From NCBI GenBank assembly GCA_963790045.1, contig CAWBMS010000010.1:57228-121227 (forward strand): DNA of 64,000 bases, read 5' to 3'. Source of the stretch: Ignavibacteriota bacterium (GTDB lineage: Bacteria > Bacteroidota > Ignavibacteria > UBA10030). Positions 1-64,000 of this stretch are shown piece by piece. Each line of letters opens with the position of its first letter. Position 1 is the first letter of the stretch. Under the pieces are notes generated by a model. That model saw nothing but the letters and a program-made list of their open reading frames with translations, was not told the DNA's origin and did not search any database. Made by a program: the position numbers and the translations under genes.

Positions 1-1393
1 GAAGTTCTTCATTCTCATTTGCTATTGGTTGTCGATAAGCGCTATCGATAGGAAGAATTTTTGCCGATGTGTTTTCCACCGCGGCAGATTTTTCGACGAT
101 GCGTGAATTCAACGTTCTAAACAATTGATCGCTTTCACGAATCAAATCTTCTTCTGCATACGTTAAAATATGCCGGTCGCGAACGTAAAATTCACCATGA
201 ATGATGACATCGCATACATCATGAGAACCGGCTTCATCTAATAAAAGGCGCAAAGATATTTCTGGATTGTCTTCATTGAGTGCGCTGTGTAATCTAAAAT
301 CTGTTGCATCTAAAAAAACAAGGTCGGCTTTTTTTCCGGTTTCAATACTTCCGGTTTCAGCCGCCATGCCCAACGCTTGAGCAGCATTGCGTGTGTGCAG
401 TGCCAGAAGTTGAAAGGGCTTTTCAGCAGGCAGTGAAAGTGATTGCAATATCGATGAATAAGCGCGAATATTTTCTAAAGGAGCAGGCATCCCCCAATCC
501 GTTCCGAGCGCAAACGGAATTTTATGTTTGGATAATTCACCCAGCGGTGGAAACATCGTTTCTTTTTTTAGAATTGAATTTGGAGAAAAGATAAACGGCT
601 TTTTTGATTTTGCCAGAAGATCATAATCTTGCTCTTCGTAACTTACAAGATGGGCAACGTGAACGGGAAGATCGAACAACCGGTATTCATGATAAAATTG
701 AATAATCGAAGTACGAAAATTTCGTTTGATGGTTTCAAAACCTTCCGGCGATTGTCCCAGATGCAAAATGATCGGCCATTGATGTTCTTTTGCCGTGCGA
801 ATGGTCGATTGTAATCCGTAGGTGGTAATATCGGCTTCGTTCTCAATCACCAAAGCAAATTTGATTGTTGGATTGTGAATGGTACGCGCTGCTTCGATTT
901 GATCAGCATTATGAAGGCCGATGAAGCCACGCAATTCCGCACGCTGCATAGAATCGTATGCGGCGCGGAAAGAAAAGTCCAAATGATCCATTCCGTATTC
1001 TGCTACCGTGGTAATACCGGAACGCAGCGCAGCAAAGTAGGCGAGACGATACATTGCGGAAAGCTCTTCTAACGATGCCACTTCATAAAAAAATTCCATT
1101 GCCTTGCGAATGCTTGGTATGCGTTTCCATTTTGCACTCGGATGACCAAGTGTAAAATAGTGCAGGAGAAACGATTCGCCGGAAAAATGTGCATCGATAA
1201 ATCCGGGGAGGATCACTTTTCCTGAAGCGTCGATCACTTCGGCATCGGGATACAGATGTTTGAGGACATCGGGATGCTTGCCGACATCAGTTATGCGATC
1301 ATTGATAAGCAGCAGAGACATTCTGCCCGCGTGATTTTGTGCATCGCCGGTAAAAACAAATCCATTTGCGATAATTTTTTTCGATTCTGCCAT
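1..1393 (-). CDS. amidohydrolase-family metal-dependent hydrolase (chlorohydrolase/deaminase-like); C-terminus lies beyond window start
   Basis: Absent from the ORF track because there is no stop in the window. Reverse-strand reading from ATG (complement of 1391-1393) stays open to position 1: MAESKKIIANGFVFTGDAQ...SGKVILPGFIDAHFSGESF...IPFALGTDWGMP...AAETGSIETGKKADLVFLD. The small + strand ORFs at 304-1501 are antisense shadows. Starts 10 nt after the cysS stop on the same strand. Confidence 0.75.
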   Translation of the reverse strand, partial: MAESKKIIANGFVFTGDAQNHAGRMSLLLINDRITDVGKHPDVLKHLYPDAEVIDASGKVILPGFIDAHFSGESFLLHYFTLGHPSAKWKRIPSIRKAMEFFYEVASLEELSAMYRLAYFAALRSGITTVAEYGMDHLDFSFRAAYDSMQRAELRGFIGLHNADQIEAARTIHNPTIKFALVIENEADITTYGLQSTIRTAKEHQWPIILHLGQSPEGFETIKRNFRTSIIQFYHEYRLFDLPVHVAHLVSYEEQDYDLLAKSKKPFIFSPNSILKKETMFPPLGELSKHKIPFALGTDWGMPAPLENIRAYSSILQSLSLPAEKPFQLLALHTRNAAQALGMAAETGSIETGKKADLVFLDATDFRLHSALNEDNPEISLRLLLDEAGSHDVCDVIIHGEFYVRDRHILTYAEEDLIRESDQLFRTLNSRIVEKSAAVENTSAKILPIDSAYRQPIANENEEL

Positions 1394-1402
1394 AGAATTA
1401 AT

Positions 1403-2860
1403 CTACGAAGTTTTCCGCCACGTTGTGCCGTCTTTTTTATCTTCAATTGTAAATCCAAGATTTTTCAATCCATCGCGAATGACATCCGACACCGCCCATA
1501 ATTTTTGTTTGCGAACTTCTGTGCGAACGTTGACGAACAAATCCAGCAATCCTGATTCAGTTGCTGCGTCTGCTGTTGTCGTTTCCTGTCTGTCGGTGAT
1601 AATGCCGAGAATCGTTCCGCCAAGTTCTGTGAACAGCGATTCACTTTTTTGCAGTGCATCCAGCGAAAGTTTTTTATCGGAGTTCAACGCCTGATTGATT
1701 TCTTTTGAAAGATCAAACAATATTGCAACACCTTGCGGTGCATTAAAATCATCGTTCAATGCGTCGAGGAATTGATTGCGGAAGGGAAGGACGTCTAATG
1801 TTTCGCCGTCGCTGCGCTGTTCAGTCTCAGCTTTTTTTATTTCGGCGCGGAGATTGCGAAGCGTATTCTGCAATTTTTCTAATCCAACATTTGCTCCGGC
1901 AAGCGCCTCATCGCTAAAATCCAACGTGCTACGATAATGGCTTTGCAGAATAAAAAATCGCACCACAAGCGGATCGAATTTTTTAAACGCATCTTTGAGC
2001 GTTACAAAATTACCAAGCGACTTGGACATCTTTTGTCCGTTCACGGTAACAAGATTATTGTGAATCCAGTATTTTACAAACGGTTTTCCGGTTGCAGCTT
2101 CGCTTTGTGCAATTTCACATTCGTGATGTGGAAATTGATTGTCCATACCGCCGCCGTGAATATCAAAACTTTCACCCAAATATTTCATCGACATAGCGGA
2201 GCATTCAATATGCCAGCCGGGAAATCCTTCGCCCCACGGACTCGGCCAGTGCATAATGTGTCCGCCTTCTGCTTTTTTCCACAAGGCAAAATCGGCAGGG
2301 TGGCGTTTCTCTGAACGCGAATCCACGCGCGTTCCTTCCATAGATTCTTCCAGCACGCGGCCGGAAAGTTTTCCGTAGTTCTGAAATTTCTGTACATCGT
2401 AATACACATTACCATCGACTTCGTATGCGAATCCGTTTGCAAGAAGTTTTTTAATAATTTCGATTTGTTCGATGATGTGTCCAGTGGCATGCGGCGAAAT
2501 ATCAGGGCGCAGAACATTTAACGCATCCATATCTTCAAAATAACTGCGCGTAATTTCTTCGGCGATTTGCATGGGGTGCACACGATTGATGCGCGCTTGC
2601 TTAATCATCTTATCTTCGCCTTCATCGGCGTTGTCCGTCAAATGTCCGACATCGGTAATGTTTTGCACATAGAGAACTTTGTAGCCGAGATAGCGCAAGT
2701 AGCGAACGATCACATCGAACGCAACATAACTTTTTCCGTGGCCGATGTGCGAATGGCTGTAAACGGTAGGGCCGCATACATACATTCCTACGAATCCTTC
2801 GTGGAGAGGTTTGAATTCTTCTTTTTGTCGTGTCAATGTATTATATAAAACTAAACTCAT
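1403..2860 (-). CDS. cysS: cysteine--tRNA ligase
   Basis: 485-aa ORF. Class I aaRS HIGH motif (SHSHIGHGKSY) and KMSKS motif (QKMSKSLGN). CysRS-typical N-terminus MSLVLYNTLTRQKEEF. Confidence 0.95.
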   Translation of the reverse strand: MSLVLYNTLTRQKEEFKPLHEGFVGMYVCGPTVYSHSHIGHGKSYVAFDVIVRYLRYLGYKVLYVQNITDVGHLTDNADEGEDKMIKQARINRVHPMQIAEEITRSYFEDMDALNVLRPDISPHATGHIIEQIEIIKKLLANGFAYEVDGNVYYDVQKFQNYGKLSGRVLEESMEGTRVDSRSEKRHPADFALWKKAEGGHIMHWPSPWGEGFPGWHIECSAMSMKYLGESFDIHGGGMDNQFPHHECEIAQSEAATGKPFVKYWIHNNLVTVNGQKMSKSLGNFVTLKDAFKKFDPLVVRFFILQSHYRSTLDFSDEALAGANVGLEKLQNTLRNLRAEIKKAETEQRSDGETLDVLPFRNQFLDALNDDFNAPQGVAILFDLSKEINQALNSDKKLSLDALQKSESLFTELGGTILGIITDRQETTTADAATESGLLDLFVNVRTEVRKQKLWAVSDVIRDGLKNLGFTIEDKKDGTTWRKTS

Positions 2861-2917
2861 TCCTGACCTTTTTCTTCTTTCTTATCTCAATGACTTAACG
2901 GCTTATCTACTCAACGA

Positions 2918-4636
2918 CTATCGTTTTCCAATCAACTCTCTCGCTCCGTTCAAACTTGCTTCCGTTACTTCTTCACCGCTAAGCAGCCGTGCGACTTCCC
3001 GAACGTGTTCTTCTTCGTCTAATTTTTTGATGGAAGAAGTTGTTCGCTGTTTGTTCTCGTTTTTTTCGACTGCAAAATGGCAATCGGCAAAGCCGGCAAT
3101 TTGCGGCAGGTGAGTGATAGAAATAATCTGATGAAACTCTGATAAACTTTTTAAACTTTTTCCAACTGCTTGGGCTATGCGTCCGCTAATGCCGACATCG
3201 ATTTCATCGAACACAAGAAGCGGCAGGCGGTCTGCTTTGGCTAGAATTGTTTTCAGCGCAAGCATAATGCGGGAAATTTCCCCGCCGGATGCAACTTTGA
3301 CTAACGGCTTTAAATCTTCGCCGATGTTGCTGGAAAGATAAAACTCCACTTCATCGATGCCGTTCGGTGCTGCTTCATAAAAATCTTTGCCGAGTTTGAC
3401 GTACGCAAATTGTGCTGCGCCATTGTCTTTGGCAATCAATTTGTTTTCAATCTTCACATCGAACTGCGCATTGGGAATGCCGAGCTTCGCTAATTCCGTG
3501 CAAACGGATTTACAGATCGTTGCAACCAACTCGCGTCGTTTTGTGGAAAGCCGCTGAGCTGCCGCCGAGCAAATCTTGCGTTCTGCATCGATCTGCTCGT
3601 TCAGCTTTTTCATCTCGGCTTCGTAATTTTCTGCAAAGGCAAATTCTGTTCCGATTTTTTCTCGATGTGCAATCACCGCTTCCAAGGTGCCGCCGTATTT
3701 TTTCTTCAACAGCGTCAGTTGTCCAAGGCGATTACGAATCTCTTCTAATCGATCGGGATTGAATTCGATCTTGGAATTATAATTTTGAATAAACTTTGTC
3801 AACTCGTCGATGATGGCCGTTGCCGAGGCACATTCGTTTTTAGAATCTTCAAATGCTGTGTCGATCTGTGCTAAGTCTTCCAACTGATTGCGCGCTTTTA
3901 CTAACACATCGTAGGCAGATTGTTCGCCTTCATACAGCGATTGATATAATTGCGATGTAGCTTCAAAAAGCTTTTCGGAATTTTCTAAAATGCGCAGCTC
4001 GTTTTCTAATTCTGTTTCTTCACCTGCATGCGGATCGACGGCATCGATTTCTTTGATCTGGAAATCATACAGATCGCGTTTCTCTTTCAACTCGTGTTCT
4101 TTGTGCGTGAGGTCGCGCAACACGGTGAACAATGCCGATAGGCGATGATAGGGCTGTTGATATTCTTCAATCAATCCCTCCAAGCCGCCGAATTCATCCA
4201 ATTGATCGATGTGCGTTTCAGCGCGCAGCAACGATTGATGTTCATGCTGTCCGTGCAAATCCACAAGATGATCGCCGATAGTTTTCAAAACCGTTAAGGG
4301 AACAGGCGTGTCATTCACAAAGCAGCGGGATTGTCCTTTGGCAGAAATGTCGCGGCGCAAGATCAGATCCTCTTGCACTTCAATTTCATTCTCTTCAAGC
4401 AGTATTTTAACTTTTTTATTTCCAGACAAACCGAAGATTCCTTCGACGACGGCTTTATCGGTTCCTTTGCGTACTACATCTGTACTGGCGCGCTCGCCGA
4501 GAATTAAACTCAGCGCATCGATGATAATCGATTTGCCTGCGCCGGTTTCGCCTGTCAAAATATTCAAACCGCTTTCGAATTCTACTTCTACGGATTCGAT
4601 GAGTGCATAATTTTTTATGGAAAGTGATTTCAGCAT
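2918..4636 (-). CDS. recN: DNA repair protein RecN
   Basis: 572-aa ORF. N-terminal Walker A LTGETGAGKS, long coiled-coil middle, C-terminal SGGEISRIMLALK signature and LLVFDEID Walker B. Confidence 0.93.
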   Translation of the reverse strand: MLKSLSIKNYALIESVEVEFESGLNILTGETGAGKSIIIDALSLILGERASTDVVRKGTDKAVVEGIFGLSGNKKVKILLEENEIEVQEDLILRRDISAKGQSRCFVNDTPVPLTVLKTIGDHLVDLHGQHEHQSLLRAETHIDQLDEFGGLEGLIEEYQQPYHRLSALFTVLRDLTHKEHELKEKRDLYDFQIKEIDAVDPHAGEETELENELRILENSEKLFEATSQLYQSLYEGEQSAYDVLVKARNQLEDLAQIDTAFEDSKNECASATAIIDELTKFIQNYNSKIEFNPDRLEEIRNRLGQLTLLKKKYGGTLEAVIAHREKIGTEFAFAENYEAEMKKLNEQIDAERKICSAAAQRLSTKRRELVATICKSVCTELAKLGIPNAQFDVKIENKLIAKDNGAAQFAYVKLGKDFYEAAPNGIDEVEFYLSSNIGEDLKPLVKVASGGEISRIMLALKTILAKADRLPLLVFDEIDVGISGRIAQAVGKSLKSLSEFHQIISITHLPQIAGFADCHFAVEKNENKQRTTSSIKKLDEEEHVREVARLLSGEEVTEASLNGARELIGKR

Positions 4637-4733
4637 TGCAATTGCTAAAATGTAATCAAAAATGATGGAATTTCAATGAGGTACGGTGGAGAAAAAAACG
4701 ATCAAATTATGATCAAGTAAATGTCATTCAAAG

Positions 4734-4765
4734 AAAATGCGATCCCAACCTCGAATCGCATTTTT
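4734..4765 (-). terminator. rho-independent terminator-like hairpin downstream of the 4853-5857 gene
   Basis: AAAATGCGAT (4734-4743) pairs with ATCGCATTTT (4755-4764) around an 11-nt loop. A/T runs on both sides allow it to work in either direction. Confidence 0.6.
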
Positions 4766-4852
4766 CCTTATTAAATCCTTTTTCCAAAGGGAAGTGTCTG
4801 ACACCTGCCCATGTTAAAAACTAAGAAAGGCGTCTGACACTTTACGTGTAAT

Positions 4853-5857
4853 TTACTCGCGCCGCCCTTCGCGTTCTTCACGCTTCGGCTCAGGTGCTGG
4901 CTTCGGTTGTTTTTCGTACCGTTGCAATAACTCCTGCCGGCGTTGCGGAGCAGCTCGTACGACACGCTGCCGCGGTTGAACGATGACCGTTGCGGGGCGG
5001 GCGTTGGGAATTGTTTGTACGCGTTCTACATGCTTTACATCGATAGAAACATTTCTGTCGCCGCGTTTAATATCGATGCGTTCATTATCGCGCTGTAATT
5101 CTGTACGGTTCGGGCGGTACACTTCAATCTGTCTGCCGCCGCCGATGTGTTCTCCTTGTGTTGTGCGAACTTCACGCACATCGAAACGATTGACGCGAAT
5201 GCCGCCGCGCTGTTCGATGATCGCACGATCGAAGCCGCGATTGATGACGACTTCGCCATGCACATCGTAGGTTCGTCCAAAATTTCCACCGCGAATAATG
5301 ACGCCGACATTGCGTTCAGGAACAAAATCTCGATAGCGGACGGCTCCGCCGAAACGAGCATAGGGAATGAAATTCCAGTAATGTGCAGGTGCATGCCATT
5401 CGGTGGTAAAACGAATTCCAACATGCATATCGAACACGGCATACGGCGGTAACGGCGCCCAGCCGACATACGCATCGTTGTTGCACCATTCTACCCACGC
5501 AGGCCCCCACGTATCATCCGGCACCCAGACCCAGCCGTAATAATCATCGCAATACCATCGTCCGTAATGATAGGTGACCCAGCCGAATGGTTCATCCGAA
5601 ACCCAGTACCAACCGTAATCATCCGTCCAAGCCCATCGTCCTAACATATAAGGACGCCAGTGAGGTTTTACGTTAAACGGACGCCAGACAACAAAGCCGG
5701 GTCGTGCTTCGATCCACTCGCCATGCGGACTGAGCGATGAATAGAAAAATCCGACATGCACGCCTTCAGGCGGTTCGGATACAGGTGCTGCTTTCGCTTG
5801 TTGATGCAGTGTGCCGATGGCGCTTATAAGTATCAATGATAAAAGAATTCGTTTCAT
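4853..5857 (-). CDS. exported W/Y/G-rich repeat protein of unknown function
   Basis: 334-aa ORF with signal peptide MKRILLSLILISAIGTLHQQAKA. Repeated aromatic motifs (GWYWVSDEPFGWVTYHYGRWYCDDYYGWVWVPDDTWGPAWVEW). Basic/charged C-terminal tail. I cannot name the family with certainty. Confidence 0.7.
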   Translation of the reverse strand: MKRILLSLILISAIGTLHQQAKAAPVSEPPEGVHVGFFYSSLSPHGEWIEARPGFVVWRPFNVKPHWRPYMLGRWAWTDDYGWYWVSDEPFGWVTYHYGRWYCDDYYGWVWVPDDTWGPAWVEWCNNDAYVGWAPLPPYAVFDMHVGIRFTTEWHAPAHYWNFIPYARFGGAVRYRDFVPERNVGVIIRGGNFGRTYDVHGEVVINRGFDRAIIEQRGGIRVNRFDVREVRTTQGEHIGGGRQIEVYRPNRTELQRDNERIDIKRGDRNVSIDVKHVERVQTIPNARPATVIVQPRQRVVRAAPQRRQELLQRYEKQPKPAPEPKREEREGRRE

Positions 5858-6131
5858 AAATTACCTTTCAAATATCTCTATAAAACTTATCAAGCGGTGT
5901 ACCACAAATTTATTGTGTCTTTGGGACTTTTTTCGGCAGTAGCAATGTTGTAAGTGTATAAGAAAATAGGCATACTGTCCAATCTTGAAGACGCAGAGAA
6001 ATGAAAAGAAGGTTTGCATTCAAGGCGACAATAGAGTATTTTATAGAAGAAACCGAAGCGGAGAAGCCACACCGAGATCGGCACATGTTAAAAGCTGTGG
6101 CGTGCAATAAATAACGGGAAGAGTGAGAACA

Positions 6132-7124
6132 ATGACATCTTATAAAGAATTGGGATTAGTAAATTCCAGAGAACTTTTTCAGAAAGCTGTAAAAGGCGGT
6201 TATGCTATTCCAGCTTACAATTTTAATAACTTAGAGCAGTTGCAGGCAATTATCGCTGCGTGCGTGGAAACAAAGTCGCCCGTCATTCTGCAAGTATCCA
6301 GTGGCGCGCGTAAATATGCCAACGCAACATTACTCAAGCATCTTGCCAAAGGCGCAGTCGAGTATGCAAAAGAATTGGGCTATGCAATTCCTATCGTGCT
6401 GCATCTCGATCATGGCGATACGTTTGAACTTTGTGTTTCGTGTATCGAATCCGGATTTTCTTCCGTGATGATCGATGGCTCGCATCATCCGTACGATAAG
6501 AATGTGGAACTGACGAAGAAGGTTGTCGAATACGCACACAAGTATGATGTAACCGTCGAAGGCGAACTCGGTGTGCTGGCGGGAATTGAAGATGCAGTTT
6601 CCAGTGCTGTTACGCATTACACCAAGCCGGAAGAAGTAGAAGATTTTGTGAAGAAGACGAATGTGGATTCGCTTGCGATTTCCATCGGCACTTCGCACGG
6701 TGCAAACAAATTTAAACCGGAACAATGCACACGCACACCGGATGGCGTATTACTTCCGCCGCCGCTTCGGTTCGATATTCTGGAAGAATGTGAAAAACGT
6801 ATTCCGGGATTTCCGATTGTACTGCATGGCTCTTCATCTGTTCCTGTGGATTTAGTAAAGATCATCAACAGCAACGGTGGGAAGATGAAGGATGCTGTTG
6901 GAATTCCCGAAGAGCAATTACGCAAAGCAGCGGCATCCGCGGTATGTAAAATCAACATCGATTCGGATGGACGCATTGCCATGACTGCCGCTGTGCGAAA
7001 AACGTTGACGGAGAATCCGGCGGAATTCGATCCGCGGAAATATCTCGGGCCAGCGCGCGATCAGTTGAAGGAATTATACAAGCACAAAAATATCAATGTG
7101 CTTGGCAGTGCAGGCAAAGCATAA
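6132..7124 (+). CDS. fba: class II fructose-1,6-bisphosphate aldolase
   Basis: ORF track 6123-7124. ATG at 6132 (MTSYKELG) is the more likely start. Typical class II FBA sequence (PAYNFNNLEQLQAI...VILQVSSGARKY...HLDHG...SVMIDGSH...EGELG). Confidence 0.92.
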   Translation: MTSYKELGLVNSRELFQKAVKGGYAIPAYNFNNLEQLQAIIAACVETKSPVILQVSSGARKYANATLLKHLAKGAVEYAKELGYAIPIVLHLDHGDTFELCVSCIESGFSSVMIDGSHHPYDKNVELTKKVVEYAHKYDVTVEGELGVLAGIEDAVSSAVTHYTKPEEVEDFVKKTNVDSLAISIGTSHGANKFKPEQCTRTPDGVLLPPPLRFDILEECEKRIPGFPIVLHGSSSVPVDLVKIINSNGGKMKDAVGIPEEQLRKAAASAVCKINIDSDGRIAMTAAVRKTLTENPAEFDPRKYLGPARDQLKELYKHKNINVLGSAGKA

Positions 7125-7150
7125 TTCTTTTTAGCATATCAACAGTACAA

Positions 7151-7179
7151 AAAACCCGTTGCATTCCGACGGGTTTTTT
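7151..7179 (+). terminator. rho-independent terminator after fba
   Basis: AAAACCCGT (7151-7159) pairs with ACGGGTTTT (7169-7177), followed by a T-run. Confidence 0.8.
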
Positions 7180-7340
7180 ATTGTTCGCAGTATCACACCG
7201 CATTATTCTATATTGAATATGTAACAAAATATGTTCATCATCGTATATTCAGAAAATTCCTTCATTCATCATAGTCGAGAGGAATTTTTATTGTCATCCT
7301 GTTAGAAGTTTAAAAAGTTCACCGCTGAATTAGGAAGAGT

Positions 7341-9861
7341 ATGAAATGGATTAGTGTTTTATCCTTTGTCTTGATATGGAATTCAACGTTGTGGGGACAA
7401 CAATATCGAGGAGAAATTGCCGGTTCTGTGACCGACAGCAAAACTCAAGAGCCGCTGCCCGCAGTCAATATACAAATTATGGAACAACCGTCGTTTGGTG
7501 CATCATCGGATTCATCCGGTTATTTTACGATCAAGAATATTCCGGTCGGAACGTATCGCTTGAAAGCTGCGATCATCGGCTATGATGGAACGATTGTGAC
7601 CAACGTTGTCGTTTCAACCGGGCGCAGTACAAAACTGGCGATCAAATTATCGGAGCAAGCAATAGAAACGAGCGGTATGACGGTACAGGCATCGTATTTC
7701 AGCCGCGAGAATGAAATTGCACCGATCAGTATGAATAACTATGATCGCGCCGAAGTGAAGCGCCAGCCGGGATCTGTGCAGGATGTTCAGCGCGTAGTTC
7801 AAAATCTGCCCGGCATTGCAAGCTCGAATGATAATGTGAATGAGCTCATCGTGCGCGGCGGTGCGCCGTACGAAAACTTAACGGTGATGGATTATATGGA
7901 AATTCCATCGATCAATCATTATCCGAATGAATTCAACTCTGCCGGTCCTATCAGACATGATCAACATCGATTTGGTTGATGATGTCCAATTTTCTGCGGG
8001 CGGTTTTCCGGTGCAGTACGGAGATAAAATGTCTTCGGTCATGGATTTGAAAATTCGTGAAGGTGACCGAGAAAAAAGTTTTGCATCGAACAGCGGATTC
8101 AATATGGCCGGTTTCGGTACGTTGATGGAAGGGAAGATCGCCGATGGAAAAGGATCGTGGATTTTTTCCGCACGGCAAAGTTTGCTTGAAGTAATCGATA
8201 AACTTGTCGGTATGTCTGCAATTTCTCTTACCGCTATTCCGAAGTATTGGGATACGCAGGCAAAGATTGTCTATGATCTTTCGCCGTCGACCAAAGTATC
8301 AATCAGCGGATTATACGGCGACAGCAAAATTTATATTGCCGGCGATCCGAAGGAAAGCAATGCGCAAAAAGCAGGCATCACAGATTCAAGCAGCGTCGAA
8401 AACATCGATGATCACAGCAAGCAATATGTGCTCGGCATGAATATAAAACAACTCTGGGGCAAAGATGGTTATTCGGTCTTAACTTTTTATACTGTTGGCT
8501 CGCAAAATCATGTTGATGTTCAGGATAATTTTACGCGGCGTGTGTATGACGGTGGGGGAAATGTTGTGGACTATTCAATGCTCAATACTTCGCCGGTGTT
8601 TAATAGCCATGACGATGAATCGTTTCTCGCTCTGAAATACGATATGTTTTATAAAATTCATCCGCAGCATGACCTTTCTCTCGGAGCACAAATTCAGACG
8701 ACGAGTCATTGGGATGGATTGACAACATTTGCCGGAACACAAAAGCGATACGATCTCAACCATGACGGTGTTTATGAAACAATGCCATCTTCAACACCAA
8801 GCGGAAATATCCAGAACGATCTTTCGTTTGGCGATGCAAGTAAATATTCTGCTTATGCCGGCGATCATTATTCGGTTCTTCCACAACTCTCGCTGACATT
8901 CGGTTTACGCTATGATTATTTTACTTATTCACACCAAGGACAATTCAGTCCGCGTGGATGCATATCGTACGATATTTTTCCGCCGACAACGACTCTCTCA
9001 CTTGCGGCCGGTGAATATTATCAAACGCAACCGCTTCCCTATTATGCCGACAATCGATCTATCGGATACAACAAAGACCTTGCAAATGCAAAATCCGATC
9101 ATGTGGTGTTAGGATTGCAGCACATTATGGATGACGGTATTAAATTAAGTGTCGAAGCGTATTATAAAAAATTCTCAAATCTTTGTGTCAGCGAACAATT
9201 CATATATTCCGCCATCGATACGTTTTGGTCTGATAAAAATTTGGCGATTGGCGAACGGACATCGTACGGGCTCGAATTCTTTCTTCAAAAAAAGCAGGCA
9301 ACCAATTATTATGGAACAGTAAGCATTTCACTTTCTCAAACCGAAGAAACTGATCCTCGTATTCCTCCAGAAGTAAAGACCTATCACTCGCAATATGATT
9401 ATCCGGTTATTATCAATCTTGTCGGTGGAAAAATTTCAAAAGGCGCTCGCTCTTGGCTGAACGAGCAGCCATTCTTTATAAAGTATCCATCGTACATTTT
9501 ACCTATCTCCGATGAAATGGAAATAAGTTTTCGCTACCGCTATCAAACTGGCGGGCCATATACGCCGAATATATTTGTCACGAACGAACAAGAATGGGAA
9601 GGCAATATCAAATGGTCAAAGGGTGTGTGGGTTGCTTCGAACGATATTAATTCGGCACGATATCCCGATTATAGCAGATTAGATTTGCAATGGATCAGCA
9701 GATTTTATATGCAAAATTGGAACATCAATGTTTATATTGCATTGATGAATGTTCTGAACAGGAAAAATGTTTTTTATTATGAATATCGAAGCGATGGAAC
9801 GAAAGAAACAGTGTACCAGTTTGCGTTCTTTCCTGTTGGCGGAATCGAAATCGAATTTTAA
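7341..9861 (+). pseudogene. TonB-dependent outer-membrane receptor with N-terminal carboxypeptidase-regulatory-like domain; one frame break
   Basis: ORFs 7341-7979 and 7927-9861 are two halves of one protein. The first ends ...INHYPNEFNSAGPI. The second continues (D)MINIDLVDDVQFSAGGFPVQYGDKMSSVMDLKIREG (plug domain). The C-terminus ends in the barrel-typical aromatic residue (GGIEIEF). Break at ~7950-7957, frame shifts by +1. Confidence 0.85.
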
Positions 9862-9882
9862 TCCGACACTTTTTTTGTCCGA

Positions 9883-10428
9883 TTATTTTGCAATACCGAT
9901 CACTCCGTTTCCAATTCTCGCTCCAGCATTACCGGTCGGCTGAGTGGTAAAGTCATCTTCTTTTTCATGAATAATGACTGAACGCCCAATGATGGAAGAT
10001 GTGTCATCAAGTTTCATAACGGGATCGATATAATCTAATTGCGCATTGCCGTTTTCATCTGCCACAATATTTCCCATATCGCCTGCATGACGTTTTTGGT
10101 TTGACGGCATGCTGTGCGGCATACCGGACGGATTAAAGTGGCCGCCCGCGGAAGTACCGTCTTCAGATCGAATATCACCGAATTCATGGACATGAAATCC
10201 ATGTTTTCCTGGTTTTAATCCTGTAATTGTTGCAACAATGTGAACTCCTTTTTCTGTTGTCTCAAACGTAACCATACCGTGTACGGCGTTTCCTTTGGTT
10301 GGAGTTATAATCGCCACAGCACGTGTTACCATCGGCATCTTATGAATCATGCGTTTCTCTTGTGCAGAGAGGAACTGTATGCTTACAAGAATGCATACGA
10401 TAAAAAAATTAACGATATGTTTTTTCAT
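9883..10428 (-). CDS. sodC: Cu/Zn superoxide dismutase, exported
   Basis: HGFHVHEFGD copper-ligand motif, GGHFNP, signal peptide MKKHIVNFFIVCILVSIQFLSA. Start chosen at 10428 because AAGGAG lies 5 nt upstream. The ORF track extends to 10446. Confidence 0.92.
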   Translation of the reverse strand: MKKHIVNFFIVCILVSIQFLSAQEKRMIHKMPMVTRAVAIITPTKGNAVHGMVTFETTEKGVHIVATITGLKPGKHGFHVHEFGDIRSEDGTSAGGHFNPSGMPHSMPSNQKRHAGDMGNIVADENGNAQLDYIDPVMKLDDTSSIIGRSVIIHEKEDDFTTQPTGNAGARIGNGVIGIAK

Positions 10429-10632
10429 ACAAACTCCTTTCATCATTGTGCTTGTTCATGTTCTTCTATCACAACCATATTTTTGAGAGATAAGTTGCAT
10501 TGCCAGATGACCGTCAACGTTTGCAACAGCCTATACAATGGCAGGTGGAACCGGGGTGTATATTTATTCGTTTGATAAGGTGATAAAAAAACAAAAATAG
10601 GTTTGACCAGATCATCTTAGGATAATTGTAGA

Positions 10633-11375
10633 ATGAAAAATCGGCGTTTATTATTTTCTTCGAGTATCGTTCTCTTTCTTTTTTTTTCTGTAAAATCAGT
10701 TGCCGGCCCGCCTTTTAGAACTGATGATCCTCAACCTGTTGACTTTCAGCACTGGGAGTTCTATATCGCATCTATGCAACAGTTCGATCATCAAGGAACA
10801 AGCGTTACTGCTCCTCATTTCGAAATCAACTACGGAATTATTCAAGACTGTACAGCTTCATCTTGTCGCTCCACTGGGATATGTACACACTACGCAGGCA
10901 ACACATTATGGATACTCTGATACGGAACTTGGCGTCAAATATCGATTTATTGAAGAAACGGAAACCGTTCCGCAAATAGGAATATTTCCTTTAGTTGAAC
11001 TGCCAACGGGCAATGAAGATAAACAATTAGGTGCTGGCAAAACTCAAGTGTATTTTCCCATCTGGGTTCAGAAGAGTTGGGAAAATTGGACGACGTACGG
11101 CGGCGGCGGTTTTTGGTATAATCCCGTGCCCGGTCAACAAAATTGGATGTTTACAGGATGGGAACTTCAGTACCGATTTTTCAAAAGTTTTCACGCTGGG
11201 TGGAGAGTTGTGTTACCAGACTTCCAACGAACCAGATTCTGAAGGATCGGTTTTGTTGAATGTCGGTGGTTTCATAAATTTCAATGAGTCAAATCATCTA
11301 TTGTTTTCATTAGGCCACAGTTTATCAGGCGCTGCAACGATTACTGGATATATCGGATATCAACTGACGATGTAA
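10633..11375 (+). pseudogene. outer-membrane beta-barrel protein (MetA-pathway/transporter-like family); two frame breaks
   Basis: Three overlapping ORFs (10633-10920, 10700-11242, 11031-11375) join into one protein. Signal peptide + GPPFRTDDPQPVDFQHWEFY...NYGIIQD | VQLHLVAPLGYVHT...WELQYRF | SKVFTLGGELCYQT...GYIGYQLTM. Breaks at ~10849 (GAC-t-GTA) and in a T5 run at 11177-11181. Both shift +1. Confidence 0.75.
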
Positions 11376-11407
11376 TTACACATTTTCGTGAAAGCAGATG
11401 TAAAACT

Positions 11408-11438
11408 GAAAAACCTCGGTAGATGCTCCGAGGTTTTT
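11408..11438. terminator. bidirectional rho-independent terminator between convergent genes
   Basis: AAACCTCGG (11411-11419) pairs with CCGAGGTTT (11428-11436). An A-run precedes it and a T-run follows. It sits between the + strand OMP gene and the - strand glnS. Confidence 0.8.
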
Positions 11439-11475
11439 CGTCTGCGCAATTAAATTTTCGAAGATGAAAGAAATT

Positions 11476-13167
11476 TTATTTCTTTCCCTGTCCCTGTTGA
11501 GCAATTTTTGCCCACGTATCTTTTAACGTTACAATACGGTTAAAGACCGGCGCATTGGGTTTGGAGTCTTTGGCGTCCGCACAAAAATATCCGACGCGTT
11601 CAAACTGGAATCGTTCACCTGCTTTTGCCTTGCCGAGCAGCGGCTCCAACTTTGCATTCGTCAGAACTTGCAACGAAGTCGGATTGAGATTATCGAGAAA
11701 TGTTTTTCCTTCTTCTACATCGTCCGGATTTTCTTTGAGGAAGAGACGATCGTACAATCGCACTTCTGCACTAACGGCATGCTGTGCCGATACCCAGTGA
11801 ATCGTGGATTTCACTTTGCGATTTGCGGTCGGCGTTCCGCTTTTGGTCAGCGGATCGTAGGTGCAATGTAATTCTACAATATTTCCCTGAGTGTCTTTAA
11901 TGACTTGTTCACATTTAATGATGTAGGCATAGCGCAAACGGACTTCATTGCCCGGATACATCCGGTAATATTTCGGCGGCGGTACTTCGCGGAAATCCTC
12001 TTGATCGATATAGAGTTCACGCGAGAAGGGAATAGGATGTGTTCCCGCAGATTCATCTTCAGGATTATTCACCGCGGGCAATTCTTCAACCTGTCCTTCG
12101 GGATAATTTGTGATGACGACTTTAATTGGATTGAGTACCGCCATGGCACGCTGTGCGCGCTTATTCAAATCTTCACGGATGCACCATTCCAGCATGGAGA
12201 CATCAATCAAACTATCTTTTTTTGAAACACCGATGCGGTCGCAAAATTCTCGAATTGATTCAGATGTATAACCGCGGCGACGGAATCCGGCGATGGTGGA
12301 CATGCGCGGATCATCCCAGCCGCTCACATGTTTTTCGTTCACGAGTTGCAGCAATTTGCGTTTGCTCATGATCGTGTAAGTCAAATTCAATCGCGCAAAT
12401 TCGATCTGCTGCGGATGATAAATTCCTAATTCGTCTAAGAACCAGTCGTATAACGGGCGGTGGTTTTCAAATTCCAAAGTGCAAATAGAATGCGTTATAC
12501 CTTCAATAGAATCTTCTAATCCGTGCGCCCAGTCGTACATCGGATAAATACACCATTTGCTTCCTTGTCGATGGTGGTCTTCATGCACGATGCGGTACAT
12601 AATCGGGTCGCGCAAGTTCACATTCGAGGAAGCCATGTCGATTTTTGCTCGAAGCGTTTTCGTGCCATCAGGGAATTCGCCTTTTCGCATTCGTTCGAAA
12701 AGATCAAGGTTCTCTTCAATGCTCCTATTGCGATAGGGACTTTCTTTTCCCGGCTCTGTCAACGTGCCACGCATTTCACGGATCTGATCTGCGTTTAAAT
12801 CACAAACATACGCTTTCCCTTTTTTGATGAGTTGAATCGCCCATTCGAACATCTGATCGAAATAATCGGAAGCATACAATAAGCGATCTTCAAAATCGCC
12901 GCCGAGCCATTTCACGTCATCAATAATCGAATCGACATATTCCTGCTCTTCTTTGGAAGGATTGGTATCGTCGAAACGCATATTGAACTTGCCTTTGTAA
13001 TCGCGCGCAATACCGTAATTCAAATTAATGGATTTTGCATGACCGATGTGCAGGTAGCCGTTCGGTTCGGGCGGAAAGCGTGTGTGTACTCGTCCGTTAA
13101 ATTTGTTGGTCGTTAAATCTTTGTCGATGATTTCGCGGACGAAATCATTTTTTTCTATTGGTTCCAT
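11476..13167 (-). CDS. glnS: glutamine--tRNA ligase
   Basis: 563-aa [20 protein letters not shown] (HIGH) and IMSKRKL (KMSKS-type). GlnRS-length with C-terminal anticodon-binding barrels. Confidence 0.93.
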
Positions 13168-13270
13168 AAGTGTTTCAATTCAATATTCAAGTTAAAGTAT
13201 AGAATAGTATAAGAAAAAAGTTCGATAATGAAAACTATTAAATACAGGAAGAAAGGGAAGAACGATAAAT

Positions 13271-13305
13271 AAAAAACCCGAACTGAAAGACTCAATCCGG
13301 GTTTT
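13271..13305 (-). terminator. terminator-like hairpin after glnA
   Basis: On the minus strand, AACCCGG ... TTCGGGTT (7 bp including one G-U, 14-nt loop) is followed by TTTTTTATTT. Confidence 0.5.
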
Positions 13306-13332
13306 CCCTTTCGAAGGTAATCGAACGATTGC

Positions 13333-15423
13333 TTAGACTCTGAAGAGGAGGTCAGCATACGTTGGCAACGGCCAGATGCTTTCTTCCACAAGAGTTTCTA
13401 ATTTATCGCCGTCCACGCGTAATTTACTCATCGCAACGAAAACCACATCGCGATAATATTCGGCTTGCTTCAATGCGCCGTCGCCAATTTCCCCGTCTAA
13501 CGTCGCTGTCAACGCATCGATATTTTTTGAGAACGAATCGATGGTGGTCGTCAGTTCCGTCAACAGTTTTTCAGCAGCGCTCGATTTTGCAGAAACGCTT
13601 TTGAATGCTGCAATATCAGCAGCAATTTTTCCGGCAAAAGAAAGAGACGCCGGAAGAATTTCGCGTTTTGCCATATCCAGCATCGTCAATGCTTCAATGT
13701 TAATGACTTTCGTGTAACCTTCAAGGTGGATTTCATACCGCGAGTGTAATTCTTCTTTGCTCAGCACGCCATGTTTTCCATAGACCTTCACGACTTCAGG
13801 AGTAATCAACGTTTTAATTGCCTCAACCGTGGATTTGATGTTCGGCAATTTCCGCTTCTCCGCTTCAACAACCCAATCCGGTGCGTAGTTGTTGCCGTTG
13901 AAGATAATACGTTTGTGTTTCTTCACGATTTCTTTTACAATCGCTTGAGATTCTGCATCGACGTCTTTTGCTTTTTCAAGACGATCAGCGATGCGCGATA
14001 ACGTTTCGGCAACAATCGTATTCAAAGCTGTATTCGGTTCTGCAATGGAAGCAGAGGATGCGACCATGCGGAATTCGAACTTGTTGCCTGTAAATGCAAA
14101 CGGCGATGTGCGGTTGCGATCTGTCGAATCTTTTGGCAACGCAGGCAGAGTTGTAACGCCAAGTTTCAATTCGCCGCCTTGCTTGGAAGATTTTGCTCCG
14201 CCATTATTTTCGATTTGTTCTAAAATGTCGGTCAATTGATCGCCAAGGAAGATGGAAATAATTGCCGGAGGTGCTTCATTGGCGCCAAGGCGATGATCGT
14301 TTCCTGGATTGGAAGCTGCAACGCGCAAAACAGCTGCATACTCATCAACGGCTTCAATTACGGCAGCAAGGAACAATAAAAATTGTTCATTGTCGTGCGG
14401 TGTTTTTCCCGGCTCAAGAAGATTCTGTCCGTCATTAGTGCTCATAGACCAGTTGTTATGTTTTCCAGAACCGTTGACACCTGCGAACGGTTTTTCATGA
14501 AGCAATGCAACTAACCCATGGCGGTTTGCAACTTTTTTCAAAGTTTCCATTACCAATTGATTATGATCGGTCGCAATATTCGTGGTGGAAAAAATCGGAG
14601 CAAGTTCATGTTGTGCAGGGGCAACTTCATTGTGCTTTGTTTTGGAAAGAACGCCGAGCTTCCAGAGTTCTTCATCGACTTCCAACATAAATGCTGCAAT
14701 GCGTTCTTTTAAGATGCCGAAATAATGATCTTCTAATTCCTGACCTTTAGGCGGCTTTGCGCCGAACAAGGTACGTCCGGTAAGAATTAAATCTTTTCGT
14801 TTGTCGCACAACGCTTTATCGATAACAAAATATTCTTGTTCCGGTCCGACGGTTGTCGTTACTTTTGTCGCTGTGGTATTACCTAAAACTTTTAAGACGC
14901 GAACAGCTTGTTTGGAAAGTGCTTCCATAGAACGTAACAACGGTGTCTTTTTGTCGAGTGCTTCGCCGGTATAAGAAGCGAATGCCGTCGGAATATACAA
15001 GGTGTTGTTTTTGTAGAATGCCGGAGAAGTTGCATCCCAAGCCGTGTACCCGCGTGCTTCAAATGTTGCACGCAATCCGCCGGAAGGGAACGATGAAGCA
15101 TCCGGTTCGCCTTTAATCAATTCTTTACCTGAAAATTCCATGATAATCCGACCATCGGCGGTCGGAGAAATGAAAGAATCATGTTTTTCTGCCGTGATTC
15201 CTGTCATCGGTTGAAACCAGTGCGTGAAATGTGTTGCACCTTTTTCGATTGCCCAATCTTTCATAGCGTTTGCTACAATATCGGCAACCGATGGATCTAA
15301 CGCCAACCCTTCATCGATGGTCTTTCGCAATGCTTTGTATGTGCTCTTTGGTAGGCGTGCTCGCTGAACAGCATCATTGAACACGTTGGAAGCGAATAGA
15401 TTTTCTAACGATTCTTTACCCAT
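13333..15423 (-). CDS. glnA: glutamine synthetase, type III
   Basis: 696-aa ORF of GSIII length. N-terminus ...[52 protein letters not shown] is typical of Bacteroides-type GSIII. AGGAG sits 8 nt upstream of the ATG. Confidence 0.92.
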
Positions 15424-15454
15424 TTTTATGATCTCCTTAGTTTGTGATTATTGC

Positions 15455-15502
15455 ACCTTATTTATTTATGTTCAAATGTAAAATAACCTTATTTATTTAT
15501 GT
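15455..15502 (-). promoter_or_regulatory. glnA promoter region: two perfect 17-bp direct repeats flanking a TAnnTTTG -7 box
   Basis: ACCTTATTTATTTATGT occurs at 15455-15471 and again at 15486-15502 (31-bp period). Between them the minus strand reads TACATTTG (complement of 15473-15480), which matches the Bacteroidetes -7 consensus TAnnTTTG. Confidence 0.55.
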
Positions 15503-15741
15503 ATGCAACAAAAAAAATCGAATATTAATAAATATTATTAAATGAAAGAACTATTACCGATAATAAGCTAACATAAAATGTAAATGAATTTCCTTAAAAA
15601 AACTTAAAAGAATGCATCTCCATGAAAACATCTTATCATTGTAATTTGCGCACGAGCATCAATTGGCAATTTCTCTATCTTGCATTTAGTCGTATCTCCA
15701 AGTATCTTTCATAAGGAAATTCGAAACAAAAATAGGTGAAG

Positions 15742-15769
15742 GCGTTTCGAGAAGCGAAGCGCTTTTTTT
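15742..15769 (+). promoter_or_regulatory. intrinsic-terminator-like hairpin inside the gltX 5' leader
   Basis: GCGTTTCG (15742-15749) pairs with CGAAGCGC (15755-15762), loop AGAAG, then T7 (15763-15769), 13 nt before the gltX ATG. There is no upstream + strand gene for it to terminate. Confidence 0.5.
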
Positions 15770-15782
15770 ATGTTAAGAAGAA

Positions 15783-17240
15783 ATGAATATGAGTAACGAC
15801 ATTCGAGTGCGATTTGCACCAAGCCCAACAGGATATTTGCACGTCGGCGGATTGCGTACGGCGCTGTATAATTATCTTTTTGCAAAGCATCAAAACGGAA
15901 AATTTATTCTCCGCATCGAAGATACCGATCAATCTAGAAAAGTTGAAGGTGCCGTTGAAAATTTAATTCAAACGCTCAAATGGGCTGGTATTGATTACGA
16001 CGAAGGTCTAGACAAAGATGGTGGTTTCGGTCCATACGTTCAATCACAGCGGCTTCCAATCTATCAAAAGCATGCAAAAGAATTAGTCCAACAAGGACAT
16101 GCGTATTACTGTTTTTGTTCTGCTGAACGCCTTGCGGAAGTGAAGAATAAAAACAAAGAATTAAAACTGCCGTTTTCCTACGATCGCCACTGCCGGAACA
16201 TTGTGCCGGAAGAAGCGCAGCGAAGAGTCGATGCAGGTGCGCCGCATGTGATTCGTATGAAAATGCCATTGGAAGGTGAGTTGACGTTTGAAGATGTTAT
16301 CCGTGGCAAGGTAACGATAGGATTCAATGTGCTGGATGATCAAGTCTTGATCAAGTCCGATGGATTTCCGACCTATCATCTTGCAGTTGTGGTGGACGAT
16401 CATCTTATGGGCATTACGCATGTCATTCGCGGGGAAGAATGGCTCTCAAGCACCCCGAAACATATTTTGCTGTATCAATTTTTCGGATGGGAGTTGCCGG
16501 TGATGGCGCATTTACCGTTGCTGTTGAATCCCGATAAATCCAAACTCAGCAAGCGGCAGGGCGATGTTGCGGTGGAAGATTATCGCAACAAAGGATATTT
16601 AAAAGAAGCGCTCGTGAACTTTGTTGCGCTGCTTGGTTGGAATCCAGGCGATGACCGTGAAATATTTTCGATGGAACAATTGGTCCAAGAATTTTCATTA
16701 GAACGTGTTGGCAAATCCGGTGCGGTATTTAATGTGGAAAAATTGAATTGGTTGAATCAGCAACATCTTCGTTTGAAAACGAAAGAAGCATTAGCTTCGA
16801 TGATGAAGCCAATGCTTGCCGCAAAAGGCATCACGATTGAAGATGATGATTATCTTGCATCGGTGATCGAATTATTGAAAGACCGCTTAACGTTCCCGCA
16901 GGATTTTTTGAACATTGCGGAATATTTTTTTGTTGATCCGAACAATTATGAAGAAGCGGCGATCAAAAAAAATTGGACAGCAGAAACGCCCGCACGTGTG
17001 CGGCAGCTTGCCGATGTTTTGGATGCTTTGAGCGTGTTTACCCATGATTCGATTGAAACAGCGCTGCGTTCATTAGCGGAACAGTTGCAAATCAAAACAA
17101 GCCAGCTTATCCATCCAACACGTCTTGCGGTATCAGGAAAATCTGCCGGGCCCGGATTATTCGAAATGATGGCGGTGATGGGAAAAGATATTGTTGTGCG
17201 AAGATTGCGGACGGCAGCAGAAAAAATATCTCCCGCATAA
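15783..17240 (+). CDS. gltX: glutamate--tRNA ligase
   Basis: 485-aa ORF. RFAPSPTGYLHVGGLRTALYNYLFA (HIGH-type) and KLSKRQG (KMSKS). Confidence 0.94.
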   Translation: MNMSNDIRVRFAPSPTGYLHVGGLRTALYNYLFAKHQNGKFILRIEDTDQSRKVEGAVENLIQTLKWAGIDYDEGLDKDGGFGPYVQSQRLPIYQKHAKELVQQGHAYYCFCSAERLAEVKNKNKELKLPFSYDRHCRNIVPEEAQRRVDAGAPHVIRMKMPLEGELTFEDVIRGKVTIGFNVLDDQVLIKSDGFPTYHLAVVVDDHLMGITHVIRGEEWLSSTPKHILLYQFFGWELPVMAHLPLLLNPDKSKLSKRQGDVAVEDYRNKGYLKEALVNFVALLGWNPGDDREIFSMEQLVQEFSLERVGKSGAVFNVEKLNWLNQQHLRLKTKEALASMMKPMLAAKGITIEDDDYLASVIELLKDRLTFPQDFLNIAEYFFVDPNNYEEAAIKKNWTAETPARVRQLADVLDALSVFTHDSIETALRSLAEQLQIKTSQLIHPTRLAVSGKSAGPGLFEMMAVMGKDIVVRRLRTAAEKISPA

Positions 17241-17290
17241 ATTGTTTTTCGTTACATCGTTCTCTATATTTATCCGCGCATTATATCATT

Positions 17291-17680
17291 ATGAGCAAAA
17301 AGCACCATACCATGCAGGGAATTATTCGTTTGCACAATGCCGTGTTTTATGCCTATCACGGTGTTTTGACGGACGAACAAAACCTTGGCGGAAAATTTGA
17401 AGTCGATGTCGAACTGCATTGTGATTTTTCAAAAGGCGCACAGAGCGATCGATTGGAAGATACAGTCAACTACGAGCGTGTCTATGATTCTATTCGTACG
17501 ATTGTGCTGGAGAAAAAACATTTATTGCTCGAGTCGCTTTCGAGTACCATTGGAAAAACAATTCTAGAAAAATTTTCCTTGGTGCAAGAAGTAATAGTGC
17601 GCGTTCGCAAACCCGGTGCGCCTGTGAAAGGTGTTATTGATTATGTGGAAGTTGAAATAACGGAGTCACGGAAATCGTAA
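17291..17680 (+). CDS. folB: dihydroneopterin aldolase
   Basis: 129-aa ORF. ...IRLHNAVFYAYHGVLTDEQNLGGKFEVDVEL... is typical FolB. Immediately upstream of folK. Confidence 0.88.
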   Translation: MSKKHHTMQGIIRLHNAVFYAYHGVLTDEQNLGGKFEVDVELHCDFSKGAQSDRLEDTVNYERVYDSIRTIVLEKKHLLLESLSSTIGKTILEKFSLVQEVIVRVRKPGAPVKGVIDYVEVEITESRKS

Positions 17681-17685
17681 TACCT

Positions 17686-18199
17686 ATGGCTCGTATTTTC
17701 ATCGGTCTCGGGTCGAATGTCGGTGAGCGGCTGGCAGTATTTGCAACACGCATTAACATTATTGAATGCCGTACCCGCATTGCGATTGGTCGCGTGTTCG
17801 TCCGTTTATGAAACCGAACCGGTCGGCCAAAAAGATCAGCCGATTTTTCTCAATGCCGTCGTCGAGATTCAATCGGAGGCGCCGCCTCAAGAATTATTGC
17901 GGGTTGCAAAAGAAATAGAACAACAAATGGGACGCACCAAAACAGAACGGTGGGGACCAAGAGAAATTGATATTGATGTGTTGTATTACGGCGATGTGGT
18001 GTTCAAGGATGCCGATTTGTGTTTGCCGCATCCCGAAGCCGCGAACCGGAGATTTGTATTGATTCCGTTAAAAGAAATTGCGGCAGAATTTGTTGATCCG
18101 CTGCATAAGCGTACGATCGATGAATTATTGCGCTGCTGTCCGGATACAAGCGCTGTTCGCCGATCATCAAAACTTGTGTATCAGCAAATGGAGAATTAG
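17686..18199 (+). pseudogene. folK: 2-amino-4-hydroxy-6-hydroxymethyldihydropteridine diphosphokinase (HPPK); one frame break near the 5' end
   Basis: The ORF track shows only 17717-18199 (MSVSGWQYLQHALTLL...). ATG at 17686 encodes the canonical HPPK N-terminus MARIFIGLGSNVGERL in the -1 neighbouring frame. Dropping one base near 17731-17737 gives MARIFIGLGSNVGERL(A/Q)YLQHALTLLNAVPALRLVACSSVYETEPVG. Confidence 0.85.
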
Positions 18200-18202
18200 A
18201 TC

Positions 18203-18856
18203 GTGCAGTTGTCTTCTGAAATACATTATATTGCAATTGAAGGAGTTATTGGTGCAGGCAAGACATCGCTTGCACGTATGTTGTCCGAACGACTCGGCGC
18301 ACGATTAGTGCTGGAGCAATTTGAAGAAAATCCTTTTCTTCCAAATTTTTACGAAGACCCAGAGCACTTTGCCTTCCAAACGCAAATATTTTTCCTTCTC
18401 AGCAGATACAAACAACAACAGGAATTGTATCAGGCAGACTTGTTTCATTCTCACATCGTTTCGGATTACATTTTTGAAAAAGATAAAATTTTCGCATATC
18501 TCACGTTACGTGATGATGAATTGAAACTGTATGAAAATGTTTTAACCGCTATCGAAAAAAGTATTCCGCCGCCCGATCTTGTTGTCTATCTTCAATCTGG
18601 TGTCGAACGATTGTTGGACAATATCAAAGTTCGCGGGCGGGAAATGGAACGCAATATGTCCGATGAATATATCCGCGAATTGAACGAAGCATATAACTAT
18701 TTTTTCTTCCGGTATAAATCTGCACCGCTGCTGATTGTGAAGGCGACGGAAATTGATTTTGTGAACAACCCCGATCACTTTGAAGATTTGCTGGAACAGA
18801 TTCTTCGCCCCAATAAAGCACCGGTCGAATATTATAATCCGTTGGTCAAAAAATAA
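18203..18856 (+). CDS. deoxynucleoside kinase
   Basis: 217-aa ORF with GTG start. P-loop IAIEGVIGAGKTSL, then ENPFLPNFYEDPEHFAFQTQIFFLLSRY, typical of the dAK/dGK/dCK family. Confidence 0.88.
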   Translation: MQLSSEIHYIAIEGVIGAGKTSLARMLSERLGARLVLEQFEENPFLPNFYEDPEHFAFQTQIFFLLSRYKQQQELYQADLFHSHIVSDYIFEKDKIFAYLTLRDDELKLYENVLTAIEKSIPPPDLVVYLQSGVERLLDNIKVRGREMERNMSDEYIRELNEAYNYFFFRYKSAPLLIVKATEIDFVNNPDHFEDLLEQILRPNKAPVEYYNPLVKK

Positions 18857-18867
18857 AAGGCAGGCAC

Positions 18868-19065
18868 GTGCTTTACGAACTTTTTCGTTTTTGTATCAAT
18901 GTATTTATTGTGTATATCGTCTTTCTCATAGCCAAAGATATAGCAAGAATATTATTTGGTAGCAGACAAGCACGCCATACGAAACCGCCTGTCGTTGTGC
19001 AGCCGCATCCGGAACAAAAGCAACCATATCAAGATGTTCAGGATGCCAAATTCACGGAAAAATAA
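18868..19065 (+). CDS. small membrane protein, unknown function
   Basis: 65-aa ORF with one N-terminal TM helix (FCINVFIVYIVFLIAKDIARILF) and a polar P/Q-rich tail. Supported only by ORF integrity and position. Confidence 0.35.
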   Translation: MLYELFRFCINVFIVYIVFLIAKDIARILFGSRQARHTKPPVVVQPHPEQKQPYQDVQDAKFTEK

Positions 19066-19187
19066 TTTTGATAAACAATCGTGAAGAGGATTTATGATCA
19101 AAGTTTTATTTGTTTGATTTCTCTTCAATTGTTGTGTATCTTAATTCAGTTCGTAAGTAAAAAAAGTTCTTTGAACAATTCCTTTAA

Positions 19188-19312
19188 TTCCTATCCGGCG
19201 AGGTAGGAAAGGGCAAATGAAAAGTATTTCAAGTGGTACGTGCGGAGCGTGTTTCATACGCAATGCAAAAGTGTAAAACCCTTTCTCGATAATGCCGGGA
19301 AAGGGTTTTTTT
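19188..19312 (+). promoter_or_regulatory. PyrR-type transcription attenuator (binding hairpin, antiterminator, terminator)
   Basis: Hairpin TTCCTA-TCCGGCGAGG-TAGGAA (19188-19209) resembles the PyrR box ARUCCAGAGAGGYU (10/14). GGAAAGGG occurs twice (19206-19213 and 19298-19305), and each copy can pair with CCCTTTC (19279-19285). The terminator AAACCCTTTC...GAAAGGGTTT is followed by a T-run to 19312 and abuts the pyrR ATG. Confidence 0.6.
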
Positions 19313-19876
19313 ATGGAGGTCACATTGAAAACACAAATCCTTGACGCCGCCGGCGTCCGGCGAACCATCAATCGCCTTGCTCATGAATTGGTGGAGAACA
19401 ACAAAGAGTTGGAAAGCGTTGCACTGGTCGGTATTCGCACACGCGGCGAACATCTGGCGCATCGTCTTGCAAAGTTAATTCACGAGATCGAAGGGAAAAC
19501 AGTACAAGTCGGCATTTTGGATATCACATTGTATCGCGATGATCTGCACGGGCGTTTAGATCAACCTAAATTAAAATCCACGGATATTTTATTCGACATT
19601 AAAAATAAGACATTGATTTTGGTAGATGATGTTCTTTTTACCGGCCGCACAATTCGTTCAGCACTCAATGCATTGATGGATATTGGAAGGCCAGCGCAAA
19701 TAGAATTACTTGTGCTTGCAGATCGCGGGCACCGCGAACTTCCCATCAAAGCGGATTTTGTCGGAAAGAATATCCCGACGTCTCTTGCGCAAGAAGTAAA
19801 AGTCTTGCTTGCAGAAGTGGACGGCGAGGATGGAATTTATCTCAGTGAAGCCGATACGAAGGAGGATGGAAAATGA
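19313..19876 (+). CDS. pyrR: bifunctional pyrimidine operon regulator / uracil phosphoribosyltransferase PyrR
   Basis: MEVTLKTQILDAAGVRRTINRLAHEL...LILVDDVLFTGRTIRSAL (PRPP-binding motif). The ORF-track start at 19292 lies inside the terminator stem, so ATG 19313 is preferred. Overlaps the pyrB start by 4 nt. Confidence 0.9.
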   Translation: MEVTLKTQILDAAGVRRTINRLAHELVENNKELESVALVGIRTRGEHLAHRLAKLIHEIEGKTVQVGILDITLYRDDLHGRLDQPKLKSTDILFDIKNKTLILVDDVLFTGRTIRSALNALMDIGRPAQIELLVLADRGHRELPIKADFVGKNIPTSLAQEVKVLLAEVDGEDGIYLSEADTKEDGK

Positions 19877-20793
19877 AATTGCAAAGCCGTCACTTGTTAG
19901 GATTAGAAGGCGTGAGTAAAGAAGACATCACGCTGATTCTTGATACTTCAGAATCATTTAAAGAAGTGCTCGGACGTCCGATCAAAAAAGTACCGCCGCT
20001 GCAAGGAAAAACAATCGTCAATTTATTTTTTGAAAACTCTACGCGCACACGTATTTCATTTGAACTTGCCGAGCGGCGGCTTTCGGCGGATGTTGTGAAT
20101 TTTGCTGCTGGCGGCAGCAGTGTCTCGAAAGGTGAAACGTTGAAAGACACGGCGCGTAATATCGAAGCGATGAAGATCGATATGGTGGTGATACGGCATT
20201 CTTCAACAGGTGCACCGCATTTTCTCAGCCGTGTGGTGAAAGCAAACATCATTAATGCGGGAGATGGAGAACATGAGCATCCCACGCAGGCATTGTTGGA
20301 TATGATGACCCTGCGGGAAAAGTACGAAACGCTGGAAGGATTGCGCGTCTGTATCGTCGGCGATATTTTACACAGCCGTGTGGCCCGCTCGAATATTTTC
20401 GGATTGAAGACGATGGGTGCGGAAGTTTCCGTCTGCGGACCGGCAACCTTGATGCCGCGTTATATTGAAGACCTTGGCGTGAAAGTCTATTATCGATTAG
20501 AAGATATTATTCCGCATGTCGATGCGTTGAATGTACTGCGCATTCAACTTGAACGACAGAAAAGCGGATTATTCCCGTCGCTTCGCGAGTATCACAGATA
20601 CTTTGGCGTAACAAAAGAAAAAGTTGATCGTGCGCCGAAACCGATTACCATTATGCATCCCGGTCCCATCAATCGAGATGTCGAACTCTCATCGGATTTA
20701 GCGGATGGCGAGCATTCGGTTATTCTCGAACAAGTGACGAACGGCGAAGCGGTTCGTATGGCAGTACTTTATTTACTTGGAACTTCAAACTAA
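19873..20793 (+). CDS. pyrB: aspartate carbamoyltransferase catalytic subunit
   Basis: 306-aa ORF with FFENSTRTRISFELAERRL and HPTQALLD motifs. Confidence 0.94.
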   Translation: MKLQSRHLLGLEGVSKEDITLILDTSESFKEVLGRPIKKVPPLQGKTIVNLFFENSTRTRISFELAERRLSADVVNFAAGGSSVSKGETLKDTARNIEAMKIDMVVIRHSSTGAPHFLSRVVKANIINAGDGEHEHPTQALLDMMTLREKYETLEGLRVCIVGDILHSRVARSNIFGLKTMGAEVSVCGPATLMPRYIEDLGVKVYYRLEDIIPHVDALNVLRIQLERQKSGLFPSLREYHRYFGVTKEKVDRAPKPITIMHPGPINRDVELSSDLADGEHSVILEQVTNGEAVRMAVLYLLGTSN

Positions 20794-20803
20794 GGAGATG
20801 AAC

Positions 20804-22093
20804 ATGAAATTGCATTTAAAAGCGGGACGGCTCGTCGATCCCAGCACAGGAAAAGATGAATCCACCGATTTATTGATTGTTGATGGAAAAATTGAACGCA
20901 TCGGGAAACAACTGACCGCCGATAAAAGTTTTGAAGTGATCGATCTAAAAAATAAAATTATTACGCCCGGCTTTATCGATATTCACGTGCATCTTCGTGA
21001 ACCGGGTTATGAACACAAAGAAACCATCCAGACCGGATGTGCTTCTGCGGCGGCAGGCGGTTTTACCGCCGTGTGCTGTATGCCGAACACCAATCCCGCC
21101 ATCGACGATGAATCGGTTGTGCGATATGTACGAGATGCCGGCAAACGCGTGACAGGAGGATTGGTTGATGTGTTTCCCATTGCGGCGGCAACGAAGGGAA
21201 GAAAAGGCGAAGAACTTTCACCGATTGCAGAATTGGCGCAAGCCGGCGCAGTCGGTTTATCTGATGATGGTGCTCCGATAGCAAGTGCACAGATGATGCG
21301 TCTTGTTTTAGAATATTCTTCGATGTTCGGATTGCCGGTGATTCAACACGCCGAAGAACCGACGATGGTAAAAGGCGGTGCGATGAATGAAGGATTTGAA
21401 TCCACGCGCCTCGGCATGCCGGGCATTCCGCCGATAGCCGAAGAATTGATGATTGCGCGTGATATTATTTTGCTGCGATATATTCCTAAAGCAAAATATC
21501 ATGTGGCACACATCAGCACAGCGAATGCAATTGACCATGTCCGAAACGCAAAATCAGAGAAATTGCATATTACTGCCGAAGCTGCGCCGCATCACTTTTC
21601 CATGATCGATAAGGTTGTAGAAAGCTTCGATACGAACACCAAAATGAATCCGCCGCTGCGCACGAAGGATGACATAGAAGCGGTGAAGCAAGGATTGAAA
21701 GATGGTACGATCGATGCGATTGCAACCGATCATGCACCGCACACGATTGATGAAAAAGAAGTTGAATACAGCGAAGCGCCGTTCGGCATTGTAGGTTTAG
21801 AAACGGCTGTCGGGCTTTCGATTACAGAACTTGTGGAGAAGAAATATCTTACGCTGTATCAGTTGATAGAAAAATTCACGACGAAGCCGCGTGCAATTGT
21901 CGGCTTGCCGCAAATCAAAATAGAAGAAGGCGCAGTTGCAAACTTAACGTTTCTTGATCCGGTACTTGAATGGACGGTGGATATCAATGCTTTCAAATCG
22001 AAATCAAAAAATTCTCCGTTCAACGGCTGGCAGTTGAAGGGAAAGGCGATAGGGATAATGAACAACGGAATTTGTACCCTGGTAAGCAAATAA
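20804..22093 (+). CDS. pyrC: dihydroorotase
   Basis: GFIDIHVHLREPG metal-binding motif and ...DAIATDHAPH. ATG 20804 is chosen because AAGGAG (20792-20797) lies 6 nt upstream. The ORF track starts at 20777. Confidence 0.92.
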   Translation: MKLHLKAGRLVDPSTGKDESTDLLIVDGKIERIGKQLTADKSFEVIDLKNKIITPGFIDIHVHLREPGYEHKETIQTGCASAAAGGFTAVCCMPNTNPAIDDESVVRYVRDAGKRVTGGLVDVFPIAAATKGRKGEELSPIAELAQAGAVGLSDDGAPIASAQMMRLVLEYSSMFGLPVIQHAEEPTMVKGGAMNEGFESTRLGMPGIPPIAEELMIARDIILLRYIPKAKYHVAHISTANAIDHVRNAKSEKLHITAEAAPHHFSMIDKVVESFDTNTKMNPPLRTKDDIEAVKQGLKDGTIDAIATDHAPHTIDEKEVEYSEAPFGIVGLETAVGLSITELVEKKYLTLYQLIEKFTTKPRAIVGLPQIKIEEGAVANLTFLDPVLEWTVDINAFKSKSKNSPFNGWQLKGKAIGIMNNGICTLVSK

Positions 22094-22182
22094 AACGCGC
22101 ACAGGCATTGTAAAGAACGATGCCTGTTCCATTTCCTCCGGTTCATTGACTTTCGTTGTGTTTTCTGATATTTTGCTATTGA

Positions 22183-22647
22183 ATGAAGCAGCTTACCGCA
22201 ATAGTTTTTCTTTGTTTGATGGTACAACTTGTCGAAGCACAAGAACGTAAGGTTGTGCCATCGACAAAAAATACTATTCGTACGAAAATCGAAATCAAAC
22301 GACAACAAGAAGCGGATGAATTATTTTATCGCATTGAATTTGGAATTGCAAGCGGTTCCGTAGAGAAATTTTCGGATGCTTTTGGTTCGTCTCTGTCGTT
22401 ATCGGTTGGCACCGTGGAGCGCGGGTTGTATTCTGCAAATCAGGTCAAAGCGATTTTGTCGGAATATTTTTCTGGCCGACACATTACTGGTTTTTCGTTT
22501 TCTCGCATCAAGAACTCTGCTATCAACCCTTATGCAACCGGCCGCTTGGTTTTTATCCGAAGAGGAAATCAAGAATCTGCACAGGTGTATGTGCTGCTTT
22601 CATTGCAGAACGCGCATTGGAAAATCAGTCAGTTTAATATTTACTGA
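22183..22647 (+). CDS. exported protein of unknown function (possibly DUF4783-like)
   Basis: 154-aa ORF with signal peptide MKQLTAIVFLCLMVQLVEAQ. The family assignment is from memory of the motif pattern only. Confidence 0.55.
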   Translation: MKQLTAIVFLCLMVQLVEAQERKVVPSTKNTIRTKIEIKRQQEADELFYRIEFGIASGSVEKFSDAFGSSLSLSVGTVERGLYSANQVKAILSEYFSGRHITGFSFSRIKNSAINPYATGRLVFIRRGNQESAQVYVLLSLQNAHWKISQFNIY

Positions 22648-22650
22648 TGT

Positions 22651-25600
22651 ATGAAAAATCTTTTTTCATCCGAAATGGAAAATCGCCCCGTACTTTGGGG
22701 CATTTTTGTTTGCACAGTGGCGGTGTTCATAGTGCTTCTTGCACAATGGTGGTCCACGACGATTGTGCCACAACAGCCGATAAATAATTCTGAGTTTGAA
22801 CAGCACACGCGCAACGTTGTTGAAAATGAATTTCAATCAAAGATACAATCCTTATTGCAAATTGCTAAAGATGGAGTTCGCGATACATTACTTCAGCGGA
22901 CTATTACGAGCGATGATGACGAACTTCTCTCAAAAGGAATTACACGCCTCAATCAATTGCGTACATCGTCCGCGACGACCATCGAAATCATAGATAGTAA
23001 CGGAACCGCTATTGCTTGGAACGGACAAAGATCAGTTGCCGATAGTTCGTTCCATCGATCATCTATCTTTCCTGTTGTAAAAATAAAACGCAGCGGGTTG
23101 CACACGTTCCTTTCTGTTGGAATTCCATTCGGACGCATGCATTGGATGTTTGTGAGTAATATTTTAGAAACAAATTATCCTATCTCAAATCGATTTATTT
23201 CGAATCAAAGTTTCACAAACGAATTATCTACGAAACTGCATGTTCCGTTAAAGTTTTGCGATGTTGATGATTCTACTGATTTAACACACACCATCCTATT
23301 GAATGATCTTCAAAATCATCCTATTGCAGCGATTGTAATCGGGCGCGAATCATTTGAAAGCAGATACAGCGGATTGCAAGAACAACTCTCATGGCTGCTT
23401 TCCCTGTTTGTAGCTCTTGGACTAATGCTGGTTGCTATTTTGATTGAGCGAAACATAAAATCCAACAGACATCAAATTGTTTATAACATTGTTGTGGTTG
23501 TTTTGATATGGAGCGTCAGAATTGGTTGGCGGTGTTTAGAATTTCCGTCAGCCATCATCGGTGGTTGGATGTTTGATTCATCTGTTTATGCAGCCCCATT
23601 TATTTTTAATTTGACATCATCATTAGGTGAATTGGCGATCAGTGTTGTTGCAATATTCCTTTCCGCCGCTGTGATTTGTAAGAAGAATTCGATTGAACAA
23701 TTTCAATCAAAACATTTTTTTCGCCCGTTGTGGTTGCGATATGGATTTGTTGGAATAGCGTTCATCATCAATTTGGTAATTCTCTGGCTGCTTCGTGGTT
23801 ATACAATTGCGATACGAAGTTTTGTTTTCGACTCCACCATCAACTTTCACAATCCTGTGGAAGTGATTCCGTCTCTTCCTGCTATTTTAATTTATCTCAA
23901 TATCATTGGATTAACTGTTGCCGTGTTGTGGATGAGCATTCGTTTGGCTCAATTTACACGGCAAGCGATTGGTGGAATTCTTTTTCAATCTACGAAATGG
24001 AAACAGTGGCTAACGCACATGCTTATTATTTTGTGTGCGATTTGCATTTTTTATTGGCTGGATGGACGATTGGTCATGCCGTGGTATCTTCTTTTATCGA
24101 TGATTGTCTTGTCCATCTTTTTTGCATATCAAAAAACAAATTCATCGATCCTCAAACAACAACATCTTCGAATTGCATGGGGAATGTTAGCAGCATCATT
24201 TATTATTGCCGTTCCATGGTTAGAGCAATCAATTAATGAAAAGCGCGATCAGCAACTTTCCAACATCGTTTTTCATCTTTCGCAACCGATAGACAATTGG
24301 TTATCGTATGTATTGATTGATGGTTTGCATTCTGTTTCACAAACATTGTTGCAGGAAACGGGGGCACATTTCTTGGAGCAAGCGCATGAACAACATCTTG
24401 CATTTGCATTGTGGACCAGAACAATGTTTGGCCGTGAAGGATACAATTCTGCCGTTGTATTATACGATGCACATGGCAATGAAGTTGATCGATTTATCGT
24501 TGGGATTGATAAAACAGAACAGCGCACTGTTCTTGCAAAAATATTTGAAGGCGAAGAAGAAGCTGTTCAAGTTGTTCCCTCCGGTGGTTCGGCAACTTCG
24601 GGAAATCATTATGGAGCATGGATGACGATTCGTGATACCGGAAATGTTGTTCTTGCAAGTGTTGCGCTGCTTGTAAATGATACACGTTCTTCTTTATTTA
24701 ACAGCGAAGAGTGGGAACCGCTGCGTCAATTTACAAACTCTGTACAAAATGATAAATTGCAAGGGCTTGCTATTGCAGAATATTCACATGCTACACTTGT
24801 GAATAGCTCTGGATGGTCATCGCCATTCACACAGGAACTTCCTTCGGATATAACCAATCGATTACAATCAGGAACGGTGAATCTTCGTGCTGCTATCGAT
24901 GGTGTGCATTATAATATGATTTATAGTGTTGATCCATCGGATCCATCACGTGTGGTTGCAGCGAGTTATGTTGAACCGGATTTTCGATGGACGCTGTTCA
25001 ATTTTCTCAAAATCATATTGGTTTATCTTGTGGTCGGATTGTTCTTGCTGGCAATCCAAGTCGTACGTTACAGGCGTAGTGCTGTTGTGCATATTAGTGG
25101 ATTTCGCGAACGATTGTTTATTGCGTTCTTGGTCGTTGCTTTATTGCCGCTCATCATTGTCGGATATTACAATCGCATGTTTGCCGATGAAAAAGTGATG
25201 AATGATTTATCGCAATCGGTACAGCGGGAATTGAACACGTTAGCGGTGCGGATTGAATCCTACGTCGCCGACGAACAAGATTTTCAGCAGGGCGTTACCG
25301 ATGAATTTTGTGATGCGATGGCAAACGAATATGGCACCGATTTTTCCGTCTATGGAACAACGGCGCTGCTTGCAAGTACGCAATCAGAATTGTACCGTGC
25401 ATCGATTTTAGATTCCCGATTAAACAGCAATGCGTATTCCGGTATTGTGCTGGAAAATAAAAATTATATTTTGACAAACGAAAATGTCGGAAACGTTGAA
25501 TATCTAGTTGGATATGCGCCGATAAAAATAAACGGACAACTTGTTGGAGTGCTTGCCGTGCCGACGCTCAATCGTCAACGAGAAATCGAGTATGAGTTTG

Positions 25601-26529
25601 CCCAACGCAATGCATACATTTTTGGTCCGTATGCGATTGTTTTTGGATTAGTAATTTTGGGCGGAGGATATTTAGCATCGCGGCTTGCACGACCGTTAAA
25701 ACAACTTTCCGCTGCTGCACAAGCTGTTGGCGACGGCAATCTTGATGTTTTGGTAAAGATTGATTCTGATGATGAAGTCGGGGATTTAGCGCGTTCGTTT
25801 AATGAGATGACACAGCGGCTTCGGCAAAGCCGGGCGGAACTTGCGCAACACGAGCGCGAAAATGCTTGGAGAGAAATGGCAAAACAAGTAGCGCACGAAA
25901 TTAAAAATCCGTTAACGCCGATGAAACTTTCCGTGCAACATGTGCGGCAAGCGTTTAAAGATAAAGTCGCGACACGCGAAGAAATTCTTGATCAAGTAAC
26001 GCGTATGTTGTTAGAACAAATTGAATCCTTGTCTTTGATCGCGGGAGAATTTTCAGATTTTGCTAAGATGCCTGAGACAAACGTTGCATTGATACATCTT
26101 CATTCCATTATTCAAGAAGCAGCAGAATTATTTAAACCGCTCACCGATATTCAATTCCGATTTTCTTCATCCAGTGCCGATGATCGAATTCTTGCAGATG
26201 CTGAACAAATGCGGCGTGTGTTTATCAATCTCTTTCGCAATGCTGTGCAAGCGATGAAAGGGAAAGGAACTATTAATGTCGATATGATGATTCAGACTGA
26301 TACTGTCGTCGTCGTGCGTATCAATGATTCCGGTTCCGGTATACCGCGAGAACTGCTTCAAAAAATATTTGAACCGAACTTCTCGACAAAAACCGAAGGC
26401 ATGGGATTGGGATTGGCAATCACAAAAAAAATTATCGAGGATGCAGGCGGAACAATAGTCTGCGAAAGCGAACAAGGATCTGGCACAACATTTATTTTGC
26501 AGTTACCTTTAATTCATGGCGTCCAGTGA
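22651..26529 (+). CDS. large polytopic sensor histidine kinase (HAMP-HisKA-HATPase, NtrY-like catalytic core)
   Basis: 1292-aa ORF with many TM segments in the first ~800 aa. HAMP (RPLKQLSAAAQAVGDGNLDV...DEVGDLARSFNEM), H-box AHEIKNPLTPM, N/G boxes (NLFRNAVQAM, DSGSGIP, GLGLAI). Confidence 0.88.
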   Translation: MKNLFSSEMENRPVLWGIFVCTVAVFIVLLAQWWSTTIVPQQPINNSEFEQHTRNVVENEFQSKIQSLLQIAKDGVRDTLLQRTITSDDDELLSKGITRLNQLRTSSATTIEIIDSNGTAIAWNGQRSVADSSFHRSSIFPVVKIKRSGLHTFLSVGIPFGRMHWMFVSNILETNYPISNRFISNQSFTNELSTKLHVPLKFCDVDDSTDLTHTILLNDLQNHPIAAIVIGRESFESRYSGLQEQLSWLLSLFVALGLMLVAILIERNIKSNRHQIVYNIVVVVLIWSVRIGWRCLEFPSAIIGGWMFDSSVYAAPFIFNLTSSLGELAISVVAIFLSAAVICKKNSIEQFQSKHFFRPLWLRYGFVGIAFIINLVILWLLRGYTIAIRSFVFDSTINFHNPVEVIPSLPAILIYLNIIGLTVAVLWMSIRLAQFTRQAIGGILFQSTKWKQWLTHMLIILCAICIFYWLDGRLVMPWYLLLSMIVLSIFFAYQKTNSSILKQQHLRIAWGMLAASFIIAVPWLEQSINEKRDQQLSNIVFHLSQPIDNWLSYVLIDGLHSVSQTLLQETGAHFLEQAHEQHLAFALWTRTMFGREGYNSAVVLYDAHGNEVDRFIVGIDKTEQRTVLAKIFEGEEEAVQVVPSGGSATSGNHYGAWMTIRDTGNVVLASVALLVNDTRSSLFNSEEWEPLRQFTNSVQNDKLQGLAIAEYSHATLVNSSGWSSPFTQELPSDITNRLQSGTVNLRAAIDGVHYNMIYSVDPSDPSRVVAASYVEPDFRWTLFNFLKIILVYLVVGLFLLAIQVVRYRRSAVVHISGFRERLFIAFLVVALLPLIIVGYYNRMFADEKVMNDLSQSVQRELNTLAVRIESYVADEQDFQQGVTDEFCDAMANEYGTDFSVYGTTALLASTQSELYRASILDSRLNSNAYSGIVLENKNYILTNENVGNVEYLVGYAPIKINGQLVGVLAVPTLNRQREIEYEFAQRNAYIFGPYAIVFGLVILGGGYLASRLARPLKQLSAAAQAVGDGNLDVLVKIDSDDEVGDLARSFNEMTQRLRQSRAELAQHERENAWREMAKQVAHEIKNPLTPMKLSVQHVRQAFKDKVATREEILDQVTRMLLEQIESLSLIAGEFSDFAKMPETNVALIHLHSIIQEAAELFKPLTDIQFRFSSSSADDRILADAEQMRRVFINLFRNAVQAMKGKGTINVDMMIQTDTVVVVRINDSGSGIPRELLQKIFEPNFSTKTEGMGLGLAITKKIIEDAGGTIVCESEQGSGTTFILQLPLIHGVQ

Positions 26530-27273
26530 TTGTTCCTGAAATATTTCAATCGTTCCCGCATATCCACGCGGCAGTGAGTACCCGCGGCGAAGTTTCGACG
26601 GCTCGTCCATTTGGTATGAACATGAGTTATACGGTTGGTGATGATCCGAAAAATGTTGAGCAAAGCCGTAGACAATTTTTTTCTTCACTTAATATCGATA
26701 TTACGACGCTGGCAATTCCCCAACAAATTCATTCAAACAAAATTCAGATTATCAATGTGCCAACCACATATTCTGATTGTGATGGATTGATAACACAATC
26801 GGAAAATCTTGCGTTGGTCATCACGGTGGCTGATTGCCTGCCGATACTGATGTTCGATCCGCAGCACAATGTTATTGCTGCCGTTCATGCCGGCTGGCGA
26901 GGAACTGTTTTTCAAATTGCGAGGAACGCTGTGGAACAGTTGATAAAAAATTATCAATCGAATCCTGATAAATTGTTCGTCTATATCGGCCCCGGTGCCG
27001 GAGTTTGTTGCTATGAAATTGGCGAAGAAGTGGCATCGCAATTTCAAAATCAATGTGTCGAATTGCGTAATGGAAAAAAATTCCTCGATCTGAAACAAAT
27101 AAATTTTCATCAACTCCTTGAAATCGGAGTACAAAAAACAGCATATTGAAATAAGTCAGCATTGTACGATTTGTGAACCGGAATTATTTCATTCGTTTCG
27201 GCGTGATGGAAATCGGTCTGGACGAATGATGGCAACGATCGCAATGCAAAAGAACAAACAATCGGAGATGTAA
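26526..27273 (+). pseudogene. pgeF: peptidoglycan editing factor PgeF / YfiH-family laccase-domain protein; one frame break in an A6 run
   Basis: ORF 26526-27149 ends ...EIGVQKTAY*. The +1 frame continues KKQHIEISQHCTICEPELFHSFRRDGNRSGRMMATIAM..., the conserved YfiH C-terminus, to TAA 27271-27273. The break is in AAAAAA at 27133-27138. Confidence 0.82.
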
Positions 27274-27275
27274 AT

Positions 27276-29111
27276 ATGTGTGGTATTGTTGGATATATTG
27301 GTAATCGAAATGCGCTTCCATTGATTATTGAAGGACTCAAGCGATTAGAATATCGCGGCTATGATTCTGCCGGCGTAGCGTTGTTTTCCAAAGGAAATCT
27401 TATCGTTCGCAAAAAAGTTGGCAAAGTTTCCAATCTTGAACATGCGCTTGCAGATGTTTCCTTTACTTCCACCGTCGGACTTGGTCATACTCGCTGGGCA
27501 ACGCACGGCGTTCCGAACGATGTGAATGCGCATCCGCATACCGATTGCAATGGAAGAATTGCTCTGATCCATAATGGTGTCATCGAAAATTTTACTTCCC
27601 TCAAAACAAAGCTATTGCAACAGGGACACGTTTTTAAATCTGATACCGATACAGAAGTTCTTGCGCATTTGGTAGAAGCATTTTACTCTCGTCTTCACGG
27701 TCTCGAAAAAGCAGTTCGTGCAGCACTGAAAGAAGTCGTTGGAACTTATGGCCTGATTGTTCTCTGTGCTGATGAACCCGATAAACTTGTTGTTGCACGC
27801 AAGGGAAGTCCGTTGGTGATTGGGTACGGAGATCAGGAAACGGTTATTGCTTCAGATGCATCGGCATTGATTCAGCATACACGCAAGGTGACGTATTTAG
27901 AAGACGGCGAGATGGCGGTAGTTACGCCGACAACAGTCGTTGTAAAAACGCTTGCTGATGTTGAAATCCATAAAGACATTGAAGAATTAACATTTGATCT
28001 TGAGCAAATTGAAAAGGGCGGCTTTGCGCATTTCATGCTCAAGGAAATTCATGAACAACCCGAAACAATCAGCAATTCCATGCGCGGGCGATTGTTGCCG
28101 GAAGAGGGTGATGCGAAGCTTGGCGGTTTGGCCGGAGTGCAAGAAGCGCTGGAGCGCGCGCCGCGGCTGATTATTGCAGCTTGCGGTACGTCCTGGCATG
28201 CGGCGTTGATTGGTGAATATATGCTGGAACAGTATGCGCACATTCCCGTGGAAGTGGAATATGCTTCAGAATTTCGCTATCGGAATCCTATTTTAAGAAA
28301 AGATGATGTTGTAATTTTTATCAGCCAGAGCGGCGAAACAGCTGATACGCTTGCTGCGTTACGTGAAGCAAAATCACAGGGCGCTACCGTCATTGGAATT
28401 TGCAATGTGGTAGGAAGTTCTATTGCACGGGAAAGCCATGCCGGTGTTTATATTCATGCCGGTCCGGAAATTGGTGTTGCTTCAACCAAAGCATTTACTT
28501 CGCAATTAACAGCATTGGCGTTATTGACGCTTCTTCTGGCTCGGGCAAAAGGCGAGATGACAAAAGAAGAAGGTATTGTATTTGTGAAGGAACTGGAATT
28601 ACTCCCGAAAAAATTGCAATCCATTCTTTCTCATGATGGAACGGTCTTAGCTATCGCAAAAGAATTTGTTGCTATAAAAAACTTCTTGTATCTTGGCCGC
28701 GGTTATAATTTCCCCGTTGCGTTGGAAGGCGCATTGAAACTGAAAGAAATTTCGTATATCCATGCCGAAGGATATCCCGCTGCAGAAATGAAACATGGAC
28801 CCATTGCCCTCATCGATGAAAATATGCCGGTTGTTTTCATCGCTCCGCACGACAGCACGTACGAAAAAATTCTCAGTAATATGCAGGAAGTGAAAGCACG
28901 CCGCGGACGCATTATTGCTATTGTCAACGAAGAAGAAACACAGGTTAAAAAACTTGCCGATTATCTGATAGTTGTTCCGGCAACACTCGATCTTCTTGCG
29001 CCGATTCTCACGATTATTCCATTGCAACTGCTGGCGTATCACATTGCTGCATTGCGCGGTTGCAATGTCGATCAGCCGCGAAATTTGGCAAAGAGTGTCA
29101 CGGTTGAATAA
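27276..29111 (+). CDS. glmS: glutamine--fructose-6-phosphate aminotransferase (isomerizing)
   Basis: 611-aa ORF with N-terminal nucleophile MCGIVGYIG, two SIS domains and C-terminal ...NLAKSVTVE. Confidence 0.96.
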   Translation: MCGIVGYIGNRNALPLIIEGLKRLEYRGYDSAGVALFSKGNLIVRKKVGKVSNLEHALADVSFTSTVGLGHTRWATHGVPNDVNAHPHTDCNGRIALIHNGVIENFTSLKTKLLQQGHVFKSDTDTEVLAHLVEAFYSRLHGLEKAVRAALKEVVGTYGLIVLCADEPDKLVVARKGSPLVIGYGDQETVIASDASALIQHTRKVTYLEDGEMAVVTPTTVVVKTLADVEIHKDIEELTFDLEQIEKGGFAHFMLKEIHEQPETISNSMRGRLLPEEGDAKLGGLAGVQEALERAPRLIIAACGTSWHAALIGEYMLEQYAHIPVEVEYASEFRYRNPILRKDDVVIFISQSGETADTLAALREAKSQGATVIGICNVVGSSIARESHAGVYIHAGPEIGVASTKAFTSQLTALALLTLLLARAKGEMTKEEGIVFVKELELLPKKLQSILSHDGTVLAIAKEFVAIKNFLYLGRGYNFPVALEGALKLKEISYIHAEGYPAAEMKHGPIALIDENMPVVFIAPHDSTYEKILSNMQEVKARRGRIIAIVNEEETQVKKLADYLIVVPATLDLLAPILTIIPLQLLAYHIAALRGCNVDQPRNLAKSVTVE

Positions 29112-29185
29112 GACGGATGAATCCCATGAAAATTTTTTCTATCTTATTCATTATAAAAATTTGTACGGATAACCAAAGGTAATGT

Positions 29186-30022
29186 ATGAAACAAGATATC
29201 AGATTCCGTCCTAACGAATGGGCAATCGTGTTAGGTGCTTCCAGCGGATTTGGCGGAGCAACGGCTCTGGAATTGGCACGGCATGGCATGAATATTATCG
29301 GTATTCACTTGGACCGCCAAACAACGATGCCGCTGGTTCAGAATCTTCAAAAAGAAATTAAACGCACCAATGTGCATTGTGTTTTCTATAATATTAATGC
29401 CGCAGATGAAATCCGGCGCAATGAAACACTGGATGATATTCAGGAACAGTTTGAAGGCGATACCAATGCGACCGTTAAAGTATTAATGCATTCGCTGGCA
29501 TTCGGATCGTTAAAGCCCTTCATTACAAATAATCCAGGAGAATCGCTGACACAAGCGCAAATGGAAATGACGCTTGATGTGATGGCGAATAGTTTGGTGT
29601 ATTGGGTGCAAGGGCTTGTCAGCCGCCAACTGATGAAGAAGGGTGGAAGAATTTTTGGAATGACCAGTTCTGGCGGGCACAGAGCATTTCCGTATTACGG
29701 TGCTGTGTCGGCAGCCAAGGCAGCGTTGCAATCACACATTCGGCAGCTTGCGATGGAATTAGGTCCGCTGGGAATTACCGCAAATGCAATTTTAGCAGGC
29801 GTTACGGATACACCAGCGTTGCGAAAAATTCCAGGCAGTGCAGGAATGATCGAAGCGGCAAAAATAAAAAATCCTGGTAACCGTCTCACAACGCCGGAAG
29901 ATATTGCCAAAGTCATTACCCTGCTCTCGTTAGATGAAGCGGGATGGGTTTCCGGCAGTGTGATCGGAGTTGATGGCGGCGAAGACATTGTCGAATTTGT
30001 TAGTCAAAATAAATCACTATAA
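29186..30022 (+). CDS. SDR-family oxidoreductase
   Basis: 278-aa ORF with glycine-rich NAD(P) motif VLGASSGFGGATA and catalytic Y-x3-K (YYGAVSAAKAA). Confidence 0.8.
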   Translation: MKQDIRFRPNEWAIVLGASSGFGGATALELARHGMNIIGIHLDRQTTMPLVQNLQKEIKRTNVHCVFYNINAADEIRRNETLDDIQEQFEGDTNATVKVLMHSLAFGSLKPFITNNPGESLTQAQMEMTLDVMANSLVYWVQGLVSRQLMKKGGRIFGMTSSGGHRAFPYYGAVSAAKAALQSHIRQLAMELGPLGITANAILAGVTDTPALRKIPGSAGMIEAAKIKNPGNRLTTPEDIAKVITLLSLDEAGWVSGSVIGVDGGEDIVEFVSQNKSL

Positions 30023-30042
30023 CGAAGAATGGTAAGAATAAT

Positions 30043-31191
30043 ATGTTTGAATATGAATTAACAGAAGAACAAAAAATGCTGCGCGATATGGCGCGTGATT
30101 TTGCGAATGCTGAAATCAAACCTCTTTCGCGTAAGATTGATGAAGATGAAAAAATTCCACGTGAGTTGATCAAGAAAATTGCTGAACTGGGTTTTCTCGG
30201 CGCGTCATTTCCAGCAGAGTATGGCGGCGGTGGATTCGGTGAGATCGGTTACTGTGTGATGCAGGAAGAAATCGGACGTGCCGATGTATCGGTTGCAACG
30301 TTTATCGGTGCGCACCAATCCATCGGTGCGAATGCAATTTATCTCGGCGGTTCGGAAGCATTAAAGAAAAAATATTTGGTGCCGCTTGCGGAAGGAAAAT
30401 ATATCGGCGGATTTGCTTTGACCGAAGCGCTTGCCGGTTCCGATTCGTTCAACTTGCGAACACGCGCGCATCGAGACGGCGATGACTGGATCATTAACGG
30501 TGAAAAATTGTGGATCACCAACGGCGGACTTGCCGACGTACTTTCTGTGTTTGCACGAACCGAGCGCGGCATTACCGGCTTTGTAGTCGAAACAAAAACT
30601 CCTGGATTTACTGCTGGCCCGCCGGAACATAAAATGGGAATTCGCGGCAGCATGACCAATGCACTTACATTCGACAATGTTCGTGTCCCCAAAGAAAATA
30701 TAATCGGCGAAGAAGGCCGCGGGTTTCTCGTAGCGATGAAAACATTGGATGCCGGCCGGTTGGGACTTGGCGCTGCATGTCTTGGTGCCGCAAAAGAGTT
30801 GTTGGAACTTTCCACGAAGTATGCAAAAGAACGCAAACAATTCGATCAACCGATTGCGCAGTTCGAAGCCGTGCAATTTATGCTTGCTGAAATGGCAACA
30901 ACGATTTACGCAATGGAATCTCTGGTGTATCGCACAGCGGCGATGTATGAGGCAGGTAAATCTGTTTCACGACAATCGGCGCAAGTAAAATTGTTCTGTT
31001 CGGAAGGTGCATGCAAAGTTGCAGATCTTGCCGTGCAGGTTCATGGCGGCATGGGTTATTCGCGTGAGTTGCCCATTGAACGTTTCTATCGTGATCTTCG
31101 CATCAATAGAATTTTTGAAGGCACGAACGAAATTCAAAAGACAATCATTGCGCACGACATCATCAAAAAGAAAGGTGTTGTGAGCTTCTAA
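30043..31191 (+). CDS. acyl-CoA dehydrogenase
   Basis: 382-aa ORF. GGFALTEALAGSD, ...KLWITNGG..., catalytic-base region IFEGTNEIQ. Confidence 0.92.
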   Translation: MFEYELTEEQKMLRDMARDFANAEIKPLSRKIDEDEKIPRELIKKIAELGFLGASFPAEYGGGGFGEIGYCVMQEEIGRADVSVATFIGAHQSIGANAIYLGGSEALKKKYLVPLAEGKYIGGFALTEALAGSDSFNLRTRAHRDGDDWIINGEKLWITNGGLADVLSVFARTERGITGFVVETKTPGFTAGPPEHKMGIRGSMTNALTFDNVRVPKENIIGEEGRGFLVAMKTLDAGRLGLGAACLGAAKELLELSTKYAKERKQFDQPIAQFEAVQFMLAEMATTIYAMESLVYRTAAMYEAGKSVSRQSAQVKLFCSEGACKVADLAVQVHGGMGYSRELPIERFYRDLRINRIFEGTNEIQKTIIAHDIIKKKGVVSF

Positions 31192-31238
31192 ATCAATTCT
31201 TGACTTTCAGGAAAAAGTCGAGTAGTTTTATATATAAG

Positions 31239-31265
31239 TCCCGCAGATGTTATGCGGGATTTTTC
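31239..31265 (+). terminator. rho-independent terminator after the acyl-CoA dehydrogenase gene
   Basis: TCCCGCA (31239-31245) pairs with TGCGGGA (31253-31259), followed by TTTTT. Confidence 0.75.
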
Positions 31266-31267
31266 TT

Positions 31268-31340
31268 GGACAGGTAGCTCAGTTGGTAGAGCAATGGACT
31301 GAAAATCCATGTGTCGGCGGTTCAATCCCGTCCCTGTCCA
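31268..31340 (+). tRNA. tRNA-Phe (anticodon GAA)
   Basis: 73-nt cloverleaf folded by hand. Acceptor GGACAGG/CCTGTCC, D-arm GCTC-AGTTGGTA-GAGC, anticodon arm ATGGA-CTGAAAA-TCCAT, T-arm GGCGG-TTCAATC-CCGTC, discriminator A. CCA is not encoded. Confidence 0.93.
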
Positions 31341-31587
31341 CATCAAAGCTCTGTGATACAGGGCTTTGATGTTTATTGCAAGGAAGCGGTTTTACCAAAT
31401 AATGATCTCCCCAAGATGAGTGTTGGCGTTCACAACTCTTAAAAATTTAAAACTATTTCTTCTGAAATTTATTTTGTGTTACGTGATATATTGAATCGAT
31501 TTGATATTATTTTGAGGAGCATTGGAATTTCAATTTCATTTTGCTTACCATCTTATGTGCAAAATATATTGGAAGGATAAAGTTTTT

Positions 31588-32823
31588 ATGGAATCGTTTA
31601 ATCAGAATCGCAGACAATTTCTTCGTACAACAGTTCTGGGGGGCGCAAGCGCTCTTTTTGTTTCAACCGCTCTGGGACAGGATGCATCGAAAGCAGTCGC
31701 ACAAGATACATCGAAAACAAAAACTCAAGATGCTACAAAGCTCATGATTAAGCGACCATTGGGAAAAACCGGAATCGAAGTCCCCATTGTAAGTTTCGGC
31801 GTCATGCGTGCCGATAATCCGGCATTGATAACCGAAGCATTGAAATCGGGCATCACGTTTTTCGATACCGCTCATGCATATCAGGGCGGCAAGAATGAAG
31901 AAATGCTCGGTACGGTTTTAAAAAATTATCCGCGCAACTCTTTTGTAATTGCAACAAAAGTGGGGCCGGAGCAAATCGATAATAACACAGGACTTTTGGG
32001 TTCCGCTTCCACCAGTAAAGCATTTTTAGAAAAATTAGATATCAGTCTGAAGCGCCTGCAAATGGATTATGTCGATATTTTGTATGTTCATGGAATAGGA
32101 AGGCGCGAAAGTGTGCTTCATCCTGCAATGCTTGAGGCGGTAACGATCGCGAAGAAATCCGGCAAAGCAAAACACGTCGGCGTTTCGACGCACAGAAATG
32201 AACCCGAAGTCATTCTTGCTGCCGTCGAAAGCGGTGTGTATGAAGTCGTTTTAACCTCGATCAATTTTATGCAGGATCATTATGAAGAATTGAAACAAGC
32301 CATCGCAAAAGCAAACGCTGCAGGCGTCGGCATTGTTGCTATGAAAACAATGGCAGGTGGTTTCCACGATAAAGAGCGGACGAAGCCGATCAATTGCAAA
32401 GCGGCATTAAAATTTGTCCTGCAAGATAAAGATGTAACGACAGCAATTCCTGGAATTACGAACTTCGATCAGCTTGCGATGAATGTCAATGTTGCTCATA
32501 ATTTGGAAATGACACAGGAAGAAAAAAACGATCTTGCCGGCGGAAAATCGGAAGGCAGTTTGTATTGCCCGGGCTGCGATCATTGCGTTTCGGAATGCGC
32601 AAAGAAACTTCCCGTGCCGGATATTATGCGCGCGTATATGTACACCTACGGTTATCGCGATCTTGCCGCTGCGCGTTCGTTGCTCTCCGATCTTCAGCTT
32701 CCCGCAAATCCTTGCGGTGATTGCAGCCATTGCTCAGTGAAATGCTCGCAGGGATTTTCTGTTGCAGACCGCATTACGGATATTGCGCGCTTGAATCAAG
32801 TTCCTGCAGAATTTTTATCATAG
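31588..32823 (+). CDS. TAT-exported aldo/keto reductase with C-terminal Cys-rich (Fe-S-like) extension
   Basis: Start chosen at ATG 31588 (MESFNQNRRQFLRTTVLGGASALF, a twin-arginine signal). AKR core (GVMRADN...FFDTAHAYQGGKNEEMLG). C-terminus has CPGCDHCVSEC...CGDCSHCSVKC. Confidence 0.82.
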   Translation: MESFNQNRRQFLRTTVLGGASALFVSTALGQDASKAVAQDTSKTKTQDATKLMIKRPLGKTGIEVPIVSFGVMRADNPALITEALKSGITFFDTAHAYQGGKNEEMLGTVLKNYPRNSFVIATKVGPEQIDNNTGLLGSASTSKAFLEKLDISLKRLQMDYVDILYVHGIGRRESVLHPAMLEAVTIAKKSGKAKHVGVSTHRNEPEVILAAVESGVYEVVLTSINFMQDHYEELKQAIAKANAAGVGIVAMKTMAGGFHDKERTKPINCKAALKFVLQDKDVTTAIPGITNFDQLAMNVNVAHNLEMTQEEKNDLAGGKSEGSLYCPGCDHCVSECAKKLPVPDIMRAYMYTYGYRDLAAARSLLSDLQLPANPCGDCSHCSVKCSQGFSVADRITDIARLNQVPAEFLS

Positions 32824-32833
32824 GATCGCTGCA

Positions 32834-33690
32834 ATGAAATATTTTATTTCTCTTGGAATAATTCTTTGCGTATTGATGCTTCCGCTTCGCGCGCAGGAAT
32901 TGCAATTTCCGGCAATTACCGGCTGGAAGGTTGCGATGGAACCAAAGTCGTTACGATCCCAACAATCTCTGGGACATTATCGATGGCGCTGCGGATTTGT
33001 ACTTGCTGTACGGATTTCAAGAATCTGCACATTGCGCGGTACACGAATACAGACAGCATAGAAATAAAAGTTGAAATCTATCATCACAACACACCGGTCA
33101 ATGCGTTCGGAATGTACTCGCAGGAACGCGATACACTGTATAATTATATCTCAGTCGGAACACAAGGATACATTCAAGACGGCATTCTGAATTTTTTAAC
33201 CGGAAGTTATTACATCAAACTCTCGACTTTCCAGAATGGAGAGCTGCCGCGGCAAGGAATGATGACAATTGCACAAGCCATTGCCGCACGATTGCATCAA
33301 ATCAATGAACTTCCGCACGAGCTGCACTATTTTCCTGACGAAGGAAGAATATCCCATGCAGAACAATTCGTTGCACAAAGTTTTCTTGGATACAGTTTTC
33401 TGAACAACGTTTTTGTCGTGCCGTATCATGGGCAGGATGCGATGTATAAATTGTTTCTCATCTCGCCCAAAATCCATGACGATGCTGCTGCCATTGCAAA
33501 GTCCATGCTTCAAGCGGTCGGGCCGGATTCCATACAACAAGCTGGGAAGGAAACCTATCGAATTCACGATCCCAAAAGCGGTGTTCTAACGTTTGCCGTT
33601 GTCGATCATTTTTTATGCGGCGTCATCAGCAGCACAGATGTACCAAAAGAGCAAACACTCGACAAAGTTATATCGTTACTTTTAAAATAA
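32834..33690 (+). pseudogene. exported protein of unknown function; two frame breaks within ~70 nt
   Basis: Signal peptide MKYFISLGIILCVLMLPLRAQ (frame of 32834). The third frame encodes YDPNNLWDIIDGAADLYLLYGFQ. The frame of 32866 continues NLHIARYTNTDSIEIKVEIYHH... to 33690. Breaks at ~32951 (TCG-t-TAC) and ~33021 (CAA-g-AAT), each +1. Confidence 0.7.
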
Positions 33691-33736
33691 TTAAAGTTAT
33701 AACGATTGGAAAAAAATTAGTTATTGGAGAGCGGTT

Positions 33737-34606
33737 ATGTGTTTAATAAGAAGGACATTGATAAGTATTGTGATGCTGTTCTGTTGGTTCACGATTGGAT
33801 GGACACAGGGTTCCACTGAAGCCGTGCGCAGCTTGACGATTGCGGGATCGGAAATTCGAGAAGTTCATTCAAAGATTACCAATCAGGATTATGAATTGAT
33901 TGTGTATCTTCCCTACAGCTATAAAACGAATCCCACCAAACATTATCCGGTTGTATATTTCTGTGATGGCTTTTATGATTTTCCGTTGATGTCCGGTATT
34001 TACGGACAGGAAAATTATGATAAAACGATTGGTGAATGTTTGTTAGTCGGTTTTTCGTACAAAGGCAAAGACTTGAATTATGATAAACTGCGTATGTACG
34101 ATTATTCGCCAACACCAGAAAAGCGAGACGTACCGACCGGCGGTGCACCGCAATTTTTACAGGTGATCGAAAAAGAATTCATTCCTTTCATTGAAAAAAC
34201 ATATCGTGTCGATCCGAGTTTTCGCGTGCTGGGCGGCAATTCGATGGGCGGACTTTTTACCTTGTATGCGATGTTCACGAAAACAGAACTCTTCAATGCT
34301 TACATTGCCATCGGCCCTGCCGTCAATTGGGACAATGGCTGGCTTTCGAAAGTGGAAGCAAAGTTTCATCAACAGCATCCCAATCTTCCGGTTACGCTGT
34401 ATATGACGGGCGCAGAAAAAGAGTTTTCCTACTTGCCGGAATATTTTGAAAGCATCCGTTTCTTCGGCAATGTTTTACAGAAGCGACATTATAAAGATTT
34501 TCGCTATGAATTCCGTATTCTGGATGATACGTATCACTCCGGCGCAAAATCCGAAGGGTATTATCGGGGCTTGAAATTCGTTTTTGAACCGCTATTGCAG
34601 AAGTGA
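33737..34606 (+). CDS. alpha/beta-hydrolase esterase (putative-esterase/IroE-like family)
   Basis: 289-aa ORF with a signal-like N-terminus, nucleophile elbow GGNSMGG and ...YPVVYFCDG... typical of the family. Confidence 0.75.
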   Translation: MCLIRRTLISIVMLFCWFTIGWTQGSTEAVRSLTIAGSEIREVHSKITNQDYELIVYLPYSYKTNPTKHYPVVYFCDGFYDFPLMSGIYGQENYDKTIGECLLVGFSYKGKDLNYDKLRMYDYSPTPEKRDVPTGGAPQFLQVIEKEFIPFIEKTYRVDPSFRVLGGNSMGGLFTLYAMFTKTELFNAYIAIGPAVNWDNGWLSKVEAKFHQQHPNLPVTLYMTGAEKEFSYLPEYFESIRFFGNVLQKRHYKDFRYEFRILDDTYHSGAKSEGYYRGLKFVFEPLLQK

Positions 34607-34612
34607 TTGCGA

Positions 34613-34641
34613 AAAGGTTTCGCGATAGAGAAACCTTTTTA
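34613..34641 (+). terminator. rho-independent terminator after the esterase gene
   Basis: AAAGGTTTC (34613-34621) pairs with GAAACCTTT (34630-34638), followed by TTT. Confidence 0.8.
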
Positions 34642-34747
34642 TGCAAAACAGTTGATCATTTCTTGTGGAACAGGCATCTTCGGGCGGTTCACATTCCCAT
34701 AAACAACGTTGCTCCCCAATCAATATTTTGGTATATTAATACCTCAA

Positions 34748-35440
34748 ATGCAGAAGACGATATCGAAGAAGATTTCAATTGCTATTGATGGACCAGCAGC
34801 ATCTGGAAAAAGTACCACCGCAAAACTTGTTGCGGAAAAATTGGGCTATCTTCATATCGATACCGGCGCCATGTATCGCGCAATTACCTGGAAAGTGCTG
34901 CAAAAGAAAATAGAGTTGGAAGATGAAAAAAATATCGTTGCCTTAGCGCAGAATTCGACCGTACGATTGCTGGCGGCGAAGGATGGCATTAAAGTGTTTT
35001 TGGATGAAGAAGATATTACCAAAGCCATACGGATGCCGAATGTTTCGCATTCCGTCAGCACGGTAAGCAGCTATGATGGTGTACGCAAAGTGATGGTCCA
35101 TGAACAACAGCAAATGGCGGAAACAGGCGGCGTTGTGTTAGACGGCCGCGACATTGGAACGGTCGTTTTGCCGGAGGCCGATCTGAAAATCTTTATGATT
35201 GCGAACGTGGCAGAACGCGCGCGCCGTCGGAAATATGATCTGGAAAAGAATGGAGTCGATGCGAACGAAATCGATCTCATTCAAGAAATAGAATTACGCG
35301 ATAATAAAGATTCGACACGCGCAGCAAGTCCCTTGAAAAAAGCACAGGATGCAGTAGAACTTGATACATCCGATCTTTCAATTGACGAGCAAGTGGAATT
35401 TATTGTCGCAAGAGCAAAAAAGATTATCGATTCAAAATAG
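34748..35440 (+). CDS. cmk: cytidylate kinase
   Basis: MQKTISKKISIAIDGPAASGKSTTAKLVAEKLGYLHIDTGAMYRA. ATG 34748 is preferred over the ORF-track start at 34709. Confidence 0.92.
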   Translation: MQKTISKKISIAIDGPAASGKSTTAKLVAEKLGYLHIDTGAMYRAITWKVLQKKIELEDEKNIVALAQNSTVRLLAAKDGIKVFLDEEDITKAIRMPNVSHSVSTVSSYDGVRKVMVHEQQQMAETGGVVLDGRDIGTVVLPEADLKIFMIANVAERARRRKYDLEKNGVDANEIDLIQEIELRDNKDSTRAASPLKKAQDAVELDTSDLSIDEQVEFIVARAKKIIDSK

Positions 35441-35441
35441 T

Positions 35442-36338
35442 ATGAATGTTCGTATAGATACTTCCTCAGGATTTTGCTGGGGAGTTATCCGTACCATTGA
35501 CATAGCAGAGCAGGCGTTACAATCCGGAACGAAATTATATTCGCTGGGTGAAATCATTCATAACCCGATGGAAATTGAACGGCTGAAGCAGCAAGGGCTT
35601 GAAACGGTTTCGCATAACGATCTGGAAAAATTGCGTGGTGAAACGGTTTTGATTCGTGCGCATGGAGAACCGCCGGCGACATATAAGAGAGCGGAAGAAC
35701 TCGGCATCACGATAATCGATGCAACATGTCCGGTCGTGACAAAAGTACAGGAACGCATCCGTAAATTTTATTTAGATGGATATCAGGTTGTTATCTTTGG
35801 AAAAAAAGATCACGCAGAAGTTCTTGGATTGATCGGGCAGACGAATGGTGAAGCGATTATCATTCATTCGCTCGATGAAATTGGAAAAGTAAAATTGGAT
35901 CGCAAAACGGTTTTGTTCTCGCAAACAACGATGGATAAGCCGACATTTTATGCGATCAAAGATGCGTTATCGAAACGCATCGATGAATTGGTCGTTGCGA
36001 CGATGGAAGATACCGCGATCGATTTCCATGCGAAAGATACGATCTGCGGTCAGGTTTCCGGACGCGAAAAAAAGATTCGCGAGTTTGCTGCGGATAACGA
36101 TGTCGTTATTTTTGTCGCCGGCAAACATAGTTCGAACGGCAAAGTGTTATATGAAATCGTGAAAACCGAAAATGTAAAATCGTATTTTATCGAAGACGCA
36201 TCCGAGTTACAGCACGAATGGTTCGCCGGCGTGAATAACGTCGGCATTACCGGCGCAACATCGACGCCGCAATGGCTGATGGAAAATGTAAAGCAAGAAA
36301 TTGAAAAACGATACGGAAGTATCGAAGCAAAAAAATAG
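35442..36338 (+). CDS. ispH: 4-hydroxy-3-methylbut-2-enyl diphosphate reductase
   Basis: MNVRIDTSSGFCWGVIRTIDIAE...IDATCPVVTKV...IFVAGKHSSNG. Carries the three Cys ligands typical of IspH/LytB. ATG 35442 sits directly after the cmk stop. Confidence 0.92.
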   Translation: MNVRIDTSSGFCWGVIRTIDIAEQALQSGTKLYSLGEIIHNPMEIERLKQQGLETVSHNDLEKLRGETVLIRAHGEPPATYKRAEELGITIIDATCPVVTKVQERIRKFYLDGYQVVIFGKKDHAEVLGLIGQTNGEAIIIHSLDEIGKVKLDRKTVLFSQTTMDKPTFYAIKDALSKRIDELVVATMEDTAIDFHAKDTICGQVSGREKKIREFAADNDVVIFVAGKHSSNGKVLYEIVKTENVKSYFIEDASELQHEWFAGVNNVGITGATSTPQWLMENVKQEIEKRYGSIEAKK

Positions 36339-36478
36339 TTGAACAGTCAAAATTAAATAATCATATCATCACATAAAAATATGTGCCTGACGTGATGTTG
36401 AACGCTGTGTGATGACTGGCAGCGACAACGCACGACAGGATGTTTCCCGGATCAGCAGGAAACAGATTTGGAGGACAA

Positions 36479-38239
36479 ATGTCTGATACAAACATGACCG
36501 CGAACAAGTTCGAGGAACGCGGGTATTCGGAATCCGAGTATAAACAACTTGAACAAATGTATGCCAGCACGCTTGGCACAATTAAATCCAACGAAATCGT
36601 CAAAGGACGTATCGTGCATATCGGTGATTCTAATGTCAGCATCGACATCGGTTTTAAATCGGAAGGCACCGTGCCCATCAACGAATTTCCCAACATCAAA
36701 GATTGCAAAGTCGGCGATGAAGTGGAAGTGTTTCTCGAAAGCATCGAAGACAAGGACGGACATCTTGTTCTTTCCCGCAAACGCGCAGATTTTATGCGTG
36801 TGTGGGAACGCGTCGTCAAAGCATTCGATACCGGTGAGATCATGAAAGGTCGCTGCGTGCGTCGTACCAAAGGCGGCATCGTTGTGGATTTACTCGGATT
36901 AGATGCGTTTCTCCCCGGCTCGCAAATTGATGTGCGGCCTGTTCGTGATTTCGATGCATTCATCGGTCGTGAGATGGATCTCCGCATTGTCAAAGTCAAT
37001 CATCCGTCGGAAAATGTTGTGGTCAGTCACAAAATTCTTGTGGAAGAAGAACTTGCCAGTCAGCGCAAAGTTATTCTTGATAGTCTAGAAAAAGGTCAGA
37101 TTCTTGAAGGGCACGTCAAAGCGATTACGGACTTCGGTGTGTTTGTGGATTTGGGCGGCGTTGATGGATTGGTGCACATTACCGATTTATCATGGGGACG
37201 CGTCAATCATCCATCCGAAGTTGTGAAGTTGGATCAAACCGTCAACGTGGTTGTGCTGGATTTTGATACAGAGAAGAAACGTATTTCTCTTGGTATGAAA
37301 CAATTGACACCGCATCCGTGGGAAAATATTGAAACGCGTTATCCGGTTGGCACAAAGATCAATGGGAAAATTGTTTCGCTGACCGACTACGGTGCATTTG
37401 TGGAAATCGAAAAAGGCATCGAAGGCCTGATCCATATTTCAGAAATGAGCTGGACGCAGCATATCAAACATCCATCGCAAGTCGTTTCCATGGGACAGAT
37501 GATCGATGCGATTATTCTTTCACTCGATAAAGAAGGAAAGAAAATTTCTCTCGGTATGAAACAATTAGAACCTGATCCGTGGACGACATTGATGCAAAAA
37601 TATCCGATCGGCTCTAAACATTCCGGTATCGTTCGCAACCTGACGAACTTCGGCGTCTTTGTCGAATTGGAAGAAGGCGTGGACGGGTTAGTGCATATTT
37701 CCGATTTGTCATGGACAAAGAAGATTCGCCATCCGGGTGAAGTAGTAAAAAAAGGCGACCAATTAGATGTGATCGTTTTGTCCGTCGATATTGACCAACG
37801 CCGGATTTCTCTTGGGCATAAACAAGTTCAAGATAATCCATGGGACGCGTTTGAAAAACAATATCAAAATGGTACGGATGTCGAAGGCACGGTCGTTCGT
37901 CTTATCGAGAAAGGTGTCATTGTCGAATTGCCGCTCGGTGTCGATGGCTTTGTTCCGCTGTCGCAGTTGTCGCAAACACCGGTGAAAAATGTTACCGAGT
38001 CATTCAAGATCGGCGATACGTTACCGTTGAAAGTGATTGAGTTCGATAAAGAGAGCAAGAAAATCGTTCTCTCGGTACTCGAATATTTCCGCGGCAAAGA
38101 GCAGAAGCTCGTCGATGAATATGTCGGTGGGCACAAGCTTTCACCGATGACGATGAAGGACATTGTCTCCGCGCCTCCAGTAGCTCCAGAAGAGTTGCCG
38201 AAGCTTGACGACACATTGTCTGATACTTTATCGGATTAA
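36479..38239 (+). CDS. rpsA: 30S ribosomal protein S1
   Basis: Six S1 motifs (e.g. [47 protein letters not shown]). Start at ATG 36479 (MSDTNM...). The ORF track begins at 36440. Confidence 0.93.
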   Translation: [586 protein letters not shown]

Positions 38240-38257
38240 AATCGAGAAGCATTACTC

Positions 38258-38296
38258 AAGGAGTTGTTCGGACACTGTTCGGGCAACTCCTTTTTC
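38258..38296 (+). terminator. terminator-like hairpin after rpsA
   Basis: AAGGAGTTG (38258-38266) pairs with CAACTCCTT (38284-38292) around a 17-nt loop, followed by TTTT. Confidence 0.6.
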
Positions 38297-38298
38297 TT

Positions 38299-39598
38299 AT
38301 GAAACGTGTTGCATTACATACGCTAGGATGTAAATTAAATTATGCAGAAACTGCTACAATCGGAAAGCAGTTTTTGGATGAGGGCTATCAATTGGTCGAT
38401 CTTGATGAACCTTCCGATGTTGTTGTCATCAATACCTGTAGTGTTACGGAACGCGCGGATCGAGAATGCCGGCAGCTTGTGCGGCGTGCGTTGCGTCATT
38501 CCCCGAATGCGTTTGTTGCAGTGGTCGGTTGTTATTCACAGCTTCGACATCAGGAAATTGCGAATATCGAAGGTGTCGATCTTGTGTTGGGATCGAAAGA
38601 AAAATTTGATGTCTTAAAGCATCTTGGTGATTTAACGAAACGTGCTGCTGCCGAGGTCTATGTTTCGTGTGTGGAAGATTTTCATGAAACGCATCTTGCA
38701 TCATCGGCAGGATTCGAAGATCGTACGCGCGCCTTTTTAAAAATTCAAGATGGATGTGATTATCTTTGCACGTATTGTACAATTCCACAAGCAAGAGGTG
38801 CGAGTAGAAGCATAGCGCTTTCACAGATCGTTACACAGGCACAGGAAATTGCGAATCAAGGGTATCAAGAAATCGGTACTCACAGGTGTCAATGTCGGCG
38901 ATTATGGAACAGGCATCGACAGCAATCTTCTTCAATTGCTCAGGCAGTTGGTGAAGATTGACGGCATTCGACGCATTCGTATCAGTTCCATCGAGCCGAA
39001 TCTTTTGACGGATGAGTTGCTGGAATTTTGGTTCGCAGAAGAAAAGCTTTGCAAGCACTGGCACATTCCGTTACAATCCGGCTCCGATACGATTTTGAAA
39101 TCGATGCGCCGCAGATATTTGACAGATTTGTATGCGAGAAAAATTGAAACGATCAAACATGCAATTCCCTCCGCAGGCATTGGCGCTGATGTGATTGTTG
39201 GATTTCCAGGAGAAACGGAACAACGATTTGAAGAAACATACTCGTTTCTTGCCGATCAACCGATCAGCTATTTGCATGTATTCAGTTATTCGCCGCGGCC
39301 GAACACACCGGCAATGCAATTTGCTCATCAAGTATCACCACAGGAAAAATCGAAGCGAAGCGAACGATTACGACAATTAAGCGTACGAAAACGCAAAATG
39401 TTTTATCAAGGATTTGAAGAAAGAATAGTCAACGTGTTGTTTGAAACACGCCATTCAAAAGAATTAGTAACAGGATTGACAGGAGAATATGTCCATGTAA
39501 ATGTTGCGACCGCGCAGGAAATAACCAATCAATTGCTGCATGTAAAAATTTTGCATACTGCGCAAGATTCTTGCAGCGGAGTTCTCATCTCGTCGTAG
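38299..39598 (+). pseudogene. mtaB: tRNA (N6-threonylcarbamoyladenosine) methylthiotransferase MtaB / MiaB-like radical SAM enzyme; one frame break
   Basis: ORF 38299-38961 has the UPF0004 domain and radical-SAM CDYLCTYC, ending ...EIANQGYQEI. ORF 38849-39598 continues VLTGVNVGDYG...IRISSIEPN...HIPLQSGSD...FPGETE... plus a TRAM-like end. Break at GG 38875-38876, +1. Confidence 0.85.
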
Positions 39599-39606
39599 GA
39601 GCTAAC

Positions 39607-40350
39607 ATGAAAAAGAAATTTCTCGTTGTGCTTGTTCTCTGTCTTTGTGGTTCGTCGCTGGTGTTTTCCCAACAGCGTATTTCAAATTCTTTGTTGATAA
39701 AACAATCTGAAACAGCATCACCATCGGATGTGATGAATTATAGTTTTGATTCTGATGGGAATCAAAAAAAATCTGTTGCGCTTGCAGTTTTTTATTCACT
39801 CGTGGTGCCGGGAATGGGACAAACGTATGCCGGTTCTTTCCGCACTGGAAAATATTATCTTTTTGCCGAAGGCGGATTGTGGTTGACGTATGCCGGTTTT
39901 CGCGTGTACGGCAACTGGCTGCATCAAGATGCGCAAACGTATGCAACGGAGCATGCCACGGCAAATTTTAGCAGCAAGGACGATCAGTTTGAAGTAAACA
40001 TTGGCAACTTCAACACCACAGATGACTACAACCAGCAAAAACTTCGCAATCAAGAATACAATTTGATTTATACCGGCAGCCAGTACCAATGGAATTGGCA
40101 GGGAAGCGATGCCAATAGATTGCAGTTCAAAAACATGCGCATTCAAAGTGCTTCCGTGTATGATAATTCACGATTTCTTATCGGTGCAGTTGTCATCAAT
40201 CATATTATTTCTGCTTTTATGGCCGGACGTGCAGCTGCTGCGTACAATCGTTCTCTGGCTGATGAACAAACGTGGCACATCGAAGCATTGGCACTTGGGG
40301 ATGTTGGGAATATTCATGGCATAGGGTTGTCATTCACGAAAATATTTTAA
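39607..40350 (+). CDS. exported/membrane protein of unknown function
   Basis: Start at ATG 39607 (AGGAG upstream). Signal peptide MKKKFLVVLVLCLCGSSLVFSQ and hydrophobic segment SLVVPGMGQTYAGSF. Confidence 0.6.
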   Translation: MKKKFLVVLVLCLCGSSLVFSQQRISNSLLIKQSETASPSDVMNYSFDSDGNQKKSVALAVFYSLVVPGMGQTYAGSFRTGKYYLFAEGGLWLTYAGFRVYGNWLHQDAQTYATEHATANFSSKDDQFEVNIGNFNTTDDYNQQKLRNQEYNLIYTGSQYQWNWQGSDANRLQFKNMRIQSASVYDNSRFLIGAVVINHIISAFMAGRAAAAYNRSLADEQTWHIEALALGDVGNIHGIGLSFTKIF

Positions 40351-40358
40351 CGGTCGTC

Positions 40359-41087
40359 ATGCCAAATATCCGTCTTGATATTGAGTATGATGGAACGAAT
40401 TTTGTCGGGTGGCAATTTCAAAAAAATGGACGTTCGGTTCAGGAAGAACTTGAAAAAGCAATTCGACATCTCTTTCAAATGGAATTGCGCGTACACGGCG
40501 GCGGGCGAACGGATGCCGGCGTGCATGCCAGAGGTCAGGTGGCGAATATTTTTATTGAAAAAAATATCAAGATAGATTTGCTGGCAAAACAACTTACCGC
40601 CGTTACACCGCATGATGTTATCGTCAAAAAAGCGTCAGTTGTTTCCGGTGATTTTCATGCGAGACATAGCGCGAAGGCCCGGCGGTATCGGTATCAAGTA
40701 TCACGCACGCCGACTGCCATCGAAAGAAATTATTGCTGGCAAGTACATTCGCAGCTCGATCTCGCTGCGATGCGTGCGTGTGCATCGCAAATCCTCGGAG
40801 ACCATGATTTCCAATCGTTTTGTAAAACGATCGCTGAAGTTGATCATTATCGGTGCAATATTTATTCGGCACAATGGAACGAGACGGATCGGATGTTGGA
40901 ATTTGAAATCACAGCGAACAGATTTTTACATGGAATGGTCCGTGCGTTGGTTGGCACAATGGTGAATGTCGGGCGCGGCCATACACCGCTTCGAAATTTC
41001 AAACTGATACTCGAAGCTAAAGATCGGTCAAAAGCCGGAATGTCGGCACCGTCACAGGGATTGTTTCTTGAGGAAATTGTGTATTGA
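40359..41087 (+). CDS. truA: tRNA pseudouridine(38-40) synthase
   Basis: MPNIRLDIEYDGTNFVGWQFQ...GGGRTDAGVHARGQV (catalytic Asp motif). ATG 40359 is preferred over the ORF-track start at 40272. Confidence 0.9.
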   Translation: MPNIRLDIEYDGTNFVGWQFQKNGRSVQEELEKAIRHLFQMELRVHGGGRTDAGVHARGQVANIFIEKNIKIDLLAKQLTAVTPHDVIVKKASVVSGDFHARHSAKARRYRYQVSRTPTAIERNYCWQVHSQLDLAAMRACASQILGDHDFQSFCKTIAEVDHYRCNIYSAQWNETDRMLEFEITANRFLHGMVRALVGTMVNVGRGHTPLRNFKLILEAKDRSKAGMSAPSQGLFLEEIVY

Positions 41088-41099
41088 TTGTTTTTAACG

Positions 41100-41918
41100 A
41101 TGAAGTCTTTAAAAAAAATATTGCGTGATGTGTTAGTCAAGGCGGGCGTTTTGCATGTGCCGTTGTCGGAAGAAGAATTAGAACAAGTCATCGATGCAAG
41201 TTCGTTGAGCGGTACTATCAATAAAACAGAACACGAACTTATAAAAAGCGTTTTACAATTTTCCGATATTACCGCAAAAGAAATTATGGTGCCGCGCCCG
41301 GATATCATCGCCGTGGATATTGCCATGCCGGTCGATGCGTTGATTCGAAAAGTGATTGAAGAAGGATACTCGCGGCTTCCGGTTTACAAGGGTTCGATTG
41401 ATAAAATAATCGGTATTGTGTATAGCAAAGATTTGTTAAGTATGCTAGAACATCGTTCGTTGATTGTCCTGCACGATATTATTCGTCCTGCATATTTTGT
41501 TCCCGAATCAAAAAAGATCAGCGAGATTTTGCGGGAGTTTCAACAAAGAAAAAATCATATCGGTATTGTGATCGATGAGTTTGGCGGCACAGAAGGATTG
41601 ATTACGCTGGAGGATATCGTGGAAGAAATTGTCGGCGATATTTTGGACGAGTACGATGAAACAAGAAAATCGATAGAACAAAAAAGCGACGGTTCAGTGA
41701 TAGTTGATGCGGCAATTTCGATTAGTGATTTTAACGAACAATTTCGGACGGCAATCCCCCCGGCACCGGAATATGAAACCTTAGCAGGTTATCTGCAAAC
41801 TGTTACCGGCCGGCTTCCCGAAGTCAATGAAAAAATTACGACGAGTAATTTTATTTTTACTATTGTGGTCAAAAGTGCCAGGCGCATACGACAAGTGAAG
41901 GTAACACCTAATATATGA
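41100..41918 (+). CDS. corC: CBS-pair plus CorC/HlyC transporter-associated domain protein
   Basis: ...TAKEIMVPRPDIIAVD...SRLPVY..., a second CBS, then GGTEGLITLEDIVEEIVGDI and a C-terminal CorC_HlyC-like region. No TM domain. Confidence 0.8.
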   Translation: MKSLKKILRDVLVKAGVLHVPLSEEELEQVIDASSLSGTINKTEHELIKSVLQFSDITAKEIMVPRPDIIAVDIAMPVDALIRKVIEEGYSRLPVYKGSIDKIIGIVYSKDLLSMLEHRSLIVLHDIIRPAYFVPESKKISEILREFQQRKNHIGIVIDEFGGTEGLITLEDIVEEIVGDILDEYDETRKSIEQKSDGSVIVDAAISISDFNEQFRTAIPPAPEYETLAGYLQTVTGRLPEVNEKITTSNFIFTIVVKSARRIRQVKVTPNI

Positions 41919-42299
41919 GACGAAATATCCAGTTTAGTTATGCAAAGCCGGTCGATAGAAAGTCAGTATAATGGTTTGGTTTAAAGAAGGTGTATCTATT
42001 ATTTCTCCTCTTCTGAAGGAATGGCGTACAAAATTCTCAGGACAAAATCGGCGCTACTTACAAGAATTATTATGGTTGTCGCTTGGACAGGGTGGAACGC
42101 TTTTACTTAGTGTAATCTCTATTAAACTTATCACCACCATTGGCACACACGATTACGGTATTTATATTCTTCTGACCAGCATTACGTCAATTTGGTTAGC
42201 TGCGTTTTATACGCCGTACGAGCAAAGTTATGTCGCTACTTATTTGACAATCGAACCTTGTGCTCAGCAACCGTTGGAAACATATCGGAGGATGGCGAG

Positions 42300-42902
42300 A
42301 TGAGAATCGGTATTTTTGGCGGTACATTCGATCCGCCGCACATCGCGCATTTGATTATTGCTGAGCAGGCAATTCAGCAGCTTCAGTTGGATGTTGTCTA
42401 TTTTGTGCCGGCAAATATTCCGCCTCATAAAACATATCATGCTTTTGTTTCTGCAAACCATCGTTGGCAGATGGTACGAAAAGCAATCGCAGGCAATACG
42501 AAATTCCGTGCGTCCGATATAGAACTGAAACGCAAAGGTATTTCTTATACGGTGGATACATTGCTCGCATTTAAAGAACGATATCCAAAATCAAATTTGT
42601 TTCTTATTCTTGGCGGCGACAATTATCAACAATTCCATTCGTGGAAGTCTCCGAAAGAAATTCTATCGCACGCTACGCTGGTTGTCTATCATCGTCCAGG
42701 TGTGAAAGAAAATCGAAAATCATTGAACGATGGCGTCGTTTTTCTTCAAGGTGCAAAGTTTGAACTTTCATCGACCATGATTCGCGAACAACTGAAACGT
42801 GGTGAATCGATTAAATATCTTGTATCACCGGCTGTGGAGCAGTACATTCAAAAGAGATCACTCTATAAACACAGCGGTCGAACAAAGAAAGTATCGACAT
42901 GA
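42300..42902 (+). CDS. nadD: nicotinate-nucleotide adenylyltransferase
   Basis: [18 protein letters not shown] (HxGH-type motif) and ...ISSTMIRE-like [14 protein letters not shown] 42300 is preferred over the ORF-track start at 42192. Confidence 0.9.
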
Positions 42903-45103
42903 AACACTCTCTTGCAATAGAAGAATTTTATCGCATTGTTCGTACAGAACATCATGATCCGTTTTCTGTTCTCGGTGCACATTGTGTCGAGGTTGAAAAG
43001 AAACCCGCGATTGCCATTCGTGCTTTTTTGCCGGATGCAGCGACAGCCGTTGTTCTTGATCTTCTTCGGCAGCAAGAATATGCGATGACAAAAATTATGC
43101 CGGAAGGATTGTTTGAAGTTGTCGTTCCGAATGTCCGTGAAATATTTATATATAAACTGAAAGTTGCATGGTCATCCGGCGTAACATCAGAATTTTATGA
43201 TCCGTATTCATTTCTTCCTACGCTGACAGATTTCGATATTTATTTGTTTAATGCCGGCGATCATCATCGCATTTATGAAAAGCTTGGCGCTCACCCGATG
43301 GAAGTGAACGGAATTGACGGTGTGCGATTTGCTGTATGGGCTCCCAGTGCGCGCAGTGTGAGTGTGATCGGTGAATTTAATTTTTGGGATAGGCAAAGAC
43401 ATGCAATGCGTGTCCTCGGCTCATCGGGTGTATGGGAAATATTTATTCCCGGTATAAGCGGCGGTGAATTGTATAAATTCCAGATTAAAACGCAGGCAAA
43501 TATAATTTTAGACAAAGCGGATCCTTATGCTACAGAGGTGGAATTGCGACCGCGAACCGCATCGCGCGTGAATGCGTTGGAGGGATATTCATGGGATGAT
43601 GCGGAATGGATTCAACGGCGAACCCAATCAGATCATCTTGGCGAACCTATTTCTGTGTACGAAGTGCATCTTGGATCGTGGTCCAGAGTACCGGAAGAAA
43701 AGAATCGCTGGCTAACGTATCGTGAACTTGCCGACCGCTTGATTCCTTATGTAAAAGAACAGGGATTTACTCACATAGAACTTTTGCCGGTAATGGAACA
43801 TCCGTTTGACGGTTCGTGGGGATATCAAGTAACAGGATATTTTGCGGCTACCAGCCGCTTCGGAAGCCCGCAAGATTTTATGTTCTTTGTCGATCAATGC
43901 CATCAACACAACGTTGGCGTGCTGCTGGATTGGGTGCCGGCACATTTTCCCAAAGATGCGTTTGCTCTCGGCGAATTTGACGGAACACATTTGTACGAAC
44001 ATGCCGATCCGAAAAAAGGCGAACATCAGGATTGGGGCACATATATTTTCAATTATGGACGCAATGAAGTACAAAATTTTCTATTGAGCAATGCTTTGTT
44101 CTGGATAGAAAAATATCATATCGACGGATTACGCATCGATGCAGTTGCTTCGATGTTGTATCTCGATTATTCGCGCAAAGCAGGGGAGTGGATTCCCAAT
44201 CAATATGGCGGCAGAGAAAATTTAGAAGCAATAGCGTTCCTAAAAAAAATGAACCGTCTTATCCATCAATATTATTCCGGTGTATTGACAATTGCCGAAG
44301 AATCGACCGCATGGCCAGGTGTGACGAATAATATCGAAAGCGGCGGACTTGGATTCAGTATGAAATGGAATATGGGCTGGATGCATGATATGCTGCTCTA
44401 TTTTTCCAAGGAACCAGTGTATCGATCCTATCACCATAATAATCTTACGTTTGCATTACTGTACGCGTTCACGGAACGATTTCTTCTTCCGCTCTCACAC
44501 GATGAAGTAGTTCATGGAAAATCATCGCTCCTGAATAAAATGCCGCGAGACGATTGGCAGAAATTCGCTAACCTTCGGTTGTTATACGGTTTGATGTTCG
44601 GATTTCCAGGGAAAAAATTGTTATTCATGGGATCGGAATTCGGGCAGCGCGATGAATGGAATTATGAACGCTCGCTTGATTGGCATCTCTTGCAATATGC
44701 GCCGCATAGCGGATTGCAGCGGTGGGTAAAAGATTTAAATGCGGTCTATTCTCGCGAAAGCGCATTGCATCAAGTGGATTTTAGTTACAGCGGATTTGAA
44801 TGGATTGATTTTCAGGATGCGCCCAATAGCGTTATTTCATTCATCAGAAAGTCTGCGAACGGTAGCGATAAAATAATTGTTGTGTGTAATTTTACACCGG
44901 TCCCGCGTAGGAATTATCGCGTCGGTGTTCCTGACGTCGGAACATATTTGGAAATCTTGAACAGCGATTCTGAATTTTATAATGGAAGCAATATGGGCAA
45001 TGCCGGTGCGATAACCGCAGAAGCCATTCCACAGCACGGCAGAGAATTTTCGATCAATCTCACACTGCCGCCGCTTGCTGCAATATTTCTGAAACATGTT
45101 TAG
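42899..45103 (+). CDS. glgB: 1,4-alpha-glucan branching enzyme
   Basis: 734-aa ORF with GH13 catalytic regions ([45 protein letters not shown]). Confidence 0.94.
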
Positions 45104-45319
45104 CGCTGTATTGAAATAAAAGTTGAAAAAAATAGGTGAATAGATTATATAGTTAATAGAACCTATCTCAAAAATAGCGGTAGATTCATCCGGAACTTGC
45201 CGAAGGATGACACCTGCACCAGTCAATCTTCGACAGGATTCTAATGATTGGCTTCGAAAACATTATTGAGATGCTTCTATGCAGTTAACAATTCCACTAA
45301 CATCCGAATACAATATCTT

Positions 45320-46925
45320 ATGTCAGAACCTATAACATCCCAACCTGCAAGTGATGAAACTGTTTTTAAAAAAACATGGAATGAAATCACGCAACCCTTT
45401 ATCGATTTGATTCATGCGCCGCGCGCGTTGTGGGGTGTGAACCTCGCCTACACGATTGAAGGATTATCGGTCCTTCGGCATTCTTACGTATCTCGCCATT
45501 CATTTTTCCGATTTTATTTTCAAAGGTGTTCCGCATGCCGATGTGTGGTCGCATGAAATGGTCATGGTGCTGACGGCAGGAATTGCAATTGCAATGGTCG
45601 TGCTGGGATTTGTGCCTGATAAATACGGCGTTCGGTTTGCATTGATTTTTTCGTTTGCGTTTTTACTTGCAGGAAGATTGTTGATGTCTGCTGCACCGAC
45701 AATTTTCGGATTGCAGCCGAACGGTGTGTGGTCGCCGTTGCATTTGATTACAATGGCCGGAATAATGTTGATTGTTATCGGCTACGGTGTGTATCAACCT
45801 GCGGCGTATGCTGCTGTGCGACAGTTCACGAATCCCAAGACAGCATCGATGGCGTATGCAATGTTGTACGCTTTGATGAATGCCGGTTCTTCGCTTGCGA
45901 TGCTAGCATTTTTATTCCGCGATGAAAAATTTTTAGGATTGGGTATTAACGGAACTTTTTGGGTCTATACGGTGCTCACGTTAATGTCGTTAGTCGTTAC
46001 GATTGGTTTCCTATCACGAAAAACTGTTGCAAAAGCAATCGCAAGCGCAAAAGAAGAAACCGCTGCAATTGAGAAAGTTGAAGCTGCGCAAGGCGCAAAG
46101 AAGGAAGAACCAAAACCTGTTATCGCGGACGATGATCTCAAAGTCCCGCTTGCAGCATGGATTGTTCTGGCGGGAATATTGGCGGCAATCATTTTTCGCG
46201 TCCCTTCTCCGTGGAGTTATTACGCGTCTGCTGTGGTGATTTTGTTTCCCGCTATCGTGTCGGTTTTGCCAAAACGATTTCGCACACCTATCGTAAAGTG
46301 GGTGGCAACACATCCGCTTTCCGACATTCGATTCTTCTTCTTTATCTTTGCTCTCATGCCGGTGCAAACGTTATTCACGTACAACTGGCTTGTGCTGCCG
46401 CAATATATTTCTCGTGCGTACAGCGGATGGATCGGCGAATATTATGAGGTTGCTTCCAATGCAAATCCCATTTTAATTTTTATTCTTGTGCCTGTGATTA
46501 CAGCGCTGACGTATAAAAAAAATGTGTACAACATGATGATCATCGGAACCTTGGTTATGAGTTCCTCGGCATTTATTCTCGCGCTCGGTGCGAGTCCGTT
46601 GACGTTGTGCGGATATATTTTGATGATGACGGTGGGTGAAGCCATGTGGTCGGCAAGATTTTTACAGTACGCAACCGAGATTGCACCGCCGGAACGTGCG
46701 GGACAATATCAGGGTGTCGCGCAATTGCCTTGGTTCCTGACAAAATTTCTTGTGCCGCTGTTGTATTCAGGACAAATGATGGAACGCTATTGCCCTGCCG
46801 ATGGTTCAAAGGATACAGGATCGATGTGGTTTATTTTTGGATTGATAGCGATCATCAGTCCGATAGCGTTGTGGCTTTCACGCCGCTGGATGTTAAAAGG
46901 ATTTAAGGTGAAACACGAAGGATGA
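45320..46925 (+). pseudogene. MFS-type transporter; one frame break near the 5' end
   Basis: ATG 45320: MSEPITSQPAS...APRALWGVNLAYTIEGLSV then, in the +1 frame, FGILTYLAIHFSDFIF... (ORF 45456-46925, ~12 TM segments). Break at CC 45472-45473. Confidence 0.75.
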
Positions 46926-47447
46926 ACGCGTTGCTGAAATATTTTGTACGCCAATGGAAGATTCTTGCGGCAATAGCGGTAGTCATTGTTCTTGCGATTG
47001 CAGTGTATAAGGTTGTCCATCAAAAAGAACTTCCGCTGCTGCCGGCATCCATTCTTCATCTTGCATTAACGAATGAAATTCATGGCGAAGCAGCACGTCA
47101 GCAGATAAATTCGATGCATGGCAAAAACGTTACACCCGAAGAAAATGAGATAGGAACGTACAGTTTCCCCGGATGGAAGCGGAACGCTTTACATCTCACT
47201 TTACGGATCAATAAAAGATGCACAAACTGCTTGTGACACGATGGAAGATGCTATAGCTCGCGACAATGCTGTGTTCACACATTTCCGAAAGATCAATGCA
47301 GGTGGAGAACACTATGCAATATGCCTTGGCAATGGGAAAGCACATTATTTTTTTGTGCATCATGATATTCTGTATTGGTGGTCAGTAGATAATCCTGTGG
47401 CGCAGGCAAGTTTTCGGGATTTGCTCAAGCGTACACAAACACAATAA
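46922..47447 (+). pseudogene. membrane-anchored protein of unknown function; one frame break
   Basis: ORF 46922-47236 (N-terminal TM ILAAIAVVIVLAIAVY) reads ...TPEENEIGTY. The +1 frame is open from 47154: (V)SPDGSGTLYISLYGSIKDAQTACDTMEDAIARDNAVF... to 47447. Break in TTTCCCC at 47164-47170. Confidence 0.55.
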
Positions 47448-47461
47448 TAGGTTTTATTTTT

Positions 47462-48226
47462 ATGTTACTTGGTGTTGTTCAAACGAATCCTGCATTTGGA
47501 GCAGTGACTCAAAATATCGAACGAGCGCTTTCGTTGATGGAACGCGATCATGCAGATTTGTACGTGCTGCCGGAATTATTTAACTGCGGCTATAATTTTA
47601 TCGACGCTCAAGAATTACAAGCGTATGCGGAGCCGGCGGAAGGAACAACGTTCCAGAGTTTATACCGCTGGGCAAAAAGCCATCAAAGTTTTGTGGTGTA
47701 CGGATTTGCAGAACGTTCTGATGTGTTATACAATTCTGCTGCCGTCGTTGGTCCTGATGGATTGATCGGTGTGTACCGCAAGGTGCATTTGTTCGACCGT
47801 GAGAAATTATTTTTTGTGCCGGGGAATTTTGGATTCCCTGTCTTTGATCTTCCGTTTGGAAAAATCGGTGTGATGATTTGTTTCGATTGGTTCTTCCCTG
47901 AATCTGCAAGAACGCTTGCCTTGAAGGGTGCACAGATCATTGCGCATCCGGCAAATCTTGTACTGCCGCATTGCCCCGAGGCAATGATTACGCGCAGTCT
48001 GGAAAATCATGTTTTCACTGCGACGGCAAATCGCATCGGCAGGGAAGACCGTGGCGGGAATGATTTGCATTTTATCGGGATGAGCCAGATTGTTGCACAT
48101 AATGGAGCGCTTCTTACACAATTAGGAACGGATGAAGAAAGAATTTCTGTCGTTGAAATCGATCCGCAGCGTGCCAATGATAAATCCATCAATAGTCGGA
48201 ACAATATATTTGAATTGCCGAATTGA
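47462..48226 (+). CDS. carbon-nitrogen hydrolase (nitrilase superfamily)
   Basis: 254-aa ORF with the Glu-Lys-Cys triad context: YVLPELF, YRKVHLF, GVMICFDWFFPE. Confidence 0.88.
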   Translation: MLLGVVQTNPAFGAVTQNIERALSLMERDHADLYVLPELFNCGYNFIDAQELQAYAEPAEGTTFQSLYRWAKSHQSFVVYGFAERSDVLYNSAAVVGPDGLIGVYRKVHLFDREKLFFVPGNFGFPVFDLPFGKIGVMICFDWFFPESARTLALKGAQIIAHPANLVLPHCPEAMITRSLENHVFTATANRIGREDRGGNDLHFIGMSQIVAHNGALLTQLGTDEERISVVEIDPQRANDKSINSRNNIFELPN

Positions 48227-48531
48227 TAATTTTCGATTGCAGATGGAAATTTTCAATGGAAAATGTGATTGCCGGCACGAACTGAATCTCAGCCGAAATA
48301 TTTCGTTGATTTTTATCGAAAAAAAAATTACAATTATACAAGAATTAAAAGTTACAAAAAAACGCAAAATTGGAATTTTAGGTGTCAGATTTGTAACCGA
48401 CGGCGACAGGAGTATTGAAGAAGAATTAACACATTAGAAATTACGCTTTGAAATGCCGCAGAGTGTACCGTGCAGCGTTTTTTCTTGCATAAGTGATCGG
48501 AATATTTTTTTTCGGGTAATGCTGTAAAAAT

Positions 48532-49086
48532 ATGGAACACAACAATCTTTTGCTGCAACAGCAGTGGCTTGTAATTTATACGCGAGCGCGCCACGAAAAG
48601 GTTGTGCATCAAGAGCTGAGTGAACGGGGCATTGAATCCTTCCTGCCGATGATGCGGCAGTGCCGCCAGTGGAGCGACCGCAAAAAATGGATCGATGTGC
48701 CGATGTTTTCTTCGTACCTGTTTGTCCATCCAAACCCGTTGCAGCGAGAGCAAGTGCTGAGGGTGCCTGGTGCTGTGCGATACATCATGTTCAACGGTAG
48801 AAAAGCCGTCGTTCAGGATTGCGAAATCGCATTCCTTCGCCGCGCCCAATTACAAGAAACGCAAATTGAAATAGTGCCGCAATTGTATAACAAAGAGCAG
48901 CAAGTTGTGATTACAAGCGGCGCGTTTCAAGGATTTAAAGGAAGATTGCTGCGTTCATATTCCGATGGAAGAATAGCCGTTGGTATTGAGGAAATAGGAT
49001 ATTCGATTATTATACAGAACACAAAGGAAGGTTGTTTGTCTTCAGATGCTCTTCACTCTGAAGAATCAGTAACATTAGCTTTGTAA
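48532..49086 (+). CDS. UpxY-family (NusG-like) locus-specific transcription antiterminator
   Basis: 184-aa ORF. WLVIYTRARHEKVVHQELSERGIESFLPMMRQCRQWSDRKKWIDVPMFSSYLFV is the hallmark UpxY NGN domain. KOW-like VVITSGAFQGFKGRLL follows. Confidence 0.88.
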   Translation: MEHNNLLLQQQWLVIYTRARHEKVVHQELSERGIESFLPMMRQCRQWSDRKKWIDVPMFSSYLFVHPNPLQREQVLRVPGAVRYIMFNGRKAVVQDCEIAFLRRAQLQETQIEIVPQLYNKEQQVVITSGAFQGFKGRLLRSYSDGRIAVGIEEIGYSIIIQNTKEGCLSSDALHSEESVTLAL

Positions 49087-49225
49087 CAGTTGTAGTAAAA
49101 CATTCGAATTATTACATCATTGATTTGTTGATGCGGTCGGTTAGCAACCAATGACTTATGCCCTGTAGGCCTCAAATGGGACTGAGAGGGCGAAGCCATG
49201 GGAAGGATGAATGATGAGTGAAGAA

Positions 49226-49298
49226 GTTAGAAGATAAAAGGTAAAATGGTAGATGGTTGGTTCGTTCAATGTTCAAGGTGCAACGTTCGATGCTCAAT
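49226..49298 (+). repeat. left copy of a ~75-bp direct repeat bracketing vapBC (C-depleted segment + GTTCRAN heptamer run)
   Basis: GTTAGAAGATAAAAGGTAAAATGGTAGATGGTTGG is followed by heptamers gttcaat/gttcaag/gtgcaac/gttcgat/gctcaat. It aligns at roughly 80% (by eye) with 50130-50208. About 66 nt (49197-49262) contain no C. Confidence 0.8.
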
Positions 49299-49387
49299 AT
49301 CCAGCGTGAAAACTTAGTGCCTTTACTTGAACACATTATTTCGGAGAATGCCCGTTATTTTCCGTTGACTTTCTGAGATATTCATTG

Positions 49388-49407
49388 TATATACATAATA
49401 GTATATA
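49388..49407 (+). promoter_or_regulatory. palindromic candidate operator upstream of vapB
   Basis: TATATAC (49388-49394) and GTATATA (49401-49407) form a perfect inverted repeat with a 6-nt spacer, 15 nt before the vapB ATG. Confidence 0.5.
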
Positions 49408-49421
49408 TAAAATGGAGTCCG

Positions 49422-49652
49422 ATGCAAACAGTAAAAATTATTAAAAACGGTGGAAGCCAGGCAATCCGATTACCACGATTGTATAGGATCAAAGGGAAAG
49501 AAGCATATATCAAGAAAGTGCCGGAAGGTATTCTTGTGATGGAAAAAAATGACCTCTGGACAGCGTTTGAAAAATGCTTAGAGGATTTTCCTGTAGACTT
49601 TTTGAAAGCGAGAAGGAAACAACGAAATCAAAAACGGCGGATCCTTGAATGA
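49422..49652 (+). CDS. vapB: type II antitoxin VapB (AbrB/SpoVT-fold)
   Basis: 76-aa ORF. MQTVKIIKNGGSQAIRLPRLYRI... is the AbrB/MazE-type swapped-hairpin N-terminus. Overlaps vapC by 4 nt (ATGA). Confidence 0.88.
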   Translation: MQTVKIIKNGGSQAIRLPRLYRIKGKEAYIKKVPEGILVMEKNDLWTAFEKCLEDFPVDFLKARRKQRNQKRRILE

Positions 49653-50047
49653 GGTATTTGCTCGATACGGATATTTGTTCCTATATCATTCGCAAACGGC
49701 CAAAAAGTCTTATTGAGAAGTTTAAAACTCTTTCACTCGGAGAGATAGGGATTTCCGTCATTACCGTATGCGAATTTGAATCAGGAATTCCAGGAAGTAA
49801 TCAACCGGAGAAATTACGGTCAGCAATAAATACATTCCTTGCGCCCTTTAGTATTATTGACTTCCAACAAACCGATGCTGTTTCTTTCGGCATCGTTGAT
49901 TCCTATCTCCAGGCGAAGGGAACACCGATTGGAGATATGGATACGATGATTGCATCCCAGGCGTTATCCCGTGGACTAATATTGGTGAGCAATAATGTTA
50001 AACATTATTCACGAGTTCCTCACTTATCGTATGAATCATGGAAATAA
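49649..50047 (+). CDS. vapC: type II toxin VapC (PIN-domain ribonuclease)
   Basis: 132-aa ORF. MRYLLDTDICSYII (first acidic residue), ...TVCEFESG..., ...IGDMDTMIASQAL (PIN acidic residues). Confidence 0.9.
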   Translation: MRYLLDTDICSYIIRKRPKSLIEKFKTLSLGEIGISVITVCEFESGIPGSNQPEKLRSAINTFLAPFSIIDFQQTDAVSFGIVDSYLQAKGTPIGDMDTMIASQALSRGLILVSNNVKHYSRVPHLSYESWK

Positions 50048-50129
50048 TAACATTCGTTCTTGAGAAAGACGGATTAGGCGTTACGAAATGGTTTATTGCC
50101 GACTGGTAATTGTAAATTCAATAACAAGA

Positions 50130-50208
50130 GTTAGAAGGTAAACGGTAAATGTTAGATGGTTGTTTTGTTCATCGTTCGAAGTTCAACGTTCGACGTTCAA
50201 GGTTTGAT
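50130..50208 (+). repeat. right copy of the ~75-bp direct repeat bracketing vapBC
   Basis: GTTAGAAGGTAAACGGTAAATGTTAGATGGTTG is followed by heptamers gttcatc/gttcgaa/gttcaac/gttcgac/gttcaag/gtttgat. Same orientation as 49226-49298, 904 bp away. Confidence 0.8.
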
Positions 50209-50315
50209 GTGTGCTGGAAAAAAATAATGGTGAATCGTTCAACGGTAATTCGATTTAGAATTGTACAACTCAACTTTTACGATGAGAATGCAGTTTTCAT
50301 TATGGTTCTTCTAAC

Positions 50316-50505
50316 CTTTTTGTTGTTATTACAACTTTTGTCTTGTTATTGAAAAATTCATTGTAGTGATTACAACTTTTCAAGTTAGAATCACTATCTT
50401 TTTGTTGTTCTTACAACTTATTTTTTGTTATTGATAAATTCATTGTAGTAATTACAACTTTTGTGTTGAAATCGCAGCTTTTTTGTTGTTATTACAAAAT
50501 TTTGC
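50316..50505 (+). repeat. 82-bp tandem repeat, ~2.3 copies, each unit built from two ~41-bp hairpin-containing half-units
   Basis: Units start at 50316, 50398 and 50478 (CTTTTTGTTGTTaTTACAACTT...TTGTTATTGAaAAATTCATTGTAGTgATTACAACTTTT...). Small hairpins GTTGT-TATT-ACAAC and TTGTA-GTGAT-TACAA are each followed by CTTTT. The TTACAAC core recurs about every 41 bp, with a further degenerate copy at ~50262. Confidence 0.85.
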
Positions 50506-50728
50506 CAAAATATGGCGATTTTAATGAAGAAAAAGATATATACACTTCCAGCATCATTATTATAATCGGAATGGGCTTTCAGAAAAGCCGCCGGAGTGAA
50601 TAAGAAATTAATAATTTAAAATAATATCGGTTTTTGTGAAAAAATATGTTTGCATTTATCGAAGAGAAGGTTTAATTTTCAACGAGATATGTAAATAACT
50701 CACGTTATGCAAAGCGCAAAAAGAACAC

Positions 50729-51091
50729 TGTCATTCCCAGCCGGAGGCCTAACATCGTATCGCGCTAAGCACGACACATTCTTATGCTTCCAGATAGCGG
50801 GAATCCAGAAAACTGGATGCCCGACTAAAGCACTCGGGCATGACAACTTTATTTTTATAGACGCTGTTCTTACCGTGCGTAACATCAGTAAATAAGAAGC
50901 AAGAAGAAGCCATTGCAAAAACAGTTTTTGTCATCATCTTGGATTATCGCAGAGTGAAAATTGAACGGAGCAGAATGAAGAGAAAAAATTGATTAGCAGA
51001 ATCGGCTGAATCGCGTGTAATTAAATCAACATCCCCTGTTCTGAATTCCCGCTTTTCCCAAAGGGATCACTTTCGTGATGCGGGAATGACA
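50729..51091. repeat. MITE/REP-like inverted-repeat element(s): TGTCATTCCC ... GGGAATGACA
   Basis: TGTCATTCCC (50729-50738) is the perfect reverse complement of GGGAATGACA (51082-51091). A 9/10 copy, GGGCATGACA, lies at 50836-50845. Internal hairpins: ATCCAG-AAAA-CTGGAT (50803-50818), GCCCGA...TCGGGC (50819-50839), ATTCCCGC...GCGGGAAT (51045-51087). No credible ORF. Confidence 0.65.
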
Positions 51092-51220
51092 ACGTCCCAA
51101 TGTACCGGGATCGGGGTTTTGGACCCAACAGAGAATAAACATCGATCATTGTGAACAACGTATTGTGTTATAGGATCAAAGGTCAACAAAACTTTCAACC
51201 AACAAGAAAGGTGAGGGACT

Positions 51221-51955
51221 ATGACAAACAATCATAAAAACAAACTTGCGATGATCAAAGCCGTGATTGCCTATCTGCTGACATACACGGCGATTCTCGA
51301 TTTGCTGCCTGCACTGAAACGGGCGTTGACACGCCTGCAGGGCATTGCCAGTAATATCGATGATGCTGTTATCGAACAAAATAATTCTGTGGCGGGCGTG
51401 TTAGATGCGCGCGATGATGCGGAAGAAGTGCTGATCGGGCTGGCCGATGAAGTGAGTTCCGCTCTTGCCGCTTATGCCAGCGAAAATAAATTGCCGGAAG
51501 TGTTTGCGATCTGCAGCATCAAGCGCAGGAAGTTGGAAGGGATGTCCAACATCGAGTTAGTGCAGAAAGCAAAAGCGATCAACACGCTGGCAAAGCAATA
51601 TGCACAACAGATCGTGGAATTCGGCGCCACCGCAGAGAAGCTTGCGGCATTGGAGCCGGCGATTACAGCGTTCGAAGCGTCTGTCGGAAAATTTACCACC
51701 GGCTTGGATACACGCTCGGGCGCCGTTTCATCACTCAAAACGATGTTCCGTCAGGCGGATGAGGAACTGAAAGAGCGGATGGACGAGATCGTGAATAACA
51801 TCAAAGACAAGGAGCCGCAATTTTTCGTCGGCTACAAAACGGCGCGTGTGATACACGATATGGGCGGCGGGCATGGAGGAAGTGGAACAGGCGGCACGAC
51901 ACCTCCAACGGATACACCGAAGACACCGCCGACAACGGGCGGAACGCCGAAGTAA
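51221..51955 (+). CDS. hypothetical protein, predicted all-helical with G/T/P-rich C-terminal tail
   Basis: 244-aa ORF with AGGTGAGGG 6-8 nt upstream of the ATG. Tail reads GGGHGGSGTGGTTPPTDTPKTPPTTGGTPK. No family recognised. Noticeably more GC-rich than its surroundings (by eye). Confidence 0.6.
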   Translation: MTNNHKNKLAMIKAVIAYLLTYTAILDLLPALKRALTRLQGIASNIDDAVIEQNNSVAGVLDARDDAEEVLIGLADEVSSALAAYASENKLPEVFAICSIKRRKLEGMSNIELVQKAKAINTLAKQYAQQIVEFGATAEKLAALEPAITAFEASVGKFTTGLDTRSGAVSSLKTMFRQADEELKERMDEIVNNIKDKEPQFFVGYKTARVIHDMGGGHGGSGTGGTTPPTDTPKTPPTTGGTPK

Positions 51956-51979
51956 ATCACATTCCTATAACGCAATACG

Positions 51980-52015
51980 AAGCGGGCGGGAAGTTTTCCC
52001 GCCCGCTTAATTTTT
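51980..52015 (+). terminator. strong rho-independent terminator
   Basis: AAGCGGGCGGGA (51980-51991) pairs with TCCCGCCCGCTT (51997-52008), then AATTTTT. Confidence 0.88.
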
Positions 52016-52152
52016 AAGAGTGGCGGCGGGGTTGGGCATAGAATAAAAAGGAAAATTGTTTTACCTTTATTCATACAAAAAATTTCTGTTGTTGTCTGTA
52101 TTTATTAAAGAGTTTGTTGTAAATTATTTATCATACAATTGAGAACTAACAA

Positions 52153-52197
52153 ATGAAAGTTGTGATTTTAGCAGGCGGATTGGGAATATCGTTGTAA
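52153..52197 (+). pseudogene. 14-codon relic of a sugar-1-phosphate nucleotidyltransferase gene (RfbF/RmlA-like N-terminus)
   Basis: ATG 52153: MKVVILAGGLGISL*. MKVVILAGGLG is the canonical N-terminus/G-x-G-x-R-L loop start of glucose-1-phosphate cytidylyl/thymidylyltransferases. The reading frame dies where the composition switches to AT-rich. Confidence 0.55.
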
Positions 52198-52281
52198 TTC
52201 AACGAACAGATAAAATACACAGTAAATAGACAACTTTAATTGAAAAATTGGTCAGATTAATTTTATATATGTATCGTTAAA

Positions 52282-52761
52282 ATGAAGAAAATGTTGAAAC
52301 CCAAATATTTAGTATTTGATGTTGATGGAGTTATGACTACGGGACAATTTTTATATTCAAAGAACGGAAAAGAATATAAAATATTTGGTCCACATGATAA
52401 CGATGGCATTAAACTCCTTAAAAATAAAATTAAGATTATATTTATAACTGCCGATAAAAGGGGATATCCAATAACTAAAAAACGTATTGTCGATGATATG
52501 AAGCAACAACTCTATGTTGTTGGCGAAGATGAACGCTATGAATTTATAAAAAATGGATATGGATTCAAAAACACTATTTATATGGGGGATGGTATCCATG
52601 ATGTAGAGATTTTAAAAGAATGTCTTTTTTCAATTTCTCCCCAAAATGCCCGAAAAGAAACAAAGAAGGTTGTGCATTATGTTACACCTTCGAAATCAGC
52701 TGAGGGAGCGGTCTTGGATGCCTGTTTGAAAATTGATTCTTTGTTTTTCAAAGGAAAATAA
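52282..52761 (+). CDS. KdsC-family HAD-superfamily sugar-phosphate phosphatase
   Basis: 159-aa ORF. Nucleophile motif LVFDVDGVMTTG, ...NDGIKLL..., YMGDGIHDVEIL, GEGAVLDACLKI-type end as in KDO-8-P / KDN-9-P phosphatases. Confidence 0.82.
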   Translation: MKKMLKPKYLVFDVDGVMTTGQFLYSKNGKEYKIFGPHDNDGIKLLKNKIKIIFITADKRGYPITKKRIVDDMKQQLYVVGEDERYEFIKNGYGFKNTIYMGDGIHDVEILKECLFSISPQNARKETKKVVHYVTPSKSAEGAVLDACLKIDSLFFKGK

Positions 52762-53316
52762 ATGTATCAGCAGTACAGGTCAAAAATTCTTGAAGAGATA
52801 GATTTTGTTCTTTCTGCAGTCAATGAAAGGGATATTGATGTTCTCATTGATGCAATTCTTATAGCCAAAAAGATCGTAGTCTGTGGTGCAGGCAGGGTTG
52901 GAATGGCAATTAGAGGGTTTGGAATGCGCCTTGGTCATCTTGGATTCAATGCGTATACGCTTGGGGATTCGACTGTTCCGGCTATTGCGAAGGATGACCT
53001 TTTAATTGTTGCTTCTGGATCTGGTGAAACACAAACCATCTATGATATTGCACTATTAGGAAAAAATAACGGCTCACACATCGCCCTCTTGACAGGTAAT
53101 AGAGATTCACGTATTGGAAAATTAGCTGGCATCATAATAGAAATGAAAGCCCCTTCTAAGACAAAATCAGTTGAAGGATTTTCCTCGATTCAACCAATGA
53201 CAACTCTTAATGAACAGTGTCTAGGATTATTGTTTGATACGATAGTTTTAATATTAATGGAAAAAACAAAAGAAACTCATGATACAATGTGGGCACGCCA
53301 TAGTAATTTAGAATAG
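52762..53316 (+). CDS. SIS-domain sugar-phosphate isomerase, 6-phospho-3-hexuloisomerase (PHI)-like
   Basis: 184-aa ORF. VVCGAGRVGMAIRGFGMRLGHLGFNAY...LLIVASGSGETQT...IQPMTTLNEQC. Starts the base after the upstream stop. Confidence 0.8.
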   Translation: MYQQYRSKILEEIDFVLSAVNERDIDVLIDAILIAKKIVVCGAGRVGMAIRGFGMRLGHLGFNAYTLGDSTVPAIAKDDLLIVASGSGETQTIYDIALLGKNNGSHIALLTGNRDSRIGKLAGIIIEMKAPSKTKSVEGFSSIQPMTTLNEQCLGLLFDTIVLILMEKTKETHDTMWARHSNLE

Positions 53317-53324
53317 GGTTGATA

Positions 53325-54005
53325 ATGAACAAAACTTATAAAATATCGGCGTCGTTGATTTGTGCAAATATCCTTAATCTGGAATCAGAAATAAAAAAGA
53401 TAGAAGCCGGAGGTTGTGATTATATTCATATTGATGTTATGGATGGAGTTTTTGTACCTCGTCTGGGAATGTATCCAGAGATTGTGTCGGCAGTTCGGCG
53501 AATCACATCCCTTCCTATGGATGTTCACCTGATGATTGCTGATGCGGAAAAATATATTAACGTCTTTGTCGATGCTGGAGCGAATATTATTACCGTTCAT
53601 CCAGAAGCATGTGTACATCTTCACAGAACCCTGACAGCCATTAAAAAAGCTGGAGTAAAAGCAGGTATTAGTTTGAATCATGCCACATCATTATTCGTGC
53701 TTGATTACATTCTTGATGAAGTTGATTTAATTTTACTTATGGCAATTAATCCAGGAATCGTTGGACATAAACTTATACCTAAAGCGATAGAAAAAATATC
53801 ACAATTAAAACAAAAAATTGGTGAAGATAATAAAGATATGATCATCGAAGTCGATGGCGGGGTCACCTTTGAGACTGCTCCCCAAATGTTGGAAGCAGGG
53901 GCTAATATGCTTGTTTGCGGTAGCTCTACAATATTTAAACCGGATATCTCCGTTGATATTAAGATAAGCGAATTTAAAAAACATCTCTCTACATTTGGGT
54001 ATTAA
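53325..54005 (+). CDS. ribulose-phosphate 3-epimerase-family (divergent) sugar-phosphate epimerase
   Basis: ISASLICANILNLESEIKKIEAGGCDYIHIDVMDGVFVPRLGMYPE...DVHLM...EVDGG. Has the RPE TIM-barrel pattern, but DGVFVPR replaces the canonical DGHFVPN. Confidence 0.78.
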   Translation: MNKTYKISASLICANILNLESEIKKIEAGGCDYIHIDVMDGVFVPRLGMYPEIVSAVRRITSLPMDVHLMIADAEKYINVFVDAGANIITVHPEACVHLHRTLTAIKKAGVKAGISLNHATSLFVLDYILDEVDLILLMAINPGIVGHKLIPKAIEKISQLKQKIGEDNKDMIIEVDGGVTFETAPQMLEAGANMLVCGSSTIFKPDISVDIKISEFKKHLSTFGY

Positions 54006-54009
54006 TTGT

Positions 54010-55574
54010 ATGAAATATAAAGTATTAATAGCGTCAGCAGGTCTTGGACGAAGATTAAAGGGCATGTCTAAAAATGTAAATAAAGCTTTAATTTCAATTG
54101 TGGTACAAACCGGCTATATCATATATCATTGAAAAATTTAAAAATGACGTTGAATTTGTTATCCCCGTTGGCTATAAAGCTAACACTATCAAGGATTATC
54201 TTACGTTAGCTTATCCTGAAAGAAAATTTACATTTGTTGATGTAGATTTGTATGAAGGTGAGGGTTCTGGTTTGGGATACAGTATTATGCAATGTGAAAA
54301 GTATCTTCAATTACCGTTTATTTTTTCATCAAATGATACAATAGTTCTTGAACAAATTAAAGTGCCAGAAAATAATTGGATGGGTTATGCTCAAACCGAA
54401 GACAGTAATCAATATAGAAGTCTGAGAATTGAAAAAAGAAAAGTCATAGAGATTTGCCCTAAAGGTACTGAAGGAGATGTAAAGCCATACATAGGATTAG
54501 CGGGCATTTTTGACTATAAGGAATTTTGGGCTGCTATGAAAAATGGCACAAATCAAGGTTCAATAGAAATCGGTGAAAGTTATGGGCTTAAATTTTTAGT
54601 TGAAAAAGATATTGAACCTATTTCATTTACTTGGTTTGATACCGGAAATATTGATGCTTTGGAGAAGACCAGAAAATATTTTAGAAAAGATACAGATGCA
54701 AATATTCTAGAAAAAAGAAGATGAAGCAATCTGGTTCGTCAATGGAAAGGTTATCAAATTTTCAGTAGATACAAAATTTATTTCTGGCAGAGTAAATCGA
54801 TCAAAACAAATCTCAGGATTTGTTCCTGAAATTCTTGCTTCAACAGAGAACATGTATCTATACAAAAAAATAAAAGGTGAAGTGTTTTCAAAAACTCCAA
54901 CTATAAGCACATTCAAATATTTCCTTGATTGGATGGAAATGTTTTGGATAAAAAAAGATCTTGATAAAAAACAAGGTGAAGATTTTAAAACTGTTTGTAT
55001 GGATTTCTATAAAGACAAAACATATAAAAGAGTTAAACAATATTTTGCAACATTCGAGCAAATTGATAGTGAAGAAATAATTAATGGTGTTAAAATATCC
55101 AAAATATTTGATTTGCTGGACAAAGTAGATTGGAACAGTATAACTAATGGAGTTCCCGTCAGATTCCACGGTGACTTGCATTTTGAAAACATTCTAATAA
55201 ATTCAGAAGATAAAAGTCCCTTTACTTTGCTTGATTGGCGGCAAGATTTTGGTGGCATAAATGACTATGGGGATATTTACTATGATTTTGCAAAATTAAA
55301 TCATGGGTTAATTATTTCACATGAACTAATTGATAAGAATTTATTTGAAGTGAAGCAAAAACTTAATACTGTGCACTATGATTTTTTAAGGAAACAAAAC
55401 TTAGTTGAATGTGAAACATATTTCAAAGAATGGATCGAAGATAAGGGGTATGATAGCAAAAAAGTGGAATTAATGACGGCCATAATATTTCTTAATATCG
55501 CAGCATTACATCATTATCCTTATAGTTTGCTTCTATTCTATCTTGGAAAAAGCATGCTTCACAAATTAGTATAA
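54010..55574 (+). pseudogene. fused nucleotidyltransferase / APH-fold (choline-kinase/anomeric-sugar-kinase-like) kinase; two frame breaks
   Basis: ATG 54010: MKYKVLIASAGLGRRLKGMSKNVNKALISI (NTP-transferase G-loop), then +1 into ORF 54098-54724 (...YKPAISYIIEKF...SSNDTIV...FDTGN...). It then shifts +1 in A6 (54711-54716) into the frame of ORF 54852-55574, open from 54711: KKEDEAIWFVNGKVIKF...RFHGDLHFENILIN...LLDWRQDFGG...YGDIYYDFAKL. Confidence 0.72.
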
Positions 55575-55609
55575 ATTGTTGTCGCTATACATTGAAAGGA
55601 TTTCTATAT

Positions 55610-56746
55610 ATGCAAATGATTAGTCGTGATCGTTGTGCTTTCACTGGTGTAAAAGATTTAGAGCCTCTTTATTCTTTTAAACAGTTTCCTGTTTTTATGG
55701 GGTGTAGCAAGGGCAACAAGTCCGACGACTTAAAGGCAAACATGGTGTGGATGATTAGTAAAAGTTCAGGGTCAATACAACTGAGCGAATTATTGCCATT
55801 GGACATCCTATATCCAGAGTCACATGGGGCTGGATGTATAGGTGGTCTGTGGGGTAAACACCATAAATCCTTTGCAGATTTTATTTATCAATTTAATCCA
55901 TCTTCAATATTTGAAATTGGAGGAGCACATGGAATATTAGCGAATGAATATTGTAAGATGAAGAATATTCCATGGACAATATTGGAACCAAATCCTGTAC
56001 CAATATCAGGCAGCAATGCTCATTTTATTAAAGGTTTCTTTGACGAAAAATTTCAATATTCTGAACCATATGATGCAGTGGTTCATTCGCATTTATTTGA
56101 ACATATTTATGAGCCTGATAATTTCATGAATCATCTCTCCAATTTTATGGATAATGGAAAGTATTTGATTTTTTCAATCCCCAATATGCAAATTATGCTG
56201 GAACGAAAATACACTAACTGCATCAATTTTGAGCACACAATATTTCTTACGGAACCATATGTTGAATATCTGCTCGCTAAACATGCTTTCCGTCTTGTTA
56301 AAAAAGAATACTTCATGGGTGACCATAGTATTTTTTATGCTGCTATTAAAGACATTTCATTAAAGCCCAATGAACTTCCCAATGGATTATACGAAAAAAA
56401 TAAAAAACTATACAACGATTATATACTTTATCATGAAAAACTGATATCAGAGTTAAACAATAACATGCATTCAACTCATCAGAATGTTTTCTTATTTGGC
56501 GCTCATGTTTTTGCACAGTATTTAATTGGCTTTGGTTTAGATACAAGCCGTATAAACTCTATATTAGATAATGACAGCAATAAACAAGGCAAGCGGCTTT
56601 ATGGTACGTCGTTAAATGTACATTCACCCAAAAAGCTGAAAGACCAAAATTCGCCAATAGTAATTCTGAAGGCCGGTGTTTATAATGAGGAGATAAAGAA
56701 AGATATACTTGGAAATATTAATCAGAATACTGTTTTTTGGGAATAA
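55610..56746 (+). CDS. class I SAM-dependent methyltransferase of the NDP-sugar C-methyltransferase-like architecture
   Basis: SAM motif IFEIGGAHGILA, VVHSHLFEHIYEP, plus a C-terminal Rossmann-like domain (VFLFGAHVFAQYL...ILDNDSNKQGK). ATG 55610 is preferred over TTG 55592. Confidence 0.7.
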   Translation: MQMISRDRCAFTGVKDLEPLYSFKQFPVFMGCSKGNKSDDLKANMVWMISKSSGSIQLSELLPLDILYPESHGAGCIGGLWGKHHKSFADFIYQFNPSSIFEIGGAHGILANEYCKMKNIPWTILEPNPVPISGSNAHFIKGFFDEKFQYSEPYDAVVHSHLFEHIYEPDNFMNHLSNFMDNGKYLIFSIPNMQIMLERKYTNCINFEHTIFLTEPYVEYLLAKHAFRLVKKEYFMGDHSIFYAAIKDISLKPNELPNGLYEKNKKLYNDYILYHEKLISELNNNMHSTHQNVFLFGAHVFAQYLIGFGLDTSRINSILDNDSNKQGKRLYGTSLNVHSPKKLKDQNSPIVILKAGVYNEEIKKDILGNINQNTVFWE

Positions 56747-56866
56747 AAGGCCTTTCATGATCGCTTTTAGGAGTCATAAATTAGTTTTAAGGACATCTAA
56801 AAATTTTGAATATAACAAATTGATAAGAATTGTCGATTTATCATAATTGTTTTTAATATAATTTAT

Positions 56867-58087
56867 ATGCGATTTATTTTTTATAATCCTCATTCGATCT
56901 CTTGGTATAAACCACCAGTCTTTTTTCAATTACGAAGGAGAAGAAATTCTCAAAAGTATACCTACTTATTAGACTATTTTTTAAAAAAGCAAAAAGAAGT
57001 ATTCGTTTACATTGATCTCCATAAATTATCGCCGCGGCGTGGAATACGCAAATTTTTACCTCCATTTACTATGTTTTATGCCTGGGCCATTTTTAATCGT
57101 ATTAATCCATTGCATCTTAAAATAATTAAAGAAATTACTGAAATAAAAGATGACGACATAATCTTTATGTTCTTGTATGGTAATTTTACAAATCAATTTG
57201 GAGATATTTCCGATGCAAGAATAAAATTAAATAATCTTATTGGTTCAAGCAATGCTTTTAAAGTTGTCCATTTAACACATTACATGTATCATGCAAATAT
57301 TGGATCATTTAACGCTTATAATGCAAAAATAGATTTATTTGTTGCTGAAAACAACCTTTCCCGTAACAGCAAGTTTTTTCAAGCTACTTTCAGTTGGTAT
57401 AAAAAAGATGTCTATCTTCTACCCTTTGTTCCAAAAGATAAATTTAAAAGATTAAAGACGTTCAACGAAAGGAAAAACAAGGCTATTGCAACAGGATCAA
57501 TAACTTTTCCGATGGACGATGGTGTATTCCTTTCGTTTTTCGGTCATTCCATGTTGCAACCCATGCGTTCAAAGATATACGAAAACAGAAATAATTTGTA
57601 TAAATATATTGAATCAGTAATTTCTCCAATTAATGAAAAGGGAGGATTCGATACCGAACAAAAAAAATATTACAGCTATGATATTGGATTACTGTACAAT
57701 GACTATAAAATGTTTGTTGTACCTGAAGAAATTGCTGATTTACCTGGCATTGGATTTGTCGAAGGTATGAAATGTGGCTCAGTCTATATTGGATTGAGAG
57801 ATCCGATGTATCAAGATTTAGGGTTAATAGATAAAATCCATTATATAGGATATGATGGTTCGTTAAGAGACTTAATTGATAAAATTAAATATTATCAGTT
57901 CCATGAAAATGAATTAGAAATTATCGCAGAACAAGGATACCGTTTTATAACGGATAAATTTACTCCTGAAAAAGTTGCTGGAAAATTTTATCAAGATTTA
58001 GAATTATTATTAGAAGCAAAAAATAAAAATTTGCAACGGGTTGCTTCGTCATTCCTTGTGCATGAAAAATCTCAAGATCCAAAGTGA
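56867..58087 (+). CDS. putative glycosyltransferase (CgeB-like / Glyco_trans_1_2-type C-terminal domain)
   Basis: 406-aa ORF. The C-terminal third (...FVEGMKCGSVYIGLRD...YYQFHENELEIIAEQGYRFITDKFTPEKV) resembles the CgeB/DUF3880-type GT domain. The N-terminal part is unassigned. Confidence 0.5.
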   Translation: MRFIFYNPHSISWYKPPVFFQLRRRRNSQKYTYLLDYFLKKQKEVFVYIDLHKLSPRRGIRKFLPPFTMFYAWAIFNRINPLHLKIIKEITEIKDDDIIFMFLYGNFTNQFGDISDARIKLNNLIGSSNAFKVVHLTHYMYHANIGSFNAYNAKIDLFVAENNLSRNSKFFQATFSWYKKDVYLLPFVPKDKFKRLKTFNERKNKAIATGSITFPMDDGVFLSFFGHSMLQPMRSKIYENRNNLYKYIESVISPINEKGGFDTEQKKYYSYDIGLLYNDYKMFVVPEEIADLPGIGFVEGMKCGSVYIGLRDPMYQDLGLIDKIHYIGYDGSLRDLIDKIKYYQFHENELEIIAEQGYRFITDKFTPEKVAGKFYQDLELLLEAKNKNLQRVASSFLVHEKSQDPK

Positions 58088-59685
58088 TATTTAAAAAAAG
58101 CCCGTCTTCATTTTTACGAGTCCTTGAAGGCTCAACATTTCGAGCGGGAATAACAAATACCTTTCTGGGTTTCTTTTCTAAGGTGCTTAGTTATTTAACC
58201 TATGCAATTGTTGCTTATATCTTTGGAAGTCAGAGACAAACAGATATTTATTATCTTGGTTTATCTTTTTCCGGTATTTGTTCTGGAATTGTAACCATTG
58301 TAGTCATTAGCGTCTTTTCGCCGATCCTGATTAAAATAAGAATAAAGCATTCAGTTATTGAAGCACGTCAATTTGCGGGATCAGTTTTGTTGTATCTTAT
58401 GATTTTTTCTTTTGCCGTGAGTTTGCTGACCTTATTGTATCCTATTGGAACCTTTAAGTTGGTTTCTCATTTCCCAATAGAAAGCTTACAAGAAAACCGA
58501 TCCATGCTTCTTTGGTTTTCGGCAATTATATTCCTAACTATAACAACCGAATTCGGAAGGGTTTATATCCAATCAATGGGAAAATTTTCGGTGATCGCCT
58601 TGATAACCGTTGTTCAATCATCGGTTCTTGTTGTCGGAATAGTGGCAATGGCTGGACTGTTTCAGATTAATGCTCTTGTCTTATCGATGATATTTTCTTT
58701 AGCAGTGCAATGCCTATTAGTATTCATTTTTTGTTTAAAAGAAAATATTCTCCCTATCGTTTCGATGGAATGGACATTATATCATAAAGAACTTGTTAAG
58801 GTTTCGACTCCGCTTGTTTTTGCCCATATTGTCACTTTGTTTGCAGGTTACTATCTGGATTATAGTGCTTCTGGACTTTCAGCGGGGATATTAACGGGAA
58901 TAGTCTTTGCACAGCGGCTATACATGCTGCCTGTATTGGTACTTTTCAATCCAGTTCTTGAAATTATCAACACAAAATTTTCTGAATATTTTCATCAAGA
59001 TGGCAATCTTCTGCAAAATAAATTCATAGAAGCACAAAGAATATTTTTCTTTTTCTTAACTCCAGTTATGGTGTTATTCATTTTATTTCGCAAAGAGCTT
59101 GTAACAATATTTTTTGTTAGGGGTTCATTTACAGATAGTGATGCATTGATAACAATTAATTGTCTTGCGATTTATTCAATAACTATAGTATCAAATTGTT
59201 TTCTTCAGATATGTTCCAGAATTTATTTTACAATGCAGAAGACCGGTTGGACATCTTTTTGGGGTTCAATCGGATTTATCATTTTGATTATAGCAACATA
59301 TGTATCGGTAAGGCGATATGGGTATTTGGGGATACCATTATCAAAGGTAAGTGTTGAGCTTTTCTATTTTATTCCTGTTGCGTTGCTTTTGGTTAGGAGA
59401 TATTTAGGGACATTACGACTTGCAGAATTATCGAAAGCATTATTAATCCTTATTGTGATATCAGTGAGTATTGGCGGATCTCTTTATTGGGTGATAACTC
59501 CATATTCAGTTTTTATACTGTCAGGCATTATTAAGTCCAGATTTGTATATACAACGATAAATTTATTCCTTATATCTATCGTTTTTGTAGTGTTATATGT
59601 TCTTATATTGCATAAAATAAAATTTAAAGAAATGATCATGATTGAAGATCGGATATCTTGTTTATGGTCGAAAGTTATTGCATGA
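58084..59685 (+). CDS. MOP-superfamily polysaccharide/oligosaccharide flippase (MurJ/Wzx-like)
   Basis: 533-aa ORF with ~14 hydrophobic segments. GTG start overlaps the upstream stop (GTGA). Confidence 0.72.
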
Positions 59686-60332
59686 GTCATATTAAAAGAA
59701 CCATCAGACTTGTGTTTGATATACTCGCCATTGCAATATCATATCTTCTTACCGTCAAGGTCTTAGACTTTGTAAAAGAGTGGATTGGGAGCATTGTGTG
59801 GTATGTACATCGGCGAAAATTTAAATATATTGGAGAAAACTCAATAATTGAGGCACCCTTTGTTATTGAGGGACATCGGAATATTACGATAGGAAAGAAT
59901 TTCGCAAGTTTTGCACGATTAAGACTTGAGGCATTCGAAAGACACCTTAACAACTGGTACACACCTGAAATAATTATTGGCGACAATGTCAGTATCAATT
60001 ATGATTGTCACATAGGATGTGTAAATAAGATCATAATTGGTGATAACGTTCTTCTCGCGAGTAAGGTATATATTTCAGATCATTCACATGGCGAAGTTTC
60101 TAATGAAGAATTAAACATCCCACCATCACTACGAAAAGTAGTTTCCAAAGGACCAGTCATTATTGAGGATTGTGTTTGGATTGGTGAATGTGCAGTAATT
60201 CTTCCAGGAGTTCACATAGGCAAGTGTGCCGTGATTGGCGCAAATGCAGTCGTTACCAAAGATGTTCCCGCTTTTTCTATTGTTGGTGGAGTACCAGCAA
60301 AAATTATTAAACAATTTAATCCTGAGGTATAA
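59682..60332 (+). CDS. hexapeptide-repeat O-acetyltransferase (LacA/WbbJ-like)
   Basis: Left-handed beta-helix repeats [41 protein letters not shown]...[35 protein letters not shown] 59682 overlaps the flippase stop (ATGA). Confidence 0.85.
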
Positions 60333-61600
60333 ATGGAGGCAGTCTTTACAATTGTTGCAAAAAATTATCTTGCACGCGCAATAACGTTGGGGGATTCAAT
60401 AAAAAAGAACAACCCGGAACTTGATTTTTTTATTTTTTTAGCAGATGAAATTGGTGATGCCGATATAGCTTCATGCAGCTATAAAGTAATTGAGGCGAAA
60501 GATATAAATATTTTATACTTCTATACAATAGCATTTCAATATAATATATTAGAGCTGTTATGGCAATTAAACCATATTGTTTTGATTATCTATTTAAAAC
60601 ATGCTCGTACAATAAAATTATTTATTTTGATCCAGATATTTATGTATTTAATAAGCTAAATATAATTTTCGAAAATTTAAATACGCATTCAATTGTAATT
60701 ACTCCTCATATTCTGACGATGGAGGAATCTTTTACAGGACATGTGAGTGAAGAAGAATTATTGTTTGTCGGAATGTATAATTTAGGATTCATTGGACTAA
60801 GAAATGATGTTACTGCGAATAGCATGTTAGTTTGGTGGAAAAATCGATTGGCCAATAAAGGATATGTCGATAAAATTGATGCTTTACATGTTGATCAAAA
60901 ATGGATGGATTTTTTGATTTGCTTTTATGATAAAGAATTACTCGTTTCACGAAATATTGGATATAATGTAGCTGTGTGGAATATTCATGAGCGATTTGTA
61001 ACATTAGAAGATTCAGAATATTATGTAGCATTAAGACACGATAAAAATACAAAATCGCCGTTGATTTTTTATCACTTTGCAGGGCTTGATCCTAAGAACA
61101 CTCAAACTGTCCATAAAGGCGCTCCGTCATCTCAATTTTTAAAATTTCCTGAGTTAATTCCACTATATGAATATTATAAAGAACACCTATTGAATAACAA
61201 CTATTATGGATATTTAAAATTGGATTATCGATATAACAAATTTGCAAATGGTTTTCCAATTATTGATTTTTATAGAAGACTATACAGATCTATAGCTCCT
61301 GATATAAAAACAATGGACGATCCTTTTCTATGTGGTAAAAATAGTTATTATGAATTATTAGAGAAAAACAACATTCTTTTTAAACCTAATAAACTGTCTG
61401 GAATAGGTGAATATGATAGCCATAAAGATTATAATGTTTCAACATCATTAAAAGTTATAGAGTTTATTTTAAAAAGTTTTAAAGCAATATTCGGAATAAG
61501 AAGATATATATTACTTCTTAAAATATTTAGAGAATATTATCGTTTTGAACGACAAGTATTTTTAATAAATAGAAGATCAATAAAGGATATATCATTATAA
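60333..61600 (+). pseudogene. putative nucleotide-diphospho-sugar glycosyltransferase; one frame break (-1 direction)
   Basis: ORF 60333-60659 (MEAVFTIVAKNYLARAITLGDSIKK...AFQYNILEL) continues in ORF 60560-61600 (AIKPYCFDYLFKT..YNKIIYFDPDIYVF...). Break at ~60556-60562. This is the only break in the window that needs a missing rather than an extra base. Confidence 0.6.
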
Positions 61601-61618
61601 TCTTTTATTTGAAATAAA

Positions 61619-62728
61619 ATGAAAATAGGTTTAGATATTCAAGATTTAGCTAGAAAAACAACAGGCATTGGAAGATACATACTAGGACTTTTAGATGGTT
61701 ATTGTTCTATTAATAAAAGAGATGAGGTTACTCTTTTAACAAAAGACAATATTAACGAGCAAAATTTTCATATTGTTACTCATTATGGTTATTCCATAAT
61801 TCAAAAGAAAAGTAGAAGTGAAACAGTGTGGGGCCAGTATCATTTAACAACATTATTAAAAAAACACAATGTTGACATTTTACATTGTCCATCAGTGCGG
61901 GCTCCAATAATACATTCCCGACCAGTCGTTTTAACAGTCCACGATGTCATATTTAAATTATTTCCTGAATATTATACAAAATGTGATCGAAATTATATGA
62001 ATATTCTGTATCGGTTAGTATTAAATTCTATAGACCTTATTATTTCAGTTTCTGAATGTACAAAAAACGATTTAATTCGATATTTTAATATTCCCGAAAA
62101 AAAAATTATAGTTGTATATAACGGAATTGATAAAAGATTTTTTGATGCAAAAAGGAGCGATGGTCGAGAAGTACTAAAAAAGATAAAATTACCAATGTCT
62201 TATATTCTTTCAGTTGGAACCTTGGAACCAAGAAAAAACATATTGAATCTTATTAAAGCGTATGAACTAATAAAGAAGCGTGGCTGTGAACAGGAATTAG
62301 TAATTGTAGGAAAACGAGGATGGTTGTATGGGGAAGTTATAAATTATATCAATAATTCCAATTTTAACTCAACTATTCATTATGTTGAACATGTGACTGA
62401 TGATGTTTTAATCCTAATATATCAATTAGCGGACCTTTTTGTATATCCATCTATTTATGAAGGTTTTGGATATCCAGTAGTTGAAGCTATGGCTTTGGGG
62501 ATACCAGTAATTATCAATAAAACACCAGCCCTAGAAGAAATAAGTAATGATGCCGCAGTTGTTGTTGATGCAAAATCACCATATGAATTATCTTGTGCTA
62601 TTGAAAAACTACTTACAGACAAATCATTGCGAGAATATTATAACAAAAGAGGTATTGCAAGGGCAAGTATGTTCTCAATGATTGAAAACGCAAAAAAAAC
62701 TTATAATATTTATAAGTCCGTAGTTTGA
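61619..62728 (+). CDS. glycosyltransferase family 4 (GT-B, group 1)
   Basis: 369-aa ORF. ...GTLEPRKNILNLIKAY... and E-x7-E region YPSIYEGFGYPVVEAMALGIPVI. Confidence 0.88.
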   Translation: MKIGLDIQDLARKTTGIGRYILGLLDGYCSINKRDEVTLLTKDNINEQNFHIVTHYGYSIIQKKSRSETVWGQYHLTTLLKKHNVDILHCPSVRAPIIHSRPVVLTVHDVIFKLFPEYYTKCDRNYMNILYRLVLNSIDLIISVSECTKNDLIRYFNIPEKKIIVVYNGIDKRFFDAKRSDGREVLKKIKLPMSYILSVGTLEPRKNILNLIKAYELIKKRGCEQELVIVGKRGWLYGEVINYINNSNFNSTIHYVEHVTDDVLILIYQLADLFVYPSIYEGFGYPVVEAMALGIPVIINKTPALEEISNDAAVVVDAKSPYELSCAIEKLLTDKSLREYYNKRGIARASMFSMIENAKKTYNIYKSVV

Positions 62729-62734
62729 TTGATA

Positions 62735-63202
62735 ATGGTCATGATAAATCAGAGGTCAAATCAAAACTATGGAAAAATCATATTATTAATTCAAATCTTG
62801 ATTGTTTTTTTACCCCTTCACAATCTATTAACTTTTCTTTTGTACAAATGTTTGGACAATTATTATTTAATAAAATCATTTGCCGCATGGAAAGAATTGA
62901 TCGCCTTTTTATTAATTGTGCTATTAATAAAAAAAATACCAAAGAGTAAATTGTATTTTCTCTTATTGGGTCTGTACGTTTATTTTATATTATTAATTGT
63001 TCGTAACTCAACTAATGTTGGGATACAATTTTTTCGAAATTATGGATATTATTTCATTCTATTTTTTATTGGTAATTCAATAGAGCTTTCTGAACAATCG
63101 ATGGAATCTATTCTTAGTTCTATAAAGTTTTCTGCGCTTTTAATCGCAATTTTTGGATTTCTTGATCTAATAATTAACTTTGGTAATATTCTTGCTTCAT
63201 GA
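62735..63202 (+). pseudogene. 3'-truncated O-antigen polymerase/ligase-like (Wzy-type) membrane protein fragment
   Basis: About 155 aa with ~5 hydrophobic segments and the very AT-rich codon usage of the island. It ends at 63202 exactly where composition and gene orientation change. Full-length Wzy-type proteins have 10-12 TM segments. Confidence 0.5.
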
Positions 63203-63219
63203 TTACTTGCAATAAGGCA

Positions 63220-63696
63220 TTATATTGCTGACTTGATAAGTTCATACCCATCAATAAAAAAGTTCCTGCCGTATCCTATAAAATTATCACAGAATTCCTT
63301 TGCATTCAGCCAATTTGTATCACTGCCATCGGTGAATACTCTTATGCCGGAAACGAGACGGTTTTTTACTATGATCAAAAGTGATTGGACAGCAAGGTCA
63401 TATGGCATTTTATCGGTCTTACAGAATTCAAAGTATTTGCCTACTTGCCACGGTTCTCTTGCCCTTTCCTGCGTTATGCACCTTGCGGATGATACACGGC
63501 AAAAAATCATCGGCTCGCAGGTTACAAATTTTCCCCTGAATGCAATATCCCGAGCTGCTCCCTTGAAATCCGATGCATCGACCACCTCAGATTTTTTAGG
63601 AAAACTTTTCCTGAGTTGAATAAAATCGGCAACGATAAGGCTCATTTCAGCCGCTTCGATTTCCTTATCACGATACCACGAATGTGAATAGCCCAT
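63220..63696 (-). CDS. hypothetical protein
   Basis: 158-aa ORF (MGYSHSWYRDKEIEAAEMSLIVADF...). No family recognised. Co-oriented with and 18 nt downstream of the RadC-like gene. Confidence 0.5.
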   Translation of the reverse strand: MGYSHSWYRDKEIEAAEMSLIVADFIQLRKSFPKKSEVVDASDFKGAARDIAFRGKFVTCEPMIFCRVSSARCITQERAREPWQVGKYFEFCKTDKMPYDLAVQSLLIIVKNRLVSGIRVFTDGSDTNWLNAKEFCDNFIGYGRNFFIDGYELIKSAI

Positions 63697-63714
63697 AATA
63701 ATGCGTTCCTTTCT

Positions 63715-64000
63715 TTATGTTTTTTCCTCTGTTTCATGGTTCAATAAACCTGCATAACTGAAAGAAAAAAAGCGTTTATCTGCATTGATGATCAAATGGT
63801 CGGTAAGTTTTATGTCGAGCATCTTGCCGACCTTGCATAAGATACCTGTAACCGATTTATCTGCTTCGCTTGGAATCAAATCACCAATCGAAAGGTGGTT
63901 GTGCACGCATATAAACGACATACAATTCGAAAGAATCAACCATTTGAAGACCTCCCGCGGACTCACGCATGTGGCGTTTAACGTGCCAATCGAGACGGTA
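63715..64000 (-). CDS. radC: RadC-like JAB/MPN-domain protein; N-terminus beyond window end
   Basis: The frame stays open upstream of the ORF-track GTG to the window edge: ...TVSIGTLNATCVSPREVFKWLILSNCMSFICVHNHLSIGDLIPSEADKSVTGILCKVGKMLDIKLTDHLIIN. This matches the RadC pattern (HNHPSG...PS.aD...T..L...DHiii) with a diverged HNHLSIG. Confidence 0.8.
   Translation of the reverse strand, partial: TVSIGTLNATCVSPREVFKWLILSNCMSFICVHNHLSIGDLIPSEADKSVTGILCKVGKMLDIKLTDHLIINADKRFFSFSYAGLLNHETEEKT

Follow-up and report, generated by a model that had tools for sequence, protein, structure and literature searches.

Four adjacent genes in the DNA analysed here (a stretch of 64,000 nucleotides, hereafter the window), together with a methyltransferase and a GT90-like gene, probably make up a self-contained and horizontally mobile cassette that starts from a central ketose phosphate and supplies surface polysaccharide with a rare sugar in nucleotide-activated form. 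Two kinds of sugar are the leading candidates: a D-pentofuranose, either arabinose or lyxose, and a tagato/talo-series hexose inverted at C4. The source is an uncultured Ignavibacteria/Bacteroidota bacterium, in which the cassette sits within a surface-polysaccharide locus whose surrounding genes are of polysaccharide type (NusG/UpxY-like, MurJ/Wzx-like flippase, acetyltransferase and GT4). The four genes lie on the + strand at positions 52282-55574 and encode a KdsC-like (HAD-IIIA, capless) sugar-phosphate phosphatase of 159 aa (52282..52761), a PHI-type single-domain SIS sugar-phosphate isomerase of 184 aa (52762..53316), an RPE-family epimerase of 226 aa (from the ATG at 53325 to 54005; 228 aa if it starts at the TTG at 53319) and a fusion protein of ~521 aa after repair, hereafter NTK (54010..55574), with an N-terminal nucleotidyltransferase (NT) and a C-terminal APH/ChoK-fold kinase. 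The preliminary description of this DNA had reported four tightly packed genes with gaps of 0-8 nt; all four are present, with spacings of 0, 2-8 and 4 nt, and the families it proposed for the HAD, SIS, RPE-like, NT and kinase domains were upheld.

On the same strand are found a SAM-dependent methyltransferase with a C-terminal domain of the NDP-sugar C-methyltransferase type (55592..56746; PF13489 and PF08484) and a putative GT90/POGLUT-like glycosyltransferase of 406 aa (56867..58087; weak PF05686 and PF13524 matches, and profile matches to POGLUT2/POGLUT1). The methyltransferase, which lies beyond the span treated in the preliminary description, has D-mycarose 3-C-methyltransferase (4rv9, E 2e-4) as its sole PDB relative. 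It is likely a tailoring enzyme of the cassette, and the GT90-like protein is a candidate user of the NDP-sugar.

The HAD protein carries the motif DVDGVMT and is assigned from TIGR01670 (the KdsC family), synteny and its PDB relatives, the closest of which are KdsC/YrbI proteins, including Aquifex AQ2171 and KdsC. A role as a KdsC (Kdo-8-P phosphatase) equivalog was considered and rejected: fold and subfamily are common to both, but the scores fall below the family cutoffs (68.8 bits against 106.95 for TIGR01670 and 51.5 bits against 208 for NF007019). The SIS protein exceeds the cutoff of TIGR03127 (6-phospho-3-hexuloisomerase, PHI; 181.7 bits, cutoff 160) and aligns over its full length with B. 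subtilis YckF/HxlB (E 1.6e-36), whereas it scores only 16 bits with TIGR00393 (KdsD/GutQ); the Logan contig L001, independent of this one, encodes an identical protein. HxlA (3-hexulose-6-P synthase), the RuMP partner of PHI, has no match among the genes scanned in the locus, and no HPS-like family is among those that recur near NTK across 80 loci.

The RPE-like protein scores 236.2 bits with TIGR01163, above the cutoff of 212.6, and only 17.9 bits with TIGR03128 (cutoff 200). Among solved structures, potato chloroplast RPE is the closest to it (E 1.3e-56), and it is nearer to RPE than to AlsE. The H/D/H/D metal and catalytic positions are retained (HxD, DVHLM and EVDGG; alignment to 1rpx/1tqj). 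However, the window protein and its relatives in other cassettes possess FVPR..YPE and NPGIVGHK instead of the canonical FVPN and NPGFGGQ, and the copies in Lachnospiraceae cassettes possess FSPS and NPGYAS. A non-canonical active-site strand, DGVFVPR, had been pointed out before; its N-to-R change (VPR) is indeed unusual, but the H-to-V change was over-read, as plant and cyanobacterial RPE have R at that position. The replacement of NPGFGGQ by NPGIVGHK is a second unusual feature.

NTK contains the motifs LIASAGLGRRL, HGDLHFENIL, DWRQDFGG and YDFAKL, and the Pfam NTP_transferase and APH domains are matched in one polypeptide, for which two +1 insertions have to be repaired in the window copy. 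In the AlphaFold model (pLDDT 91) the NT half resembles RmlA, GalU, LicC, MurU and HddC by Foldseek, and the kinase half has the predicted APH/ChoK fold. Our searches do not place NTK with the AmgK/MurU or LicA/LicC type that had been suggested: NTK reaches 20.8 bits with NF045761 (MurU; cutoff 250), and among 12 NTK members PF01636 (APH; 22-24 bits) is the sole Pfam match of the kinase domain, with no match to choline kinase. The preliminary description had also named a firm clustering of the kinase and transferase domains with LicA/LicC, alongside unrelated activities of the SIS, RPE and HAD proteins, as evidence against its proposal. For the kinase domain no such clustering appeared, as a profile search of the PDB gave no match for the kinase domain and Foldseek gave a TM of ~0.5 alike to ChoK, maltokinase, Mph and APH (10-14% identity); choline kinases head this list, but with scores as weak as those of maltokinase, Mph and APH.

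The two frame breaks noted earlier in NTK are present in the sequence: compared with the 1563-nt homologue on contig L005, which is intact, it has exactly two +1 insertions, one near 54102 and the other within an A6 run near 54709-54716. A frameshifted NTK in the window counts in itself against a functional cassette. Two other genes of the window, one for a TonB-dependent receptor and one for a MiaB/MtaB-like housekeeping protein, are split likewise, and the repaired NTK retains 111/112 invariant and 170/172 near-invariant residues; these observations suggest that the breaks are assembly errors in a metagenome-assembled contig. If both frameshifts were genuine, the products would be truncated and the cassette dead in this genome, for which it might be argued that the protein collection contains no intact copy at or above 90% identity (best 86%). 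We consider this rather unlikely, given that two other genes are split alike, that one of the two insertions lies in a homopolymer and that almost all conserved residues survive repair.

NTK is broadly distributed. That it is a single NT-kinase polypeptide, as had been proposed after bridging the breaks, is borne out by more than 2900 intact homologues of ~520 aa, which form at least 661 clusters at 50% identity in many phyla; those closest to the window copy are 84-86% identical. Among its carriers are Campylobacterota (for instance Campylobacter concisus), cyanobacteria (for instance Prochlorococcus), SAR86, Chlorobia, Bacteroidota/Ignavibacteria, Clostridia and marine viruses. The order of the four genes was found again on independent contigs (L005/L006, L016 and L022, with 55-86% protein identity) and on a SAR86 contig (L034, 37-52%), and therefore the arrangement is not due to chance.

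In our survey of 80 NTK genome loci, two front ends exclude each other: every locus has one, and none has both. Type A, composed of SIS and the RPE-like protein as in the window, occurs in nine loci, while type B, with a GatZ/KbaZ-like protein and/or a PMI-type cupin, occurs in the other 71 (both proteins in 55). The type B GatZ-like protein matches PF08013 (39.9 bits) and, by profile, E. coli GatZ (2fiq, E 1.3e-4), and is kept even on a marine viral contig; the cupin bears the type II PMI signature SLQxH..E. A homologue of the HAD phosphatase is located within about 3 kb of NTK in 63 of the loci, a C-methyltransferase-like methyltransferase follows NTK in 50, and GT90-like homologues lie downstream of the methyltransferase or NTK in 19, among them loci with either front end. 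Both the methyltransferase and GT90-like families are common to the two types. In the tree of NTK sequences type A is polyphyletic, and type A and type B NTKs share up to 74% identity. The functional linkage proposed for the gene set draws support from conserved synteny at all 80 loci.

The closest characterised parallel was found in phages. AfhE has been reported to phosphorylate Ara5P at the anomeric carbon (C1) and also to serve as UDP-Ara pyrophosphorylase, while the HAD protein AfhF is reported to take off the 5-phosphate before UDP-Araf is formed; the genes for isomerase, AfhE and AfhF are gp55, gp52:53 and gp51 in RB69 and gp83, gp82 and gp81 in DLP3 (PMC13326640). NTK aligns over both domains with a 561-aa protein of Mosigvirus (RB69-like) GADS24 (hhalign probability 96.5%, E 8.9e-10, 382 columns), whose gene is flanked by those of an arabinose-5-P isomerase and of a small HAD, and with ORF047 of Enterococcus phage 9183 (probability 99.4%, E 4.8e-22), which adjoins a HAD. 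A D-x-R motif after the catalytic loop is common to NTK (DWRQ) and the phage proteins (DPRG). Equating the GADS24 protein with RB69 gp52:53/AfhE rests on synteny and taxonomy (PMC13326640). Judged by these profile alignments, NTK and the phage AfhE-type enzyme are distantly homologous over both domains. The preliminary description knew of no pathway with this composition; however, an SIS isomerase, an NT/APH-kinase fusion and a HAD constitute the phage UDP-D-arabinofuranose route, described in 2025-26 (PMC13326640). Its order of steps, from isomerisation or epimerisation through anomeric phosphorylation and distal dephosphorylation to nucleotidylation, matches that reported for AfhE/AfhF, and with the homology of NTK to AfhE this list and order are well supported.

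By analogy, we infer that the cassette works on the same principle as AfhE/AfhF in the phage synthesis of UDP-D-arabinofuranose. The PHI-type SIS and RPE-like proteins would turn Ru5P/Xu5P or F6P into one particular sugar omega-phosphate, the C-terminal kinase of NTK would phosphorylate the anomeric hydroxyl to a 1,omega-bisphosphate, the HAD phosphatase would take off the distal phosphate, and the N-terminal nucleotidyltransferase of NTK would couple the sugar-1-P to an NTP. The methyltransferase may then modify the NDP-sugar, and the GT90-like enzyme may transfer the NDP-sugar moiety. In most other bacteria, the GatZ/KbaZ-like protein and PMI-type cupin would serve as an analogous front end yielding the same sugar. 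Read literally, the two front ends diverge, as SIS and RPE lead to Ara5P or Lyx5P and the GatZ-like protein and PMI-like cupin to Tal6P; the view of one product therefore needs either an unprecedented activity or a detour from PHI through the RPE-like protein and back to PHI.

The product could be NDP-D-arabinofuranose, in which case the cassette would be a bacterial counterpart of the phage route: RPE would give Ru5P, SIS would convert it to Ara5P, NTK would form Araf-1,5-P2, HAD would leave Araf-1-P and NTK would complete NDP-Araf. The homology of NTK to AfhE-like enzymes, the identical step list and an RPE-like score above the RPE equivalog cutoff are consistent with this. Ru5P and Ara5P correspond to Hu6P and F6P, respectively, shortened by C1; PHI and arabinose-5-P isomerase, both of them SIS proteins, would carry out identical ene-diol chemistry on carbon skeletons that are homologous. 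Nevertheless we find this product doubtful: the SIS protein scores as PHI and not as KdsD/GutQ, the RPE-like protein is devoid of the canonical VPN and GFGGQ motifs, an extra RPE would be needless for Ru5P supply, and the majority front end has a GatZ/KbaZ-like protein, whose sole known activity, C4 epimerisation of F6P, is useless for making Ara5P. Alternatively, and as a possibility that we still hold short of probable, a C4-inverted tagato/talo hexose may be built from F6P. In type B loci the GatZ-like 4-epimerase would produce Tag6P, to be isomerised by the PMI-like cupin, and in type A loci PHI would shift the carbonyl to C3 (giving Hu6P, the analogue of Ru5P), the RPE-like protein would invert the now-alpha C4, and PHI would restore the C2 carbonyl to give Tag6P. 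The C4-epimerase activity of GatZ/KbaZ enzymes (PMC11907403), the GatZ-like assignment and PMI signature, the mutual exclusion of the front ends and the retention of the GatZ-like protein on a viral contig argue for such a hexose. It would also account for a PHI that lacks an HPS partner inside a glycan locus, and for an RPE-like protein nearer to RPE than to AlsE yet with altered substrate loops. However, type A has no counterpart of the cupin step, and equal end products would require that NTK accept Tag6P or that one of the enzymes possess an additional activity; to our knowledge, no RPE-family enzyme acts on hex-3-ulose-6-P, and in our literature search none of the carriers was reported to have a tagato/talo hexose in its glycans.

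A further, rather speculative proposal, which we would not expect to hold in full, is that two non-homologous pairs, the GatZ-like retro-aldol 4-epimerase with the PMI-type cupin and PHI with the RPE-like protein as a 'carbonyl-walk' 4-epimerase (from F6P by way of hex-3-ulose-6-P and the 4-epimer of the latter to tagatose-6-P), converge on the same C4-inverted F6P product, from which the AfhE-like enzyme and HAD would give a nucleotide-activated tagato/talo sugar. It is very improbable that NTK is instead a LicCA-like enzyme activating choline or another small alcohol beside unrelated HAD, SIS and RPE neighbours. JGI labels some NTK members 'choline kinase', LicC is among the structural matches of the NT domain and choline kinases head the Foldseek list of the kinase domain, but those scores are equally weak for other families and no significant sequence match to choline kinases was obtained. 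Moreover, sugar-phosphate enzymes stand beside NTK in all 80 loci, the characterised homologue works on a sugar phosphate, and the window genes that were scanned with Pfam include no LicB or LicD.

If the proposed sugar-activating function is true, a widespread mobile cassette makes a nucleotide sugar for which we found no matching curated family or paper, and the phage DNA-arabinosylation enzyme AfhE is tied to a far larger bacterial family serving surface glycans. It would also exemplify how two analogous pairs of enzymes can be swapped repeatedly ahead of the same activation module. Convergence on a tagato/talo sugar would imply an undescribed nucleotide sugar and an undescribed role of PHI and RPE-family enzymes in hundreds of bacterial lineages. 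The cassette offers directly testable predictions for enzymology and a possible route to rare activated sugars (furanoses or tagato/talo hexoses).

Compared with known systems, the cassette is most similar to the phage Afh genes, which also proceed from an SIS isomerase through an anomeric kinase (1,5-bisphosphate) and a HAD phosphatase to a nucleotidyltransferase, the order in the cassette being a proposed one. In both, kinase and transferase share one polypeptide with the NT domain N-terminal, and a HAD phosphatase and a sugar-phosphate isomerase lie next to the fusion enzyme. However, NTK is only ~25% identical to the phage enzymes, and therefore its substrate and nucleotide are not transferable from them by homology. 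The isomerases (PHI-type against the KdsD-type arabinose-5-P isomerase) and phosphatases (KdsC-type against the small AfhF-type) have no specific kinship, the cassette adds an RPE-like epimerase (elsewhere a GatZ-like protein and cupin), and its product would enter polysaccharide whereas that of the phages enters DNA. The NDP-heptose route (GmhA, HddA/HldE, GmhB, HddC/HldE) likewise combines an SIS isomerase, an anomeric kinase, a HAD acting on a bisphosphate and a nucleotidyltransferase, and HldE is a kinase/transferase fusion as is NTK. The families differ throughout, as had been claimed at the outset: PHI is not GmhA, the kinase has the APH and not the GHMP/ribokinase fold, the phosphatase is KdsC-like and not GmhB, no GmhA/GmhB model was matched and the NT domain is only weakly similar to HddC (32.6 bits, cutoff 300).

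In MurNAc recycling, MupP/AmgK/MurU convert a sugar 6-phosphate to a UDP-sugar with a HAD phosphatase, an APH-fold anomeric kinase and MurU (PMC5371407). These are the same three kinds of enzyme, but there the phosphatase acts first, the proteins are separate, an isomerase/epimerase front end is lacking and NTK has no significant sequence match to them. LicCA resembles NTK in the N-terminal fusion of an NT domain to an APH/ChoK-fold kinase, and LicC is a structural neighbour, but the NTK kinase domain has no sequence-level kinship to choline kinases and its genomic partners are sugar-phosphate enzymes. GatZ/KbaZ enzymes are F6P-to-Tag6P C4 epimerases, and the E. coli tagatose route, in which GatZ/KbaZ work with a phosphatase (PMC11907403), recalls type B cassettes with their GatZ/KbaZ-like protein beside a HAD, although that protein is a very distant member of the family and is absent from this window.

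The cassette consists of four forward-strand genes separated by gaps of 0, 2-8 and 4 nt, and open reading frames and family models confirm the tight packing, families and motifs given in the preliminary description. The first gene (52282-52761) codes for a HAD phosphatase of 159 aa that bears DVDGVMT and is KdsC-like, though short of that family's cutoff (TIGR01670, 68.8 bits against 106.95), with KdsC/YrbI proteins as its closest solved relatives in a PDB search. It is followed by a single-domain SIS protein of 184 aa (52762-53316), which scores 181.7 bits with the 6-phospho-3-hexuloisomerase (PHI) model (cutoff 160) and matches B. subtilis YckF/HxlB end to end (E = 1.6e-36), and by an RPE-family protein (53325-54005 from an ATG, with a TTG at 53319; 236 bits with the Rpe equivalog model against 212.6) whose top solved relative is the chloroplast RPE. 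The H-to-V replacement in the DGHFVPN strand of the latter had been regarded as non-canonical, but this was an over-reading, because the position is variable, being occupied by R in the RPE of plants and cyanobacteria. The unusual features are instead VPR for VPN and NPGIVGHK for NPGFGGQ; an alignment shows both changes in other cassette copies too, with the H/D/H/D residues for metal binding and catalysis retained. The fourth gene (54010-55574), lying in three successive frames, encodes a fusion of an N-terminal nucleotidyltransferase (LIASAGLGRRL) and a C-terminal APH-fold kinase (HGDLHFENIL, DWRQDFGG, YDFAKL), abbreviated here as NTK.

The two frame breaks noticed in NTK resolve into exactly two single-base insertions, one near 54102 and one in an A6 run near 54709-54716, when the gene is aligned with an intact 1563-nt homologue on the related contig L005 (81% nucleotide and 86% protein identity). 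The repaired protein has 521 aa and retains 111 of 112 invariant and 170 of 172 nearly invariant family positions. Two other genes in the window are split likewise. A TonB-dependent receptor is divided into two overlapping forward-strand ORFs in different frames (7341-7979, carrying CarboxypepD_reg plus positions 5-78 of the 107 in the Plug profile, and 7927-9861, with the beta-barrel), which looks like a frameshift. The other is a housekeeping MiaB/MtaB-like radical-SAM methylthiotransferase (38299-38961 and 38849-39598, forward strand), whose pieces cover positions 2-49 and 46-166 of the Radical_SAM profile, and a frameshift in such a gene suggests indel errors in the assembly. Because of these two cases, and because the contig was assembled from metagenomic data of an uncultured Ignavibacteriales/Bacteroidota organism, assembly errors are the more likely source of the NTK breaks as well. 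An exact look-up of independent copies gave no match for the RPE-like protein, both NTK fragments, the methyltransferase, GlmS or the MiaB-like fragment, and JGI metagenomes likewise contained no exact copy of a 22-mer beside the run of A.

A search of 5.8 billion proteins yields more than 2900 homologues of the repaired NTK, nearly all intact, about 520-525 aa long and annotated as 'hypothetical', 'phosphotransferase' or, loosely, 'choline kinase'. An exhaustive search defines a family of 661 clusters at 50% identity (E up to 1e-30), which is covered by none of the NCBIfam models. In a search for hosts whose glycan structures are known, blastn against the 5,426 complete genomes of E. coli and tblastn against PLSDB plasmids detected no homologue. 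AlphaFold models of NTK are confident (pLDDT 91), and structure comparison places the N-terminal half about equally close to RmlA, GalU, LicC, MurU and HddC. The C-terminal half shows the APH/ChoK fold in Foldseek (TM about 0.5, 10-14% identity), and its profile finds no solved relative by sequence in the PDB. The possibility that the fusion belongs with the LicA/LicC proteins of phosphocholine decoration is not borne out, since the kinase half does not cluster firmly with choline kinases, being equidistant from these, maltokinase, and macrolide and aminoglycoside phosphotransferases.

The relative of NTK closest to it among characterised enzymes comes from phages. A tblastn survey of phage genomes recovered Enterococcus phages, at about 23% identity across 95% of the length, along with a contig from a marine virus and, very weakly, more than 100 RB69-like Mosigvirus phages. 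Profile-profile comparison aligns both domains of NTK with ORF047 of Enterococcus phage 9183 (probability 99.4%, E = 4.8e-22), which is preceded by a small HAD gene, and with a 561-aa protein of Mosigvirus GADS24 (probability 96.5%, E = 8.9e-10), whose gene is flanked by those for an arabinose-5-P isomerase and a small HAD-like protein. NTK and the phage proteins also have a motif past the catalytic loop in common, which reads DWRQ in the former and DPRG in the latter. According to a 2026 paper (PMC13326640) that reviews experiments by He et al. 2026 and Mahler et al. 2025, phage AfhE (RB69 gp52:53, DLP3 gp82) has two activities: the kinase at its C-terminus turns arabinofuranose-5-P into the 1,5-bisphosphate and, once the HAD protein AfhF has taken off the 5-phosphate, the N-terminal domain of AfhE forms UDP-arabinofuranose, the arabinose-5-P being drawn from Ru5P by a SIS isomerase. 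The four-stage route proposed earlier for the cassette, from isomerisation or epimerisation through anomeric phosphorylation and distal dephosphorylation to nucleotide activation, has the same composition and order, and is thus well supported by homology and analogy; the accompanying statement that no such pathway had been described no longer holds. Unlike NTK, the HAD and SIS proteins of the cassette are not specifically related to their phage counterparts, being analogous recruits from the same superfamilies.

Some features of the phage loci themselves deserve mention. In Escherichia phage GADS24 (OQ703618.1, 4604-4990) the AfhE-like gene is followed by a 128-aa gene annotated as 'phosphoheptose isomerase', and this annotation is probably wrong because the product starts with HAD motif I (FDVDD) and is located where AfhF/gp51 is expected. 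The small HAD gene and NTK homologue of phage 9183 (MT939241.1, 29756-31731) lie in a nucleotide-metabolism module together with thymidylate synthase-like, dUTPase, dTMP kinase and 'nucleotide sugar synthetase-like' genes, a hint that these Enterococcus phages carry a sugar hypermodification of DNA that has yet to be described. ORF048 of the same phage (406 aa) shows no relation to the GatZ-like or GT90-like families.

The genomic context of NTK was surveyed at 80 loci, taking one genome per species. Carriers include Campylobacter concisus, Wolinella, Arcobacter, Marinomonas, Aliiglaciecola, SAR86 and Legionellales as well as Prochlorococcus, Synechococcus, Chlorobium, Geobacter, Lachnospiraceae and Gastranaerophilales; M. 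colpomeniae, Aliiglaciecola lipolytica E3, C. concisus and Solidesulfovibrio aerotolerans DSM 16695 are carriers available in culture. Every locus has one of two front ends adjoining NTK, and none has both. Type A, the PHI-type SIS and RPE-like genes of the window, occurs in 9 of the 80 and also on the metagenomic contigs L005 and L006, which have the window arrangement with proteins 69-86% identical. Type B, in the remaining 71, comprises a 381-392-aa GatZ/KbaZ-like protein (PF08013, 39.9 bits, and a profile match to E. coli GatZ 2fiq) and/or a 115-aa cupin with a type II phosphomannose-isomerase (PMI) signature (PF01050); 55 loci have both, 15 only the cupin and one only the GatZ-like gene. 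Marinomonas colpomeniae SM2066 and Chlorobium ferrooxidans DSM 13031 have the full type B set, and Gastranaerophilales and Prochlorococcus are among the type B carriers in which NTK has no GatZ-like neighbour. NTK is accompanied by a KdsC-like HAD in 63 loci, by a homologue of the window's methyltransferase (55592-56746) in 50 and by a homologue of its GT90/POGLUT-like protein (56867-58087) in 19, the latter two with either front end. Type A occupies at least four separate places in the NTK tree, and NTKs of the two types are up to 74% identical. We infer that analogous front ends were repeatedly swapped ahead of one activation-and-tailoring module, and therefore that they lead to one product. 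On the contig of Marine virus AG-345-E15 (MH319741.1, 7311-10483) a compact type B cassette is found, with a small HAD, a cupin, an NTK (38% identical) and a shortened GatZ-like gene, surrounded by other sugar-nucleotide and glycosyltransferase-like ORFs. The GatZ-like gene is unlikely to be a dispensable helper, as it is kept beside NTK even there. At 45 of the 80 loci, though not in the window, a 274-aa protein is encoded between the GatZ-like gene and the cupin (e.g. L055:8823-9647 and L042:7920-8744, two related loci); it is highly conserved (mean column identity 70%) and, apart from a faint GT2 signal, matches nothing in Pfam or the PDB.

Read literally, the two front ends point to different sugars. 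In type A the RPE would interconvert Ru5P and Xu5P, and the PHI-like enzyme might act on a pentulose-5-P to give arabinose-5-P or lyxose-5-P, because Ru5P corresponds to hex-3-ulose-6-P minus C1 and arabinose-5-P to F6P minus C1; by analogy with the phages the outcome would be an NDP-D-pentofuranose. GatZ/KbaZ enzymes epimerise F6P to tagatose-6-P (PMC11907403), and type B would accordingly form tagatose-6-P, which the PMI-type cupin would turn into talose-6-P. The two readings seem to meet in only two cases. Either the GatZ-like protein has a novel, pentulose-related activity, or type A itself converts F6P to tagatose-6-P: PHI would shift the F6P carbonyl to C3, C4 would thereby become the alpha carbon of a Ru5P-like substrate and be inverted by the RPE-like enzyme, and PHI would then move the carbonyl back. 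The second case would account for a PHI without a synthase partner in a glycan locus and for the altered substrate loops of the RPE-like protein, but leaves the cupin step without a counterpart.

We put a pentofuranose (arabinose or lyxose) as the product at somewhat below an even chance, and a tagato/talo hexose is rather less likely; the strict phage-like reading as NDP-D-arabinofuranose, which forms part of the pentofuranose estimate, is by itself a little less probable again, and some other product takes up the rest. D-altrose-6-P was rejected as a common product, as it would take both an aldolase-type epimerisation at C3 of an aldose and a 1,2-isomerase, whereas the SIS scores as a PHI. 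A free or 6-phosphorylated hex-3-ulose is unlikely as the final kinase substrate because the 6-phosphate cannot cyclise and so offers no anomeric hydroxyl to an AfhE-like kinase, and a true RuMP function of the PHI is ruled out by the lack of an HPS partner among the locus genes scanned.

The remainder of the locus has the usual make-up of genes for a surface polysaccharide, comprising a NusG/UpxY-like gene (48532-49086), a GT4, a WbbJ-like acetyltransferase and a flippase of the MurJ/Wzx kind. At 52 kb, precisely at the start of the cassette and polysaccharide genes (about 52000-64000), the GC content drops to 0.30-0.35 from about 0.43, consistent with horizontal acquisition. The only solved relative of the methyltransferase is an NDP-4-keto-sugar 3-C-methyltransferase (E = 2e-4), which suggests an NDP-sugar as its substrate, with C- and O-methylation both possible. 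Between the NusG/UpxY-like gene and the cassette, a 76-aa ORF with no Pfam match, whose stop codon overlaps the start codon of a 132-aa PIN-domain protein, forms with the latter a pair (49422-50047, forward strand) that looks like a VapBC-type toxin-antitoxin insertion. Directly upstream of the cassette, a 244-aa ORF with a Gly/Thr/Pro-rich C-terminus (51221-51955, forward strand) has no significant family match.

The cassette is real and no chance arrangement, and its proposed mechanism is supported in outline by homology to a characterised enzyme. Our full-text literature search found no paper describing the bacterial form, and no curated family was found; its composition is no longer unprecedented, the phage pathway having been described. 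It should be of relevance to glycobiologists and enzymologists. The NDP-heptose route and the MupP/AmgK/MurU route (PMC5371407) are both looser analogues than the phage pathway, and the cassette is best seen as a bacterial relative of the AfhE/AfhF activation module that is directed to glycans, distinguished from that module by other accessory families, two interchangeable front ends and a dedicated methyltransferase.
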